From: Marsupella aquatica
Lineage: Eukaryota > Plantae > Marchantiophyta
Assembly: GCA_973895155.1 (NCBI GenBank)
Contig: OZ316894.1
Coordinates: 12,192,828 to 12,256,827 of the forward strand
Direction: 5' to 3'
Length of the DNA stretch: 64,000 nt
Part shown: positions 1-64,000 of the stretch, piece by piece
Layout: the number at the start of each line of letters is the position of its first letter
How positions within the stretch are numbered: position 1 is the first letter of the stretch
Made by a program: the position numbers and the translations under genes
Notes under the pieces: generated by a model
Databases searched by the model: none
The model's input: the letters and a program-made list of their open reading frames with translations, nothing else
What the model was told of the DNA's origin: nothing

Positions 1-297
1 CATGAGGAGAACTTAAAAGACTATGCATTCATATTCTTCAGCATCATTTCTCTCACTCGTGATGGTGAAGCCTTTGGCTTCATCTCTAAGAAAACATATA
101 CTCTGAAAGGGGGCTGCCAAAATAAGTTCAAAACACTCTAGAATAACTAAAACTAAAGGGGTCTAAAAATTAATTAAAAATGTATAGAATACAAAGGTTG
201 CCCCTTGATAAGGCAGATTGAAATGAAAATACATGACACAAAAATCTGAATAAGACAAAATCAGAAATGTGCATTCACCATATAGTACCTTCAAAGG

Positions 298-397
298 TTT
301 CTCAAAGCTAACAATTTGATGTACCTTAACCCCTAGTTATGGGTTGAAGCTTTCTCAAAGCTGACAATTTGATGTACCTTAACCCCTAGTTATGGGT
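298..397. repeat. Tandem duplication, ~53-bp period, 2 copies
   Basis: TTTCTCAAAGCT(A/G)ACAATTTGATGTACCTTAACCCCTAGTTATGGGT occurs at 298 and 351. A second, similar-sized duplication (AGTTATGA..TATTATTTAAGACAGAACGCCAT) lies at ~558-660. Confidence 0.85.
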
Positions 398-1000
398 CAT
401 AGACACATAATATTATGCACTACAGAATTCCTAGTCTATAACTTTTCACTTTTTGCCATAAGTATTGGTCTTATGTCATAACCATTATGCCATAACCATG
501 AATTAGTGTAGAGGCTGGTGCAAGGAAAACAAAAACTTTTACATATTCTTGTGAAAAAGTTATGACCTATTATTTAAGACAGAACGCCATCTTCCTTTAA
601 TTTTCAAAACAGTTATGATATATTATTTAAGACAGAACGCCATTTTCCATTAATTTCCAAGTTTTGAGACGCCCTCATTGGCCCCAAAACTGCTTGACTT
701 TACATAACTCACCAATGGGGCCCTAAACGTGGTTTTGTGGGTACTAATCACCCTCGAGTTCACGGAAAAGTCTATGAACTTTAAAAGGTGAAAGTCGAAG
801 CAAAGGGCCGACAGCGGCAAAAGGACAAGAATCTACCAAATATACAGAGAAGCAAGAACCAAGAAGCTAGGGAACGAACAAACTGAACCTCTCTCGAGGT
901 GGGGTCCACATTTGTATCGAATCCAGATAGCTACAGTCATTTGTAAAAGCTGGGACCACGTTTGCCACAAAACCCCCTGCCTATGATTGTTGCCGCAGCA

Positions 1001-1760
1001 TCATGAGAAGATCGAGCTCCCTCCCATTGCTGGACATATCGACAATGCCAACCCAAACTTGAGTGCAGATGTTTTTCTTGTGACAATTTCGATAGAGGTC
1101 TTAAGGACTTTGCGCCGATTATTCCAACCGTGTCTGAGAGACATCCATAGAAGAGGTTCTTCTTTGAAGCTCCACTCGCACAACAACGCTACAGTTTCAT
1201 CGCTGCCATGCGTGTTCTCAACGATGTCACAGCATCCCCATCTCCATCTCAAATCCTCAAACTGGAAATTATCAAATGGAAGCAGAAAAACGTCTCTTAC
1301 GACATAGATAGTGAACATCTGACGGCAGCTCTGAAGTGGAAACCTAGAGTGACGACAAGTCGAGGCCCGGCGATTTCTCCAATGGAGCTGTCCTAAAACA
1401 TGAAGGGAACTGGAAAATCCACGTGTGCTCTATGTGCAGAATCGAAATGAAGTGTAGTGACCACGCTTAGAACAGATATTCAGTTCCACCAGCACAAGTA
1501 TGTTGTCTGTATCTGCATCCCGTCTACACAGGGACTCGCAGACCACAAATTCGTTTACAAAATGGGACGATCTTGACAAAAAGCGATTGCAGTGCAATCG
1601 AAAGGGCTTAGATCTAAAGACAAACCAGTCAAAAGATTGTTCGATATGTATCAACCACTAATATACAGACGGCTCAACCTCAATATCCTTGGGCAGGAAT
1701 CTTTGTATTTTGTTGTGTCGAGCTGAGTAGGGAATGTTCCTTTGACGAACTAGGACGCGA
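1001..1760 (-). pseudogene. Possible decayed coding region, weakly F-box-associated-like
   Basis: Consecutive minus-strand ORF fragments (1430-1654, 1001-1318) have protein-like composition and an FVVCExL.R-type segment. They are interrupted by stops and have no unambiguous domain. Confidence 0.2.
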
Positions 1761-2086
1761 TTACTACCCCAAAATTCAAACTCCTGCAAGAAATGCCAAA
1801 CTAAAGTACAGAGTCCACCTGCAGACATCAAGGTCGGTTGACAAAAGGTCCTCCTCTACCTTGCAACTATGGTATTACTCAGGTTGTGCTTACACTGGCC
1901 TCCTTAATTTTTTCCAGAAATTCAACAACGTGCTGGACGACCATAAATTCGTCGCAAGAACGAAGCAGAGTTCCACGAGCCTCAAGGAACCACACGGCAC
2001 ATAAATCGGTATCTCCTTCGAGATGTAATGATACAGAGGAAAGAAGGACCTCGGCACACAATCCTGCGGTGCAGTGGGCCATAATT

Positions 2087-2554
2087 CTAACGACGGCCCA
2101 TTATTTGCCGACCCGGAGGAGAGAAAATGACCCTCCGGTCATTGTCTCCAAACCCAAAGTAAGCAGTCTCCCGAGCCTTCAACTCCCTCAGCTCCTGGCA
2201 AATTGCGCATGGCCAACAAATCCAGTGCACCAGTGGGTCAGGCAAAGGCCTACTCGGGAGGTTGTATCTCTGTCGTAATTTTTTTCTATAATGACAAGAG
2301 TAAAGACATCCCAACGTGGTCATTTCCTGCAGAACAATCCACACTAGCGCCCCAGTGAGCCAATGCGTCGACCCCTGGTCCAATTTCTGAGCTACCATTC
2401 CGACTGCTATACAAGGGCAGAACGTTGCCAGACAACAGGAGGATGGATCCGCCAGACAGCCACAGAAACTTGCCATCCACTCTCCATCTTCATACTCTTC
2501 CTCTTCTTCTGCTTCGCGACGAGTGGTCAGCCGGGGGTAAGAATCGCGCGACAT
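2087..2554 (-). CDS. PLAC8 family (plant cadmium resistance/CNR/FW2.2-like) Cys-rich membrane protein, intronless, 155 aa from first ATG
   Basis: Motifs W.ASFCGC..D...CCLATFCPC (CCxxxxCPC), YSCHYRKKLRQRYNL, D.LVHWICWPCAICQELRELK (QxxRELK). The ORF track starts at a GTG (2575); the first ATG is at 2554. Confidence 0.93.
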   Translation of the reverse strand: MSRDSYPRLTTRREAEEEEEYEDGEWMASFCGCLADPSSCCLATFCPCIAVGMVAQKLDQGSTHWLTGALVWIVLQEMTTLGCLYSCHYRKKLRQRYNLPSRPLPDPLVHWICWPCAICQELRELKARETAYFGFGDNDRRVIFSPPGRQIMGRR

Positions 2555-4804
2555 TCTCCTCCGGTCCGGAACCACTCTGCCCCTCAGAATGATCTTCGTG
2601 CGCTGCTAGTGATAGACAAGACTTGCAGAAATCCTACAGTGCTGTCACATAAATACACCAAATTAACCCTAAACAAGATTTCACACCATTATAGAGGGAT
2701 TAAATTAATATCTGCTCATAAGGGTAATTCCGAGCTCTCGATGGCGTACAATATGAACGTTTGCGATTCAGGACGCCTCTTTCAACCCGTCACAATTGCT
2801 CGCACATCTTGGATCTTTCAAATCAAGAAATCAGGTGAAAGCCAACCACGTCATTCTCAACCTGCTGTATCAATTCTTGAGGAGCACAAATTGCCTTCAA
2901 CTTCACACCCAAGAAACCTACAGTACCTGGGCAAACAAATCCGGATCCAAATCTTCTAGCAACTCAATCCGGGCCCCAGAGAAAACATTCTACCCTTCTC
3001 TCTCCTCAAGTCATCCTCCAGTAGCCCTCCTCTCTGTGACCTATCGAGACAGTACATTAGTGCTGTCTTCTCCACAGTTGTCTACCGCACCGCAAAAGAA
3101 TCCCCAAACTCTCAACACTCTCGTCACTCGGTCGTTCAGCAAGTTACAAGTTAGGCAAGAGAGATGGGACTCGGTAACAGAACATACAATTCTTCGTCGT
3201 CCACGCTCACAGTTCAAGCCACCACTACTCGATGGAATCAGTCGGTGCAGTCAATTCAGCACCCGCAAAGCGCGACGCAGCAGCTCCACGCCTTCCCGTT
3301 TGTCCGCAGAGCCTGTAGATGGGATGGAGGGAGAAATCTCAAAGCCATCCCAGAACCATACGCGGGCGAAAACTTCACTGCAAAGTAACAAGCACGCGAG
3401 CTACAGTCGTAGATTTCACTTCCAAGCAAGCTACATTCGTCGATCACACTTCCAAGCCATCATTGCGGCCACCACGCACGGCCTCACACCTCAAGGCACG
3501 GAGCGACTTGCTTCTTTCGTCCGCGGAGTCCTGTGATTCTCGGAATTGAATCGACACAATTTTCTCTCCCAGACACCTACAGGGGCGGAATTGCTGTTCT
3601 TGCCGTTGGATGCAGAGTGGAGGCCGACATCATTTCAGTCCCGTAATTCGCTGAGCAACATTGAATGAATGAATGGAAATCATAAAGAAGTGTTTGGGCT
3701 GTTCCAGAGGTTTCTGAGCAATTGGTCCGATACGTACTACTCCTTCAGTCTAAAAGGATGGGACATTGGGACGCAGCTGATGAGCACTGGACACGGAGAA
3801 GCAAGACTGCGCTCTAAAACGTGGCTTCGTGAGGAAGAAAGTTTCGGTCCACGTTTTGGGTACAGTCATGTTACTTCTTCGGTGGGTAAAAGTGGCCTCT
3901 CTCTATGGGTGGCTTTTAGCGTGTTCAAACTCCCACTAATTGCATCTAGCTAGGAAGATTTGTCAATAGAGATATTTGAATTTAGAAGTACATGCAAACT
4001 CCAAGTTAGAGTTGGAGTGAAGACTCTAGAGTGTAACTCTATGCCCCATCATAGGTATGATGTATGTCAAATAAGGTTCGTGTATATTTTTTGTCATGTT
4101 TTTTGTTTACATTCAAATAATGGGCATTTAGGCTAGTTATCATTGAAGATGTTTAAATTTATAATATTACCACTATTTTAATTATATTTACAAATCAAGA
4201 ACTATAGTAAAGGGGTTTGCCCTTTTTTTTACAGTGGTTGTCGTTTAAAAACACCGGGCCATTTTGTGTGAGAAAAATCAAACGGTAGAAAATGGAAGGA
4301 ATAGAAGGAAAAATTTGCAGGAAGAAGTTAGCGTCCCAGCTGCACAGTGCGGCGACCACCCTGTGCCACCGTGCTGTGTGCCCCCATCCCTCTGCTCGCC
4401 AATGCCCTCCTTTGCCTCATGCCTGGACCACCTCCCTCCCCTGTCCTTAACTCTTAACGACATCTTGGGCAACATGACACCTGTGTTATTCACAATATTT
4501 TGGGCTTTTATCTTAAAGACATCTTGAGAAACACGATGCCCTTTTTTATTCACAGCATTCTGGGTGACACGACATCTTTTTTCTTCACGCCATAGTTTTT
4601 CTTCACGACATCTTTTGTGCAATGCACGGGTATTGAGCTTACTCTTCATACTCTTCCCATATGCAAAACTGTGACATATTTGCAAATACAAAAAAATAAT
4701 GATAGTAGTGTCAATAAGAACATCTATAATGACAAAGTACACTTAGAAGTTCTAATTGCATTTAAAACTATGATGTATTATGTCACTCCATACCATGATG
4801 AATC

Positions 4805-5148
4805 TGTTAGATATTGCTCTAGTCTTGTGACTCATGAGCTAACCACAGTTAGTCTAACTCGGGTTAGGACTTAGCTAATGTTAGCGGTACTGCTGGTGTG
4901 CATATAGCCAGGGCTGATGCCAGACCCTGGTGGAACTTAGGCTCATTGTTACGGAGCTAGTTGAGAGATAGAAAGAGCTTGTGCTGTGGATGCTTGGTAT
5001 GGCTGGTCGGCCTAGAGTGCAGTAAAGCTCTTGTGTGGTCCCGTGGACGTAGCCTCATGTGGAGGTGAACCACGTATCTCTCTGTGTCGACTATTGTGCG
5101 TTGGATGTTTCATGGGCTTGCCGTTACGAATGTCGTCTATGCTCAACA
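4805..5148 (+). mobile_element. Solo LTR of the copia family at 7184-13720 (diverged, opposite orientation)
   Basis: 344 bp, TGTTAG...TCAACA. Reverse complement of the copia LTRs (shared GTGGAACTTAGGCTCATTGTTA, GGAGGTGAACCACGTATCTC, TGTCGTCTATGCTCAACA). Flanks GAATC/TAATC form an imperfect 5-bp TSD. Confidence 0.88.
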
Positions 5149-5619
5149 TAATCTTATTTTAATTATTTTGTTTAAATCATTTAGTGTTATTGTAAATACA
5201 TATGCGAGTACATATGTGGCTCCCAAACAGTTTTTTATGTGCAATTACTGGGATGCTTTCATTTAGTGGCAAAAATTTCTGTAAAGAGGTCTTAACTAAA
5301 GACACTTTGGCAAGAAATTGCTAGGACTTTAGTATTTCAGTAACCACTTTCCATCTAGCCTTCACCCACTTTAGGGAAAATATATCACTTATCCCAAATC
5401 TCCATAAATTAGATAGCCACTTTGGCAAAACATTTCTAGTTTTCTAACCTTTCAGTAGCCACTTTTCCGCCTAGCCATATACTCCACCAGCCACACTCTA
5501 ACTGTTATTCTTAATCTACAGAAATTTAATCTACAAAATTAGATAAGGAGTAATCTTAGGATCATCTCATTCACCCTGTCACCACCCTGGCCAAAAAGGA
5601 AAAGACTTTAGATCAGGCC

Positions 5620-6460
5620 AATGGTTTTACAAGAAGTGGGGGCACTTGTGAGGTTTTTTTCACCAAAGGGAACTGGATGGTCCCTATTGTTCGAAAGATA
5701 GACTCCAGACAAAATTCTTTTGACACCAAGCTCAATAAATGCAAATCCTAACCTTGAAGGAGAAGTCAAAGCTTGAAAATATTGGGACCACCTGGTCTAA
5801 AATTCCAGCTAAAATAAACACTATATATCAGCATCTACTTGGGCCCACTCTTTGCCATGTAGGATGGTATTCAACATACTTGAATGCCCCCCTTCTTTTG
5901 TAAACCCAATTGCAGCCCTTGCCACTCATTCTACAGTCCAGATTTAACATAATTATGACTGAAATTAAAGAAGGAATGCCGCCCTCCCCCAAGGCTTTGT
6001 AAAGTCAATTTGTAATGTCACCTCAAAGGTCACTTTACAAGAAATGGGGGCACATTTGTCTTTAACACCCTAGCAAACTAAGTGGAAGGTAAGGTTCAAG
6101 AGACACTATGATATCAAAAATCTTCTAAAATGAAGCTCTGGATCCCTTAAATGAAGGAGCCAAAAGTTTGAAAAATGTTTGGACCTGACAATGCAAATCC
6201 CTAGACTGAGTGAACAAAAGTTTTAAAATGTGTGGACTGGGTCACTTCTTCTTCTAAATATAGACTCCAGACCAAAAATCGTCTAAAATGAAATTCAAGA
6301 AATATTAATCGGGAAAATAAGCCAAAGTTTGGACCACCTGTGGTCCAAATACTAGACAAAATAAGTACTCCATGTCAACATTTACTTGGGCCCACTACTT
6401 GCCATGTGGATTTAGTAGATACTATATTCCCTCGAGTGTTTGTAAAGCCAATTGCAACCC
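5620..6460. mobile_element. Degenerate MITE-like copies, related to the Tourist-like element at 59565-60121
   Basis: TTTACAAGAA(G/A)TGGGGGCAC at ~5626 and ~6034, and inverse TGCCCCC..CTTTTGTAAA at ~5886. TTGGGCCCACT..TT.GCCATGT.GAT blocks are shared with 59956. Confidence 0.55.
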
Positions 6461-6556
6461 TTTTTGCCTTGAAAAATCATTTTGAATTCCATCCAAAAGA
6501 CAACATACAACACCAAGGGGGCACCAAGGGGGACCAGAGGTTGGAGGTGCAAATCT

Positions 6557-6557
<1 letters not shown>

Positions 6558-6584
<27 letters not shown>
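6558..6584. repeat. (GA)n microsatellite
   Basis: Direct dinucleotide run. Confidence 0.95.
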
Positions 6585-6591
<7 letters not shown>

Positions 6592-7183
6592 AGGCACCAG
6601 GACAGACGACAGGCCTTCCAAAGTGAAGATAGGCCTTCCAAAGTGAAGATAGCAAAACAAGAAATTTAATTACTACAGCCGCGGTAGGAGAAGCACACTC
6701 CACATGACTAGCCAGTGCTCAAGTACCAACAAGGTACCATTAAGTGGTTCCCTGATGGAGCTACTGTACTTTACTACCAGTCAGGGCTACAGTGAGGCAT
6801 CTAATCCTATGAGGCAAGCTAAGCTCATGGTGGGTGGGGGGGGGGCATGGTACCTGCAATCTGTCCAAATGAATTGCCCAAAGACCTGAGTAAGCACCAC
6901 AATCAAAACACATATCTAAGTAGGCCTTTGTTGTTGTTGATTTCCCAGCTTGGATCTTAGCACAATGTTTGGCCCAATCCTTTCTAAGATAAACTCCTAG
7001 TCAGTGCCATGATTTCCCAAATAACAATATGAGGATTGGACCTAGTGTGCTCAATGAAATGAGAGTTACGGTCCTTCCAGATTTTCCAGCAGACCCGTAG
7101 GGTATGTCACATATTTTCAGTGACATCCCACTCTTCAGGTCAGGGTTTAGCAACAAAAAATTGAGTTGGCTAAAGATGCAGAG

Positions 7184-7526
7184 TGTTGAGCATAGACGAC
7201 ACTCGTAACGATAAGCACATGACACATCCAACGCGCAAGTAGTCGACACAAGAGATACGTGGTTCACCTCCTTGAGGCTACGTCCACGGGAACACACAAG
7301 AGAGCTTTACTGAACTCTAAGCCTGTCGACTATACCAAGTCTCCACAGTGTAAGCTCTCCTCATCTCTCAAGTGGCCCCATAACAATGAGCCTAAGTTCC
7401 ACTTATCCAAGCAAACACCGCTTGACATATAGTGTGCATCCTAGTTAACCTAATCACATCTCCGACTACGGTTAGTCTAACTATGGTTATATGTCGTAAC
7501 CCTAGACCTTGAGTAAATACCTAACA
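7184..7526 (-). repeat. 3' LTR of copia element
   Basis: 343 bp; adjacent to the PPT. Confidence 0.96.
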
Positions 7527-7537
7527 ATCTCCCCCTT
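7527..7537 (-). other. Polypurine tract
   Basis: AAGGGGGAGAT on the minus strand immediately upstream of the 3' LTR. Confidence 0.9.
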
Positions 7538-7718
7538 GACTCTGGTCTAGGGGAGGGTAATACTGCTAACCTATATGATTCCTCAGCGGGAAGTTCTGGA
7601 CAAAAACCAACATGGTTTCCCCTCTCTAACTAGAGCAAACCAGAACTAAGCCATAGCCTATTACTAGGAGTGAAGAAGAGCATATATCAGTAATTACAAC
7701 GAATGTTAAGAAAAACCC

Positions 7719-10700
7719 TTACTTGTGACGCAATTGCAAAACCTGCAACACATCACGATGTCTAGAGAAACTTTCCAAAGGAATCACTTTGGTAAATGCG
7801 TCAACTGGGTTGAGTTTACCGTCTATCTTGACTAGCTCAAATAAATTATCAGACACAACCTGCCTGATAAAATGGTACCTGACGTCTATGTGCTTCACTC
7901 TACCATCCATCACGTGGTTCACAGCAAGGTGGAGCGCACTCTGACTATCACAATGGAGCTTCACATTCCCCTGTGGCAATCCTATTTCAGTGATAAGTCT
8001 ATCCAACCAAATTGCTTCCTTCGCTGCTTCCGCTGCTGCAACATACTCTCTCGCATACTCTGCTTCTGTAGTAGACTGAGCAATACACTTCTGCAAAGTA
8101 GACCTCCAACTTATGCATCCACCGCCAAGTGTGAACACGTACCCTGTTGTTGATCTCCTTCGGTCCAGATCTTGTCCATAGTCAGAATCTACATAGCCAA
8201 TCAATGATCTTGCATTATTTGCATTTGCATCAAATAAAAGACCATGATCCACGGTACCCTTCAAGTACCTGATAATCCACTTCACTGCTTCCCAATGTAC
8301 GTTCCCTGGATTCGACATGTACCTGCTTACCTTGCCCATAGCCATGGCAAGATTAGGTTTAGTGCAAGTCATCAAATACATGAGACTTCCCATTGCCTTA
8401 TCATAAGGAACCTTTGACATCAGCCCCTTCTCTGTTGCATCTGTGGGACAAAAAGCTGATGACAATTTGAAGTGTGCAGCCAAAGGGGTACTTACTGGCT
8501 TACTATCCCCCATGTTGAACCTGGCAATTACCTTCCTTGCATAACTGCTCTATGTCAACCATAGCTAACCAGCCTCCAAGTCCCTAGTGATCTCCATACC
8601 CAAAATCCTCTTAGCTGGCCCTAAGTCCTTCATCTTAAACTCTGCACTTAGCAGTGCCTTGAGCTTAACAATCTCAGACCTATCCTTGGTCGCAATAAAC
8701 ATGTCATCCATATAAAGTACTAAAACAATGAACCCAAAGACAATATTTTTCACCGGTTTCAAATATACACAAGGTTCAAACACACTCCTATGAAAACCTT
8801 GTGACCGAATCCAATCGTCAAACCGCTTGTTCCACTGTCTTGGTGACTGCTTCAACCCATACAAGGATTTCAACAATCTGCAAACCAGTTCCTCTTGTCC
8901 TCTCTTCACAAAACCTAGCGGCTGTCTCATGAAGATCACCTCTTCTAAGGTGCCATAGAGGAAAGTTGTGACAACATCCATCTGATCTAGCAGTAGACCA
9001 AACATTACAACAAACACACACAATAGCCGTATTGTTGAGTACTTAGCAACTGGTGAGAAGACCTCATTGTAATCCACACCTTTCTCTTGTGTGAATTTCT
9101 TTGCTACCAACCTAGCCTTGTAGACCTTCGATCCACTTCCTGCCGAATTATCCTTCAGCTTGTAAATCCATTTGCTGTCCACCACTTGCTGACCCTTAGG
9201 CAACTTAACAAGCTCCCAAGTTTTGTTGTCCTTCAGTGACTGCATCTCCGTTTGCATGGCTACAGTCCACTCCTGCTTCTCCTTTGAAGCACTTGCCTTA
9301 TGAAATGAAGAAGGTTCCCCTTCTTCCAAAACCAACGCATCATCCTCATCATCAGCTACAAAATCATCCTCTTGCAATTGAGATGAATCAACCCACTGTC
9401 CATACCTAGGAGGAGGGCGTACAGTGCGACCAGATGTTCTTCTAGTCGATGACTCCGATTGAATTGCATCTACTGGTACAATTTGAAGCTCAGCAACATC
9501 CACTTGCTGCTCATCAGCATCAACAAACTCCTCTTGTTCCTCTGGCACAGGAACCAGCTCCATGCTTGGAGCACCTCCTTCTCGTCGATCATGTACCTCA
9601 TGATCAATCTCCCCCTCAACGAGATCCGGGATAGGAGATTTTCCTTTGTCAGTACGGGAGACCTGAGTATTCTCCCCCTCCCTCAATAATCTCGATTCAT
9701 TGAAGGAAACATCTCTACTGACAACGAGCTTACAAGCAATAGGATCCCATAGCCTGTAGGCCTTCACACCACTTTGATACCCAAGAAAAATATATTTATT
9801 GGACGTAGGATCCAACTTGGTCCTATTCTACTTCGGTGTGAGAGCATATGCATCACTTCCAAAAACTACCAAGCCATGATAGTCTGCTTGCCGCTTATAA
9901 CGCATTTCAAACGGCATTTTGAAATTGATTGCACTAGAAGGAGAAAAATTTACCAAATAAGCTGCAGTATTGACAGCTTCTGCCCAAAATTCATGTGGTA
10001 AACCTGATTGGCTCAACATACTCCGTGACCGCTCCAACAGTGTTTGATTGAGCCTCTCAGCGACACCATTCTGTTGCGGAGTATAAACTGTGGTGAGATG
10101 GCGAGTTATCCCCTGTTTTGCACAGTACTCTTCAAATTCTATTGAAGTGTACTCCCCACCGTTGCCTGACCTCAGACTTTTCACCCTTGTATCCAAACAC
10201 TTAACTGTGTTTCCTGTCTGATTCTCCACTTGGGCCTTCCACTTCGTAAAAATGGACAAGACATCAGACTTATGCGTCATGAAATAAATCCATATAAATC
10301 TTGAGTAATCGTCAATAAATGATACATAGTACAATTTTCCAGAGTGTGAGGGAGTTGGGGATGGACCCAACACGTCACTATGTATGTACTCAAGAACCGC
10401 TTTGGAACGATGAGTTCCAACACCGAAAGCACGACGATGCTGCTTTCCAAAAATGCAATGCTCACAGAAATCCAATTTACAAGACTGCAAATCAGAAATG
10501 AGCCCATTCTTCCGCAAGATAGCCAATCCCTTCTCACTCATGTGGCCTAGCCGTGAATGCCACAGTTGAGTCATTTTCTCGTAAGACTTGGTTACATTGG
10601 CCTCTCCACATATTGTATTGCCCTACAGCACATACAAATTCTTCTGTCTGCTCCCCTTCAAAATCACTGTCTCTCCCGACATGACTTGAAGTTCACTATC

Positions 10701-12000
10701 AATTACTCGCCATTGATGACCATTTGTATCCAACACACCGAATGAAATCAAATTCTTACGCATGCCAGGTACAAACCTGACTCCGGACACTGTGCGCACA
10801 ATGCCATCAAACATTTGAATTTTTACAGACCCAATACCCTCAACTCGACAGGAGTGATCATTTCCCATCAAAACTGAACTGTTTGACACAAAATAAGAAT
10901 TGAAATACTCGCGAATGTAACAAATATGAAAGAAGCAAGCACAATCAAGAATCCACACATCATTTTCTCTCCTAGATGATGTGCATAGGGCATACTCTTG
11001 ATTTCATAAAACATACTCATCATTGAGTAAATCAACTTCTCCATCATCACTAGCCACATTGGCTGATGAAGATTCAGCTGCCTTATCCTTACAATCCCTC
11101 TTAACGTGACCAACCTTGTGACACTTCCAGCAGACTACTGGCTTTCTCTCCTGGGACTTCCCCCTTGAAGCAAATCTTGTCCTAGATTTACTTCTTCCCA
11201 TGCCCTGCGTGCGCTGCTCTTGACGCTTTTGTGACCTCCCACGATTCACATTCAAGGCAGCACCAGACGATGATGATGGCTGAGAGGGCATGGTCAATTT
11301 CTGCTGCAAGTCATCAGTCAACAGAGCACTTACAACTTCATTGTAAGTGATAGTCTTCGTGTCACGATGAAGCAGCACTCGTGACAATGACTGATATGAT
11401 GAGGGTAAAGAGCTAAGCAAGTGAAGAGCCTGCCGCTCATCACTCAAATCCTCCCCCAAATTTTGCAAATCAACGACCAGGTCGTTGAAACCATCGATAT
11501 GGTCTTGAATCTTTGCACTTCCCTCCTTCATCTTGAAGCTCATAAGCTCATAAGCTTCAAAGATGTGTAGAGCCGATTCGATAGCTCCTTTTGATGGTAC
11601 TTTTGCTCCAACGTGGCAAACAATGATGCACAATCGACATGGTCTGCCAACTGCTTGATGACATTAGGCTGAAGATAGAGCATCATGGTGCTCACAGCCT
11701 GCTCCTGCATGTCCTGCCAGTCATCTTATCGACATCATTTGGCTGGTCCTTCAGCAATTTCCCAAGCCCGGTTGCACGGAGTACCCCCTTCACTTGTCGC
11801 TCCCACAACAAGTAGTCTGTGCGGCCATCGTATTTTGTAACCTCAAACTTGGGACCTCCAAGCTTGATTGTCCCCATCCTTTTTCTTGTCACTCGCCGTA
11901 ATACCGGTGACCACAATTCTGCTAGATCTTCCGTTTCCTCCTCTGTTCTCTCCGGTGACTCAACAAAACCCTCCTCCAAGTCACTCATGTGAGAAATCAA
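7719..12000 (-). pseudogene. Copia gag-pol, broken by stops/frameshifts
   Basis: Gag with CCHC knuckle CWKCHKVGHVKRDC (11004-12000); protease WILDCACFFH with degenerate DSG (10623-10958); integrase LWHSRLGH..CEHC, SFIDDYSR, PQQNGVAER (9828-10574); RT YKARLVAK, LYGLKQSPRQW, LYMDDM (8565-9815); RNase H GYVDSD, STTEAEY, CDSQSA, KHIDVRYHF (7719-8513). Confidence 0.96.
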
Positions 12001-13365
12001 GAAAAAATGACGTTTTTCTCAACTTCTCAAAAAACTCAAAAGTTATCACCGCCACTTAGCCCACGAGCCTAGCTTTCCAACGCTGAAAACCAAAATCAAA
12101 ACCAAACTCCGACGTAAAAGTTATTCACTTTTCGGTCGGGGTGGATAAAACTTGGAATTCTCCCCCGTTTTGACCAAATCGAGGAATAACCAACATTTGA
12201 ACTAGTACCCGACGTCGGAAATGCAATTCAATTTTTGCACCGCGTTGCCAACTCTGATGGCTAGCAACTTGCCGAAGATGAACGAAAAAAGTTACCTTTC
12301 GGCGGACAAAATCTTTGACGGACGGACAAAAAATAGCTCTCTGGTTTTTTGGAATATTCTATGACCCTTATACAAGCCCTATGGGAATTTTGGAAGAACA
12401 ATCGAGGGGCTGACACGTGTCCTCGAACCCCCAAAACCCCCTACCACCCTTCGTCATCGAAATCTGGTCGTGCGCGCAGAAAATACACACGGCAGAATGT
12501 ACCCCTCGACACCAAACGCAAGATATCTCACTCGTGTTTTGACGAAATCAAGATCTGATTTCAGATTTGGAAACTAGACTCTGAGGCGGTGAAGATAGAT
12601 ATAAGAAGCACCCAAAACGAGGAAAGAACGAGGGAGAAAAAAATTGGTAAAGATGATAGATTTTTCTCAATTGCCATAGCCAATTTCGAATCAGTTTTTC
12701 AAAGAGAAAAAATGGTACCTTGTCAACAATGAATGTTGATGTATTGCACTTGGTGCCGTCACCAAGTCCAACAAGGTAATTGATTTCGCTTAGCCTTCCT
12801 CTTCGCATCAAAGAGCCAATCCCGGACTCACAATAATCGTCTTGCCTCAATCTCTCCGTTGAGTCAAAACACTTGACGCTTCTCCCTCCAAGTTGATTGC
12901 CACGACAGGAAACCCCGCTCAGGCAAAAGAGGACTCCATAGCCGGTCAGAAAATCAGAATGCTTCTTTTACTTGTCCCGTCGCACACGGTATTCACTTGG
13001 TAACAAATCAGCTACCAAAACAAACAGCTCGTCCCGATCTACAAGCAGAGCTACAGCATGCGATGCCTCCTTCGCCGTAGAGCTCACACCATTGAGAAAA
13101 AAACTCTGGTCCCTCCTCCAAAAAACCGTCGAACACGAATATTGCCGACTTTCTTCACAAAATCCAGAACGACAAAAACTTAGATCTCTCCGCACCACGA
13201 GCTCCGTTCAGCGATTTCTTCACACCGTTAGAAAGCTCTTGCCCCAATCTATCCGTTGAGCCCATAAACTCCAAGTTCCATGCGACGAAACTCCGGGAAA
13301 TCCACCGACACTCAACGTTGGAAAAACTGTCACGAAATCCCGTCACGAACACACGTCCCAGGCAT

Positions 13366-13377
13366 GCTCTGATACCA
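13366..13377 (-). other. Primer-binding site, initiator tRNA-Met
   Basis: TGGTATCAGAGC on the minus strand, 2 nt inside the 5' LTR. Confidence 0.95.
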
Positions 13378-13379
13378 AT

Positions 13380-13720
13380 TGTTGAGCATAGACGACACTC
13401 GTAACGATAAGCACATGACACATCCAACGCGCAAGTAGTCGACACAAGAGATACGTGGTTCACCTCCTTGAGGCTACATCCACGGGAACACACGAGAGCT
13501 TTACTGAACTCTAAGCCCGTCGGCTATACCAAGTCTCCATAGTGTAAGCTCTCCTCATCTCTCAAGTGGCTCCATAACAATGAGCCTAAGTTCCACTTAT
13601 CCAAGCAAACACTGCTTGGCATATAGTGTGCATCCTAGTTAACCTAACCACGTCTCCGACTATGGTTAGTCTAACTATGGTTATATATCGTAACCCTAGA
13701 TCTTGAGTAAATACCTAACA
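13380..13720 (-). repeat. 5' LTR of copia element
   Basis: 341 bp. By manual alignment it differs from the 3' LTR by ~12 substitutions (all transitions) and one 2-bp indel. Confidence 0.96.
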
Positions 13721-13725
13721 CAGAG

Positions 13726-15000
13726 TAGCAAGACAAGTCGGTGATGCCAGCCAGAGGGTGTACTAAACCCAATTCCAAACCAGCTGAGATCGGGTAGCTC
13801 CAAATGTCTTCTTGCTGTTGCAGATTGCACCAAGTACACCAAGATGATTCGTTGTACACAGGTAGCTGGGGGTTTCTCCAATCATGTGTGGCCAGGATTC
13901 ATTAGATAAGTTGCTAGAGGTAGCAATTTTCAACTGCCGCCTTGAACAAAAGCCATGTATTGCTCCACAATACCTGAAGGTTAGGGCACCAATTAAGTGT
14001 TCTGGCTCATTTGGATATGGCTTTGTGAGTTGCAGTCTCGACTTGCCCTTGAAGTGGACGTAGATGTCGGGGTAGATGTGCAACGCTGGTGTCAAGAAAA
14101 CATCTTCCATTGCTCAAGTTATACTGAGGGATAATGGCCAGGTCCCTAGGGGGATTACCAATGCACTGAATGACCATAGCTGTGGATGTGGACTTTTTTA
14201 TTAGCACACGATTGAGCAAAGAATTCACTAGAGGGTTCTTTTTATATTTTCCGAGGACAACAATGGGGTATAGAAAACCTTTTATCGATCATAGTGAACA
14301 AATTAACTGGCTTCAAGTGGCCATGGAATAGTGGCCATTGTGAGGTGATGTGTTTGCGTGGTACCTTGAATTCCCAAATCAGGTGAGATTGATTGGGTAA
14401 AACAACTTCCATAAACAAGGGCTCCTCCAACTCTCTATCTAAGTCCAACTCTGGTACGGTCCTGAGATTGGTCAACAGATTGCGATAGGCAATTGCAGAG
14501 TTTCTAGCTCAGTTTCTAGGCAAAAGAAGGCCAAGGCCATCCTCCCAGGACAAGAACTGCCCGTTGGATGAAAGGACATACTCCATAGTCACAAAACCAG
14601 CATAGTAAATTTTGCGTTGTGGATTAGACAAGCGCTTGGCTTGGTTGTTGCGTATGTGGTTGAGGTGTGGCTTCCAGAGCGGCAAATTCCGCAGCCTTCC
14701 AAGTGGCTCGGTGAAGAGGGGTGTAGATGCTTCTTGATGACATTCCACTCGATGCAGATGTTGGTCCATACCTTAGAGCCACTAGAGTAATGTGTAGCAT
14801 GGTGTAAACACCCATGTGAAGTAAGCCACCCCCCATTTCTTCACAGAGAGTTGCCATAGATACAACTGCAAGATCCTTTTGAGTGGGTGATCAGCCTCTA
14901 CCAAGGTCCAGACAATGAAATTGCCTGCCAAAGCCCTGAATTGTGTTGGAAAGAGATAAGGCCTAGCCTACATGGCTCCTAGGTCTGCCACAATTGCAAC
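13726..15000 (-). mobile_element. Decayed post-RT part of an L1-type LINE ORF2; probably continues at ~6700-7178 across the copia insertion
   Basis: ATLCEEMGGGL resembles the W..L...K..GGLG motif that follows LINE RT. Same strand as the RT fragments at 16067-16768; many stops. Confidence 0.45.
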
Positions 15001-16066
15001 CATTTTCATTTCATTATACCGTCCCGAATCTCAGAGTAAATAAAAAAAGCAATGGACTACTTATAGGGACATTAAGGGTTGTTCATGGAACATTCCCTTG
15101 GCAGTGATGTATGTGTACAATAGCTTTTTTGGAAGTGTATTAGTAGTTGGTGACGAGCTTTCCCAAAAATTCCACTTTGATGTCAAGGAACACTAGCAGT
15201 AGTCTTGTCTATGCAACACTCTTAGTCTACTCTGTTGCACAAATAGGTATTAAATGATGTACAATCCACATGCATAAAGGAGCCTGCAACACAATTTGAG
15301 CTTTTGTGCACTTGGTTATGTTGCTGGTTGGCCCAAGAGTTTTTTTTTGCCTCGAAAACACCAAATGAATTCCATTCAAATAGCCAACATACAAATCAGG
15401 GGGCCCAAAACAGGGTCCGCTCCAAAGGACCAAAGGTCGGAGAGCTAACAACCGGGAAGGCCGACACCTGGACAGAAGTTGTGCCTCAGGAGGAGGCAAC
15501 TAAACAAGACATTTAGAGACTACAGTTGGAGCAGCTAACTCCTAAAGACCGGCTAGTGATTAGGTTCCGTCGGGGTTCCGTCCAGTGGGTTCGTGAGAGA
15601 GGGATGACTTATCAGTCAGTCTACAGTGCAGCTTCCAAGCTTGACAAGGGGAGGGGATGTCACGGTGGACGTGGAGGGACTGGCGGGACTGGCAGGACCT
15701 GAAGGGTATTCTCATGAATCATCCAAAGACCTTTCCAGGTGCGCATGGTCATCTCATGATGTGCTTCCCTGATCGTGATTCTACTAGATTGTATCTTGAC
15801 TTTCTACCGGTTCCAGTCCCGCCGTATATACACTCCCAGTCGATGCCATGATTTCCGAACGACTCCTTGCGGATTTGGCTGGGTGTGATCCATGAAGTGT
15901 GCACATCAATCTTTCCATAAGCACCAGCAGATGATAGCTCTCAATATGTGCCAGAGTCTCCCAGGGATGTCCCATTCCTCAGGTAGGGCTGCACCTACAA
16001 AGATGTGAGTACAAAGATGTGAGCAGGTTGTAACTGAATGGTGCATCCTGTAAGATGTGAGCATGG

Positions 16067-16768
16067 CTAGGTTGTGAGCATAGAGATTGTGAATATTGTG
16101 TTACGTACCGCAGCAGGCTGGATCACCACTCCCTGAATGGCGCCCCTACCCACTTCCCAATTAATCATCCGGCTAAGGGCGTCAATTGCAATAAGGAAAA
16201 GCAAAGGAGACAAGGGGCACCCCTGCCTGACCGATCTAGCAAGTCCAAAAGGGGAAGCCAGGCGCCCATTGAGAAGAACAGCCAATGCAGGAGTAACGTG
16301 CGTAGCCCTCAAGAATTTCATTAGTAATCTGTCAAAACCAACCTTCTCCATCAGAGCTAACAAAAAAGGTCACTCGAGCTTGTCAAAGGCCTTAGTGACA
16401 TCCAATTTCAGTAAGATGTGATCCTGCCGTGAGGCCTCCGTGTGATGTAACATTTTGTTGAGCAGCATCAGGGAATGATGGATATTTCGCCCAGGCAGAA
16501 AAGTGAATTGCTGAGGTGTAATGAATCTTTGCAGGACGGGAATCAACCTCATTTGGAAGGCCTTATCACCAATTTTATGGACCACATTCAGGAATGTAAT
16601 TGGGGGTTTGTTGGTCAGATGCCTTTGATCCCCTTTCTTGCGTAACAAAACAATGGAGCCCTGGGTGAGTTCAGGCGAGAAAAACTCATCGTCCATTTGT
16701 TGCAGTAGTGCACGGTGCAGGGAGGGGCCCAAGAGTTCTTGACAACAGTCAGAATGCTTTAATGGCAA
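16067..16768 (-). pseudogene. L1/Tx1-type LINE reverse transcriptase fragment
   Basis: IVLLRKKGD..LTNK.PITFLN..KI, QQFTFLPGRNI, LLKLDVTKAFDKLE, then after a frameshift SVRQGCPLSPLLF. Confidence 0.92.
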
Positions 16769-19206
16769 TCATCTGCCTCTTGGATATTACCTATTCTTTG
16801 CCATCCTAAGAACGCATTCATGTCAAACTATCTGGATCTTGGCTGCCTAGTTGAGATCTATCTCATGAAGCCAGCTAATCAAACATTTTAGATGATTACT
16901 GTATTGTTAGTGAGACTTAAAACTTGGAATATTACACTGGAATCTATGAAGTGGGAATGACATATATTTATGATGGCTTGAGGCTTGATTCCACAAGTGA
17001 TTTTCTGTAGCAGATTTCCACAACTCTGGAAATCCTGTTGTCGAGGAGCTTGCCGCTTCAAGCAGCCAGGAGTTGCAGCTGAATTGGAAATATTCCAGCA
17101 TCTGTTCTGGCTTTTGAATGGAGGAATGCTGTCAAAGGATTTGTGAAGAATGACCGTCACTTTTTGTGGCTAGGGCATAACAATTTTTCACTAGGCTTGA
17201 AAATTCTCTGTTTCAGCCAGGAAGACGGACAGGTAGTGGACCCGTTCTCTCCTTGATCAGAAATTCAACACATAAATCTGATTAACGGGATCTTTGGCTC
17301 ATATGCATATACTAAGATGGGATTGCGCAAAGATCCAACTCTTGAAGGCCAGAGCGCAGCGGTTGAGTATAGGTTTCTGATCGGCTTAGGAATTATTCTG
17401 GATCAAATCTCGACTTGTCTCTCAATGCCACTTGATCATAGGCAACCACTGTGGACAGCGAACTCATGTTGACGAGCATAAACAAATGTTTCTCTGCCCG
17501 GACCTTGGCTGGCAGGTGTTACGAGCACAGAGAGGGAGTTTGTAGCAGAGAGGTGGGCATTATGAAGAGAGACTCAAGAATTAAACTTCTTTGAAATTCC
17601 TGGCAGCATGAAGCACTGCATTATCAGTCTAGTCGATCCAAAACCTCCAGGAGGAAATTCAGTTAACTACAAGCACAATCGAGGCTCTGTTTTAAGCAGC
17701 TACGTGTTCTGAGAGATACAATATATTACAGGAAAAATGCAAAGAATAGCTTCTTGGGTTATCTGACTTTATGATACTTTCCGCCATCAATCTTTCCGGT
17801 GAACGTTCACTGGGGATGTAGACACTGTCCCAAACTCATTCAACCCTATCGAGTTACTTCAGAACGTTATGCCGAAGTAAACACCCTAAACGTTTGAGGA
17901 AATATCAGCTGAGGACTGTTGTATGCCAGTGAAATAGTCTTTCACAGGAGCGAGATGAGGAAGGGAAGTAGGCCGGGAGGAGGGAAGGTCGGAGAAGGTA
18001 GAAACGGTGTAGTGCTGGAGTAGACGGAAGAAAAATCGAAAACAGTCGATCTTTCAGAAAGATAAGGCGGAAGGAGGCTCTACAATTGGATTTCATCTCG
18101 CCGAGATAGCTGTGGGTACGTGCACAATTGATTGTCCAGAAGCAAAAAGAGGGGCCGTTCTTGCAACCATACATGAGCGTTGGACAGTGATTGACAGATT
18201 GCATTAAATCAGCTGACTCGCAAACTTAGATTCTCCAATGGCTTTGTGCGAATCTAGGTTAGTATTCTAGCTAGGCGAGCTACAAAGCATTCGTTAAGAA
18301 CGTCCCTTCCGATTCGTATGCTCTAAGTGGTGGTGCCCCACTCGCACTGCATGCCTCCACACTCCCTTCTCTCTCTCTCCGTTTGGAATTGCTCGTGCTT
18401 TCATCGTGGACTCGATTGAACTAAAAACTGCGTTGTCGATCAGGGTGAAGAAGATGCAAGCGGCTCTCAAATTTTCCGTCCCAACCGTCTGACTGTAACA
18501 AATTGCTGGGATGCAGTAGAGTTCCGAGCATTTGGTAGTCCAATGGTGACTCTGTAAGGAACACAGTCCTTTCAATCAAAGTGGAGTTACGTTGGACAAC
18601 AACAATAGGTATGGCTCGCGCTCTATGGGGATTACTAGGCGATGAGAGGAGTTAATTTGTCCTCTAAATAACACGATCTACCAGAAAGTGAGTCCATCTT
18701 GTAATTTTCCGTTTTTGCCACCTATATGACAATTGGCAGACGGGCGGCAGACAGGACTCATTGGAATAAAAGGATCGAGAGACAGAGCTAGTGTTTGATA
18801 TTATTATACTCGCTGAGTGCCTGGGAATAGGGTTTTGCAGCTGACATCCTGGGTGACATGTGGGCCAAACCAGGTGACCAGAGTGGAAGAAAGCAAATTT
18901 AGGCCAGCCACTATATGCACACACGACAACCAGTAGTCGTAGTCGTAGTGAATGAATGAATGAATGCAGGACGTTGCTCCACGTCCTTCATTTACAAATT
19001 CCAATGTCGGAGGTGATTGGAATTGGGTCAGAAAGCATGGACTAACTGACGGACACTGTGTGGGTGCCTGGTGGATATTGAAATGTTTTGTCTAAACTCT
19101 CGATCAACATCAAACTGCTGCTGTGTAGCATCGGATAATCAACGAGTACAGAAGTGAAGAGCTGGCACTGTGCTTCACAATGCCCTCTGTTGCTCGAGCT
19201 TCATGT

Positions 19207-19353
19207 TATAGAACAGACCGTCTTGCTTGCAGAAGAGTATGTCCAGCAAACAAGCTATAGGACAGACCGTCTTGCTTGCAGAAGACTATGTCCAGCTAAC
19301 AAGCTATAGAACAGACCGTCCTACTTGCATAAGAGTATGTCCAGCTAACAAGC
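19207..19353. repeat. Tandem repeat, 3 x 49 bp
   Basis: TATAG(A/G)ACAGACCGTC..CTTGCA.AAGA.TATGTCCAGC.AACAAGC at 19207, 19256, 19305. Confidence 0.93.
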
Positions 19354-19538
19354 TTTGCAGCGAGCCGTCCTTCAGCCATGTCTGTTTGCTCGCCGCAGTA
19401 TACAGGAAAGATGAGGTTTAGATAGTCATCGAGAACCTAACAATCTTCTCATGATTCCTGCTCCTGATTCCTTTCTCAGGGCATGCTGCAGATGTCATTC
19501 TTCCTCACGGCTCCGTCCCAGGCTGCGTACAGAAAACA

Positions 19539-21201
19539 ATGAACGGCTCCAGGGAAACGCAGACTCATTGGAAGGGGAAAAATGCTCGCGAAATTGCCCA
19601 AGGAGATCCAATTGCTGTCATGTACGAGACCATGAAGGACAGACTGGGAAGCTCCAACTGGTCTGTTTGCTGATTCTGCTGTTTTGCTGCTCGTGGATGG
19701 ACCAGAAGGACAATTATTGAGCCGGGCGTGTTTTGGGCGATCCTGTCCTCCTGCAGTTCAGCCTATTTCTTCTGTTTCGTCTGCTTTGACCTGTACGTTT
19801 GTGGATCAGGTTCATGACTTCGTAGATATGACTGAACGTTGGACATCAAGTTCGGCTTCATGCGTAGTGTTTACACGCTATTTCTAATGCTTTTTTTTCT
19901 TTAGTTCACATCGACTCTGGTCGTTGAGCAACCAAAACTTTTTTACTGTGCATAGTTTCACATGGAGGGGAAACACACGAATTAAGCATTTGTCGTGTTG
20001 CAACTGAAGATCCTCCACTTGTTCCAGAAGAGGGCATGGAGTTGCTCCAGTTGGGTCTAGAAGAGGCGTTTTTCCTCAACTATGATCTCAAGTGCATCGA
20101 AATCTACGACCAAACTCCTGAGGTTAGTATTAAACAATGAAACGCAATTGGCCGTCAGTAGCTTTGCTCCAAGTTTGAGCACTAGCTAGAGAGGAATTAC
20201 TTCACTAGCTTCATATGGTAGTTCAAGTTCATGATGGATTTGGCGTAAGATTTCCGGGTCAGTAGATCTCTATGCCCGAGGCAGTGGGAATGGGTGATAA
20301 GACCTTATGTGCAGGGCAGGATAAAGTTACATCACGAGGACTCATGGAAATTGATGGAAACTAAGGAGTAAGAAGCAGTTCGCACATTATTACAAGGCAT
20401 ATTCTCATTTACGCTCCAAAAGATGGGTGCATCTTTCTGGGGATTTAATATGGTGCAGACTTTATGGCATATCGCCATCATCCTGCTCTAGTACACTCAG
20501 AGTACGTTCTTATGAGCCCTTCCTATTCAATTTGCTGTACCTCGGTGAACCAGATATAATATAAGACTTTTGCAGTCGAATCTGAGGGAATTATGGACAG
20601 TTGAGGATCAACTTGTACAATATAGGCCAGAGTAGCATGTATTTGACAAGACAACTCGGAGTTCTGTTCACAGCTATGCAGTGCTAGTCACGGTTGGAGA
20701 GCGGAAACAAGAAAGACTAAGCACATGGACCGACTTATATTCAAAGCAGCGATTGTGTGGTAGTGTTGCCAAGGTAATCTACTCCCTTTTTTCCCTCGTC
20801 ATTGAAGAGGTTCTTGGCGTAGGAGTCGTCGAGTGTGGAGCCGACCAGATCTCTTCATAGCTGTTCTCATTGGGCATTTTATATCGAAAAAGTTTCTCCT
20901 ACAGGAGCAATATTTCTTTTCTGGAATCATCTCCGGCTGAGCGATTTTGAGTTAGGGATCTCTGTACGTATGTTGGCAAGCTTGGAGTGCAGCACAGTGT
21001 ATATGACTGATTCAAGCCTCTTGACAAGCCATGATGTTGTTGCAGACCCTACTCCTCTTACATGTCATATCCGAGGTGGACAATGCTGAGGTTAAGTCTC
21101 CCTTCTGTTTGGATATTTACCATGTGGAAGCTGTGGAAGTAGAGCGGTGGATTCTTAAGACGCATCGTGAAGATGTTGGGTTGGAGGAAAAAACGAGTTA
21201 G
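19539..21201 (+). pseudogene. SEN2: tRNA-splicing endonuclease subunit SEN2-like, intron-containing, frameshifted
   Basis: Exons reconstruct MNGSRETQTHWKGK..GQLLSRACFGR (from 19539); LLQLGLEEAFFL (20028-20122); YKAYSHLRSKRWV..YGADFMAYRHHPALVHS (20315-20501); YAVLV..RLCGSVAK (20674-20773); TLLLL..VERW..stop (21046-21201). Boundaries are GT-AG. Frameshifts at ~19640, ~20360 and ~20440. Confidence 0.88.
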
Positions 21202-24179
21202 TGATGTCACTCCGAGGGCTTAGGTCTTAACAATCTCCGGTAAGCAAAGATTTGGCTAGTGTTGGTCTCATTTGCATGGTTGTGTGCACCAGTTTAATAA
21301 TACCCTGCACATCATGTTTGTGGGAGAAGCTATGGTTTGTTGCTTGCAGTTCATATTGTAATCATTAGCATTAGGCCTTGTGGTTGTTTCATGTAGATAG
21401 AATGTGGTTGCCATTGTCCTGTGCGAAAGATTTGAGCGCCCTTCTAGTAAACAGGAGAACTGGCTCTCGTTTGGAAGCCACTGTCAACAGTTGAGCTGCA
21501 TTTGACCATGAAAAGAAGCATTACGAAAGAAGAATTAAAGGACTGAATGGGATCGATAGAAAACATCTGTTATCCTGAGCTTTGGGGAAGTCAAAGGTGA
21601 ACGATTAGAACCTAGGCAAGAAGAAATGTCTTAAGCTCCAGTCCAGGAACCTCAAGCAACAAGGAGTGCTTGAAACTAAGTTCTAATGAAGGAAGCGTAG
21701 AGGTACCCAGAATCGTTACAAGTTCTAATTTTGCAATTGTTCGTGTCTGTGATGAGAGGAAGAACCTTAGATCTCTTCAAGATATGCAGATTGACAGAAG
21801 ATTTTGAAGGTACCCGAGAGTCAAAATCGTCTGTGAAAATGGTCTTTGTGTGGAAGATAAGACATTTGTCCTGTTTACAATCGGAAAACCAAATCGAAGT
21901 CAGAGATAATATTCTCCGACCTTTTATTGTTTCAATACATGCTTGGGAGGAAGATGAAACATAAGTGCTATTCGCAACCCCCAAAACAAAACAAGGAGAT
22001 CCTGTGGCCCTCTATCGTTTCACACGACATGCTTGTGGACTGCAGGGCTAGGGCTAGGTCTAGTTTTAGTTTTTGAAGTAGAAGAGACGGTGTCTCAAAT
22101 AAATTTAAAGACCACCGCTGCTCAAACCTGGGGGGTGTAGAGAAAACAAAATCAAGAAGCCACATCACGTTTAGATTTGTCACATGTTGTGTCATAATGA
22201 GAATTTAAGGAATTGAGAATGTGGCTTTAAGCTGAAGCGTTGGTGGTCTGAAAACCACAAACCAAATTGATGATTTAATGGAGAATGTGGACACCAGAGG
22301 GAAGAAGCCACTACCACCAATAAGGAAATGAACCCAGAAACTCTTTGTGGGGAGTGTGGACAGTGTGGAGAGTTTGAAGGGTTTTAGTAGTTTGAACTTA
22401 TTGTTTGGGTGTCTTTATTGTAACTGAGAAGGGCAAACCCAGATGAATTGTTGAGATGAAGGGAGGTGGACTTGTAGTACTATAGCAAGCTTATCTTTCT
22501 TGCAAGTGCAATTGGGATTAAGGAGTGGAATGAGTCAATCATGCTCATTCAACTAGTCAAGGGAAGAAAAGTGCTAAAGAATTGATTCCCCTACAGTCTC
22601 CAATGTGACTGTTGGAGAAAGAGGGATGTTGATTGTCGCTCTTATGAAGACTATTGAAAAGTGGTTATTGTCATGAGGTGATTATTCAGGAAGAGCTGTT
22701 GGTTCCAATGGGTGATTGGAGAATCTGACGGCTACATGAAATTAATAGAGTTTTATGTGATCAATCATATTTTCTGCTCACCCATCCGCTCAGACATCTC
22801 TCAGACATCTCTTAAATACCCTTTCTATCTAAGAGTACACTTCACCAAGCGTAAATGTCTCAGACATGTCGTACCGTTTCTGTCTAAAAATACACTTCAC
22901 ATGCATAAACATTGGCGCTTATGCCAACAACATAACAATTTGATACAGTTTTCAATAACCAATTTACATAGAGAAACATGTTTTAGGGGGAAAACCTTAC
23001 TCTTCTATAGGTGAAATTTGTGAAATGGCAGCAGATGTTTTGTACCTTACAAAGGAATCTGCGAGACCCAGCTGTTCCTATCTACCGTAGGTGAAGATCC
23101 AGAGCTCTGGTGATGATTTGGACATGGTGGATAACCCTATTGATTTCCAAGGATAGAAAGTACAGGCAATTACAGGAAAGTGTATTGGTCCGTTTGTATA
23201 TTGTGTGCAATGCACAGGTTTTTCCTTCCAGACTCAAGCTTGGTTTCGGCTTGCCTTGTAGGATTTTTTCCAGTTTGAAGGATAATTGGTGGAACTGGCC
23301 ACCATTTCCCCCCCAACTTAGGTTGTCTAAGTCGGCTTTCTTTCCACCAGAGTCTACAAAATCGTGAAATTGAAGCTCACATAAACCCTCGTGTTAGACA
23401 AGATCCTCAGATAGACCGTGGCAGCTGACATCACAACTACATTTTGACTCAACTTAACGTTGCCTCACAACAGGCTAATCTCGATGTATGAAACTCTAAA
23501 CGGAAACACAGAATCCCCAAGGTAAAATTGGCAACGTTCTGGATGTCTAGATTGACGTGGTTGCTTACGTCGTCTCACACGACGCACATTGCCACACCGC
23601 CAACGTGGTTCTTTGTGGGCACGACGTCCTATGCATCGTTAGAGTACTGGGCTAATGTAGATTTCCATGTCCATTAAACGTCGCACGAACTGACGTTAAT
23701 ACAAACAAAATGCCGTGATTGACGACGTTGACTCCCTCGTATAAAACAATGTTAGTTTTTGTAACGACGTCGGGGACACCGTTACGTTTGATGTAATGTG
23801 AATTCGTTCATTGGTTTACGTCATGTGATAAGACGTTGTTATCATATATCGATGTCATGAACGACGTTGTGTGAAAGTGGAAGACTACGTCTGGGTCATA
23901 CCTTGTGAGAAGCTTGGTAACTTTATGAATGAACGACGCCCCGTATATTATGCCGGACCCTGCCATACAACCTTATTGGAGGTTATAAACACACTTAAGC
24001 TAGGGTTACAATGGGGTGAGCATTATTTGGGTAGGCAGTTGGGGTTTAGGGATACACATTCAATATGCATATGGTATAGACGTTGTAATTCACGAAAAGT
24101 GTCATATTAGATAATATTGTTATGGGCCAAATATGTACAAAATGGAGGATGAAGTCGGGCAAGTAAAATAGGCTATACC

Positions 24180-26353
24180 CTAGTCACGCTCAGTCCGCCT
24201 GGTATCACGTCCAGACCTGCGTGTAGAAGTGGGTTGTACGCCTCTCGGGCGCAACTCGTACCTGGAGTCATCCTCCTCTAAGCTAGTGGTACTGGGGGAC
24301 AACGTATCTGCCTGTGTTGCAGCCCTATGAGTAGTCACTGGCCTACTCCCCTTACTGTGTGGAGGTCGCCTAGTGTCATCCCTCCTCCTCCTCTCCCTCT
24401 CCCTCTCCCTCCCCCTCCGTCTATCTGACCTATCTCTCCCTATCTCCCTCTCTCTCCCTCCCTCGGCTCTCTCTCTCTCCCTCCGGCCTTGGCCACTAGT
24501 ACGCCCCCCATGAGTCTCTGCCTCCTCCTGCCCGCAATCTACGTGAGCCTCCTCCTGCAAACCCTCCTCGGGCGGTACCCTGGCTAGCAAGTGATCCTCA
24601 GGGATGGCCCATGCAACCAAGCCCTCCGGAGGAGTCCAATCCTCCACCTGCATGATAGCATTCTGGTCAGTTAATGTCACAGAGTAGGCCTAAAGTCAAC
24701 TACAACCTAGCAATCACTTTAGCTCTTACCCGGTGATCCTCCGGGACTGAGGCCAACTTGGCCCATAGCGCTGCCGGGCCATACCGTTTCGAGTACAGCC
24801 GCTCCTCCTCCGACGGCTCGGCATCGACACCAAACTTGCGTTTCTGCGAGAAAGCAAAAGAGCGTCGTTCCTAAGCACGTATTCAACCCTCTCAGCATCG
24901 GTGCTAACGTTGTTCCATGCGTTGCATATCTAGTTAACGTCGCTCTAACGACGTTTTCACTAAAGCAGTACATGTAACGTCTCAAGGACAACGTTCTTCC
25001 TAAGGTACGTCTCAGATGAAGTTACAAAGCAAATTTAACGTTGTTATGGACGACGTTATGAATGAATCAGGCGACGTAATTTCAAAATCTCGACGTTACA
25101 CTATGGTTTACACCGGAGCAGCGAAATGAAAACGTGGAAGTTGGGTCCGAGACTTACGTAGGTTGCGAGGAACCCTCGCCATCCTCCTTGCCCCCAGAAA
25201 TTGGTTACTAGAAGGCGTCCGCTATTCTTTCGAGCTGTAGTGGCTTTGTCACCCATGTGCACTCGTTTTCCTACTGGGGTGTCTGGGGGTGCTTCAAGTT
25301 CAGACACGATCAAGTTGAAGTCCGACTCGGCCATCCCTTCAGGCTTACGGTACTGCCCTGTCTTCTCGCATTTCATTGCTCGGACCTTGCTTCTCCACCT
25401 GAATCTTCTGTCAGCAAGGTCAACTCACAATCTTCTGCCTGATGTGTCGAAAATCAATCTCTCTGCCATTCTTGAATCCGGCCTGTATGTCATTGAGGAG
25501 TACTTGAAACTTCTTTGTATTGTGCACGAGGTCCTTCCAAGTCGTCCACCCAGGGCAGTGTTTCGTACAGCAGACCTGCACTCGATTCGTTAGCGCCTTC
25601 TCATCAAGCACCTTTGGCTTCGCATCAAAAGCAGCCAGGCTGATGACCGGCAGTTGTTCTTTGCTGGCAGGAGTAGCAACGGTTCGGTGAGGAGAAGCTC
25701 ACCGATGACCTCCTCCGATTGAATGTGAATGTCGAGGTGACCTTCGACCTCTCCTATCTCTGTCCACCCTTGAATCTCGTTCAGCCCTTTTTCTCTTGTG
25801 TGTGTTGCGGCTGTCTCTTTCTCTGCGCTCCTTTCCCTTCCCCTTTTTTTTGTCTCCTCTCAATGCTACTATTGCTACTCAAAGAATGGGAACGACGTCG
25901 CCTTCTGTGTGTCCGCAACTCTGTACTTGAATCATCAGGCTCATATCTCTGAATCCTCACTTGGCTCTTGATGGGAGTAACACAGGGTGGTTGTGAATCC
26001 GGCTCCATCCCAGAGAACGAGGGATAGTCCCAGACTGAGTCCATCAAGGGCGGGAAGGAAGCAAGAGGATCAAGTGATGCCCCCGGAAGGTCGCGCAAGA
26101 ACTCTGGTGCTTGAATGTCGGGCTCAACGTCGGATGCTGGAGCGTTCTCTTCTATGTTCTGAAGGTATTCCAGAAATCGTGACTCCTTCGTCCCAGTTCC
26201 TCCCATGAATTGCCAACTCTGATTGAAAGCATCAATCAGTGAATGTGCTGACCGCAAAGCTGTTCGAACCTTCTCCACCTCCTCTGGGTCTTCCATGGAA
26301 ACTTTCGCAGCATCAAAGTTGATACTGAGGGGCAGATAAGCTGGACGTGACAT
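24180..26353 (-). pseudogene. TnpA-like (Transposase_24/Ptta-type) gene, divergent from tnpD, disrupted
   Basis: Putative exons 26353-25158 (RS-rich, then RRFRWRSK..PEGMAESDFNLIV..KATTARKNSG..NFWGQGGWRGF), 24843-24730 (KRKFGVDAEP..) and 24647-24180 (acidic/RE-rich), with GT-AG junctions. Exon 1 has frameshifts and a TGA. Confidence 0.6.
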
Positions 26354-26871
26354 TGAGGCAAGACTTGGAGCAAATGTAGATGACCTTCACAAAGATTAGA
26401 GCTTCACTAGAGCTTCACTAGAGCCACAAACAGAACAAAACACTAGATGTGGGGTGAGGTGTGTGCGGAATGGTCGAATGACTCACATTCGACACTATGC
26501 CCCGGTATTTTCCGAATAGAATGCGGCAGAGTTCGCAACAATGTGTTTCCGCCGTTCTCTATCTATTTACGTCGTTTTTCACGATGATGCCCTAATTGAT
26601 CGATTAGTAATACGTTGTGCTAGACGACGTTTGCATTTAAACCTTGTTCTGTACACCGTTAAAAGGTAGGGTTTACTGTAACGTCGTGTGGGGTACGGTA
26701 CATGACGTAGGGTTTAAGAAATACGTCGTGTATTGTGTTCTCGGCGACGTAAAGTGAAAGTACTTCGTTTTACTTGACGTAAATATTGTGGTACTATAGT
26801 GGTCTTGACGTTCCATTTCCAAGGCTGAGTTTGCAAGTTTGCGTGTATATGTGTGTATACTATTGCAGGCC

Positions 26872-27390
26872 ATGGCCTCGTGCTCATCGGAGTGGTCATC
26901 TGATGATCGCTATGATGGAGGTGCACATCACCGAGACAGGTACCGCTCTCATGATAGGGGGAGGGAGAGGAGGAGGGAGCACTCACCTGCCAGGTCGAGA
27001 TACCACTCAGCCGAGAGGAGGAGGGACTTATCATCTGATAGGAGCAGGCACCATTCGTCTGAGAGGAGTTGGGATCAGTCTTCAGATAGGGAGTACCGAT
27101 CTAGGGATCATCAACATCGGGAGCGACGAAGGCATAGGAGGTCCCATCGACAGTCCCACCGCCACCGCCGGTCCAGGTCTCCCTCTGATGACCACACACC
27201 CCGACACCGATCACCCATGCCGGAGGATGAGGATAGGTTTGGAGAGGCCATGGCTGCCCTTCAGGGGATTGGCCCAGTCCGAAAGATGCCCTGCCCATGT
27301 AGTAGATGCAAGGGCGTCGTCTCCCACGAGAGGACCACTGTCCTTAGCCATTTAGGCCTCCACGGCCGTTACGTACCCCTGACACATCAG
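26872..27390 (+). CDS. Shared first coding exon: RS/RE-rich region plus transposase-associated Zn-binding domain
   Basis: ATG at 26872, 173 codons, phase-0 donor CAG|GTAATT at 27390/27391. CPCSRCKG..RTTVLSHLGLHG matches the CPCxxC..V..HL...G N-terminal domain of CACTA transposases. Confidence 0.85.
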
Positions 27391-27540
27391 GTAATTCATA
27401 AACCTTTATTGACACTATTCAATTCATTAAGTCCTTATTTTTGAATATAACATGTTTGGGTTTCTTGAGTTTTCTTGAGTGTTTAGTTGGAATGGTTTTT
27501 TCCCTGATTTCTGAAGTTCTCTTGTTCACATGTGAAACAG

Positions 27541-28360
27541 ATTTTGTGTGTGGTCTCTCCGCCCTTGGACCACATGAGACAGGTTGCACGTCGCGCGCTC
27601 ACAACACTAGTTCCCCCATCAGCACTCGATGCCACGTTAAGGGCAATAGACCGTGTTTTTGATAGGAGGAGGAGGGTCATACGGAGTCACCCTATTGAGA
27701 GGGGAGTAGAGGTCACCACTAGACCTCGGTCCATTACGTCTCGTATCCCTAGGACGGTGCCGCCACATTGTCCTTTTCGTGATGCCTCTTTTTCCCGAGC
27801 ACCAAGAGAGTTAAGAGGGAGAGCCTTGGACATCATAAAGGACTCATTCCCAACCCAGTTTGGCCTCCCTATGGTCCTGCTTGTTCGGGAGCCTATTGTA
27901 GTTTGGGATAGGCCATGGGTCCTCCTCCCATCCACATTGGGACCAGACGTAGGTCTTGGATTATTTGCACTCATGGATATTGTGGTGCCGGAAGGTTGTG
28001 CACCTGAGGACCTGCCCGAGTTGATTCCATTTTATGGGCCAAAGTATTCGGCCCATAGATGGCGTATCTTGTCTCGCCAATGCCCAACCTTTGGTCGGTA
28101 TGGCATGTCACTAAAGTTGGACCCTAGGTATACTCAGATGGATGCATGGTTACCCCCCTCGTACTGGAAACTTGGCGGGTTACATCAATAGCATAGTGGG
28201 CTGTCGGCATTTGGGGTTCCGCCCCAACGCTGAGTGGCATGAGTACCATGACCAGAGTCACCCTCGTTTGCCCTTGGGATGCAGTCACTACATCCTGACA
28301 CATGCCACCCGCACCATTCGAGCAGGGGATGAGATATTTGTAGACTATGATTGGCATTGA
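27541..28360 (+). CDS. SET-domain (lysine methyltransferase-like) exon inside transposase intron 1; one 4-nt frameshift
   Basis: Acceptor AAACAG|ATT is in frame with exon 1. Motifs: PSTLGPDVGLGLFA (GxGLFA), FYG, GNLAGYINS, PNAEW, ATRTIRAGDEIFVDY. Removing the GCAT at ~28144-28147 joins ORFs 27532-28191 and 28142-28360 as QMDGYPPRTGNL. Confidence 0.85.
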
Positions 28361-28503
28361 AGATTATATATGTTATTGATCACTTATTCATTACTCAGAG
28401 TGAGACTTATATTGGATTCTTTGACCTTCATTACCTCATGCACTATTGGGAACACATTGTCTAATTTGGGGATGACCTTATCTAATATTGACGTCTTGCA
28501 TAG

Positions 28504-31500
28504 GATGGTCCAAATATAACACCTACACCTCATCCATCGATGATGACGGAGTCAGCCCGTTCGTTCCACATGCGAGCCACATTATCTTTTTCTGACGACG
28601 AAGATGTTGAGAGTGATCATGTGCATGAGGACGAGGATGTGGACGAGGATGTGAATGAGTACCATGATGCACATGATGGCGATTTTGATGAAGATGTAGA
28701 GGATGATATGGATGCACCTATTCTTGAAGAGGATGCTTTTGCGCACCTTGTGGACATCCGCTTTGGACCTCATGTACCTGAGGGTGACCCTCCTGTCATG
28801 GAACTAGACAAAGATGATTGGGACCAATTGGAAACTGAATCCAGGACTCCGCTATTCCAGGGTTCCCCGATCTCACGGTACATTTCTCTGAGGTGCTATT
28901 ATAGTTTTTCTACTGTAATGTTGCTTAAGGGTGTGCATAAACCCTAAGTCCCCAATTGGACCATCCTCAATGGCATGCCTTAAACTAATTAAAAAGCTGG
29001 TTTCTTTGTGGTTTTCAATGCAAATGCAGGTTGGGAGCCACACTCTTGATGTTGAATTTACAGGGGGTTTTCAATGGATCAGATGTCCATACAGATGCAC
29101 TCTTTGCGTTGTTCCACAACAAACTCTTGCCTCAACCTAACAACCTTCCAGGATGTGTGAGGGAGGCTAAGAAGTTGTTATCATCTATCGGACTGGCGTT
29201 AGAGACTATACATATGTGCCCTCATGGGTGCATCTTGTATAGAGGACCCTACTTGGACCTCACCCATTGCCCAATTGAGCGATGTGGCCTTCCACGGTAT
29301 CGTCCTGATACCATTGGAGACAAGATTGCTGAGAAGGTAATGACATCCTTCTGTACCACATCTGTATTTTAGTATTTTTTGACGTTGCCCTCGTGAGTAG
29401 TACGTCTTTCAACTAGAAGTAAATACCCCTAACGTCTCCCTTGTGATTTTTACGTCTTTCCATATGACGTTTTTTAGTCCAACGTCGATGTTTGCACCGT
29501 AAAAGTTTAGGGAACGTAGATCTGCTCAACATGAAACAATAACGTCGTTCTGGACAACGTTCACTTTTAGGATACGTAGTTATGTTCAATACAGAAGTAA
29601 TACGTCGTATTGAACATCGTAAAGATTTTTGGAACGTAGTTATCATCAACATATTTGTGATGTTAACGACGAAATGCCGCCTCATGGTTGTTGTACATTC
29701 AGGTACTGAGGTATTTTCCAATCACACCCCGATTGCAGCATCTATACCGGCGAAGACACCTATCCTCCCTACAGACTTGGCATGCCGAGACCAAATCCCC
29801 AGCAGGGATAATGCGGTATCACCAAGATAGTCCAGCATGGAAGCACATTGATGCCACATGGCCAGATTTTGCTGCAGAGCCACGGAACGTTCGGTTGGGG
29901 TTGGCCATAGATGGGGTAAACCCATACAAGCAGCGACGGAAACCAAAGTCCATTTGGCCAGTTCTTTTGATAAATCAGAACATCCCTCCATGGTTGGCGA
30001 TGAAAAAAGGTCATGTTCTCCTCCTAGCTATCATTCCCGGTCCCGAGGCTTGCAAGAATCCAGATGTTTGCTTGGCCCCAGCTTATGAAGAGCTACATGA
30101 CTTGTGGGAAATTGGGGCTCCAACAACAGATGTCACCCGTGCACCGGACAATGGGAGGACATTCAACATGAGAGTCATGATCACCCATTGCACCACTGAT
30201 GGGCCAGGTAATTCAAAAACCTTACAAAATGTGATTATATTGTGCTAAATGACTTTATGTCTTCATTTGGCTTCTTTTATTGTGGGAATATGATGGGGTT
30301 TCTTTGGCAGGCATGGGCACAATATCAGGCTTGAAGGTGGCTGGGTACTCAGGTTTCCCTTCATGTGGCCCTGAGTTGCATGGGAGGTACTCAGTACTAT
30401 TGCACAAAACCACATATGAGGGCAGCAGGATGAGATTGTCAATGGATGACCCCATGCGATGTAACACAAGACATTGGGCACAGACTGAGTTAAGACCATG
30501 TCCTAATGCGCCTTCAGCAGAAGCTCAAATTCACATGGCAGAGATGGTGGAGGCTAAGCTGCTGAAACCCAAAGATTGTGGAGTAAACCGACGCTCAACA
30601 TTGTGGGACTTGCCTTATTGGAGGGTAGGTACAATACACCTATCAAATGTTGTGTATAGATTTTTTCATCAACTCTCATAATGCTAGAGTTTTTCACTTG
30701 ATTACCATGTTGTGCAAGCAGATGCTCAAGATCCGGTGGCTACTGGACCCCATGCACATTGAAGTGAATGTCGCAAAGAATTTGGTGAATCACATGTATG
30801 GTGAGAATGATACTCGTGGAGTTCGTGTGAATGCAAAGAATGTAGGAGTTGTGAAGAGCTATTGGATATCAGGTACATGATAAAACATAGATCAACCCTT
30901 AATTTGTAAGAAGTTGCCCAGATTTGCCTGAAACCCCAAACCCTAACAAGTTGATTCTCTTTAATTATTGGACAGCACGTACTGGGGTGACACCACCAGC
31001 CCCTTGGATTTTGCCTCGAGACATTCTGAAGGATGTGAATGGGATGATTTGTGAGATGAAGTTCCCGAGCCATTACGGAGCTGGATTCCGTGGGTGCACA
31101 ACGAGGAATGAGTACATCCCCCCGATAGGGTTGAAGTCCCACGATTATCACAAGTTGATACAGCATGTGCTCCCTGCAGTGTTGCGTTGTTGCGATGATT
31201 CTAGAGAGCGCCACCTACTCCGACTCACAATGTACGAGTTGTGCTCCATTTTCAGGTTGGAAATATCTTACTCGTGGATTTTGTGGTGTTATGGGACCAT
31301 AAATTTATGGTGTCTCAAACAACATTCTAGAGAGGATACGTAGTCTCTTAATACTTTACGTCGTCTATAACTAGGTAATGTAAAAATATGATGCCCCATA
31401 CGACGTATTCAAGGTCGTATAAGTCACCCCTCTTCAGGAACGTCCTACAGAGCGACGTTTGTAGGAATCTTAGTAGAGGGAATGTTAGTAGGCATTGAAT

Positions 31501-32762
31501 TGGTAACCATCTTAGCCCACTTTCAGATTGGGCGGTGATATTTATTCCTGTCATGTTTTTGAGTGCCTCATAGGTGGGTATGTGCCAAGGAGATCAAGGA
31601 GTCAGAGATTCCTTTGATGAGGGAGAGGACGGCGCAAGTGATGTGCAATTTGGAGCGAGTGTTCCCCCCAGCACTGTTTGACATGCAAATGCATTTGCTA
31701 TGTCACCTGGTGGATGAAGTTGCCATTGCAGGCCCAGTCCATGCCCGATGGATGTATTGGGTTGAGCGATATATGAAGGTGCTCAAGGGTTGGGTGCGTC
31801 AACCCGCTCGACCTGAGGGAAGTATGGCAACAGGGTTCATTATGTCAGAGTGTCTTTTCTATTCCGGGGGGGTGATAGGGAGTTTGGATAGCAAAGCTCC
31901 CACAACTTGGGAAGAGGCACAAGATGATGACAATGGTGGGCTGCGATTGATGGGTGCGGCCAAGAAGCGATCATTGGATGATGACATCTTTCGTCGACAG
32001 ATCCATAATTATGTGTTGGGGAATCGACCGGAGATGTCTGATTGGAGGGAGATGTATAGGTATGGTACTCTAAAATTTTAATCGATTGTGAATTGGATTT
32101 GAGAAGGCTGCAAATCTCTAACAATCTTGTGACAACGTATTTGGCAGTGCATGGTTGGAGCTTCAAGTGGGAGTTGCGCAAGCAGGTCGTGGCATTGCAT
32201 CATTTCGTGTCTGGGCTTTGGAGCGCATGGAGAGCTCTTGGCTGTGCATGGGTCTACATCCATTCCCATTGATGTACAAAACATCATTAGAGGGCCAGGG
32301 ATGCGGGCCACGACTCATACACACATGTTTGAGTCAGGGCATCACTTTCGGACTTGGAGGACAGACCATATGAAGAAGAGTACTTGTAACTCTGGAATCT
32401 TCATGATGACTGATGTAGATGATGTAGAGGTTCCTTATTGTGGGACAGTTGTGGACATTTTAGATGTTCATTTTGGGTCATTTGTCACCACTGTACTAGA
32501 GGTGAGGTGGCACAAGTCGATCATGTCACCCCTAGCGAGAGCTACGATGGTTGCGGATGAGTGTGGTTTTTATTGCGTGGACACAACCCGAGTTGCACCC
32601 ACAGGGACTGAGTTTAGTGACACCATAGTTTTTCCTAGCCAGGTGGATCAGTGCATTATGGTTCCGATGCAGACCATGAGAGGATGGTCCATTGTCATAC
32701 CAATTTTCCCTCGGCGAAGGAAGGGCTTCATGGCATCAGTCCTTGCAGACGATGCGGACTGA
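28504..32762 (+). CDS. TnpD-type CACTA transposase (Transposase_21, DUF4218, DUF4216-like), exons 2-9; one apparent 1-nt frameshift near 32230
   Basis: Phase-consistent GT-AG exons 28504-28877, 29030-29336, 29703-30207, 30311-30624, 30722-30872, 30976-31255, 31574-32059, 32148-32762. Motifs IHMCPHGCILY, VLRYFPITPRLQ, DSPAWKHID, RNVRLGLAIDGVNP, LDPMHIE, GLKSHDYH, FDMQMHLLCHL, RWMYWVERYM. Confidence 0.93.
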
Positions 32763-33398
32763 CACTATCCTTCACACCCTCCATTTATATGTATTGGCTA
32801 TGCCCACCTTCCACATATATATTGACATATGTTTCGACGTTTGAGATCTGGCAAACTGGAGGGAGAGTTGTGCAAAGTTTCTTCTTTCCTCACTTTATAG
32901 CTAAGAACACATTAAAAAGCATTAAACCTCGGCCTTCGAACAACCTTCAATGGGTCCTAGCACGTAAACCCTTATCACGTAGGCCAATTGACACTTCGAA
33001 CTTATTAACGTCAACCTCAACGTCATTAGACAATCAAAGGTCGCTTATACCCATAATGAAGATGTTAATCTATAGTTACGTCATAAATACATTGTACAAA
33101 CGACATATACATAGTACGTCCTTGGTTTACCGCGTAGTAGAGGACGTAGATTGTGTTACCGTGTCTTAAACGACGTAAACGTTTATTTAACCATTCTTCT
33201 GATGACATTCAAAGTTTCAATCGACGTTACTCACAAAACACATTACAAATATAAATTGCCTGGGAGGGACTTTTTATTCATGCGCTCAGAAACATACAAT
33301 GTGCACATAAGGCATGAGTCTGACTCCAGTCTAAACTGATTCCAATCCTAGGCAAATGATGCTCCTCCGTCTCCAGCTGACCTTGGCACTAGTGTAGC

Positions 33399-33958
33399 TT
33401 AAGGGGTCCCTTCACCAGACCAGTAGTACTCCTCATCTGCCTTCCTCTTTTTGTACGAATCATGCCTATTGCTGGCATTCCATTTCTTACGGACCACTGC
33501 TTCACCAACCTTCAGCCTTTCAGCCTCTATCTCAGCTGCACAGCTTTCCTTGTAGTCATACATCACAATATCAAGTTCAGTCGGTGACAACTGACATTTA
33601 GCCAACTTTGGTGGACAAGCCTCACCATCATCATCCTTGGGCGTATCGTCCAGCATCAAATCGTCCCCTGGATGCAGCAAAAACTCTTCTGGGTCCAACT
33701 CCTTATTGCCCAGAATGGAGTACTGTACCCAAAAAATCGAGATGAATGCACGGACTCTGCAAAGTGCTCGATCAATCCAGGATAGTCACTGAAGTGCTCT
33801 GTGACTTGTTTCCAGGTATTGGCAAGCAAGTATTCCGTCTTTGAGTTACAAAACTTGTCTATCACACCTCCACGACAAAAAAAGCCACGAACAGTCTTGT
33901 CTTCTTCACCTAGCGGAAGAAAACAATAGTGGACATCCTTGAATATCTTACGCACCAT
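33399..33958 (-). CDS. Orphan accessory gene inside the CACTA element (~185 aa if a 1-nt frameshift near 33705 is repaired)
   Basis: Overlapping ORFs 33656-33958 (ATG start) and 33399-33698 have protein-like sequence, an acidic stretch and a KKRK NLS-like motif. Convergent with tnpD and inside the TIRs. Confidence 0.55.
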
Positions 33959-34470
33959 AGCTGAAGACTTTCAATCTCACTCTGCAAATTCTGTGCACTA
34001 TCGTACCCGTAGGACATCTGAAATCACGAATGACCTGTGCAGTGAGGTCCCAGTAGCCTTGCCCCAAAAACTCCCGCAAAAAACCTTACGCATGCCAATT
34101 GGATTCCATTAACGTCGTTGCCCACATTGGTCATATACGTCTAACATCGCCCAACATCCATTATACGTCGTCATAGCATAGTATCCGTTATAGCCACGTC
34201 TGAAACGACGTACATCTATACGTCGACCCAACCCTATTCTGCTACACCGTCTGGGACGACGTCTACATGTTTGCCTCGTTATAAAAGACGTTAATAGCCC
34301 TATTGGGAGATACGTTAAATTAAAGACCCTCTAGAAGACGTAAAATGGGAAGGAAAGTCAAATGGGTACACCCATTTTGGGTTACGACGTAGAGGGAGAT
34401 GTACTGGGGAGTAACGTCGTGTCACATGATGCGAAAGGAAGTCACGACGTAGTGAAATGTAGTTGTGCAT

Positions 34471-36520
34471 GAACTGCTCTGAAATATTAAGCAATACCTT
34501 TTTCTTTGTGTAAAGTCTCACCTCTTTAGGCATCGAAAGTACTGTCTGTCAGAGTCTTGAGAACAATGGTTGTAGTTCATCTAGCCAACTTTGCAGAATT
34601 AGTTTATCTAACTAACTTTGCAGAACTGGTATTTTAGTATGGATGTCTATTCGTGCTTCAATTGTACAGTTAGCATACCATGATATGAAATACTTTGTGC
34701 TTGTAGACACCTCACAACAACACAAACAACACCTTCTTATGTGGAAAATATAAATTGTTTGTAGGCTTGTGTAGTTTGCCATAGAGAACCAAAAATCACA
34801 TTTTAAAGTCTCCAAACTCGGTATTCGTTCCCTTTAAGAACAAGATGGGGTTGGTTTGATGTAATAAACTAAAAACAAAGCTTTAAGCTCTTGTGTCACA
34901 CATAGTAATCAATCTTGACTACTTTAATCAGGTACTTTGAAGATCGCTCCACAGCGGTGAGTAGTTTTTGATGATAACTCAACATCAGATAACCTTCAAT
35001 TAAGCAAAAGATTGCAATTAACAAAACACAAGGAAAAATCTCTCAGAGTATGCTTAAGGGAGTCTGGAATAGACCAAGGTTACTCCTTAGACATAAGTAA
35101 TAATGGAATGACTTTAAGGGAATCCAAATCCACACGGCTTTTCAGATCTAAACTGCATACTAGAGTATCCTTTTAAAATGCCGGCAACATGTCTTGACCT
35201 TTCTTCCTAAGTGATACTTAGTCAAGATCTAAAAGGATAAATACTTCAGCATTTAGATGGTACTAAGCAACATGAAGGTGGAAACATCATTTCCAATGCA
35301 ACTTAAACTCAATGAGTTAACTCTAAGAACTTGTGAGATTACAATGTGTCACCAAAGCGGAATCTGACATTATAATTCACGAGATTCATAACTGAGGTTT
35401 TACTTCAAGTATTTGGGTTCCAAAATACAAGAAGGAGGTAAGTCTCTCCAAATGTTAAACCTGATCTCGAACTCATAGATTCATGATCAACTAGTTTAAC
35501 ACAAGGGAGAGGCAAAACTGCAAAACTTAACCATCTCTCTACACTAGGGGAAGAGGTATAAATAGTGATGAACTACAGAATAAGAGGTCACAGGGTCGAA
35601 GAGACATGCCTCTTCATACCCCTCAAAATTTTAAAATGGCGATTCAGTAAGTGAAAAGCCGGAAAAAATGGCTAAGTATGAACTCTTAAACTCTTAAAAA
35701 CTTAAACTCTTAAAAACGTAAAAACTTAAACTCTTAAACTCTTAATTTCGGTATACTAAAAATTGAGTAGATTCAACTATTTTTAACTTTCTACTCCTGG
35801 TTCAGAAAACTCTGAAATTTTTCCAGCAGGGTTTCCTAGGTACAGACTACAGCCTAAAGAAGTATGACAGCTTCTAAAGCTCTAGAACACATTTCTAAAA
35901 ATCAGATAAGATGCACTACTCTAAAAACTAACTAAGAACACTTAGAGACTTCTTCAAGCTTGCTGTCGGATGTCCTCTGGTTCTAGTAACTCCACAAGGG
36001 TAACAATTCGGTTCTGGGTAACCTCTATCAGCTTAGCTTGGCGTGGGGATCCTCTGGAGTATGGTAGGCACCTCAGTTGTCTCTCAGGATACATCAAAGG
36101 CATTCTCTTCATCAAATAACAGGAATCTATACGAAGAGCTTCTCTGTACATCCCGATCACATCATAGTTGTTGCAGGTGGCAGCATATACTTGGGGATAG
36201 TGATGCAGAAACTCATCACTATTCATCATCCTGGAATAGAAGGGTCGAAGTCTCCATTTGACATCTCTGAAATACCGGTTGAAGCTGGGCAGAGTTTGAG
36301 AGGTAAGGTGGAAGAGAAGTCAGTAATGAGCGCCTATGTCTTGCATTCCTTCCCTTTCAAGGTGAGCTCTTCATCCGTTGTGGAGTCCCGTTGAACTAGT
36401 TGTAAGATGTCACGATCACAGAGTCGCCAAATCTTAAGGTGTAACTCGTAAAGAAGTGAACTAGTAAACTCGTAAACTGAGTTTACTCGTAACTTAGGAA
36501 CTTAGTAACTTTGAATGCTG
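34471..36520. mobile_element. Probable decayed LTR-retrotransposon sequence, interrupted by the CACTA insertion (other part ~21400-23428)
   Basis: Minus-strand frame PKEVRLYTKKKVLLNISEQFM continues into SAATVYLR across the CAT TSD. Also short AAACTCTTAA tandem runs (35680-35745), a TATA-like TATAAATAG (~35557) and an orphan ORF at 35954-36229. No diagnostic domain was recognised. Confidence 0.3.
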
Positions 36521-37630
36521 TTTTAGTTACAGTTAGCAATAATTGCAGTCTAAACACCGTAAAAAATTTAAAAATTTTCAGTTTCTTCATGCTTTTGGAA
36601 TTACCCACTACTTACAGCTTGCATGAACGCTGTCAGTCACTAGTTGCAACTAGTGCGATAGATGGGAATTGTTTTATTAGTACTAGCCTGATCAACCATT
36701 CCTTGAAGGTAAGTAGAGATGAGAGAAAAAAACCTATCCTTGCAGAAAAAAGGATTTTATGCTATTCTTGTTCATTTTTTTACTTCCATCCCAGATTTTG
36801 TCTGCAGCCTCACTTTTAACTACGAACTCAGTCAGAGTCACACTACTTTTAACTATGAACTCAGTCAGAGTCACACTCTTGATGTTTCACTCTAGACAGT
36901 ACGCCAAGGGAGTAACTTTTGATTTAGATTATATACTTAATAAGATCTCTTCAAATGTGTTCATTCAGTTTTGAACATTCCCATGCAATTAATGTGCCAT
37001 ATTTGCGCAAATATACTGAGAGGCATGTGAGGACAGTGGGTGCAGATTTTGTGAGGAAATTAATTATGGCCATGTGCAGCCTTTTGCATCACTTAAAAAT
37101 GCATTACTTAAATATTCATTTGGCTGAAATGCTTAGAGAATTGTCTTTGCATTGGTTCATGCACCTTAGGGTGATTTGCTTTTGCACCAAAAAAGTGGGG
37201 CACAGCTTCTTCTTCTTTTGGTTCATATGACTTTATGCCAAGTGCTTTCATTTCTGAGTGTTTTTTTAAAGATAAATTGTATTTTTTGGCCTTGATAGAT
37301 TTTTTGAATTCTATTTATAAAGAAAGCTTACAACAGGGCGGCCAAAAGGGCAACACCAGAGGGGACCAAAGGTCGGAAGTGCCAACCAGAAGGAGGAGGG
37401 GGGAAGGGGGTGCTGCACAATACTATTTATCCATATAAGAAAAACATTGACATCACTCACGTTTAAAGAACTTGACATCAGTATTCTATATAATTATTAG
37501 GTACTAGGATTCCTCATAATTAAGTACAGAAAAACATGTCAGATGTTTTTCTTCATTTCTCCCAATTTTCCTTCTACCTTTTTGATTCAAAAGTGATCCA
37601 GGCTTGCAAAAGAATCATTCCTTCCAAATG

Positions 37631-40600
37631 AAAGAAATATACACACTTTTTATATACAAAGGGACCAAACAGAGTACAAATGAACAAACAAAAGAGGGCC
37701 CAAGTGGACAAAACCAATCGAAAAAGAAATGAGCAAAAGGGAACCACTAAACACCAAGAAAGAGGAACTAAAAGTAAGAAATGAACAATAGGGAACCCCT
37801 AAAAACCAAGAAAGAGAGAGAGACTAAAACTAACCCAAGCGGACCGAGGTCCTCATCATTCCTACCGATTGTGGCAAAAAGCTAATGGTCCACATCAAGA
37901 GTCAAAACTAGATCGGCAAGTGGGATTGGAACATCCTCAAGGGGAGCTAGCCGCTGCGGAGGCACACTAGCACCCACTGTAAGAGATCGACGATAGATGG
38001 CCCGAGCTTGAGCACGCTGTAAGGTGACTGAAATGCGTTGGCGAAAGTGCGTGGTCAAAATAGAAAGCGGGGGTCCGGTGGGACCCATTCGGGCATGAAC
38101 ATCCCGGGCAGCTTGCCGAAGAAGCCCATCAAACTGAGGATGAAGACGCCCAAATAGCTCCACAGCAAGGGGGAGGAAGCTGTCGGATGAAGCTCGTGCA
38201 GCATATTTGGCCTCCTTCATTGTTGCCGCACGTGACGCTGCTGCCCCTGCCATAGTTGCCGCTGTCCCAATGATGTCTTGGCGCAATGGGTTTGCCACCA
38301 CAACATCTGCCAAAGTACGTTGACCCTCACGGACCATGGTAAGATCCACCCGTAACCGCTGTGATGGAGGACCAGGTAACTCGAGTACCACCTCCCGCCG
38401 CACGCATACCAAAGAGCCAGAGAGAACCTGAGCAGTCGCATCTCGCACAGCGTCGTGAACAATAATGGTTTCACCTCCCAAACTGCACCGAAGAAGATGG
38501 ACACCTGTGGCATCACAAGGCTTCCCACAAGTGCAAGAAGGAGGTAAACCTGCAAGAAGTGGGTGGGGCAGCCCCAGACGAAGACGCATGGCTGTGGAGA
38601 ACTCCGTTGAAGACATCCGCAAATGAGGAATGACTGGATTGGCCTGAAGCCATCCACCTGCGCCCTTCCCTCCAGAAGAAAGAATCCGAGCTCGGTCCGT
38701 GTCAGGTGCCTTGGAGAGGATGCTGGAAAGGGTGAATGTGTGCATACGCCCAGCGAGGTCTGCCTGAAGACGAACGGGATCCAAGGATAAAAACTCCTGA
38801 AAAGAAGGTAACGAGGCATGAACGGGATCTGGTAATGAGGACCGCGCTGCGCGCAAATGAACCTGAAACGGGAGGGAACCCTCCTCTACCTCCATGAGAG
38901 ATGAAAGTAAAAAAGGGCGATCCTCAATAAGAAAACGATCGGCCAACAACGAGAAGGCGGCCGCCCATGCACCCAAAAAGGCCAAAGGTGCAAGGCTCTC
39001 AATGGAATTAAGCCCAAAACCACCCTGCGAGATAGGAAGACTGAGTTGTCGATGAAGCCACGAAGATGAGAGCAACGTACCCGGACCTAAAAGAGAGGCC
39101 AGGGTCTGACGAATGGAGACATCAAATGCTCGAAGGTGGAGACAAAGATCCTCGGTAGGGGGATGCGTCCTAGCCAGATAAGACGCATGAGGGTGGATGC
39201 ACCTCAACAACATCCCAAATGTTGCCTGAGAATCTGCTAACTTAGGGAGCATAGGAGTATGGGCTAAGGCAGCCTGTATAGAGTCAGCGATGAAAGATGA
39301 GCAAAAGGAGGCGGTACCGACTGGGGAGCCAAGGACCCGAAGACCATCGGCTGGACGTAAGAACCCTGGGGGAAGCACAAGATCAGAGGGTAACCCAGCT
39401 GGACTCCATGCACGACTCTTCACAGGCTGAACTCGTAAACTGAGGCCCATCAAATGGGTGGAAAGAGTGGCGAGGGCAGAAGTAACCGCGGCAGGAGGAC
39501 CAATGATGTGGGTGTCATCTGAAAGGGAGGGGAAGATACACTGGGGGTGGGCCATGGCAGCTTCCCGTAAAGCTGTAAAATGGGCAATGGCAAAAAGAGG
39601 CCCACCCAAAGGGTCACCCTGACGTGTACCTTCTGCAGAGGAAAGAGTGGTATACACACCTGTAGAGGAGTGATGACTATAGAAGAGTGGGGCCTCGAGT
39701 CCATAAAAACAACGGACAAAGGGGATCAGGGACTGGATGTCTGGATCCGCCGCCCTCAAAGCACGAAAAATGGCTGCCCGAGAAACCGTATTAAAAGCGT
39801 TAGAGACATCAACCTGGAGGACAACCCAATCAGGGTGGAGGTCCAATGTAGCTCGAATACCCGCAATAACCGTCTCACAACCGCCAGGAACGCCAACTGC
39901 AAACTGATGTGGAGAGAGATGATCCGATAGTGCAGAGCGAAACTGTGAGGAAAGTGTGCGAGACACAAGACAAAGAAAAACCTCCCCAATAGCAATTGGC
40001 CGAACACCCGGTGAAGACTTAGCCATGGCCAATAAACGAGAAGCACTCAAGAGCCGAGAGACGGGAGGAGGCAAACGACCGGCTGCAATACACTGGCAAA
40101 AGGAGAAGAAAACTGGAAAACCAAACTGAGGATCCTCAAGGGGGAATAAATCACGAAAATGCTCAAAGACATAGCCGGAGGGGCCACCAGCAGAACAACG
40201 TGGGGCATGGAGGAAGGCATAGGTGAAGTGGTCCCTACTAAACTGAAGATCCTCATCAGGCTCAAAATCCTCGACAAACAAAGGGAGCTGATCATGGGGC
40301 TGCGGATGGAGATCCTGAAGGGCCAATGAGGTGACCTCGCCAGGGGGGGCTGGTGTGGTGGGAGAAAGGGCCTGGACAGCCCGACGATATTCACCAGCCT
40401 GGGCTAAACGACAAGAGCGACGAAGACGTCTATGCTCAGGGGGATGAGAGTGGCGAGCTGGGTCAGACAAAGCACGGGCGGTAAAAGACCGGGCGCGAAG
40501 AAAGTACTCTTCCTGAAGCTGCTCCCAATCTCCCCGCAAAAAACGATGGATACGAGAGGCAGTCTCACGGTGACCCACACGACCACCATGACTAGGGAGG

Positions 40601-41560
40601 GTAAGAGTCCACTATGGAAAAAGCATCAGTAAAGACCAATAGGAGACCTCCATAGGATGCGCCAAGATAAGCTGCATGAGTTGCAACAAGGAGGACCGAA
40701 CTATAGGGCGCAGCGCCAGAGGAATGTGGTTATAAAGGCGAGGTCTAATGTACCCTGGATGGTAGGCTGGAAGGGGGTCTAGAGTGCGAACCCAACTCCA
40801 TGCCTGCTCGGGAGCCTCCAAGGAGGGAGGGGCAGAGCTAACCGGGTCAATAGGGGGCTGAGGCTGGGATTGTGCTTGTTGGCGACGATGGCACCGGCCC
40901 CGCCTGCGATGATGAGGGAGGGAGATGCCAACCCATCCACAGTCAGGACAAGTATGCAGGGGACGCTCGTCCGGGGAGGGAGCAGGGAAAGACTGGACAG
41001 GAGGTGGGGGTGGAACAGATGTGGACGAGGAGGCCGGAGGAGGATGATGAATGGGTGGAGGGGGAATGGGGTGGGGAGAGGAGCCAGGGCGACGATGGGG
41101 TGGGCAGTAGACGGGGGGGACTGGCAGAGCATCGGGCATGGGATCATCACGAAGATCCAGTGAAGAAGAGCAAACACGAAGACGGCCACGAGGGGGAGGG
41201 GAGGACGGGGGAGAAGTGTGGGGTGGGGCTGGGCGCTTGCCCCGCGCCAACACTCTCAACGTAGACATGACAGGCCGCAACCCGATAAAAGCAAAAACGC
41301 ATCAAGAAGCGACAAAAGGCCCAACCGAGGCATGTGAAAAGAAAGGGGAGGCGATGGAGAGAGCCCACCGCATCAGGTCGAGAAACGGCACCACCGCTAG
41401 CCTAGGAAACCATTGAGCAGGTGCAGGAACAGTAAGGAACAAAGCTGAAACGCCCGTCGATCTGTCCGTTGGGGAGTCGACGCGAGTGAAGATCCGCCCT
41501 CTAGATTGAGCGTGCGGCAACAGCTCCCGAAGGCAACAACCAATTGGAGGAGAAGCGATG
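37631..41560 (-). mobile_element. CRE-like non-LTR retrotransposon with restriction-like endonuclease (5' boundary uncertain, may extend to ~42616)
   Basis: Single long frame ZnF-RT-CCHC-RLE. The T-rich 3' UTR (37631-37881) is shared with copies at 55472 and 62336. Confidence 0.88.
37882..41268 (-). CDS. RLE retrotransposon protein (~1128 aa) with one in-frame TAG at 40612-40614
   Basis: ORFs 40612-41280 and 37882-40578 share a frame. N-terminal CPDC..HHRR..H Zn finger; RT GVRPIAIGE, DVSNAFN, GTRQGDPLG, LSDD, VLGSPVG; CTC..H...C knuckle; RVD..ADV..KEAKY and PLAVELFG endonuclease motifs. Confidence 0.9.
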
Positions 41561-41562
41561 GC

Positions 41563-42390
41563 CTAAAGCCGATGTGACTCGCTCATACGTTGCCCCAAAT
41601 CGAGTCGTGGAAACGCCAAGATCGCCAAACGCGCAGCCAATGTGAAAAAACGGCGAAACCTAAATCTGATGAAACTCGCTCAATTGGTGACCGTTTGAGG
41701 CGCAATTCATATCGATCTTCACCGTCTCGCCAAGATCTTTCCAAAGCCGTCAAGAACACCCAGATCCGAAACTCCTGGAGAAAGTTATGACCCAAATGGA
41801 GTCGCGAAATCGCCAAAATGGTCAAACGCGCAGAAAAAGTGAAAAAACGGCAAAACCTAAATCCGATGTAACTCGTTCATAGGGTGACCGTTTGGGGCGC
41901 AAGTCGTATCAATCTTCACCGCCTCGCCAAGATCTTTCCAAAACCGTCAAGAACTCCCAGATCCGAATCTCCTGGAGAAAGTTACGACCCAAATTGAGTC
42001 GCGAAATCGCCCAAATCGCCAAACGCGCAGAAAAAGTGAAAAAATGGCGAAACTTAAATCCGATGTAACTCGCTCATACGGTGACCGTTTGAGGCGCAAG
42101 TCGTATCGATCTTCACCGCCTCGCCAAGATCTTTCCAAAGCCGTCAAGAACTCCCAAATCCGAAACTCCCGGAGAAAGTTACGACCCAAATTGAGTCGCG
42201 AAATCGCCCAAATCGCCAAACGCGCAGAAAAAGTGAAAAATCGACGAAACTTAAATCCGACTTAATGCGCTCATACGGTGACCGTTTGGGGCGCAAGTCG
42301 TATCGATCTGCACCGCCTCGCCAAGATCTTTCCAAAGCCGTCAAGAACTCCCAAATCCGAAAATCGTGGAGAAAGTTACAACCCGAATTC
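41563..42390. repeat. Tandem array, ~198-bp units, ~4 copies plus a partial one
   Basis: GGTGACCGTTTG.GGCGCAA.TC.TATC.ATCT.CACCG.CTCGCCAAGATCTTTCCAAA recurs with a ~197-198 bp period (unit starts ~41667, 41864, 42062, 42259). Confidence 0.93.
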
Positions 42391-42928
42391 AGAGAGACAT
42401 CTCGTGCGCTTCGAAGTCTCTCCAACGAAAGCAGCCAAGACTTTGTTTTGGTATCACTTTTTGTTTTGACTAGCTTGAGATTGTCGTTCAGTTAATCTCT
42501 TCTCTCATAACGACAGCCTTTGTGTGAATCCATTCAGGAGCGAAATGTAATTATTTGAGGTATTCAGACCGGTGCAGGTGCCGTCCCTTTGCCGCATCGA
42601 CGACATTTCCAAACATTTCCAAATGTTTCCAATTTTTCCACAAAGTAACCAAAATCTCCTAAGGAAACACAAGAAGAAACTCGGAGTCCCCATCCAACCA
42701 TAAGAATACTTTTTGTGGGGCTTTCTACCACTAGTTTTTAAGTTACAACAATTTTCTCTCCTTTTCTTACAATGGGGAGAATTATTTTAATTAGAAAACA
42801 GTACCATTTGGTAATCAGAAAAAAACCCCCCAAACACTATCATACACATTTTCCCATTTTGAAGACTTTGATGATTTGGTTGATGGGACATTAGCTATTA
42901 ATCACACATTTTGCAGATTTGCTTGATG

Positions 42929-43063
42929 AGATCCCAAAATGAAAAGTGTTCCTTGATAGCTCCCTTGAGTGATCCAGACCATTGATTGAACTTGATAGAC
43001 CTCAAATCAATGTACCTAAAAGTTCAGGGGTCCTATCAAATGACACTTTTCATTTTGGGGTCT
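42929..43063. repeat. Short near-palindromic hairpin (MITE- or pre-miRNA-like)
   Basis: AGATCCCAAAATGAAAAGTGT..TTGATAG..CCCTTGA pairs with TTCAGGGG.CCTATCAAA.GACACTTTTCATTTTGGGGTCT; inner CATTGATT pairs with AATCAATG. Confidence 0.75.
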
Positions 43064-43807
43064 GAGACAACTACCTCCAAATTTTACATTGTGTTTGGTA
43101 CTCCCTGATTCATAGTTTTTCAGCTCACGAGGAAAAAGCAGGGAAAGGGAAAATTAAAGGAAGACTGTGAGTCGATGTCAACTGTGCAGAGCTGGTTTCA
43201 AAGCCTTCACAATCCCTATTAATATATTCAGGCTGCATCTTACTTCTTTGATCACTCCATAGCTATTTCATTGTATGTCATTTGAGTTTGGTCCTCTTTC
43301 TGGGCATATCTCCCTGTTGTTGTTGTGACAATAAATACCACGTCTAACTAGGACCCCATGTTAACCTTTGTTAGAGGTTTAAGTTTTAATTAATTTCCAA
43401 GAATCTTTCAAAGAATGCCCCCTGTCAATTTTTTCCTTTTTAAAGTACTAACAGCGAACTCAGACAAACCCTACAGAGATCTCATGCCCAAATCGAGCTG
43501 CAGAATGACCAACAGGTCAGCAACATAATTGATATATCATGCAACTCTAGCCCAGTGCAATGTGCGTTGGGTGGTTGTTGTTGTGGCAGTGTCATCATTG
43601 CTGCCATGTTGTTGTTGCTAAAGTCTTGTTGTTCTTTCAGTTAGGCTAGTAAGGGTTGTTGGTATAAACGCGTTGTTGCAGAAGACAGTGTTGTCATCAT
43701 AGAAAGTGTGTTGTTACCAAAAAAGAGTTTGTTGTTTCAAAACATAGGACAGTTATCATTGCACAACATGTGTGTTATTCAGTGGTGTAGAAGTGGACAT
43801 AAAAGTA

Positions 43808-43930
43808 GAGGGTAAAAAGCGGAAAGGGCACAAAAGGGGTTCAAATATTTTGGGCCGAGCACTTTGACCAAGAGGGTGAAAAAGGGAAGGGGGCACAAAA
43901 GGGGTTCAAATATTCTGGGCCTAGCACTTC
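43808..43930. repeat. Tandem duplication, ~63 bp x 2
   Basis: GAGGGT.AAAAG.GGAA.GGGCACAAAAGGGGTTCAAATATT.TGGGCC.AGCACTT occurs twice. Confidence 0.85.
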
Positions 43931-44434
43931 AATTGGCCTGATGAGAAAAAACTGCTGGGCAAGGAAAAGTTGAGTTTTTGTCCCTCTAGGCAGAAACTTT
44001 TTCTTGCCAGTTCTCTTGCCTAATATTCTTGCAAATTTCTTTATGGACCCCCATGAGAGGTCCCTGGAAAATTCCCTCCCACGAGGTTGCGCCACATCAG
44101 CACAATCAGCCACAAACAGGAAAGATCCTATTTTTGACAATAACAAAAGCATGCATTCATGTTTGTAGCAAAAATAATGTAATTTTTGGGGCGCCATGCC
44201 GTAAATATTCAGCTTTAAAAAACCAGAATACAAAGGAAGAGATGTCATTTAATAAAATAAAGTTACCATTCTAATATAATGTTTGTCAATGATATATTAA
44301 TGTTGTACATCAAAATGCTTGTATTTTATAATTGTTTGCAAGTTTAAAAAAACCAATCCATAAAAATGTCTCGAGAAATGTACATAATTAGAACCCCTTT
44401 GGCTCCACATTGTAAAACATTGTAAATAATCAAT

Positions 44435-44845
44435 CTCCTTAGTACTTGATAAAATCTGTCAATGTTAGATTCATTCAAAAACTCAAGATCAAAATTTAGA
44501 AACTGATGACCTTTTTAGTAATGTCTTGATAAAATCTCTTAATGTCACACTCATTGAAAAGCTAGAGTAAAATTAGAAACTCATCATCTCCTTAATACTT
44601 GACAAAATCTATCAATGTTAGGTTCATTCGAAAGCTAGAGAAATTTAGATACTCATGATCTCTCTAATTCTTGACTCCCAATGTCACACATTAGAAAGAT
44701 GGAGAGATTAAAAACCTCATGATCTTTATAATATTGTGACAAAATCTGACATGAAATTTGTCAATGTCGAACTCAATATTGGAAAACTAAAAGAATTCAT
44801 GAACTCATGATCAAAATTTCTTATTATCACACTCATTGAAAAGTC
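44435..44845. repeat. Degenerate AT-rich tandem array (~65-80 bp units)
   Basis: Recurrent CTTGA.AAAATCT..CAATGT.A.A.TCATT.AAAA.CT.GAG and AAACTCATGATCT blocks. Confidence 0.65.
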
Positions 44846-45122
44846 TCTTTTGCCAATAGCCGAATGTTGTCCTCCAGTCTGTCTTGTGGTGGTAATGTTC
44901 AACGTAACTCAAAAACAATCAATCAGGAATGGTAGAGATACTATTTCTCCAATGTATAAGCAAAAATCATCAAAAAATTCAATTCTTCCACATTCAACCT
45001 TACTTTTGATAAACCAGAGAGATCATTTTAATCAGATCCATCTACTCTATCTTTTGAGCATTCTCTTTTGTACCAACACATATCAAGACCACCGGGAGAC
45101 TCAAAATCATTGGTTATCACCT

Positions 45123-45788
45123 TGTTGAAAATTTAATTTCACTTCATCACACACACATTCCTTGGATGAACATGGGGGTCCACGGATTAAAATCTCTGGA
45201 TGCTCACACGTATTGACACTCTTCAGATTATTCTTTGTCAACATTATACATTCATGCAGGTGAAGAAGGCCTAACAAAGTGTACATGGAGTAAACAATGC
45301 AAATGAGAGAGGACAAACTGCAAACTCGTAAGAAGAGGGCAATTAAATGCAAACCTCACAATTGAAACCTTGAAAGAAGGTAAAACTTAACTGGAAAGAA
45401 GAGGGCAAATGCAAACCTCAAAAACCTAGAAAGAAGAAAATAAATAAGACCAAGAAAGTAAATAAGAGGTAAAGATCTACCTTCAAATTGTGTGATACAT
45501 TATGGTCAACCATCTAGAGTGCACAGACATGGATGGCCTCTATGAAGGCAAGCCTCTACTTAATAGCATGATTAGAGTAGAGTATCCAGGGCCTGCTAGG
45601 AATCTTGGGAGTATGAATCGGGTATGCACTGCTAGAGATTGTTCTCTAAAGGGCAAGCCTCAACTGAGTATCAGTGAGTATGCACTCCTAGAGCTTGAAG
45701 ATGGATCTCTAGACTTGACCATGGGATAACATAATCTGGAGTTTGTCCTTAAGAAACTTTTACTAAAGTAGTTTGTAGTCTGCCAACA
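45123..45788. mobile_element. Possible LTR remnant
   Basis: Bounded by TGTTG...CAACA with internal short repeats; no TSD, PBS or partner LTR was seen. Confidence 0.3.
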
Positions 45789-46129
45789 TTAGACATGACC
45801 GATGAGATACAAAAAGTCTTCCAAGTCTTCACGTCGTTGACGTTCACAACAGTAGAGCACTATGATCACAAATCATCCCACAAGGCCCACCGTTGTGTTG
45901 AGCCTGCCTGGGCAGGTAGAGGACCACTGAAGGTCAAGGGCTGCTAGATTCTATCCAAAATACCCACAGGACGCACGAAACAGGTCCTACCAGACCGGCC
46001 CTACGACTGAGGCATCTATCGTCTTTTATTTCGAGAGCTAATCGAGCACTCACTTATTAGTGTCATGTATGGTCCTACCGACCGGCTGCTCTATTGGCTT
46101 GAATCTCAAATCCCTACTTTGCGATCCCT

Positions 46130-49100
46130 TACACCTGCTTAATGAAGTGTTCCAAGCGTAGACTGCGAATATAGTCACCAGAGTTGGATTTTCTCTGGTG
46201 CACCTGGGCCTCTTCCACTTGGGATGCCCTGCTATTAACTGCTTCAATGGCTGAAATTCAATGAAATCTTTCAAGGCAACTATATAGAACTGGCACCGGC
46301 TAGTGAGTAAGGGGCGAGGATTGTGCAAAACCGATAGATAAGTATAGCCCTCTTGAAAGGTGCACGGCAAGGTGTGGCATGGAATTCGGGATTCCATTTC
46401 GAACTGAGTGGAAGTTGTACTTTCTCGTGTTGCCTACATTGTAATCTTGGACTGGAGCAAAAGGTTGGGAGCTGTTGACGACTCTCCCGGCTGTAGCTTG
46501 AGGGCAGGTACATTTAGCTTCCGTAAAGTTCCCAGCTTCTACACCAGTGATTAGGTATCAGTCAGTTCGATCAAAATAGGATAAGGATATGGTGACCGTG
46601 ATGGAAATACGAAAGCTGCCTTCCATCCACAAACGGTCGGGGCTCACTGGTGATAAGTACGCACATGTGTCAATGTCACAAGTGTGACACATAATGGTTT
46701 ACTGTGAGGAATGATCCAAAGAGATCGAGGTCGCGAGGAGATACCTTTTTCTTACTTGCACGTACTGCTTCCTTGAATCGGAATGTAAGTTCCAAAAAGA
46801 ATGTGCATGAGCATCAGCTCGTCGGTTTAAGCTTCCCTAGGTGCAGCTTTAATGGGAAGGCCGCCATGCATCAATCATTGGCGCCGGTGCGTCCCTAGGC
46901 TCTACAGGCCTCCTAGTATCTGAGAGTTGATGAAAATCAGCCGACCACCGCACTCACTCGACGAGACTTATGACTTTGAAACTGCTGGAGTTAATGTTCG
47001 CATTCTGGAAATCAAACAATTCCGGGAATTGCGCATGGCCATTTTGAAGCTTCTCTCCATATTGCATTACCTAGAAGACCTCATGGATATTAAAATCTGG
47101 CGACATCTACGATGCTTGTCATCATTTAGGCTTGTTTGTGCTCCCTCAGGCTTGCATGCAAGCTGGCCACGACTCAGGTCATAAATTGTAAGCCTGTAGA
47201 TTTGCCAGCACTCCCGCTCTTAAACGCGCGGGGTACGTTGCTACTTCCTCCTATGAGGTACTCATCATCCGTCTGTGATCCTTGTTTTGATTCCACTTAA
47301 TACCACAAGCCCCCGATTGAACGTTCTCCAGTGAGCCGGGAAGATAGTTTTGTTGAGACAGGCAGGCATTGACAATGGACGGCTGGGTACATTCGAGTAA
47401 GTCGTAGCTAACTCGTAGCTGTGGGCGGGCCGGCGGGCCTTCCTGGTTGGCAATTGCCAGGAATGGAGTGGAATTTCTCGAGTTTCCAAACCGTCCGATA
47501 TAAGATCCCTTGGAATAATATCCGGAGCTGACTGATCGTCAAAGTACCTGTGTCGATCAGTGCGGCAAATTGCATCATGGCCACATCTTCTGTGAACATG
47601 ATTGAGGAGATTCCTTTCGAAGTCCAACTGTAGTTTCTGGCAGGGACACAATTTATTAGATCGGAGACCCAGCCTATGTTATCGTAATTGTGGTCGTGTG
47701 TACATGGCGACCACACCGTCTTGGCACTCATTTCAACTTTTGAATTGATCGATCTAAGTAGTTCCATTGAACGATATCACTGAGCCCCCGTCGACTCGCA
47801 TGCGGGTTCACCCACCTAGCCTCCGTCGCCTCTGGTCCAGCGTAACGACAATTGCAGCAGTCGCACAGAATAACCAACCGAGAACGTTGCTTCTCGAGTA
47901 CGTTGTTTCGATTCAATCTGAAGGGTTCCGAGCGGGGTTCCGAGGCACACGCGGGAGCTAAAGAGAGAATCTACGCAAACTTTACGGTAGAAGCATTTGA
48001 CTTTTCAACATGCAATGCCTCAGACAATTCTCTCTACAGTACGTCAGGCAGAGCGGAGCCGAGAGGAGCTCACATAAAGTTCATCTTTAATTTGGTACCA
48101 TATATGCCGTGAAGTACACACTAACAGTACCCTAACAATCCTTACATCTCCAGAATTCCTGATATCCAGCCATGCGTCTATGAATGTTGTCGCGGGAAAA
48201 GCTCTTCGAGTCTTGCTCAACGAAATTCCCAAGGATCTGTTTCTCGAAGGCCAAACGTCAGTCGATAGTCGACGACGACGCTTGTCACTTCTCCAAATGG
48301 CAGGTACAGGACACGAGTCCGATTAATGTTCGAATCAGCTAAGCAAATAAAGTAACTCACAGACTGTCAACTCCAGTATGACAGCCGCAATATCAGACCC
48401 TGACACTCGGGAAGAATACTGAGTATCCCAATCCGGACTAAAAAAGTCAATTGGACGACACGAACCCGAATTAAACGTACATTTCATGCGGCATGCCGTC
48501 TATGACAGAAACAGTTACTCCAAGAATCGTGTACACTGCGCCGAAGAAGCAGCTGGCAGCTGGCAGCTGGCAAAGTGCAATGTGCGGTGCTCAGTTACAC
48601 CTTCGCCGGGCAATTACATCCTAGCTTCCTTCGTAACGAAGTCCATGGCCATTGATTCGATGTATCATGCACGCACTCACGGCCACACATCCAAGCTAGG
48701 ACGCCTCCAGAAGTTAAGAGGTGACATCAATTAATCGGAGCTTGGGCCTTGGGGTCTCGAGAGGGGCCGTGTCATTGCGCGGGAGCCTTCCGGTACAGTA
48801 TTTGTAGAATACCCAGCAGTTAGCCAGCTCTCGCTATTCTCATTGTCCGGACAAACCCGCCATTGTAGTCGTTTTTCAATTGTAGCGTCATAATATATAC
48901 TGAAGCGAGACACTTGGCGACGACGATGTCGTCCAAATTTTCGCAGTCATGGACTGAATTTGACAGTTTATCGTACACACAAATAATAAATTTATTTGTC
49001 CAGTCAGCCAATAAGTTCAAAACCGGATTGATTGCCTCTAAATTAGCCACAATCGCAGGTTACAGAGCTTGCTGGTCGACTGGATGCGATATCTCTGGAT

Positions 49101-49300
49101 ATACTGTAGGTGCTAAGACTAGACTGGTCAAACCTCTACATGCCACAGTGAGCTACAGCTTCGACTGCTGAAATCTTTAGTGAGGCACACTATCTGGACG
49201 GTGAGGAAATTTCAACCTCGGATGGTTGACTACTTGCGTATGCGTTAATCACCCTAATTGCTGGCTTTGGCTGAAGGTCACTTCTACTGTAGCTGTCCAT
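46130..49300 (-). pseudogene. ~3.2-kb decayed, apparently intron-poor coding region of unknown family
   Basis: Chain of minus-strand ORF pieces (49190, 48820, 48044, 47408 and a long low-stop frame down to ~46130), ATG at 49300, upstream TATA-like element at ~49495, and higher GC/CpG than the flanks. Confidence 0.4.
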
Positions 49301-49668
49301 TGCTGTAGCTGGGGGCCCATGTTGACCTCGAAAGATAGTTTTTACTAAACAATGAGAAACACGGAGCCGGCGGCATGCAGAAGCGAAAGATGTTTTTTCG
49401 CTAAACAATGAAAAACACAGAGCGGCACCAGGCAAAGGCTCCCCACTCTTGGTCACCGTGTCATCGGGCTTGACTTTGCAGATTGCCCCCGAAGCTATAT
49501 AAAGCTCAACCCTACAGTTCTGAAGGTTTGATGCTCAATGTGAGTCCGAACAGCGTAAGAGACAATCGACGACGAATCGAATTTCTCCACTAGATAGAAA
49601 GATTAGCACTCATTGAAGACAGTGATCACCTCATCGAAGCGTGATTGCGACGACCACGCGCAAACTGT

Positions 49669-49982
49669 AATTGCTTGGATGGAAAAGAAAGCGTGGATAA
49701 CAAAGAGTGTGTCTGAAAAGAGGAACCAGCTCTGTGAGCTGCAGTCGTGAGGCATTTAGCTCAAAAGCTCAATTGCTTGGATGGAAAAGAAAGCGTGGAT
49801 AACAAAGAGTGTGTCTGAAAAGAGGAACCAGCTCTGTGAGCTGCAGTCGTGAGGCAATTAGGTCAAAAGCTCAATTGCTTGGATGGAAAAGAAAGCGTGG
49901 ATAAGAAAGAGAGAGTGTGCCTGAAAAGAGGAACCAGCTCCGTGAGCTGCAGTCGTGAGGCATTTAGCTCAAAAGCTCAATT
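49669..49982. repeat. Tandem repeat, 3 x ~102 bp
   Basis: AATTGCTTGGATGGAAAAGAAAGCGTGGATAA...GCAGTCGTGAGGCA.TTAG.TCAAAAGCTC at 49669, 49771, 49873. Confidence 0.95.
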
Positions 49983-51197
49983 TTCCAAACACCTAATCTT
50001 TCCCCTTAACTTTGCGCTTTGCATGTGAGAATTAGTGGGACTTGACACGCTGTTTCGTGCCGGTAAAAGTAGTGTAGAGGCCGACTTGAATTGGCTACCA
50101 GGTCGGCTAGTTCAGTTGCTATATGTAGTTACAGCTATTATCCTGAAGTAAGTTAGAGTCACTATTAATAGTGGTTGCATTGGGGAGACCACGCCATGCA
50201 ACTGCAGAGTTCATCTTTTCAAATTTCACCAATGCAGACATACCCTGCAGGTGCTGGCAGTAATGTCCTTGGAACCCGCTACATGGCGATTTTGAATTTA
50301 CTTGCTGTTGCGCAAGATGTCCATTTCTGCATTCTTTTGCCGGATTTTTTGGCTGATAATCATAACACAGTAACACACACATACATGCACTCCTGAAGTG
50401 CCAACATGGTCCCTCTATATGGTGGGCGATCAGGCTGTCTCGCTTTGTTTGTTCCACCTTGCACTCAACCCAGCGACGTTTAGGCAACAACTGTAGTGCA
50501 TCATTTCTCCAGCTTTTACAAGATCACCATCGACCAAAACGAATTGAATGGGAATCAGTCACTCAGTCAGCGAATGTAGGCCCCAAGCTCTTGTGCTTGT
50601 CAAGAGGGTCACTCTGGTCTCCATCTGGGCAGGTAGCCCTCCTGCCATACCTCTCGCCATGCACCCGGGCTCCTCCTGCTATCATCATACCAGTAATCTT
50701 CCAGCTCCCGACCAGCTGGTGCTGCCCTCCCGGATGATCTCTCTTGTGCTTCTCGAGAGGGCCTGGTCCCCATCTGGGCCAATAGCCCTCCTGCCATGCC
50801 CGTCACCAGCCTCCAACTACCATAGTGCTCCGGCTTCCTGTCAACTCCCGATAGCTCTTCTCCCTAAAGTTCTCCAATCCCATACCCGTCCTTCCTACCC
50901 ATAACTCTCCAACTTATTACTCGATCAGGCGATCAGACTGCAGTAAAGCATTTTCAAGAGGAATGAGTCTTGTTTGTGGTCCTGCATATTTGCCCTCGAA
51001 AGCAAATAAGTTTTACCCACATTCAAGAAGAGAAGATTTCCTGGACAGGTTTTTTCTACCCTCAACACAAAATAAATTAACTAAAACAGCACATTTTTTA
51101 GTTTTTTAAACCAGCCAAGTGTGCCCCTGCACAGACGTGTCCGACCTAACCTACCACTATCTTACTAATAATCTGCTATGGGAAGCTACTGTTTGTG

Positions 51198-51668
51198 TAG
51201 AGTGAAATCTCTAGACCATCACTCTCAAAACAGACAAAACTGATTAAAGGTCTTCATAAGGACAAAACTTCAAATGAGGGTGGACAACAGACAAAGATGG
51301 GGGCAAAAATTGCAAAAAGTGACATTGACTCTATAAATAAAGACAAAACTGAGAGGAGTGCGGACAAAAACAAGGATGGATGAATAGAGTAGCATAGAAT
51401 TTTTTTGGTGCACTAGTTTTTTTATTCACTAGCCCGATTACCCTTTCCTTGAACATAAATAAATATGAAGAAAAAAATCTTGCATGATAAAATTTCTATG
51501 CTATTTCAGCTAATCTTTGCCCCATCCTTGTCTTTTGTCCAGTCTCATTTTAGTTTTCTTTATTTGGAATCAATATCATTTTTTTCCATCTTTATTAAAG
51601 TATTTTTAATTGACATTTATGATCACTTTTGTCTCTAGTAAGGGTTACGGTCTAGAGGCTTCACTCTA
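51198..51668. mobile_element. Foldback/long-TIR non-autonomous element; right end duplicated at ~51738-51805
   Basis: TAGAGTGAAATCTCTAGACCATCACTC..GACAAAA is inverted relative to TTTTGTC..GGTTACGGTCTAGAGGCTTCACTCTA. Inner arms also pair (TAGCATAGAATTT/AAATTTCTATGCTA; GGACAAAAACAAGGATGG/CCATCCTTGTCTTTTGTCC). Confidence 0.7.
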
Positions 51669-52302
51669 GACCCTAGGCCCCCGCCTAGGCCCTTAAGAGT
51701 AGACTTCATTCGGGCTTTCTAATAAGATTTATAATCATTTGTCTCTAGTAAGGGTTATGGTCTAGAGGCTTCACTCTAGACACTAGGCCCTAAAGAGTAG
51801 ACTTTTGTTTTGCGCTTTTATTATAAGATGTCTATTTACGTCAAGGAAGGGGTAATCAAGCTAGTGTGTCCAAAACATTTGCAAAACTTCATGTCAAAAG
51901 GGGCCATTTGCGTTGGTATGGGATGTGGCCCATAAACCCCACCAGTGTAAGGCGGTGTATATATATTAAGGAGAGGGCAAGAAGAAAATTCCAAGAAATA
52001 ATATGGTATTGTAAGTGGGAGGCAAGTACTCTAGCCAGGGATGAACCTACCTAGGGAACTCATTTTTTGTTGCCTTTCAACATTCCTGTTCTCATGGGCT
52101 GTGTGCAATCATTTGATGTATTGGTAGTTAATGCATACTTACTTATGGTTATAAATTCTGGGATGATCAAACTTGTTGTTTGTTCTAAGTTATCGTGCAT
52201 AAGTTGAAGGACGGGCCTTGGGCCTTATGGCTGCTGGGTGCAGCACCCTGCAGGATGAGGAGGTCAGCATATGATTCCCGGTTTGACCTTGCCCGTCAAA
52301 TT

Positions 52303-52580
52303 GGGCACTGGAGACCGTCAAACTGTCATTCCGTCATCCTGGCAGTCTCCCGGAGTCGGGTTCAGGTCCAGGTGGCAGGATCGGGGTCGGATTCAGGCTA
52401 GGTGTTAAAAGTGTCCGGGCAGGGTCCAGGGGAGTCTGGGGAAGTCCGGGCCGGGTTTGGGTGGGCTGGGGCTGGCGTTCGGGGTAGGTCAAGCTGGAGT
52501 CCAGGGGAGTCCGGGGAGTCAGACGGAATATGCGTTAAATTGCACATTTTTTTGCCGTCATTTGATGGTTTTACGTGCCC
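52303..52580. mobile_element. Small GC-rich element with imperfect TIRs and a G-rich core
   Basis: GGGCACTGGAGACCGTCAAA versus reverse complement GGGCACGTAAAACCATCAAA; repeated CCGTCA and GTCC(A/G)GGG motifs. Confidence 0.45.
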
Positions 52581-55471
52581 GGCAAGCCGTCAACTTGCCT
52601 GTCAGGCTAAATGGGGATGTGATCACTTAGGAGGAAGTAGGGTTTAGGGTTTTTAATGGCTACATTTATCATTATTGTTAAGTCACCCAATGTAACTAGT
52701 GGTCTTTGGTATTGTAAGATGTAGGTTGACTAGAGTGCTCTTGCCAGTCTCTTGCAGTGTGTGTTACCCAGGACATTGTGGACCGAGGATGATGAGCCCA
52801 ATTACAGGGGGTTGGCTGATAAGGAGCTGCCCACTCCTACAGCAGCAAGCGCGCACGGCAGATGTGCTGGAGAGCAATCAGCAGAGTATGCGGGCAGCCC
52901 ATGATCTTTTCCCGGGAGAGTCCACAAGTAGGTTATTGGACAGAGAGAGGGAGAGGCAGTCAGTAGTTGTGTCTAGCCTGGGTGAGAGAGATAGTACCAA
53001 AGATATCTGGAGGGTAGGGTGGCGTCTAGACGACATCTGGGGGGATGAGGATGAGCCTGAGGGTGAGGGCCACCAATGCAAGTATGGATGGAGGTGCACC
53101 TTGATGTGAGCAGGGTGCTAGGTAGGTTAGTATAGAGGCTTATTTAGTCTTCAGGGTAACTATATGGACCCTTATTGTAATCCTAGTTGTAATGACAAGG
53201 TATTTTGTGCATAGGTGTTGCCTTCTACACTAATTTGAATGGAGCCCCATGACCACACCAATCCATGTAAATCCAGTAAGTACAAACCCTTAACCAAAAC
53301 CTTCACCAAAAAGAAGCCTACTCCATTAATATATAACCGGCAATCCATAACCCGCAATTCCATAACAAGATGTCAAGATGAGGAAAATATGTTGAGGAGA
53401 GAAAGAATGTCGAGGGTGAGGGAAAGATGTCATGGGGAAGATAAAGATGGCAAGGTGAGAAAAAGATGGTAAACTATTTATTATAGAAGTTAATATTGTG
53501 TATTCACACAGCGGGTTCTTTACAAGTCGCCAAAGGATGCAAAAAGCGCCATGCAAAGTCCTGTCCGTAACATTCCCATATTTATGTGGTACATTACAAC
53601 GTTTACAGATGACTAAACAAAGGCTAGACACACTGTTCCGGATGATGTAAAGTGGGAAAGTTTTTAATAGTTAGAAGTAGCAGTATTCAATGCGAGAAGT
53701 GAGTTCAAACATCATAAGTCAACCAGCTTTTGCAGAAAGCCCCATAGAATAGTGGGGATCACCCAGAGCCATTTGCACACAAAAAACACGACACTTAGAA
53801 AGCTTGGAAGTCACCTGGACATGGAGCAGCGGAGGCAGGCAGCATCTAAGAGTGGGACCAAGGGGGTTGCAATAAACAAGTTTGAATGTAATAAATCACT
53901 TTTTCAATACTGGTGCTCCTGAATATCCACAAACTGAGGCAAAAACAGTATGTAGAGGGGCGAGGGACTTGTGAGAATAAAATGGGGAAGGACTGTTATT
54001 TGAACTTAGATGCACATGGCATCTGGTATCTCAAAACAAATAGAAAGTGACCTTGTAAGGCCCAGGCATGGGTACTGAGCAAAGGAGATTGAGGGGAAGG
54101 AGTTCTGAGGGGTCTCCCTAGTTGGAAGCACCCCCATCCCATGGGACAGTTTGAGCTTTTTATAAGATCCTTCAAATCCTTTTAAGAGAAGCATTGATAA
54201 ATTTATTGGTTTCTAAACACCTTGAGTTGTATGGTTTTCTTTCCTTTAGAAAATTCTATCTCCCGAGAATCAACAGGAGAGGCCTGGACAAGGCAAAAGG
54301 GAATAGCTGCTGTACAGGGTAAGTTGGGGGTAAATAAAGAAGATGGAGAGAGGAAATGAATTGCGCAAAACAAAAAAGAAGAGGCTTCTCCCTTAGGCAA
54401 GACCCAATATGATCCCAGGTCTGCCTGCCCAGGTTCTCTCAATTTCTGGGCTTGTTTCTCATTTTGTAGCTGGCCGGGTCTCACTTCCACATGAAAAACA
54501 AAATGCCATGAGTGGTTGTATGTTTGGCCTAGACCTATCTTGAAAGATTGCATATTAAGTGTCACACCTGATGGGGATATGTATTTATGAGAGATCCCCC
54601 TGAGTGAGTTAAATTTGTGAATGGTCCACTTTCTCCTCCTTAAAATTTTATTATTGAAATTACTCCTTCTATGCAAAAGAATGGGGGAGAAGAAATTGTT
54701 TGGAAAACAAAAACGACAGAGCAAAGAAGCAAGGTAAGAAAATGAACAGAACTAAATTCAAGATTTTTAGGAGAGGAGAGGAGAGGAGAGGGCTACAGAA
54801 AACTATAAAATGGAAAGAAGTAGAAATAGAGAAATTACTTAAATTTTCACATGAAAAGTGTGCATTTGTGTAATTGTCGAACCCAAGGCTGGTAATCCAA
54901 CAACGGACGATCAGAGATTATTATATGGCAATTAAAATTAAATAAGTGGAACAGTGACGGCCATAGGTAAAGGTTGGTCGAACACTAATATCGACAGGAC
55001 TTAGCTAGTCCAAAGATTATGTAGGGTATCTGAATCCACAATTGTTTGTTTGCTGTTCCCCCAATTTGCAGCTTGGGCAATAGATTTTCCCATTGAATAG
55101 TTTGTTTACGGATTAGTTTGCCGCTGGAAGAATTAATAAGGGCAGAAATTGCACAATTTTCATCTGAAAGAAATTCAGAACTCTTCTTTATGAAAACAGA
55201 CTATCTCCAAGTCTTCGTCCTAATTAGAACATTCAGTTTTTTAAATTGGAATTTAAAATTAACAGCCAGTCAGGGATTTGAATAAAGCTGTCGTGTGGTG
55301 TTAAGTTCTCAATTGCATGTGTGAGGGTAGAGAGAAAAGCAAGGCATACAATTGAGTGTGACCCTAGGCATACAATTAATTCCCAAAACAAGCATGGATT
55401 GACTCTCACATAGGAGCAAAGGTTGGATGGACCATTTGGAGCTAGTTTAAATATCTTACTTTGTAAACAGT

Positions 55472-55754
55472 AGTTTGTCAATTTAGTTTCGATACTTGAT
55501 GTGGACTATTAGTTTTTTGTCACATTTGCTAGGAATGATGAGGACCTCGGTCTGTTTGGGTTAGTTTTAGTTACTCTTTCTTGGTTTTTAGGGTTCCTAT
55601 TGTTCATTTCTTAGTTTTAGTTCCTCTTTCTTGGTTTTAGGGGTCCCCTATTGCTCACTTCTTTTACGTTTGCTTTTGTCCACTTGGATCCTCTTTTGTT
55701 TGTTCTTTTGTACTCTGTTAGATCCTTTTCTATAAAAAGTTTGTATATTTTTTC
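55472..55754 (+). mobile_element. 5'-truncated copy of the CRE-like element (3' UTR)
   Basis: Matches the end of the ORF and the 3' UTR (AGGAATGATGAGGACCTCGGTC..TTTTGTCCACTTGG). 13-bp TSD CTTTGTAAACAGT at 55459-55471 and 55755-55767. Confidence 0.9.
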
Positions 55755-57564
55755 CTTTGTAAACAGTTTATGAAGGATTTTGTTACTGTCCTTACATAAA
55801 CATTCTAGTTAAATATGAAAGGTATTTATAAGTTTTTATTTTATATTCTGGGTCTAGAGTACAATATTTTATTTCTTGTATTCTATATGAAATCCAACAA
55901 TATTAACTTATATATATTTTGTGTAGCACGTGATTGGTACAATTTTTGTTGTTGAGGCCTGAAGAACTGGCATGCAAGTTCACATGACAACAAAAGCATA
56001 TTTGGTAGAAAAAATAAAAAGTACCTTAAAAACCTTATTTTTTACAGGAGGTGGATTTTACAATTTCTTGTAGTTGATCCCCAAAAACCCACATGCAAGC
56101 TCACATGACAACAAAAGCATTGAGAGCCACCTTAGTTAATAAAGAAAATTATATTAAAAATATATGTATATATTTAGATAGAAGTTGGTGCCCCTTCATT
56201 TATCAAGAACAACCAAGACATCATTTGTATAAATCCTCAATAGCTGAACAAAAACATTCCTTGTTTAACAGCAGGAACAAATTTGTCTTCCCCAGATTTC
56301 TATCTGATTTTATTTTATTGCTTCGATGTACGACCATGCTTGATCCTGACTATGATGGATCAAATGGGGACCAAAAAACTGAGGATTCACACAAAGTAAA
56401 CTGAGTTGTCATTAGAATAACAATAAATATTCCAGGGTATCGGGTCCACATGAATTTAGACAGTCCATTTGCAGTGATGCTGTTGTCATACATTGTAATC
56501 AGTGGAATTCAGTTTACATGACGTTAAACATCTCAGAGAAAACGAATAGTTCACGAATTTTGGGACCACAAACCGTCAAACCTTGTAAGGGGGATTCTCT
56601 AAAGCAAATAGAGATTACAATATGTCACAGATTTGGGCAGGGTCAAACCGCAAAACAACTCTACTGGAGTGTTTGCATTTTATATTCAAGAGTGGGGTGC
56701 ACTTTGCCCTTTTGAGGTAATGATTCCCAACCGACACGGAAAAGAACCAAGGGCAACAATTGGTCCATGACAAATATCGAGTCCTGACGAGATATTTGAT
56801 ACCCCAACAACATAAAAAGTTGTGTCGTGCTGTTGGTCCCCCACCGCGCACCCCATGCCATCCCTAGAACACAAAGTTGGACAGTAATTAAGTTCAGAAC
56901 ATTCTCTTGATTTCCTAGTGAACATTCTCTTAATAAATAGGCTGACACTTTAGAGTCTCATATGGCCCCTTACGGAAGTCATAATCATTGTATATGGTGT
57001 AATAGAGGATGATCGTTTTTTCCATTCTATCAGGTAAAACGGACTTACCATAAGGCACTAGGAAACACGATCATTTATCGCAAAATATTTCTTGACCACA
57101 GAATAGTTTTTGATACTTTGAGACCAGAAAGTGGTGACTTTGGACACTATTTGAGTTTCCTTAGTACTAGCCTGAGTGCTCGCCCTATGAATATAAATGC
57201 ATTCAAACCCGCTATTTTCAGAGACTCATCTGCCCTAATCTCTATTTCTCACTAGCACTCCCAAATTCAGTTACACAGCCCTTCTCCCAAGTCACAGTTG
57301 TGAGGCTGCGTTTGCTCTTAAAAGTAGCTTTCTGTTGAAAATACATAGGTAGATTTAGACTAAGATCATGTCATGTGGGTTCTACAAATTTGCAACCTCC
57401 ATCAGGGATAGACATAATAAGGTTTTCCTGGCCATGGGTAGTGGGCTGTCAAAAGGTAGTTAAGGACGAGGGAGAAAGTAAACACAAAAACAGGCCAGTT
57501 TGACATCCCTTTAAATTATTGGCAAAAAAAACGCATCATCATACAGTCTGATATAGTATCTTAA

Positions 57565-57567
<3 letters not shown>

Positions 57568-57612
<45 letters not shown>
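57568..57612. repeat. (TA)n microsatellite
   Basis: Direct run. Confidence 0.95.
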
Positions 57613-57617
<5 letters not shown>

Positions 57618-58367
57618 GTTTGATGTACTTCTTTGAATGAAAAAAAAACTCAAGTGGAGTGGAAAAAAATGGATGTATAATATAATAGGGCATCTCAAAT
57701 CTAGCTCAACCATGGCTGAACATTGTGGACTTATGATCCATCCTGTAACTTTGGTTATGAGACCCATTTAAATAATTCAAAAATGAAGGGAGTAGCATTG
57801 ACCTGCCGCTAAAGAAGGAGTTATGGCCTCCCCTCATTCTGATAGCATAACTCATTTTCCCTCATACTTGGTCAGCCGCCATCTCCAATATAGTAGTCAT
57901 TACCACATTAGGCGCAAAGCCCAGGTGCCTTCAATTGCAACTTTTAGGATCTCTGAGTTTGTGCCTAAAGGCAGGAAAGTTGTCAAGATTACTGTTTTAA
58001 ATGTTGAGCTCACAGGGTTTCCTAAGCTACAGTGTTGTCAGTCCAGATAATTTTTCTAAGTGTTGATCCCACAGGCTTTCTTTATGGTAACGAAAGATCC
58101 TATAACTTTTATGGGAGTTACTGTGACTCGTGAGGGAAAAGTTGATAGTGGCATGCCGGAGTATTGAGATTCCCTAATAAAGACAAAAAAAAAACATGTA
58201 AGAAAGAAACAATTTAATGCATGAGTATGTAGTAGAAAGAGGCAGCACATTGATGAGGAAGATGCATAGTCATAGAACACTAATGATGTGTAGTTGGAGT
58301 ACAAAAATAAGAATAGAGGGCCTCAAATTAAATTAAAAAAATTGACAAGGAGTCCAAGATTGAGTCA

Positions 58368-58720
58368 GAGTATCTTCAACTCAATGGGGTTTTGTTCAGG
58401 GGTACATTAGATACTCAATCTAACAAACCCTTTTAGTTTGGTATAATTATCATGAACAACTAAATAGCAACCCCAACCCTCACAACATATCTCTCCCTGA
58501 ACAATAGGTATCTGCGTGCAACAAGGGTAGATTGGAAATTTTAAAACCCAGCACAAACCCAGTAAGGACTAACTAGTGTATAATCTCTTCCATGTAGATC
58601 CAATAACATTAAACTCTATTCCTGAAAACTGAGTGGGTTGGACCCTAATTTTGGCACGTTTTTTACAGTTTGGTCAAAACAGTGTTACTGTAATAGAACC
58701 GCATTGATTTGGAGATGCTC
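58368..58720. mobile_element. Tourist/PIF-Harbinger-like MITE
   Basis: TIRs GAGTATCTTCAACTCAATG and reverse complement GAGCATCTCCAAATCAATG; flanks TCA/TAA. Confidence 0.65.
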
Positions 58721-59271
58721 TAATGGCCTTTTTGGTCCTCTAATTACCTAAAACATAAAATTAGCCCTATCGTGTGGAGTGCATTTCTGGATCATAACTG
58801 TATGTGTTCAAATGTGACTCCTTATCTCATGCCTTTTTCAAAATTTCATCAAACAATTGTTGAAATTATATAATGATAACAAGAAATTTGGCAAGAGATT
58901 TGACTAGTGAGCGGATAATATAGGATTTCCCTTATGGTAATACAAATTATAAAGCATTTTCATAGTGCAACATCTTTTCATGTTTGTCTCGTGTAATTAT
59001 CCACATAGTATATAGGGGCTTGAGTGTGCAAATGTCCAGTGTCATTCCTGCATCCAATCGACTTGAGATATATGCTTGAAGGAAACCCTGTCAGAAATAT
59101 TTTATATGCTGGCCCCCATAATTTTTTTGTTACACACTAGGCCCCCTATATATGTTGGTTCCATATATGTGGTTCTTGTGTGGTGCCTAACTGCATGGTC
59201 CACCATTTGTTTCCCACTGTAGTCTACTGTGAGTGGCAACATAGTCCATCGCATGTTGTCCCAATAGCTTA

Positions 59272-59387
59272 GCACACACTTCTTGGATATAGTGTGCAAC
59301 CTAGTTAACCTAACCTAGTCTGTGACTAAGGTCATCCCTAACTATGGTTACAATTGTAACCCTAGACCTAAGAGTTAATGCTTAACA
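59272..59387 (-). mobile_element. Partial LTR of the same copia family
   Basis: ATATAGTGTGCA.CCTAGTTAACCTAACC..CTAACTATGGTTA..GTAACCCTAGACCT..TAACA matches the end of LTR 7184-7526. Confidence 0.8.
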
Positions 59388-59564
59388 GTTGCACGTTTGC
59401 AAAATTTTCTCATGGCATGACGGCTTCTGCAGGTTTTAAAATATTATTGGTGGAGTGTTTTAAGATGTCTTGATCAATTATTGTCTGCCGCTAATGGTAT
59501 GTTTTGTGGGGTTGTCAATGTTCTATCATGGAAGGAGGGGGGGGGGGGGGGGCATTGGCATTTA

Positions 59565-60121
59565 GGAGGACTTTACAAGACGTTGGGGGCACTTGGGAGA
59601 TTTTTTTACTAAAGCAAACTGGAGGGCCACTGCACACACTAAATATAGTGTCCCAGGGCTAAAAGCATTTTTTGAATCCTTTTATTGCCCCCAAGGTCTT
59701 GTCCAAGTGCAGCCAATGGTGCCAGATTAATTGACTAAAAGACAGATTGAGGACCCACTCCACCTGAATGTCACGTAATCTTTGGCTTAAGTCTTTGTAA
59801 ATGTGAGAAGAAAATATCTTATGAAGGACTTGTGGGTAACTTTTTATTACAAATGACTTAAAATAGAAATGGACCAAGCGACCAGAAGAAGAGACCACCA
59901 AGAGAGGTGGTCTAAAATCTAGGACAAAAGAGTGCTCCACATATTAAGCAAAAATTGGGCCCCACTGCATTCCATGTAGGATTGGTCACAGGTTCGGTTG
60001 AAAGTGCCCCCAAGGTTTTGTAAAGTGAACAGCAGCAATTTCTCTCAAATGGATGGCCTTGATCAGATCTTGGACACAAAAAAATTGTGGAAACTGCCCC
60101 CAACGTCTTGTAAAGCCACCC
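59565..60121. mobile_element. Tourist/PIF-Harbinger-like MITE
   Basis: TIR core CTTTACAAGACGTTGGGGGCA at both ends; TTA TSD (59562-64, 60122-24). Confidence 0.85.
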
Positions 60122-62080
60122 TTAGTAGAGGCATTCCAACAATCAACGTGGCCCACATTGTCTTTACTTTACACTGAAACAAAATTTTAAAGTTCTACAG
60201 GGGCAACAGCTAAAAGTAGAGGAACCCTGGTTTGTTCCACCTTGAAAATTTGGGGGTGTCCAGTGGAAGAGAACATGGGTGATGTATTTGTTCCACAATT
60301 AAACAAATTTTAAACGTTGCAACAGGGGAAAATGGCCAGAACCCGGGCCAGAATTAAATAATCCTTGGTTCCTTTCATCTTAAACAATTTTGGGGTTTGG
60401 CTGCTAGAAGACCCAATGACAGAAGCAACATGGTGCAGAATCAAAGTATGAAGACATAACCCACACTAGCCTCCTTTTGATACACATGCACACACAGAAG
60501 CACAAAGAACAATGTCCAAACATCATTGTGAAAACCCCATGCATACCTTTTGTTACAACAGTAGCCTAATGACACCTGCAGTACTTTAATTAAGAATGTG
60601 AAATGAATAATGTCTAACCTGAAGACATGAATCATATTGTTGTCACTTCAATTACATTGCAGTTCAGGCAACAGCTGGCAGTATTCCACACTTATCTCCG
60701 GCCGTGAAGTTTGTGGGTACTATGTGGTTGACCACAATTTTTGACAAGCATGGTTGAGGTCAATTTTCATAGTAATTGCTATTGGTCATATTATGAAAGA
60801 AAACACCTTAATTATGAAAACAGTTAGAAGAACATCTAATACAAAAGTATCAGAGATGGCCTCGCAGAGTTTTGTAAACACCCATCACTTACACTTGTTA
60901 CAAGGAACCTAAAGGTCTGAGAAGTTTGTCTCCCTGAATAGTCATCAATGGCTGTTGGACTTGTCTGCCGTCTGCTGCCCAGAACATCCAGAATACTCAC
61001 ATTTTTTCTTTAGAGTAACAAGCTTTCATTGTGTGAAATCCACTTTTGGGTGGGGTGTGTGTAACTTCCTGCAAGGATATGAACCCCACACTTTCATCTC
61101 TCCAATCAAGTCGTCTAACACCAGGCCAGAGCCTCCTGGATGAAAATGCAGGTTCCTTTCCGGGTTTTAACCTCTTATTATCATTCTAACTTTGGACAAG
61201 GCGTGGCTGGGTGTACCAAGAGTTATAAATGACTTTTCATTGACTGGAGCCTTGAATCCTAGAAGCATGTACCTCAATAGACTTTAAATAGCAGGAATGA
61301 AAATTGAAGTTGGGTTTATGGTCTCAATTTGATTGAAATATTAATGTTTTAGGCACGTGTGTGCTATGGATAATATCCTAATCTTCTTGAATCACACCTA
61401 GAGTCACATATCTCTACTCTATAGTGTCTCGAAGCAATACACTACCATTCCATACACATATCCTCATTTTCTCCCCTTTCTTTTGAGTTCGCCACACCTA
61501 CCATCTCTGGACTCAATAATCAGTGTACTCTATGATTTCCTATCTGAAAGGTAGACATGCAGCATCCACTCTTTTGTCTGCTGACACAAAGCACTTGCTG
61601 TCAGATTTCCGAAAAAGAGAGAATGCACACCCTCAATTTTGGGTGATGTTTGACAATATCCTAATTTTTTAAAACTACACATCTATAGTGTATAGTGTCT
61701 CCAACCACTCCTATGCCTGCTTAAACCTGACATTGAAACACTTGCTGTCACATTTACAAAAAATATATACACAACAATGTGCCAAAGGACAAAAGAGTAA
61801 ACACATCCACTCATAGTATATTCTATTGGATATTAGATTGTATCCACGTCCATCAGAATTTTCAGTTCTCTGCACAATATTGTTTTAGTCTTCTTTGTTC
61901 CTTTGGGGGTTCTAGGTTTTGTCCCTGGTTGTGGTGGGGGATTACTTGCCTTGTTTGACATATTGAGTCTTCTTGGGGCCCTTCCCCTTTCTGTTTCCTT
62001 CTCTTTATTGAGTTGCTTTGCCTTTCAGATCCTGTCTCCCAGTTCGTCTCCCAGTTTGGCATTATTGCCTTTTGGCACTT

Positions 62081-62082
<2 letters not shown>

Positions 62083-62120
<38 letters not shown>

Positions 62121-62160
62121 ATGTGTGTGTGTGTATTGTGTATATTGTGTGTATGTGTAT
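62083..62160. repeat. (TA)n/(TG)n compound microsatellite
   Basis: Direct run. Confidence 0.9.
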
Positions 62161-62335
62161 AAACACATTCACTCATTGTTACCTTTCTCACTGATCCTTC
62201 TATACATATATCATTGCTAAAAGAAAGAAAGGAAAAAGCCCAACTGAAGGGGACACATGGTCCCATAGGCAGAGTAACCCAATAAAAGGAGGGGGAGAGG
62301 CCCTAGTGTAATGCTGACAGAAACGCTTGCTGTCA

Positions 62336-62654
62336 CCTTACAGTGTGCTCAAGCTCGGGCCATCCATCGTCAAACTTTGACAGTGGGTGCTAGTGTGCCT
62401 CCGCAGCGGCTAGCACCCCTAGAGGACATTCCAGTCCCACTGGTCGATTTAGTTTCGACACTTGATGTGAACCATTAGCTATTAGCCACATTAGCTAGGA
62501 ATGTTAAGGACCTCGGTTCATTTGCAGTTGTTTTAGTTCCCCTTCCTTGGTTCTTAGAGGTTTCTTTTTGCTCACTTCTTTTGCATTTGGTTTTGCCCAC
62601 TTGGGACCTCTTTTTGGCACTTTTCTGTAAAAAGTTTGTGTATGTTTTTAAAAG
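62336..62654 (+). mobile_element. 5'-truncated copy of the CRE-like element (C-terminal codons plus 3' UTR)
   Basis: Encodes VTLQ.AQARAI...TVGASVPPQRLAPLED as in the 898-aa ORF. 9-bp TSD TTGCTGTCA at 62327-62335 and 62655-62663. Confidence 0.92.
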
Positions 62655-64000
62655 TTGCTGTCATATTTCCTAAAAAGAGAGAACTCACACACTCATTTTT
62701 GAGTGATATCCTATGTTTTAAAACCCCACATCTACACTGCCAGTGTCTCCAAGCAGTACACGTAATGCTCCATACACGTAACCGCAATTCCTCCCCTTTC
62801 TTTCGAGTTGGCCATACGTACCATATCTGTACTCAATGATTTCCTACCTGAAGGTAGACATGCAAGACATCAGCTTATTTGCTTGCTTAATCCTGACATA
62901 GAAACACTTATTTGCCAAAGGACAAAAGCACCAAAAGAGGAAACACATCCACTCATTTTTGTATATTGTATTTTTATAAACAAATCTACTCATCAACTTT
63001 CAAGTCATGCCAATTGCGGTACAGCCAACGTTCACACCTGTCTCTGACCAAAGAGACTTTACCGGCAATCTAATGCCATTGCCACCAAATGAGGTACACT
63101 CTGACCAAAGCGCTCTATACATGTACCACAGTGCCCAAAGACAAAAAACCAAGGGAAAGTGTCAAAAAGGGTCACAAAGACAAAGCATTCTCTATATATG
63201 TTCCTTGTTTTTAATATATCACACTGTCAACGAATAAGAAGGCCCAAAGAATTGTTTCACTCTTATAAATCATACTTCGTATAATATAGTGCAACCTTGA
63301 GACCCAATAATCGAGAGAAAAGAATGGAAAAACTCAACTTGGACCAACAGGAACCTAGAGACCCCCAAAAAGAGTGTAACATCCGTTTATTTACCGAAAG
63401 GGCCAAACAAGTAATAATGATGTCACAGCAATACAGGTCCCAAACTAAAAATAAGTGTGCAAATATCTCCCAAAACCTGCAAACCCCAAGTGACCAAAGG
63501 GACAAAAAACATGGAGTCCCTATATAGCATGTTCATCCTATTACATGCCTATTTTGACTTATCTTAAAGAATTGAAATGAGGAGACATTTTATTTTTAAC
63601 CTAAGTTTATGAAAAATAAGTATTGAAAGAATGATTATACAAAAGTTAATGAAAAAATTGCACACCGTTTTAAAAGTGAGAAAAGTACAATACTACATGT
63701 GCATTAATTGAAAGATATTACAATAGTTAATGTACTTGTACAGCAAAGTGAATGAGACAAGATAACCAAAGAATGTTCCACACCATATAGTAGTCTCGAA
63801 AAAAATGGAGTCCCTACTAGTAAACCAAAGCATGCAATCCAAATATATGGTTACTGACGTATTTCTTGGTCCAAATCTGGACTTAATTCCTCATTAGCCA
63901 GATCCTGGGTTCCCATTGGAACCGAGACTGGAATGCAAGCCCGCCACAAAGTTTCCCGAGGGCGGACAAAGAAGTGTGAGTGAAGAGTCACAGCTACACA

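Follow-up and report, generated by a model that had tools for sequence, protein, structure and literature searches.

To our knowledge, few transposons bind and protect their own DNA, and for CACTA elements such self-protection has so far been documented at the termini, in flowering plants. The window analysed here, a stretch of 64,000 nucleotides from a host that is likely a bryophyte (liverwort or moss), holds a CACTA element whose non-coding parts are crowded with ACGT motifs. The initial annotation had proposed that these are docking sites for an element-encoded protein. We asked what the repeated unit is and what it might do along the body of the element.

The element is 11,036 bp long (23432-34467) and is flanked by a target-site duplication, CAT (23429-23431 and 34468-34470). 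Together with the termini, this duplication corrects the start of the element to 23432. The terminal inverted repeats are 13 bp long and match perfectly (left, CACAACTACATTT, 23432-23444, plus strand; right, 34455-34467, minus strand); they begin with CACAA and not with CACTA. A deep contig of run X3 stops exactly at 34467, the right end of the element. A TnpD transposase (Transposase_21 and DUF4218), a short CAC-initial terminal repeat, a 3-bp duplication, and direct and inverted subterminal motif repeats (six dyads at each end, described below) place it in CACTA/EnSpm.

Its exon/intron model, with 11 introns, was inferred from splice signals and homology. On the plus strand, the transposase unit opens with an RS-rich exon 1 (26872-27390) bearing a Transpos_assoc zinc motif (PF13963, E 6.5e-4, under the curated cut-off). 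A SET-domain exon that ends in a stop follows (27541-28360; PF00856, E 2e-4, 22.2 bits vs a cut-off of 22.4) and is likely an alternative terminal exon; then come the TnpD exons (28505-32762; PF02992, E 1.6e-38; PF13960, E 7e-30). The closest named TnpD relative is from Calypogeia fissa (62%), and a search for TnpD among viral and prokaryote contigs returned no relatives. On the minus strand lie an accessory gene (24180-26353; inferred exons 26353-25159, 24843-24733 and 24647-24180) and an orphan ORF (33399-33958). This copy is damaged: the accessory frame is broken near 25850 (inferred) and at 25421, where other copies have one base fewer, and has one stop near 25701; four extra bases (28145-28148), missing from three contigs of run X4, break the SET frame; compared with other copies, TnpD shows a one-base gap near 32232; and the orphan ORF is split because it is one base shorter at 33744 than in other copies.

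The motif is strongly enriched in the element, with 94 ACGT against a mean of 31 and a maximum of 44 in 200 dinucleotide shuffles. Its density reaches 18.6/kb in the non-coding part (81 in 4,366 bases), compared to 1.95/kb in the coding part (13 in 6,670 bases) and 1.8/kb outside the element (96 in ~53 kb; binomial p 1e-20), bearing out the earlier remark that it is sparse in exons and beyond the terminal repeats. All seven clusters described in the initial annotation were found in their places, each above the mean of 1000 dinucleotide shuffles of its window. At the ends, the left subterminal array (23445-24179) has 16 ACGT and six dyads (16 vs 6.1 expected in 23450-24090), and the right one, upstream of the orphan gene (33959-34454), has 13 ACGT and six dyads (13 vs 3.8 in 34080-34450). 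Two arrays are intergenic: one between the divergent genes (26354-26871; 9 ACGT, three dyads; 9 vs 5.1 in 26560-26820, p 0.02), likely a shared promoter or 5' UTR intron, and one where TnpD and the orphan gene converge with their 3' ends (32763-33398; 11 ACGT, two dyads; 10 vs 4.5 in 32960-33230). The remaining three occupy introns, one in the accessory gene (24844-25158; 12 ACGT, two dyads with a 5-bp spacer and two pairs with a 4-bp spacer; 13 vs 3.8 in 24860-25160) and two in TnpD (29338-29702, 12 ACGT and six dyads, with the count of 12 in 29381-29638 exact, vs 4.0; and 31257-31574, 5 ACGT and five dyads, two of which overlap, 4 vs 1.4 in 31340-31460, p 0.02). The per-window p-values are generous because the windows were chosen once the motif was known, but the whole-element test is unaffected. 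Arrays in internal introns are thus confirmed for 3 of the 11 inferred introns and not for the other eight, short ones, which together hold 2 ACGT in 923 bp. Five of the seven clusters are internal, recurring every 1.2-2.8 kb, and hence are not confined to the termini as in TnpA systems.

The bare ACGT core, originally taken as the unit, gives way to a spaced palindrome: a 21-bp dyad, WACGTCGT-N5-ACGACGTW, present 30 times inside the element vs 3 times in the outside 53 kb. It occupies both ends, both intergenic regions and the three array introns, a family-specific motif at the high local density typical of TnpA systems. Among 73 half-site anchors, 26 have, at a spacer of 5, a partner that matches 6 or more of 8 bases, while other spacers from 0 to 25 gather 0-8 each. 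Neighbouring dyads often lie ~30 or 60 bp apart: of 23 distances, 10 fall in the ranges 29-32 and 60-63 bp, against 2.8 on average under the null (p 1e-4, with bins set post hoc). Two further signals, a peak of direct repeats at spacer 4 and a T4>A half-site variant, were artefacts of a half-site that is one mismatch from its own reverse complement.

In other copies the arrays are kept at about 98-99% identity. Six of the 26 listed non-coding substitutions fall in half-sites, and in five of these the other copies are nearer the consensus, as would also be expected if this copy were simply decaying. CpG is abundant in the clusters (observed/expected 1.23 vs 0.14 in array-free introns), yet the suggested retention of CpG against 5mC decay finds mixed support: of the changes in half-sites, 24/46 are to TG/CA (p 0.006 against one third), and the sites therefore decay as methylated DNA does. 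Outside the motif, with sites of up to two mismatches masked, CpG observed/expected was 0.45 in array introns vs 0.08 in short introns (p 0.008), an excess that lost significance under the strictest mask (p 0.25).

We then compared 31 TnpD-related loci, about 21 of which form one family (over 90% identical) and were counted once; many are too short to include ends or introns. Internal arrays were found in two families only, the window element and L001, which are joined in a clade with support 91/89 and share 54% identity in their TnpD exon. The L001 locus, a 2.9-kb fragment, covers neither ends nor accessory genes. It has eight dyads, TACSACST-N5-ASGTSGTA, all within two TnpD introns; 16 of its 17 anchors pair at spacer 5, and 6 of 6 neighbour distances are 30-32 or 63 bp, a 31-bp phasing. 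One of these introns is positioned as the window intron at 31257-31574, where the intron of L012 has no array. The L001 half-site is nearly free of ACGT, and CpG is no more frequent in the array introns of L001 than in its remaining ones (0.44 vs 0.43). Because the commonest L001 half-site lacks CpG, the ACGT core with its CpG, suggested earlier to make binding methylation-sensitive, is not a conserved trait. A third family carries TTGCGA-N11-TCGCAA (23-bp span, about the same dyad length as in the window) at its 3' end only, in seven loci that are copies of one family; in the six with a terminus motif found, the clusters lie no more than about 550 bp from the 3' terminus. Its core, TCGCAA, is also that of the motif CCVTCGCAAA, obtained by ChIP for Arabidopsis TnpA-Spm1 (10.64898/2026.08.24.746577). 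Dyad geometry is therefore common to three families and half-site sequence is family-specific. CGGGAG(TC) repeats in L014, L018 and L020 probably belong to another inserted repeat.

Since the geometry is shared by families and the TCGCAA core matches that of a TnpA motif, the sites look like TnpA-type sites that have spread inward. We consider it somewhat probable that the arrayed 21-bp palindromes are bound by an element-encoded dimer that would keep ends, promoters and interior unsilenced. The proposed docking function thus gains indirect support from the dyad, its recurring geometry and the match to the ChIP-motif core. TNPA binds as a dimer, tail-to-tail. EN/SPM3 TnpA is predicted to homodimerise (PMC13547354). 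A dimer may read the dyad, and the phasing of dyads could let several dimers load on one helix face. Terminal arrays may work as in Spm, serving the transposition complex, promoter activation and local loss of CG methylation, and internal arrays may extend local protection over the 11-kb body, like VANC target arrays in VANDAL.

The candidate binder would most likely be the minus-strand accessory protein, or else a DNA-binding part of the transposase. TnpA itself is an element-encoded protein with a tandem helix-turn-helix DNA-binding domain. The accessory gene gave no Pfam, homologue, Atlas or PDB match (sequence scores in Atlas and PDB were weak), and its tnpA-like label is a tentative one. 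It shows a weak likeness to the equivalent L009 gene (p 0.04), whose accessory domain, folded from a single sequence, gave an unreliable model (pLDDT 47) with no Foldseek match. The orphan ORF matched no family in Pfam, Atlas or PDB sequence searches (weak scores at most), and no Pfam match to a VANC-like protein emerged among the 14 + 7 + 5 pieces scanned.

The arrays may recruit the SET product as an effector. A HMMER search recovered 54 relatives of the exon; a word-indexed homologue search among longer proteins gave none. The model of one relative, P0011 (pLDDT 77.5; 58% identical to the window exon), has 288 Foldseek matches at E<=0.001, and those listed are SET or PR/SET domains. In the alignment, GxG is present in 50-52 of 52 rows, Asn in 40 of the 45 rows with a residue and the terminal Tyr in 34/36. 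SET lysine methyltransferases have the motifs GxG, YxG, NHS and ELxxDY; in place of NHS this family has INS, its His missing. The exon carries a conserved SET fold and is a candidate methyltransferase. It is not what would specify internal arrays: L006, L008 and L017 have a SET exon upstream of TnpD and yet are array-free, with 1, 1 and 3 scattered unpaired motif matches over 4.4-5.4 kb.

All of the dyad evidence would fit equally well if the element's own protein used the internal sites as a brake or scaffold, blocking or slowing transcription in a Suppressor-like autoregulation, directing the choice between SET and TnpD splicing, or folding the element for excision. Three arrays do lie inside transcribed introns, and Spm TNPA on subterminal sites within a transcription unit blocks RNA polymerase, as stated in PMC2613891. 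Against such a role, both likely promoters and both 3' regions are filled with arrays as well, the SET exon, where the isoform choice would take place, is flanked by segments with 0 and 1 ACGT and no array, and the clusters retain CpG. We regard this explanation as possible, if rather unlikely.

Less likely still, internal arrays could be neutral by-products of slippage or gap-repair copying, which would have scattered terminal-type motifs through the element, with introns but not exons tolerating them. The array at 29338-29702 is made of 30/60-bp units, including 60-bp tandem units, and has one extra 29-bp unit in the majority contigs of two runs; in L001, one array aligns to the other at 71-78%, and terminal arrays alone suffice in other families. 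However, blastn (word 7, E<0.01) aligned no two window clusters outside the motif itself, hence half-sites, spacer and phase were retained as the flanks drifted apart. Moreover, the same intron holds arrays with different half-sites in two families, despite the divergence of their TnpD exons, and a divergent contig with its own intron letters still keeps a 5-bp-spaced pair (read by eye).

Factors of the bZIP type recognise an ACGT core and NAC dimers a spaced CGT...ACG palindrome, so that the cores might be sites of such host factors conferring stress- or stage-specific expression, a reading we find very unlikely. The G-box CACGTG is absent from the element vs 6 outside, 74 of 81 oriented cores are preceded by A or T, the inner spacing is CGT-N5-ACG and not the N7 of NAC palindromes, and the geometry persists in the L001 and TCGCAA families mostly or wholly without ACGT, although DNA transposons do have host factor sites downstream of start sites (PMC13547354). 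Finally, with 8-bp arms around a 5-nt loop the dyads could form hairpins or cruciforms in DNA or pre-mRNA, and subterminal repeats of CACTA elements have been depicted as stem-loops (PMC2613891), but arms are complementary at a mean of 5.3 of 8 positions with 3 of 9 doubly changed positions compensated, meaning that sequence and not pairing is kept, and only 2 of the 8 L001 dyads are fully complementary, which makes this extremely improbable.

If the clusters are indeed sites of an element-encoded dimer, a bolder and doubtful extension can be drawn. A bryophyte CACTA clade would have evolved whole-element anti-silencing independently of VANC, its own dimer on phased palindromes at ends, promoters and introns recruiting a SET enzyme that writes a protective chromatin mark; the dyad geometry and the TCGCAA core shared with Arabidopsis Spm1 would then date TnpA-type recognition before the split of bryophytes and flowering plants. 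In full-text searches of a literature set made up mostly of open journals and preprints, neither internal dyad arrays nor SET exons turned up as described for CACTA elements of bryophytes. The 21-bp dyad and its half-site variants (three families, with internal arrays in two) are ready-made probes, allowing tests of a second origin of whole-element protection, of its protein reader and of the role of a transposon-borne SET enzyme.

Among known systems, the element resembles Spm/CACTA TnpA systems (maize En/Spm; Arabidopsis TnpA-Spm1 and TnpA-Spm3) in its TnpD, 13-bp terminal repeat and 3-bp duplication, and in dense family-specific clusters, there of 8-10-bp motifs at both ends (10.64898/2026.08.24.746577). 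At clusters of its motif, Arabidopsis TnpA-Spm1 binds, lowers CG methylation and brings about activation, with binding and hypomethylation at the termini only (10.64898/2026.08.24.746577), unlike the largely internal arrays seen here. TnpA-like proteins are apparently restricted to flowering plants (10.64898/2026.08.24.746577, PMC13547354), whereas the host here is bryophyte-like and no TnpA match was obtained for the accessory gene. Plavaka, an EnSpm-superfamily element of the red alga Bostrychia and a different lineage, likewise has a SET-containing accessory gene (PAG2) and tandem inverted-repeat arrays, beside PAG3, proposed as self-binding sites (10.1101/2025.02.11.637652). There, one array sits by one gene, compared to seven along the element here, and SET belongs to a gene of its own, fused with a DNA methylase, instead of forming an exon of the transposase unit. 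VANDAL/VANC, an Arabidopsis Mutator-like system, belongs to another superfamily than this CACTA-type transposase, and the element has no VANC-like match; its unit is a fixed-spacer palindrome and its anti-silencing is putative, whereas VANC acts in trans and sequence-specifically to remove methylation over the whole element. Both nonetheless carry short family-specific motifs in tandem-like arrays of non-coding regions, arrays that gain and lose units and whose motif differs between related families (PMC10398659).

The ACGT arrays lie within a complete CACTA/EnSpm element of 11,036 bp (23432-34467), bounded by a 13-bp perfect TIR (CACAACTACATTT) and a CAT target-site duplication. In our exon/intron model, based on splice signals and homology, an accessory gene occupies the minus strand (26353-24180), and a plus-strand transposase unit runs from exon 1 (weak Transpos_assoc match) through a SET exon with a terminal stop to the TnpD exons (Transposase_21, DUF4218). 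The closest named TnpD is that of the liverwort Calypogeia fissa (62%), which makes a bryophyte host likely. A minus-strand orphan ORF (33399-33958, ~186 codons) is apparently a single frame in other copies; searches for its relatives returned none. Six public runs, one of them possibly the window's own source, contain the element whole or in part, and in the four compared with it all 30 bins were covered. Small indels in other copies (25421, 28145-28148, ~32232 and 33744) coincide exactly with the frame breaks of the window copy, which is therefore slightly decayed. The 4-bp insertion breaking the SET exon (28142-28148) reads ATG-C-ATG; at 28145-28148 it is missing from three contigs of run X4. 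When a CACTA element excises, its footprint consists of the duplicated 3-bp target and one complementary base, and ATG-C-ATG could be the footprint of a CACTA element once inserted here and since excised.

Several other features were noted in the window. By eye, a minus-strand ORF at 2087-2605 resembles a PLAC8-family host gene, and gag, integrase, RT and RNase H pieces mark a decayed copia-type LTR retrotransposon (~7100-13600, minus strand), accompanied by an inverted LTR-like fragment (4930-5148). A non-LTR retrotransposon (37882-41301, minus strand; CRE/NeSL-like by eye) has a 909-aa RT plus endonuclease-like frame and adjoins a 230-bp tandem duplication (41888-42495). Two elements of ~560-590 bp with 44-45-bp inverted ends (51194-51782 and 59564-60122) are possibly MITEs.

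The element contains 94 copies of ACGT, exceeding the dinucleotide-shuffled expectation (mean 31, maximum 44 among 200 shuffles). The initial annotation had described seven clusters, with the motif sparse in exons and outside the element. All seven are present and denser than their own shuffles, two of them at just p 0.02, and the sparseness holds as well, with 81 cores in 4,366 bp of non-coding sequence, 13 in 6,670 bp of exons and 96 in the ~53 kb of the rest of the window. Its placement of arrays in internal introns applies to three long introns (24844-25158, 29338-29702 and 31257-31574; 315, 365 and 318 bp), which carry arrays along with four terminal or intergenic regions, and not to the eight short ones (2 ACGT in their 923 bp). 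The motif itself had to be redefined: ACGT is enriched, but the unit is a spaced palindrome rather than the core alone. The 81 oriented cores yield a half-site WACGTCGT with an inverted second half 5 bp downstream, the consensus being derived from the window itself and the spacer not imposed. At spacer 5, a partner agreeing in 6 or more of 8 bases exists for 26 of 73 anchors, against 0-8 at every other spacer up to 25. Thirty such dyads fall within the element and three elsewhere in the window. Of the 23 distances from one dyad to the next, 10 fall at 29-32 or 60-63 bp (null 2.8); the bins were set post hoc, and one 60-bp tandem repeat supplies part of the signal. Pairwise alignment of the clusters found no similarity past the motif, which rules out recent copying of one cluster from another.

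The arrays are a family trait. Conservation of the clusters in other copies was borne out, contigs of other runs spanning them at ~98-99% identity. For runs X1 and X2, the majority contigs differ from the window copy in the 29338-29702 intron by nine substitutions and by an additional 29-bp unit bearing one more half-site. Half-sites are hit by 6 of 26 non-coding substitutions (drawn from 40 of 849 rows of the run comparison and 9 majority rows of 29 for this intron), and in five of these six the consensus base is in the other copies, not in the window copy; by itself this pattern is no demonstration of selection on half-sites.

When metagenomes were scanned with the DUF4218 alignment as query, 31 loci were obtained; these collapse to a few families that have the geometry in common and differ in their half-sites. 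L001, a 2.9-kb locus with an exon 54% identical to the window's, has eight dyads (TACSACST-N5-ASGTSGTA) confined to two TnpD introns. Sixteen of its 17 anchors are paired at spacer 5, and all six intervals between adjacent dyads measure 30-32 or 63 bp. One of its array introns matches the 31257-31574 intron in position, the other is without a window counterpart, and its counterpart of the 29338-29702 intron is short and has no array. Locus L012 has the intron common to L001 and the window, but no array in it. In the TCGCAA family (~21 loci), the dyad is TTGCGA-N11-TCGCAA, with a span of 23 bp as in the window dyad; on the 3' side (the 5' end is not covered) it is limited to the final ~550 bp before the terminus, and paired sites are absent from the SET-to-TnpD interior, as is the orphan ORF from the 3' ends. 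In this SET-bearing family, a subterminal TCGCAA(A) motif was seen at the 3' ends of loci L004, L007, L010, L011, L015, L021 and L023. The almost full-length L009 has AACGTTGC clusters at its two ends only. Internal arrays are thus found in two of the four families having informative sequence, and these two fall within a single clade of moderate support (91/89). More distant CACTA relatives (L025, 774-922 and 5061-5200; L026, 48-335) have AAGCGG/AGGCGG-N13 dyads, whose span is greater by 2 bp. L009, a near full-length relative without SET, also has a divergent helical accessory gene (2001-2930, minus strand) with no Pfam match; by eye it resembles TnpA/Transposase_24, which bears on the existence of TnpA-like proteins beyond flowering plants.

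The SET exon has 54 relatives by HMMER, and the ten looked up are Logan, ENA, JGI and NCBI records. Several start with an apparent exon-1 zinc motif and one runs on into Transposase_21. The predicted model of one relative (P0011) is a SET fold; Gly, Asn and Tyr are retained at their conserved positions, the His of NHS is not. Loci L006, L008 and L017 have SET directly upstream of TnpD, but their family lacks internal arrays; the two features are therefore uncoupled.

CpG retention had been read as a hint of selection. Observed/expected CpG indeed reaches 1.23 in clusters, whereas exons and the sequence outside the element both stand at 0.55 and short introns at 0.14. With half-sites masked, array introns still exceed short introns (0.63 vs 0.11, p 0.0008; 0.45 vs 0.08, p 0.008). 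The strictest mask leaves this excess non-significant (p 0.25), and array and other introns of L001 showed no CpG contrast. Changes at half-site CpGs are biased to TG/CA (24 of 46, p 0.006), indicating that the sites are methylated part of the time, yet persist. Such persistence fits either selection or partial protection.

A fixed-spacer dyad with family-specific arms, found among other places at the ends that CACTA accessory proteins recognise, is the kind of target expected for a dimeric element-encoded protein. That an element protein binds the dyads, in whatever role, is probable. Its weak link is the binder: the candidate accessory gene has no match in family, homologue or structure-database searches. 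Among roles, we lean slightly toward internal arrays spreading self-protection over the whole element. The same binder might instead use them as a brake or scaffold, a distinctly less likely reading; neutral spread of the internal arrays is unlikely, and binding by host factors quite improbable. That the dyads are hairpins is hardly credible, since the arms are complementary at 5.3 of 8 positions and complementarity is not maintained.

In the accessible full-text literature searched this arrangement is not described, and the accessible part of PMC11982613 has no relevant content on it. Subterminal palindromic repeats are described (PMC2613891), TnpA-like domains are reported in flowering plants only (10.64898/2026.08.24.746577; PMC13547354), and red-algal Plavaka elements offer a parallel, a SET gene with one inverted-repeat array (10.1101/2025.02.11.637652). 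Arabidopsis TnpA-Spm1 binds CCVTCGCAAA clusters at termini, leading to CG demethylation via ROS1/DML and activation, and the interior stays methylated (10.64898/2026.08.24.746577). The TCGCAA-family motif is the core of this ChIP motif, by common descent or convergence, and would link it with the window's dyad geometry. VANC proteins bind VANDAL elements in non-coding regions rich in motifs (PMC10398659). The window element is a CACTA superfamily member and not a VANC system, the likeness being in the layout of targets; it differs from described TnpA systems by its internal clusters and, as far as sequence can tell, would be a TnpA-type motif system arranged like VANC targets.

Follow-up and report, generated by a model that had tools for sequence, protein, structure and literature searches.

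A bryophyte CACTA transposon with a SET exon in its first coding intron: a possible splice choice between transposase and lysine methyltransferase

The window analysed here, a stretch of 64,000 nucleotides of the liverwort Marsupella aquatica, contains a complete CACTA/EnSpm element (Table 1). Its inverted ends match perfectly over 13 bp and are of the CAC..GTG type described as acceptable for EnSpm (PMC12730594), starting with CACAA rather than CACTA or CACTG, and the 3-bp target-site duplication of this superfamily, CAT, lies outside both ends. The ends were located from the edges of contig depth, being too short for a generic inverted-repeat search (minimum length 14). Depth, which is not a measure of copy number, climbs across the element from 21.5 on the flank to 123-158 on the near-identical inner contigs among those listed for run X1. 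The element family is multi-copy, and the window copy is decayed, being broken in the SET exon, in TnpD and in both accessory genes.

Table 1. Features of the element in the window
Feature	Position	Strand	Details
Complete CACTA/EnSpm element	23432-34467		11,036 bp; 13-bp inverted ends, 3-bp target duplication
Left terminal inverted repeat	23432..23444	+	begins CACAA; target duplication CAT 23429-23431
ACGT/ACGACGT clusters	23534..34450	.	both subterminal regions, intergenic stretches, two long transposase introns
Divergent spliced accessory gene	24180..26353	-	candidate TnpA-like DNA-binding protein; frameshift near 25421
Shared coding exon 1	26872..27390	+	R/S/H/D low-complexity stretch; CxCxxC-x13-H-x4-G knuckle (27292-27366)
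Predicted intron	27391..27540	+	150 nt, 69% AT, phase 0; retention would give an in-frame stop
SET exon, predicted alternative last exon	27541..28360	+	helical pair, disordered linker, minimal SET domain
Spacer	28361..28503	+	143 nt, AT-rich; predicted 3′ UTR of SET form and end of long intron of transposase form
TnpD exons 2-5	28504-28877, 29030-29336, 29703-30207, 30311-30624	+
TnpD exons 6-9	30722-30872, 30976-31255, 31574-32059, 32148-32762	+
Convergent third gene	33399..33958	-	frameshift near 33744
Right terminal inverted repeat	34455..34467	-	target duplication CAT 34468-34470

The first coding exon (519 nt, 173 amino acids) is open and ends at the donor CAG/GTAATT in phase 0. An acceptor-like TGCAG stands before it, and a non-coding leader exon is therefore likely. 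The exon carries CPCSRC..HLGLHG and matches PF13963 with E 6e-4, at a score under the curated cut-off. The original prediction, made from the letters of this DNA, had described such an exon with a CPCxxC..HL..HG domain, and its frame and donor proved correct; it had also called the exon RS-rich, a feature that we dropped because composition differs among relatives, whose low-complexity stretch is Ser-rich or acidic instead. Conservation of the exon is limited to the knuckle of about 25 residues. The acceptors AACAG/27541 and CATAG/28504 are each in phase 0 with the exon-1 donor, as had been proposed, such that at the DNA level one upstream exon fits two downstream acceptors in the manner of Spm. 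No AATAAA was found in the spacer that separates the SET stop from the second acceptor.

That second acceptor leads into transposase exons, again as expected: a nine-exon GT-AG model of TnpD is open across 1053 amino acids and contains PF02992 (E 1.6e-38) and PF13960 (E 7e-30). The C(2)C/H(3-4)H signature is present, its second part as HLLCH and its first as F-x-x-C, the first Cys having become Phe at 30356 in the window copy; the base listed in 4/4 runs encodes Cys. TnpD of this copy also has a frameshift near 32233.

The exon reached from the first acceptor matches the SET profile PF00856 at 28115-28357 (E 2e-4). However, four extra bases near 28142 in the window copy disrupt the frame entered at 27541, which ends at a stop at 28189-28191; AGYINS, PNAEW, GDEIFVDY and the 28360 stop are consequently read in the +1 frame. 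Contigs lacking this insertion are listed in three of four runs (insertion-free contig depth 310/478 in X1, 801/1669 in X2, 1467/9356 in X3 and 0/607 in X4), and all seven homologues compared read through the site as [DN]GYP. Thus, the SET exon had been recognized correctly by its motifs and domain, but its supposed uninterrupted frame is ruled out by the frameshift, and an intact SET protein cannot come from the window copy.

The SET-exon family comprises 104 representatives from liverworts and from peat-moss elements. Its fold was modelled on an intact homologue (P0004) that is about 50% identical to the first part of the window exon. The predicted model (mean pLDDT 86.8) matched SET8, SETD2 and LegAS4 with a Foldseek probability of 1.00, and VIA aligned it with Set1 (Z 13.1, rmsd 2.9, 126 aligned) and SET8 (Z 12.9, rmsd 2.8, 129 aligned). 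Judged from this model, and in line with the profile match, the exon encodes a genuine SET-fold domain, as first suggested. SET domains are recognized by the motifs GxG, YxG, NH(S/C) and ELxxxY, and all are there except the His of NH. In an alignment of 58 homologues, GxG was found in 50/54 and 55/55 of those aligned at its two positions and [YF]xG in 57/57 and 56/57; the SAM-binding Asn of motif III was kept in 53/58 and the catalytic Tyr in 49/51, while the motif-III His was replaced by Ser in 57/58. The missing His, together with Pfam SET scores close to or under the cut-off (3/7 close homologues pass), would suit a catalytically weak or dead domain that binds a lysine to shield or read it, or an exon whose main role is to divert splicing and limit transposase, any alternative last exon being in competition with the transposase mRNA. 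We consider this unlikely: the Asn and Tyr are nearly invariant, the same His is missing from the aligned LegAS4, which is reported to be active, and a pure splice sink would not require the selective constraint described below (dN/dS 0.3). The SET form is probably a catalytically active enzyme.

Which protein it would modify is less clear-cut. The best Z values lie within 1 unit of each other for Set1, SET8, PRC2 and SET7/9, so that the substrate is not readable from the fold; the plant ATXR5/6 profile gave E 0.17-0.2. Pre- and post-SET cysteine clusters were absent from the 58-homologue alignment, and assignment to any host SET class (SUVH, ATX/SET1, ASHH, E(z) or ATXR5/6) was dropped because of this and the tied Z values. 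A profile built from eight close homologues had no match among PDB sequences, whereas one from 58 sequences matched LegAS4 best (E 3e-5); at 23-26% identity and in a tie with other matches, this led us to drop a bacterial origin. SET7/9 and SET8 also act on non-histone proteins. Their place among the tied folds and the minimal SET architecture would fit an active splice form whose substrate is the element's own transposase, its accessory protein or a host silencing factor, and the knuckle common to TnpD could gather both proteins in one complex. Against this non-histone reading, which has perhaps one chance in several, LegAS4 is described as methylating H3K14, and the other transposon accessory enzymes in the published accounts modify chromatin or DNA. 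A histone substrate on the element is, by a narrow measure, the better expectation.

Selection on the exon was assessed from codon comparisons. Over 185 core codons, dN/dS was 0.28-0.34 between locus L003 and four copies of the peat-moss family; among the peat-moss copies it ranged from 0.24 to 1.09, with 0.60-0.96 in the linker. Variants relative to the window copy were synonymous in 24/40 of those listed, against 25% expected (p 4e-6). Values of 0.26-0.49 between the window and distant loci are unreliable, dS being near saturation. In a quick tree of the SET sequences, the window copy grouped with Logan P0008 and P0009, inside a starred set that holds Calypogeia P0007; a first-pass metagenome scan confirmed 0/48 candidate stretches. 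Since lesions affect the window copy and several from peat moss, the exon could be imagined as a neutral host fragment decaying in place as Pack-CACTA cargo. This idea is very improbable and largely refuted by the sequences compared: the exon holds the same position in elements just 35-50% identical at the protein level, synonymous changes are in excess, and no close plant host SET was found among solved structures with the 58-sequence profile. These comparisons indicate instead that purifying selection (core about 0.3) has maintained the SET exon across many diverged CACTA elements, the outcome that the original prediction had asked for.

Diverged elements repeat the order of zinc-knuckle exon, SET exon and transposase exons, and the phases match. 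Among 14 JGI loci, the Cys knuckle lay upstream of the SET match in eight and TnpD exons downstream in seven, most of the others being too short on that side. In L001, L003, L006 and L007, the first YAG past the AT-rich intron is in phase 0 with the SET frame. The window has one YAG before its acceptor, with a stop after it; L002 has four earlier YAG, which makes its acceptor ambiguous, and at L010 and L014 the acceptor position reads AA. In the window, L001, L004 and L005, an acidic TnpD exon opens at a second phase-0 acceptor, 143-189 nt past the SET stop. These alignments point to a conserved layout of one donor and two acceptors. An in-frame Met no more than 12 codons from the SET acceptor is present in 5/6 loci, and several homologues share one at a single column; translation of the exon by itself is therefore conceivable, as a nested gene with its own start (internal, or reached by leader splicing) that leaves exon 1 to the transposase. 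The acceptor-like site ahead of the exon-1 ATG would allow this, and many database proteins begin at that Met, although bacterial-type gene callers would place them there anyway. Such a stand-alone gene seems a rather poor prospect, given that donor and acceptor fit in phase 0 in three clear independent lineages, that the intervening intron is merely 111-156 nt across loci, and that Logan P0022 (423 aa; 2141-nt contig, RNA or DNA) joins knuckle and SET in a single natural ORF. Automatic gene models of Riccia sorocarpa (P0025, P0033 and P0045) also join the knuckle to SET, and in P0062 and P0097 parts of SET are joined to Transposase_21; near the window family, no knuckle-SET protein appeared when longer proteins were searched with the first part of the SET exon, a weak negative. 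From the predicted junctions, both splice forms are probably made.

The original prediction also suggested that the shared N-terminus might target the SET enzyme to the element. This is unsupported because only the small CxCxxC-H knuckle is conserved. A likelier address system would be formed by the ACGACGT clusters and the divergent accessory gene. ACGACGT occurs 25 times in the window, 24 of them within the element (2.15 expected for the whole window), and ACGT reaches 8.5/kb inside the element versus 1.8/kb outside, with 33/kb in the intron at 29340-29702 and 0-5/kb in the SET and TnpD exons sampled. At L014 it is TCGCAA that is enriched (29 vs 4.7 expected), the core of the motif CCVTCGCAAA described for Arabidopsis TnpA-Spm1. 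The divergent gene weakly matched its peat-moss counterpart (E 0.05, best of 819 ORFs). TnpA-like proteins of CACTA elements are expected to have tandem tri-helical HTH domains; the model of a relative of this gene shows three N-terminal helices (mean pLDDT 65) and no significant fold match. Because the matches are at coiled-coil level only (Foldseek E >=1.5, VIA Z <=7.3), we keep 'TnpA-like' as a provisional label. The convergent third gene had no Pfam match.

Transposase and SET parts are combined in one gene also in SETMAR, a host gene in which SET is fused to a mariner transposase domain. The present case differs in being a mobile element predicted to yield SET and the catalytic transposase as alternative rather than joint products. 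Closer parallels are maize En/Spm and Arabidopsis EN/SPM3, described as CACTA elements with one alternatively spliced gene for TnpA and TnpD (PMC13547354; bioRxiv 10.64898/2026.08.24.746577). Like them, the window element has clusters of a short family-specific motif and one unit predicted to yield transposase and a second protein; unlike En/Spm as described, that second product is a SET-fold protein rather than TnpA, a separate divergent gene provides the TnpA-like candidate, and the clusters extend to internal introns and intergenic stretches. VANDAL elements with VANC, as described, share the three-gene composition and dense motif clusters in non-coding regions and introns, but belong to MuDR, and VANC is a DNA-binding protein without SET (PMC5735166); the window transposase is PF02992, not MuDR. 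The ACGACGT clusters resemble those reported to be bound by TnpA and VANC.

No described SET-bearing CACTA family was known to the original prediction, but the EnSpm/CACTA superfamily already has one in print: PAG2 of Plavaka elements in red algae, a proposed chromatin modifier (bioRxiv 10.1101/2025.02.11.637652). By its description, PAG2 is an accessory gene of its own that joins SET with a DNA adenine methylase domain, whereas the window has its SET exon within a transposase intron and no methylase domain (PF01555 had no match in the window ORFs or 47 homologues). SET domains are likewise described in Phytophthora HarbingerS and MuDR families and in proto-Helentron-Pi (PMC12730594, PMC4067079), which are other superfamilies in other hosts; there the transposon-borne domains are carried in separate ORFs or in accessory genes.

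The reading we favour, at about even confidence, is that the zinc-knuckle exon would be spliced either to the SET exon or to the transposase exons, and that the SET form, acting probably by SAM-dependent lysine methylation, would mark the chromatin of the copies of the element and so keep them active. More tentatively, the divergent accessory protein may bind the ACGACGT clusters and recruit the SET form, the knuckle serving as a docking module that reads no DNA. It is conceivable, at similarly guarded confidence, that these elements form an ancient, undescribed CACTA lineage of mosses and liverworts in which splicing from a single promoter and knuckle exon yields either transposase or a SET methyltransferase of a class without a match among host enzymes, and an element-encoded DNA-binding protein makes it a self-contained, motif-addressed histone writer.

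The plant anti-silencing factors in the accounts compared here, VANC and TnpA, are described as DNA-binding proteins, TnpA-Spm1 requiring host demethylases; if the proposal is true, the mark would be written directly by a lysine methyltransferase that a land-plant transposon itself encodes. In the published descriptions SET in the EnSpm superfamily is a separate gene, and SET-bearing transposons have so far been supported by annotation alone; here the exon lies inside a transposase intron. Marchantia, Physcomitrium and Sphagnum make the question of the SET exon testable, and a compact SET enzyme whose address system can be exchanged might find use in epigenome editing. For the element itself, a splice switch between moving and marking chromatin would, if true, constitute a compact circuit of self-regulation.

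Tracing of the element ends from the edges of contig depth revealed a perfect inverted repeat of 13 bp, located at 23432 and 34467 with CAT on either flank, and the interval is a CACTA/EnSpm element of 11,036 bp with CACAA ends. Its transposase is described by a nine-exon GT-AG model that is open over 1053 residues. The first cysteine of the C(2)C motif is replaced by phenylalanine and, relative to other copies, there are indels near 25421, 32233 and 33744; this copy is therefore very likely dead. The minus strand of the element contains two further genes, one divergent and at the left, the other convergent and at the right (33399-33958), the latter showing no Pfam match and no likeness to the open reading frame on the same side of L014, a JGI locus encoding a relative of the SET exon.

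Exon 1 (26872-27390) comprises 173 codons without a stop and ends at a phase-0 donor. The original prediction, that this donor could be joined to acceptors at either 27541 (SET exon) or 28504 (TnpD exons), agreed with the sequence, as both acceptors are present and both are in phase 0. For exon 1, Pfam searches returned a weak match to the transposase-associated domain (E 6e-4), and beyond it a SET match at 28115-28357 (E 2e-4) and strong TnpD matches downstream of the SET exon. The proposed entry into the SET frame at 27541 was upheld, but the uninterrupted frame to a stop at 28360 was not: that frame meets a stop at 28189-28191, and the next frame encodes the latter half of the SET domain. 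Four bases at 28142 are absent from the contigs of three of four public runs, and seven of seven homologues read through the matching point, indicating that the lesion is not the state of the family. At 28138-28147 the 4-base insertion gives ATG-C-ATG, resembling a 3-bp duplication plus one base, and could be the excision footprint of another CACTA element.

The layout was compared across fourteen JGI loci encoding a SET relative (L001-L014). A knuckle (the CxCxxC-H motif of exon 1) was found upstream of SET in eight, and TnpD exons downstream in seven. Because the divergent gene of L014 closely matches many Sphagnum sequences, L004-L014 were assigned to a peat-moss family; L001, L002 and L003 represent further lineages. 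Past the knuckle the order is a phase-0 GT, 111-156 nt of AT-rich sequence that contains a stop in frame, and then an AG entering the SET frame in phase 0. This junction is clear in the window, L001, L003, L006 and L007; L002 leaves it ambiguous, and L010 and L014 have it in mutated form. A second phase-0 AG, 143-189 nt past the SET stop, starts an acidic TnpD exon in the window, L001, L004 and L005. Riccia gene models join the knuckle to SET, and a single frame spans both in P0022 (from a 2141-nt Logan contig). Translation of the SET exon on its own is a less probable alternative to this joining; five of six SET exons have a methionine within 12 codons of their start. Regarding the predicted knuckle-SET splice, the intron length is divisible by three in five of six loci, with an in-frame stop in each; this may be a remnant of an ancestral read-through linker such as that of P0022, or chance. 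Separately, P0030, P0050, P0091, P0062 and P0097 (Riccia gene models, the source of P0050 aside) splice from within or just past SET into the transposase. These models may reflect errors of gene prediction, or else a third form that joins SET to the transposase; in the window, a weak phase-0 GT is present immediately ahead of the region of the catalytic tyrosine codon.

Coordinates of predicted knuckle-SET introns (by locus) and of other features of the window
Feature	Location	Position	Strand	Remarks
Knuckle-SET intron	window	27391-27540
Knuckle-SET intron	L001	706-849
Knuckle-SET intron	L002	406-561
Knuckle-SET intron	L003	884-994
Knuckle-SET intron	L007	352-468
Knuckle-SET intron	L006	3340-3455
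LINE-like element	window	37882-41301	-	909-aa open frame, RVT_1 E 6e-8; upstream 229-aa frame
Copia LTR retrotransposon gag-pol	window	7719-11663	-	in-frame stops
PLAC8-family host exon	window	2087-2605	-	E 1e-25
Very high-depth repeat	window	34770-35500		just right of element; from contig depth

Searching 1.84 billion representatives with a profile of the SET family recovered 104 proteins at E 0.001 or better. Among the 30 looked up, the names were Riccia sorocarpa and Calypogeia fissa, the remainder being Logan, ENA, JGI and NCBI proteins that are unnamed or 'hypothetical'; the closest named homologue is from the liverwort C. fissa. Three distant C. fissa members (P0049, P0111, P0081) have different N-termini, Cys/His-rich in P0049, and are perhaps in other elements or domesticated. 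The model of P0004, an intact homologue (mean pLDDT 86.8), comprises paired helices, a linker that is disordered, and the SET domain. Foldseek matched it to many SET enzymes at probability 1.00, and VIA Z scores for Set1 (13.1), SET8 (12.9), PRC2 (12.6) and SET7/9 (12.4) amount to ties that single out no substrate. Across 58 aligned sequences GxG and [YF]xG are conserved, the motif-III asparagine is kept in 53 and the catalytic tyrosine in 49 of 51. The residue two before this tyrosine is mostly small and aliphatic which, following the F/Y switch, would presumably permit several methyl groups. The customary motif-III histidine is serine in 57 of the 58, and is likewise missing from LegAS4, the best profile match, for which H3K14 methylation has been reported.

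Over 185 core SET codons, L003 compared with four peat-moss copies gave dN/dS of 0.28-0.34 at dS 0.43-0.47, and the SET-exon linker gave 0.60-0.96. Copy-to-copy SET values ranged from 0.24 to 1.09, as expected after insertion, and TnpD values among three copies from 0.36 to 0.56. Among the 40 best-supported variants relative to the window copy (246 more lie beyond these), 24 were synonymous, where 25% would be expected (p 4e-6).

Conservation in exon 1 is confined to the knuckle, in which C, C, C, G, H and G are invariant across four lineages; the low-complexity part is variable. Dense ACGACGT clusters occupy the element ends, the intergenic spaces and introns, with 24 of 25 window matches falling inside the element (23534-34450; 2.15 expected). 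In L014 it is TCGCAA that is enriched instead, reported to form the core of the binding motif of Arabidopsis TnpA-Spm1 (bioRxiv 10.64898/2026.08.24.746577). TnpA and VANC are both described as working through short-motif clusters. For a reader of such clusters, the natural candidate is the divergent gene. It shows weak likeness to its peat-moss counterpart, and a fold search with a modelled relative gave no clear match. We therefore infer that the knuckle may be a docking module, which would engage the divergent-gene protein or the transpososome rather than read DNA itself. Across the region searched, P0227 of C. fissa shares 84% identity with the peat-moss family's divergent gene, possibly through moss-liverwort transfer or contamination.

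In the literature on transposon-borne SET and CACTA domains (Repbase and Dfam lying outside this scope), no paper was found that describes a SET exon within CACTA elements of mosses or liverworts. SET domains are reported in Phytophthora HarbingerS and MuDR (PMC12730594) and in proto-Helentron-Pi (PMC4067079), and Plavaka PAG2 is reported as a separate methylase+SET gene of an element in the EnSpm superfamily (bioRxiv 10.1101/2025.02.11.637652). Splice and split-gene architectures have been described for Spm elements (PMC13547354; bioRxiv 10.64898/2026.08.24.746577); the alternative splicing predicted here would parallel that of Spm, differing in that the second product would be a SET-fold protein. 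The SET exon is real; it is conserved and under selection in a CACTA lineage that is widespread among bryophytes, and is found here in a copy that is very likely dead. It belongs to a known kind, the transposon-borne chromatin enzymes, here in the form of a putative enzyme whose SET exon is predicted to be spliced in the manner of Spm.

Follow-up and report, generated by a model that had tools for sequence, protein, structure and literature searches.

A compact SET-domain exon within the transposase unit of a CACTA-type transposon in the liverwort Marsupella aquatica

The liverwort Marsupella aquatica carries a CACTA/EnSpm-type DNA transposon in which a compact SET domain is encoded by an exon of the transposase unit. 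The copy analysed here is broken by a short insertion, but the SET exon is under purifying selection and sibling copies of it are intact. A YINS sequence in place of the canonical NHS, a very short tail after the terminal tyrosine and a lack of cysteine-rich flanks are not peculiarities of this copy. They are family-wide traits, found across about 130 protein clusters.

The transposon and its predicted exons

The region analysed (the window) is a stretch of 64,000 nucleotides from contig OZ316894.1 of assembly GCA_973895155.1 (positions 12,192,828 to 12,256,827 of the forward strand), and all coordinates given here are positions within it unless stated otherwise. The features of the element are collected in Table 1.

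Table 1. Features of the transposon and of its SET exon, in window coordinates
Feature	Position	Strand	Remarks
CACTA/EnSpm-type DNA transposon	23432..34467		11,036 bp; terminal inverted repeats and target-site duplication, Transposase_21, DUF4218
Target-site duplication CAT, 3 bp	23429-23431 and 34468-34470		flanks the element
Left terminal inverted repeat, 13 bp	23432..23444	+	begins CACAA, not CACTA
Right terminal inverted repeat, 13 bp	34455..34467	-	matches the left repeat perfectly
Dispersed ACGACGT clusters	23554..34450		termini, promoter region, introns
Divergent second multi-exon gene	24180..26386	-	1-nt frameshift near 25425
Predicted exon 1, 173 codons	26872..27390	+	Arg/Ser/His-rich basic tract and CPCxxC zinc knuckle
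Predicted GT-AG intron 1	27391..27540	+	sequence-based; phase the same in the related locus L001
SET exon	27541..28360	+	~90-residue basic extension, ~30-residue family-specific arm, SET core, three-residue tail, own stop
Motif I GLGLF (GxG, SAM binding)	27952..27966	+	second Gly in 67/71 non-redundant members
PFYG	28027..28038	+	Phe at the aligned position of LegAS4 Tyr135 (lysine channel); 70/71 members have Tyr or Phe here
4-nt frameshifting insertion	28144..28147	+	missing from sibling contigs
GYINSI	28178..28195	+	Asn codon 28187-28189; Ser where canonical NHS has His
Catalytic Tyr of terminal motif EIFVDYDWH-stop	28346..28348	+	aligns with Tyr220 of LegAS4
Transposase exons	28504..32762	+	acidic exon, Tnp2/Transposase_21, DUF4218, C-terminal parts

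The element has the hallmarks of the CACTA/EnSpm group, with short terminal inverted repeats starting CAC, a 3-bp target-site duplication, and Tnp2 (Transposase_21), DUF4218 and Transpos_assoc sequences. The order of exons is a zinc-knuckle exon, the SET exon with its own stop codon, and then the transposase exons, in which Pfam matches Transposase_21 with an E value of 1.6e-38 and DUF4218 with 7e-30. No stop codon interrupts any of the eight transposase exon segments checked. The knuckle of exon 1 (~27283-27366) is Transpos_assoc-like, matching PF13963 at a level below the cut-off (E 7.5e-4).

The pieces of the minus-strand gene that were tested gave no match to Pfam; we take its pattern of Trp and Gly residues to resemble that of TnpA-like DNA-binding proteins. 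Short minus-strand reading frames are also present at 33470-33990, close to the right terminus of the transposon, and the piece of these that was tested had no Pfam match. Elsewhere in the window there is an LTR retrotransposon at 7175-13720, presumably of the Copia type from its motifs, with LTRs that are ~95% alike and in-frame stops in pol. At 37882-42484 the minus strand has a long frame for a reverse transcriptase (RVT_1, E 6e-8), with a 197-bp tandem repeat upstream.

The exon 1 donor (GT at 27391) is in phase 0, as are the acceptors of the SET exon (27540) and of the acidic exon (28503). Identical exon order and the same three phases are found in a related locus, L001, the one locus obtained from 58 candidates in a pattern-limited scan of metagenome contigs, and 44% identical to the family query. 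Because one phase-0 donor fits both acceptors, and because this layout is repeated in L001, we predict two splice forms, a knuckle-SET protein of 444 residues and a knuckle-transposase. We note that an in-frame GT is also present at 28340, just ahead of the codon of the catalytic Tyr. Three relatives (P0068, P0125 and P0131) pass from the last strand of the domain into the acidic transposase segment at the matching place, and have no terminal Tyr. Taken together these hint at a further, Tyr-less form in which SET and transposase are fused, or else they are artefacts of the gene models.

The window has 25 copies of the sequence ACGACGT, against an expectation of 2.15 from shuffling of the whole window. 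The element contains 24 of these copies, 23 of them in its non-coding DNA, for which 0.74 would be expected on shuffling. The element thus has clusters of a family-specific short motif, as do systems of the TnpA type. Subterminal repeats in Spm serve transposition, and the ACGACGT motifs could equally do so. In Spm elements of Arabidopsis, clustered motifs of 8-10 bp define the targets of anti-silencing by TnpA (10.64898/2026.08.24.746577), and by analogy the ACGACGT clusters match this logic. Candidates for their binding partner are the knuckle, the transposase and the product of the minus-strand gene. In L001 the upstream non-coding DNA (positions 1-190 of that locus) carries repeats with an ACGT core spaced by 21 bp (at 91, 112 and 133), so the core of the motif may be common across families.

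The SET domain, its family and its outside relatives

Within the SET exon the family-specific arm begins at ~27811 and the SET core extends over ~27904-28348, with the stop codon at 28358-28360. The initial annotation had proposed a minimal and atypical SET domain at 27900-28360, and each of the features that it described can be read in the sequence. The domain ends three residues past the last Tyr, Cys clusters of the pre- and post-SET kind are absent on both sides of the core, and Ser takes the place of the His of NHS. The exon is intronless, aligning contiguously over 27541-28360 to 19 homologues, the close relatives found in the first search. The canonical ELxF/YDY signature with its catalytic Tyr is present, reading EIFVDY. 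By contrast the NHS/CxxPN signature lacks its His and has the form NS[STCV], while retaining the Asn and the later PN; a PNAEW motif follows GYINSI. The Pfam SET profile (PF00856) matches the native second half with an E value of 1.9e-4 and the exon read through with X with 1.1e-3. The scores of 19.8-22.2 bits lie just below the gathering cut-off of 22.4, which several relatives pass. The SET part contains 15 Lys and Arg against 18 Asp and Glu residues, and is not strongly acidic.

A search of 1.84 billion representative proteins gave 131 matches at E<=0.001. Two were dropped as non-family, P0146 being repetitive and P0167 a canonical NHS SET protein, and the remaining 129 look like members of the family. 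A wider profile gave 87 matches, and one longer protein was added from a separate search. Organism names were found on 10 of the 30 clusters looked up, six from Riccia sorocarpa, three from Calypogeia and one from Ginkgo biloba. The nearest named relatives are from Calypogeia fissa (56-58% identical in the core). The Calypogeia protein CAM6082854.1 is an intact family member. In trees drawn within the family (71 of 223 sequences, with no outgroup) the window copy lies near P0003, P0004, P0012 and two Calypogeia copies. Pfam SET is matched at E<=0.05 by 80 of 112 members. The association with transposases recurs; according to Pfam, three Riccia gene models fuse the domain to Transposase_21, and tblastn matches another one to the transposase of the window. 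In eight proteins, four of them from a clade distant from the window, a knuckle precedes the SET region in one chain. The Ginkgo protein P0129 (Gb_21150) is 25% identical over 164 columns. Its N-terminus is rich in Cys and His but does not resemble the knuckle, and this copy may have been domesticated or may have a different linkage.

The position of the canonical His is occupied by Ser in 64 of 71 non-redundant members, and His itself is found in just one of the 155 sequences of the full set. The residues expected to be important in catalysis are by contrast retained. Gly140 of GxG is present in 67 of the 71, Tyr187 in 68, the SAM-binding Asn216 in 63 and Tyr or Phe at 164 in 70, while the terminal Tyr269 is present in 61 of the 64 members that cover it. 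Over the 191 columns of the alignment the median conservation is 0.37, and these catalytic positions rank among the highest. The tail after the Tyr has a median length of eight residues and is 10 residues or shorter in 67 of 109 members. Neither the window copy nor the family has the post-SET segment that closes the cofactor and lysine sites.

The fold was modelled using P0011, a relative that is 63% identical to the window copy in the core. The AlphaFold2 model, based on 112 sequences, has a pLDDT of 95.9 and a pTM of 0.90; an earlier model from a shallow alignment (pLDDT 50.8) was left out of the analysis. When the P0011 model was compared with the PDB using Foldseek, all 44 structures listed were SET proteins (TM ~0.50-0.57), and the domain is predicted to have the SET fold. 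LegAS4 of Legionella ranked first, at 23% identity and an E value of 4.2e-7, and SET8 came next at 1.5e-6. Viral models were similar, with E values from 5e-7 to 1e-4 and a best match at 5.2e-7 and 20% identity. Searching solved structures with the family profile set LegAS4 well apart, with an E value of 8e-9 where the next protein had 0.0045, and a second profile search gave 1.3e-7 for LegAS4 against 0.0028 for the next. Eukaryotic SET structures were at 0.003 or worse throughout; in the first of these searches MLL1 was at 0.005, ATXR5/6 at ~0.01, EZH2 at 0.012-0.05 and SUV39H2 at 0.28. The chlorovirus vSET was not among the 60 listed of the 71 profile matches. A single-sequence search of the PDB gave one chance match, and a profile of 19 sequences one weak SET match (E 0.84). 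The NCBIfam model NF043024 (LegAS4/RomA, AnkI) weakly matched 4 of 42 members (best E 0.001).

LegAS4/RomA shares with the family the lack of the His, the lack of Cys-rich flanks and the positions of the Asn and Tyr. It differs in being a secreted bacterial effector of 23% identity, with a cSET helix and an ankyrin reader that are both absent in the family; no ankyrin repeats were found in the domain. SET8/KMT5A, vSET and other compact viral SET proteins resemble the family in being compact and free of zinc sites, but are only 13-24% identical to it. SET8 and vSET keep the NHS and have a longer C-terminal lid. In the atlas, a divergent member has compact SET proteins from haptophytes, phages and large DNA viruses as its neighbours, which is no more than a lead to the origin of the domain.

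With LegAS4 standing clear in the profile searches and the host classes giving weak E values, we reject the idea that the domain was recently captured from a host SET class. The window copy has neither the Cys-rich pre- and post-SET or CXC flanks of plant SUVH, ATX, ASHH or CLF proteins nor any close similarity to them, and no recognisable host SET class appeared among the matches from the representative scan. This agrees with the initial annotation, which had argued against a recently captured SUVH, ATX or CLF fragment and had suggested either an old transposon-specific lineage or a viral or microbial source. The lineage is indeed transposon-linked, and old in that the family extends to 25-28% identity in Ginkgo. 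The second part of the suggestion fared less well, since the nearest outside matches, LegAS4 and compact viral SET proteins, are only 20-23% identical and SET8 is nearly equal to them by Foldseek. Pattern-limited scans of viral contigs, prokaryote genomes, phages and plasmids, which see close relatives only, gave no sequence relatives. From the sequence comparisons, a microbial or viral ancestry of the domain is possible.

The broken copy, its siblings and selection

The insertion of four bases at 28144-28147 throws the sequence out of frame, so that the exon of this copy ends at 28191, ahead of the Asn and Tyr motifs; the truncation had been correctly recognized at the outset. The region 28141-28147 reads ATG-C-ATG. 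This could be a 3-bp target duplication plus one base, the form of the footprint left by excision of a CACTA element, the alternative being replication slippage.

It had been proposed that raw reads and sibling copies be checked at this place. It is covered by four runs (X1 to X4), coming from two studies and one of them possibly the source of the window, while a fifth (X5) does not extend over it. The four bases are missing in siblings from three of the four. Expressed as contig depth, which is not copy number, insertion-free contigs account for 252 of 327 in X1, 801 of 1181 in X2 and 1467 of 7382 in X3, and for 0 of 607 in X4 among the contigs listed. Some of the insertion-free pieces are near-identical to the window, with only three other differences. 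The contigs from X1, X2 and X3 rule out a frameshift common to every copy. Neither of the two outcomes named beforehand as contradicting the initial annotation, this one and a tight grouping with a host SET gene, was observed.

The differences between copies were examined over 27870-28370. Among the 40 best-supported of the 120 listed, 25 are synonymous and 15 non-synonymous, one of the latter being an alignment artefact of the insertion. For these 40, pN/pS is 0.18 (p 1e-7), with 112 sites counted as synonymous and 371 as non-synonymous. Six other rows with 1-nt indels in the SET stretch make up three compensating pairs.

Selection bears directly on whether the SET exon might be neutral cargo, a captured fragment of a host SET gene that is now decaying. 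This copy is frameshifted, and some relatives such as L001 carry stops, as such decay would produce. Yet the low pN/pS, the intact siblings, the lack of a close host SET and the equal position of the domain in elements of distant plants all stand against it, and we regard decay as highly improbable.

Catalysis and possible function

The initial annotation considered catalytic activity to be uncertain, in part from the missing His. That ground for doubt is weakened by LegAS4, an active enzyme that trimethylates H3K14 (PMC10653858) and yet reads YINFS in the profile alignment, so that its His is missing too. SET domains hold their cofactor through backbone contacts from five atoms and through the side chain of one Asn (PMC3178901), and the side chain of the His should therefore be dispensable in principle. 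We reject the idea that loss of the His means loss of activity, given an active LegAS4 and cofactor contacts that lie elsewhere. An inactive allele of LegAS4 has been made by changing six residues (10.64898/2026.05.29.728679). On mapping these by a constant offset, Tyr159, Asn181 and Tyr220 are identical in the family and Tyr135 is Tyr or Phe. LegAS4 Ser158 and Tyr231 have no counterpart in the family, and the position of Arg178 is Gly. The doubt that stands comes from the missing post-SET segment, for truncation of post-SET in PRDM constructs has been tied to a lack of activity (PMC3178901). Moreover LegAS4 requires its ankyrin domain in order to bind H3 (PMC10653858), and the grooves that accept histone tails are described as electronegative (PMC3178901). 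On balance we think it probable that the SET family catalyses methyl transfer on some substrate. To a histone substrate with an anti-silencing effect we give a little less than an even chance.

Since siblings lack the break and relatives keep most of the key catalytic residues, we suggest that the element may well use its SET protein to mark chromatin. In the reading that we tentatively favour, though stopping slightly short of even confidence, the knuckle-SET protein would be an active lysine methyltransferase that marks the element's own copies against silencing by the host. Splicing of the SET exon to the zinc-knuckle exon 1 would give the 444-residue accessory protein as an alternative to the transposase form. 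This would methylate a protein lysine, presumably of a histone, at the chromatin of the element. The missing post-SET lid might be supplied by a partner, by the N-terminal arm or by the nucleosome, and targeting might be achieved by the basic tract and knuckle, or by a partner that binds the ACGACGT clusters. By analogy with TnpA and VANC, the outcome would be that the element is held off from silencing.

The substrate might alternatively be a non-histone protein, with an active enzyme that tunes transposition by methylating the transposase or accessory protein of the element or a silencing factor of the host. The family keeps its catalytic residues yet has no post-SET lid, reader domain or acidic surface, and SET proteins are known to methylate non-histone targets (PMC10653858). 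In addition, the SET form and the transposase would be made together, as exon 1 is predicted to be common to both. We nevertheless think a non-histone substrate unlikely, if deserving of some weight; the basic N-terminal tract resembles the basic segment with which LegAS4 binds nucleosomal DNA (10.64898/2026.05.29.728679), and the motif clusters suggest an action at the DNA of the element. A minor chance must also be given to a protein that transfers no methyl group, but has SAM or a methyl-lysine tail as its ligand and serves as a decoy, a scaffold or a shield against SUVH or PRC2 of the host. The inactivity of PRDM constructs with truncated post-SET (PMC3178901) would fit with the three-residue tail of the window copy, and the subclade without a terminal Tyr, together with the GT at 28340, points the same way. 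However, the Tyr, Asn, GxG and channel aromatic residues are kept down to 25-28% identity, and a dead domain need not keep them.

An active histone methyltransferase need not be anti-silencing. It could write a repressive mark, like vSET at H3K27 or RomA at H3K14, and so limit its own element or shut down neighbouring genes or defence genes of the host. The closest solved relative, LegAS4, writes the repressive H3K14me, PRC2 and H3K27me3 silence transposons in bryophytes (10.1101/2022.10.24.513474), and the channel Phe of the window's subfamily could favour higher methylation states through a Tyr/Phe switch (PMC3178901). The similarity to LegAS4 is however only 23%, vSET is absent from the listed profile matches, and the known accessory regulators of transposons activate their elements (10.64898/2026.08.24.746577). 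A repressive mark thus seems distinctly unlikely. Returning to the marking of the element's own copies against silencing, its fullest version would have an old land-plant CACTA lineage, extending from liverworts to ginkgo, take up a LegAS4-related SET of microbial or viral type as a splice isoform of its transposase, for ACGACGT-guided histone writing on its own copies. Taken as a whole this is rather unlikely. If true, a transposon would here encode a histone writer that is targeted by sequence and functions in the absence of a post-SET lid.

Other DNA transposons carrying SET genes have been described. They include HarbingerS and MuDR elements of Phytophthora (PMC12730594), and Helitron captures and the accessory gene PAG2 of red-algal Plavaka elements (10.1101/2025.02.11.637652), and their SET proteins are proposed to be chromatin modulators (PMC12730594; 10.1101/2025.02.11.637652). 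The present element differs in its land-plant host, its Tnp2-type CACTA transposase, the placing of SET as an exon within the transposase unit instead of as a gene of its own, and the lack of an adenine-methylase domain, a comparison with HarbingerS, MuDR and PAG2 that is drawn from published descriptions. The elements that carry VANC belong to a different superfamily from CACTA, and VANC is not known to have a SET domain. It is however an element-encoded factor, from VANDAL (MuDR) transposons, whose action is on clusters of a motif within its own element family (as cited in PMC12730594 and 10.1101/2025.02.11.637652). In the TnpA-TnpD system of Spm/CACTA, alternative splicing of one unit gives a transposase and an accessory protein, with motif clusters in non-coding DNA, and the same is predicted here (10.64898/2026.08.24.746577). 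TnpA itself is a tandem-HTH DNA-binding protein that is reported from flowering plants only and is not known to have a SET domain, whereas the predicted accessory isoform here has the fold of an enzyme. A land-plant CACTA/EnSpm element with SET, in bryophytes or gymnosperms, is not described in the literature searched, a body that excludes Repbase Reports, most subscription journals and bioRxiv supplements, and none appears in the available part of PMC11982613. New here are the measurement of selection together with the intact siblings, the replacement of His by Ser throughout the family, which an active enzyme parallels, the Ginkgo member and the motif clusters. One practical consequence is that many liverwort gene models named 'SET domain-containing' are parts of transposons.

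TnpA and VANC are known as sequence-specific anti-silencing factors that lower DNA methylation, and transposons with SET genes have been described from sequence in oomycetes and red algae (10.64898/2026.08.24.746577; PMC12730594; 10.1101/2025.02.11.637652). A SET family on recently active liverwort CACTA elements makes the idea of self-written histone marks testable, and transformable models exist. Such work would show whether a SET domain functions when both the His of NHS and a post-SET segment are missing, and it could yield an epigenetic writer that is compact and targeted.
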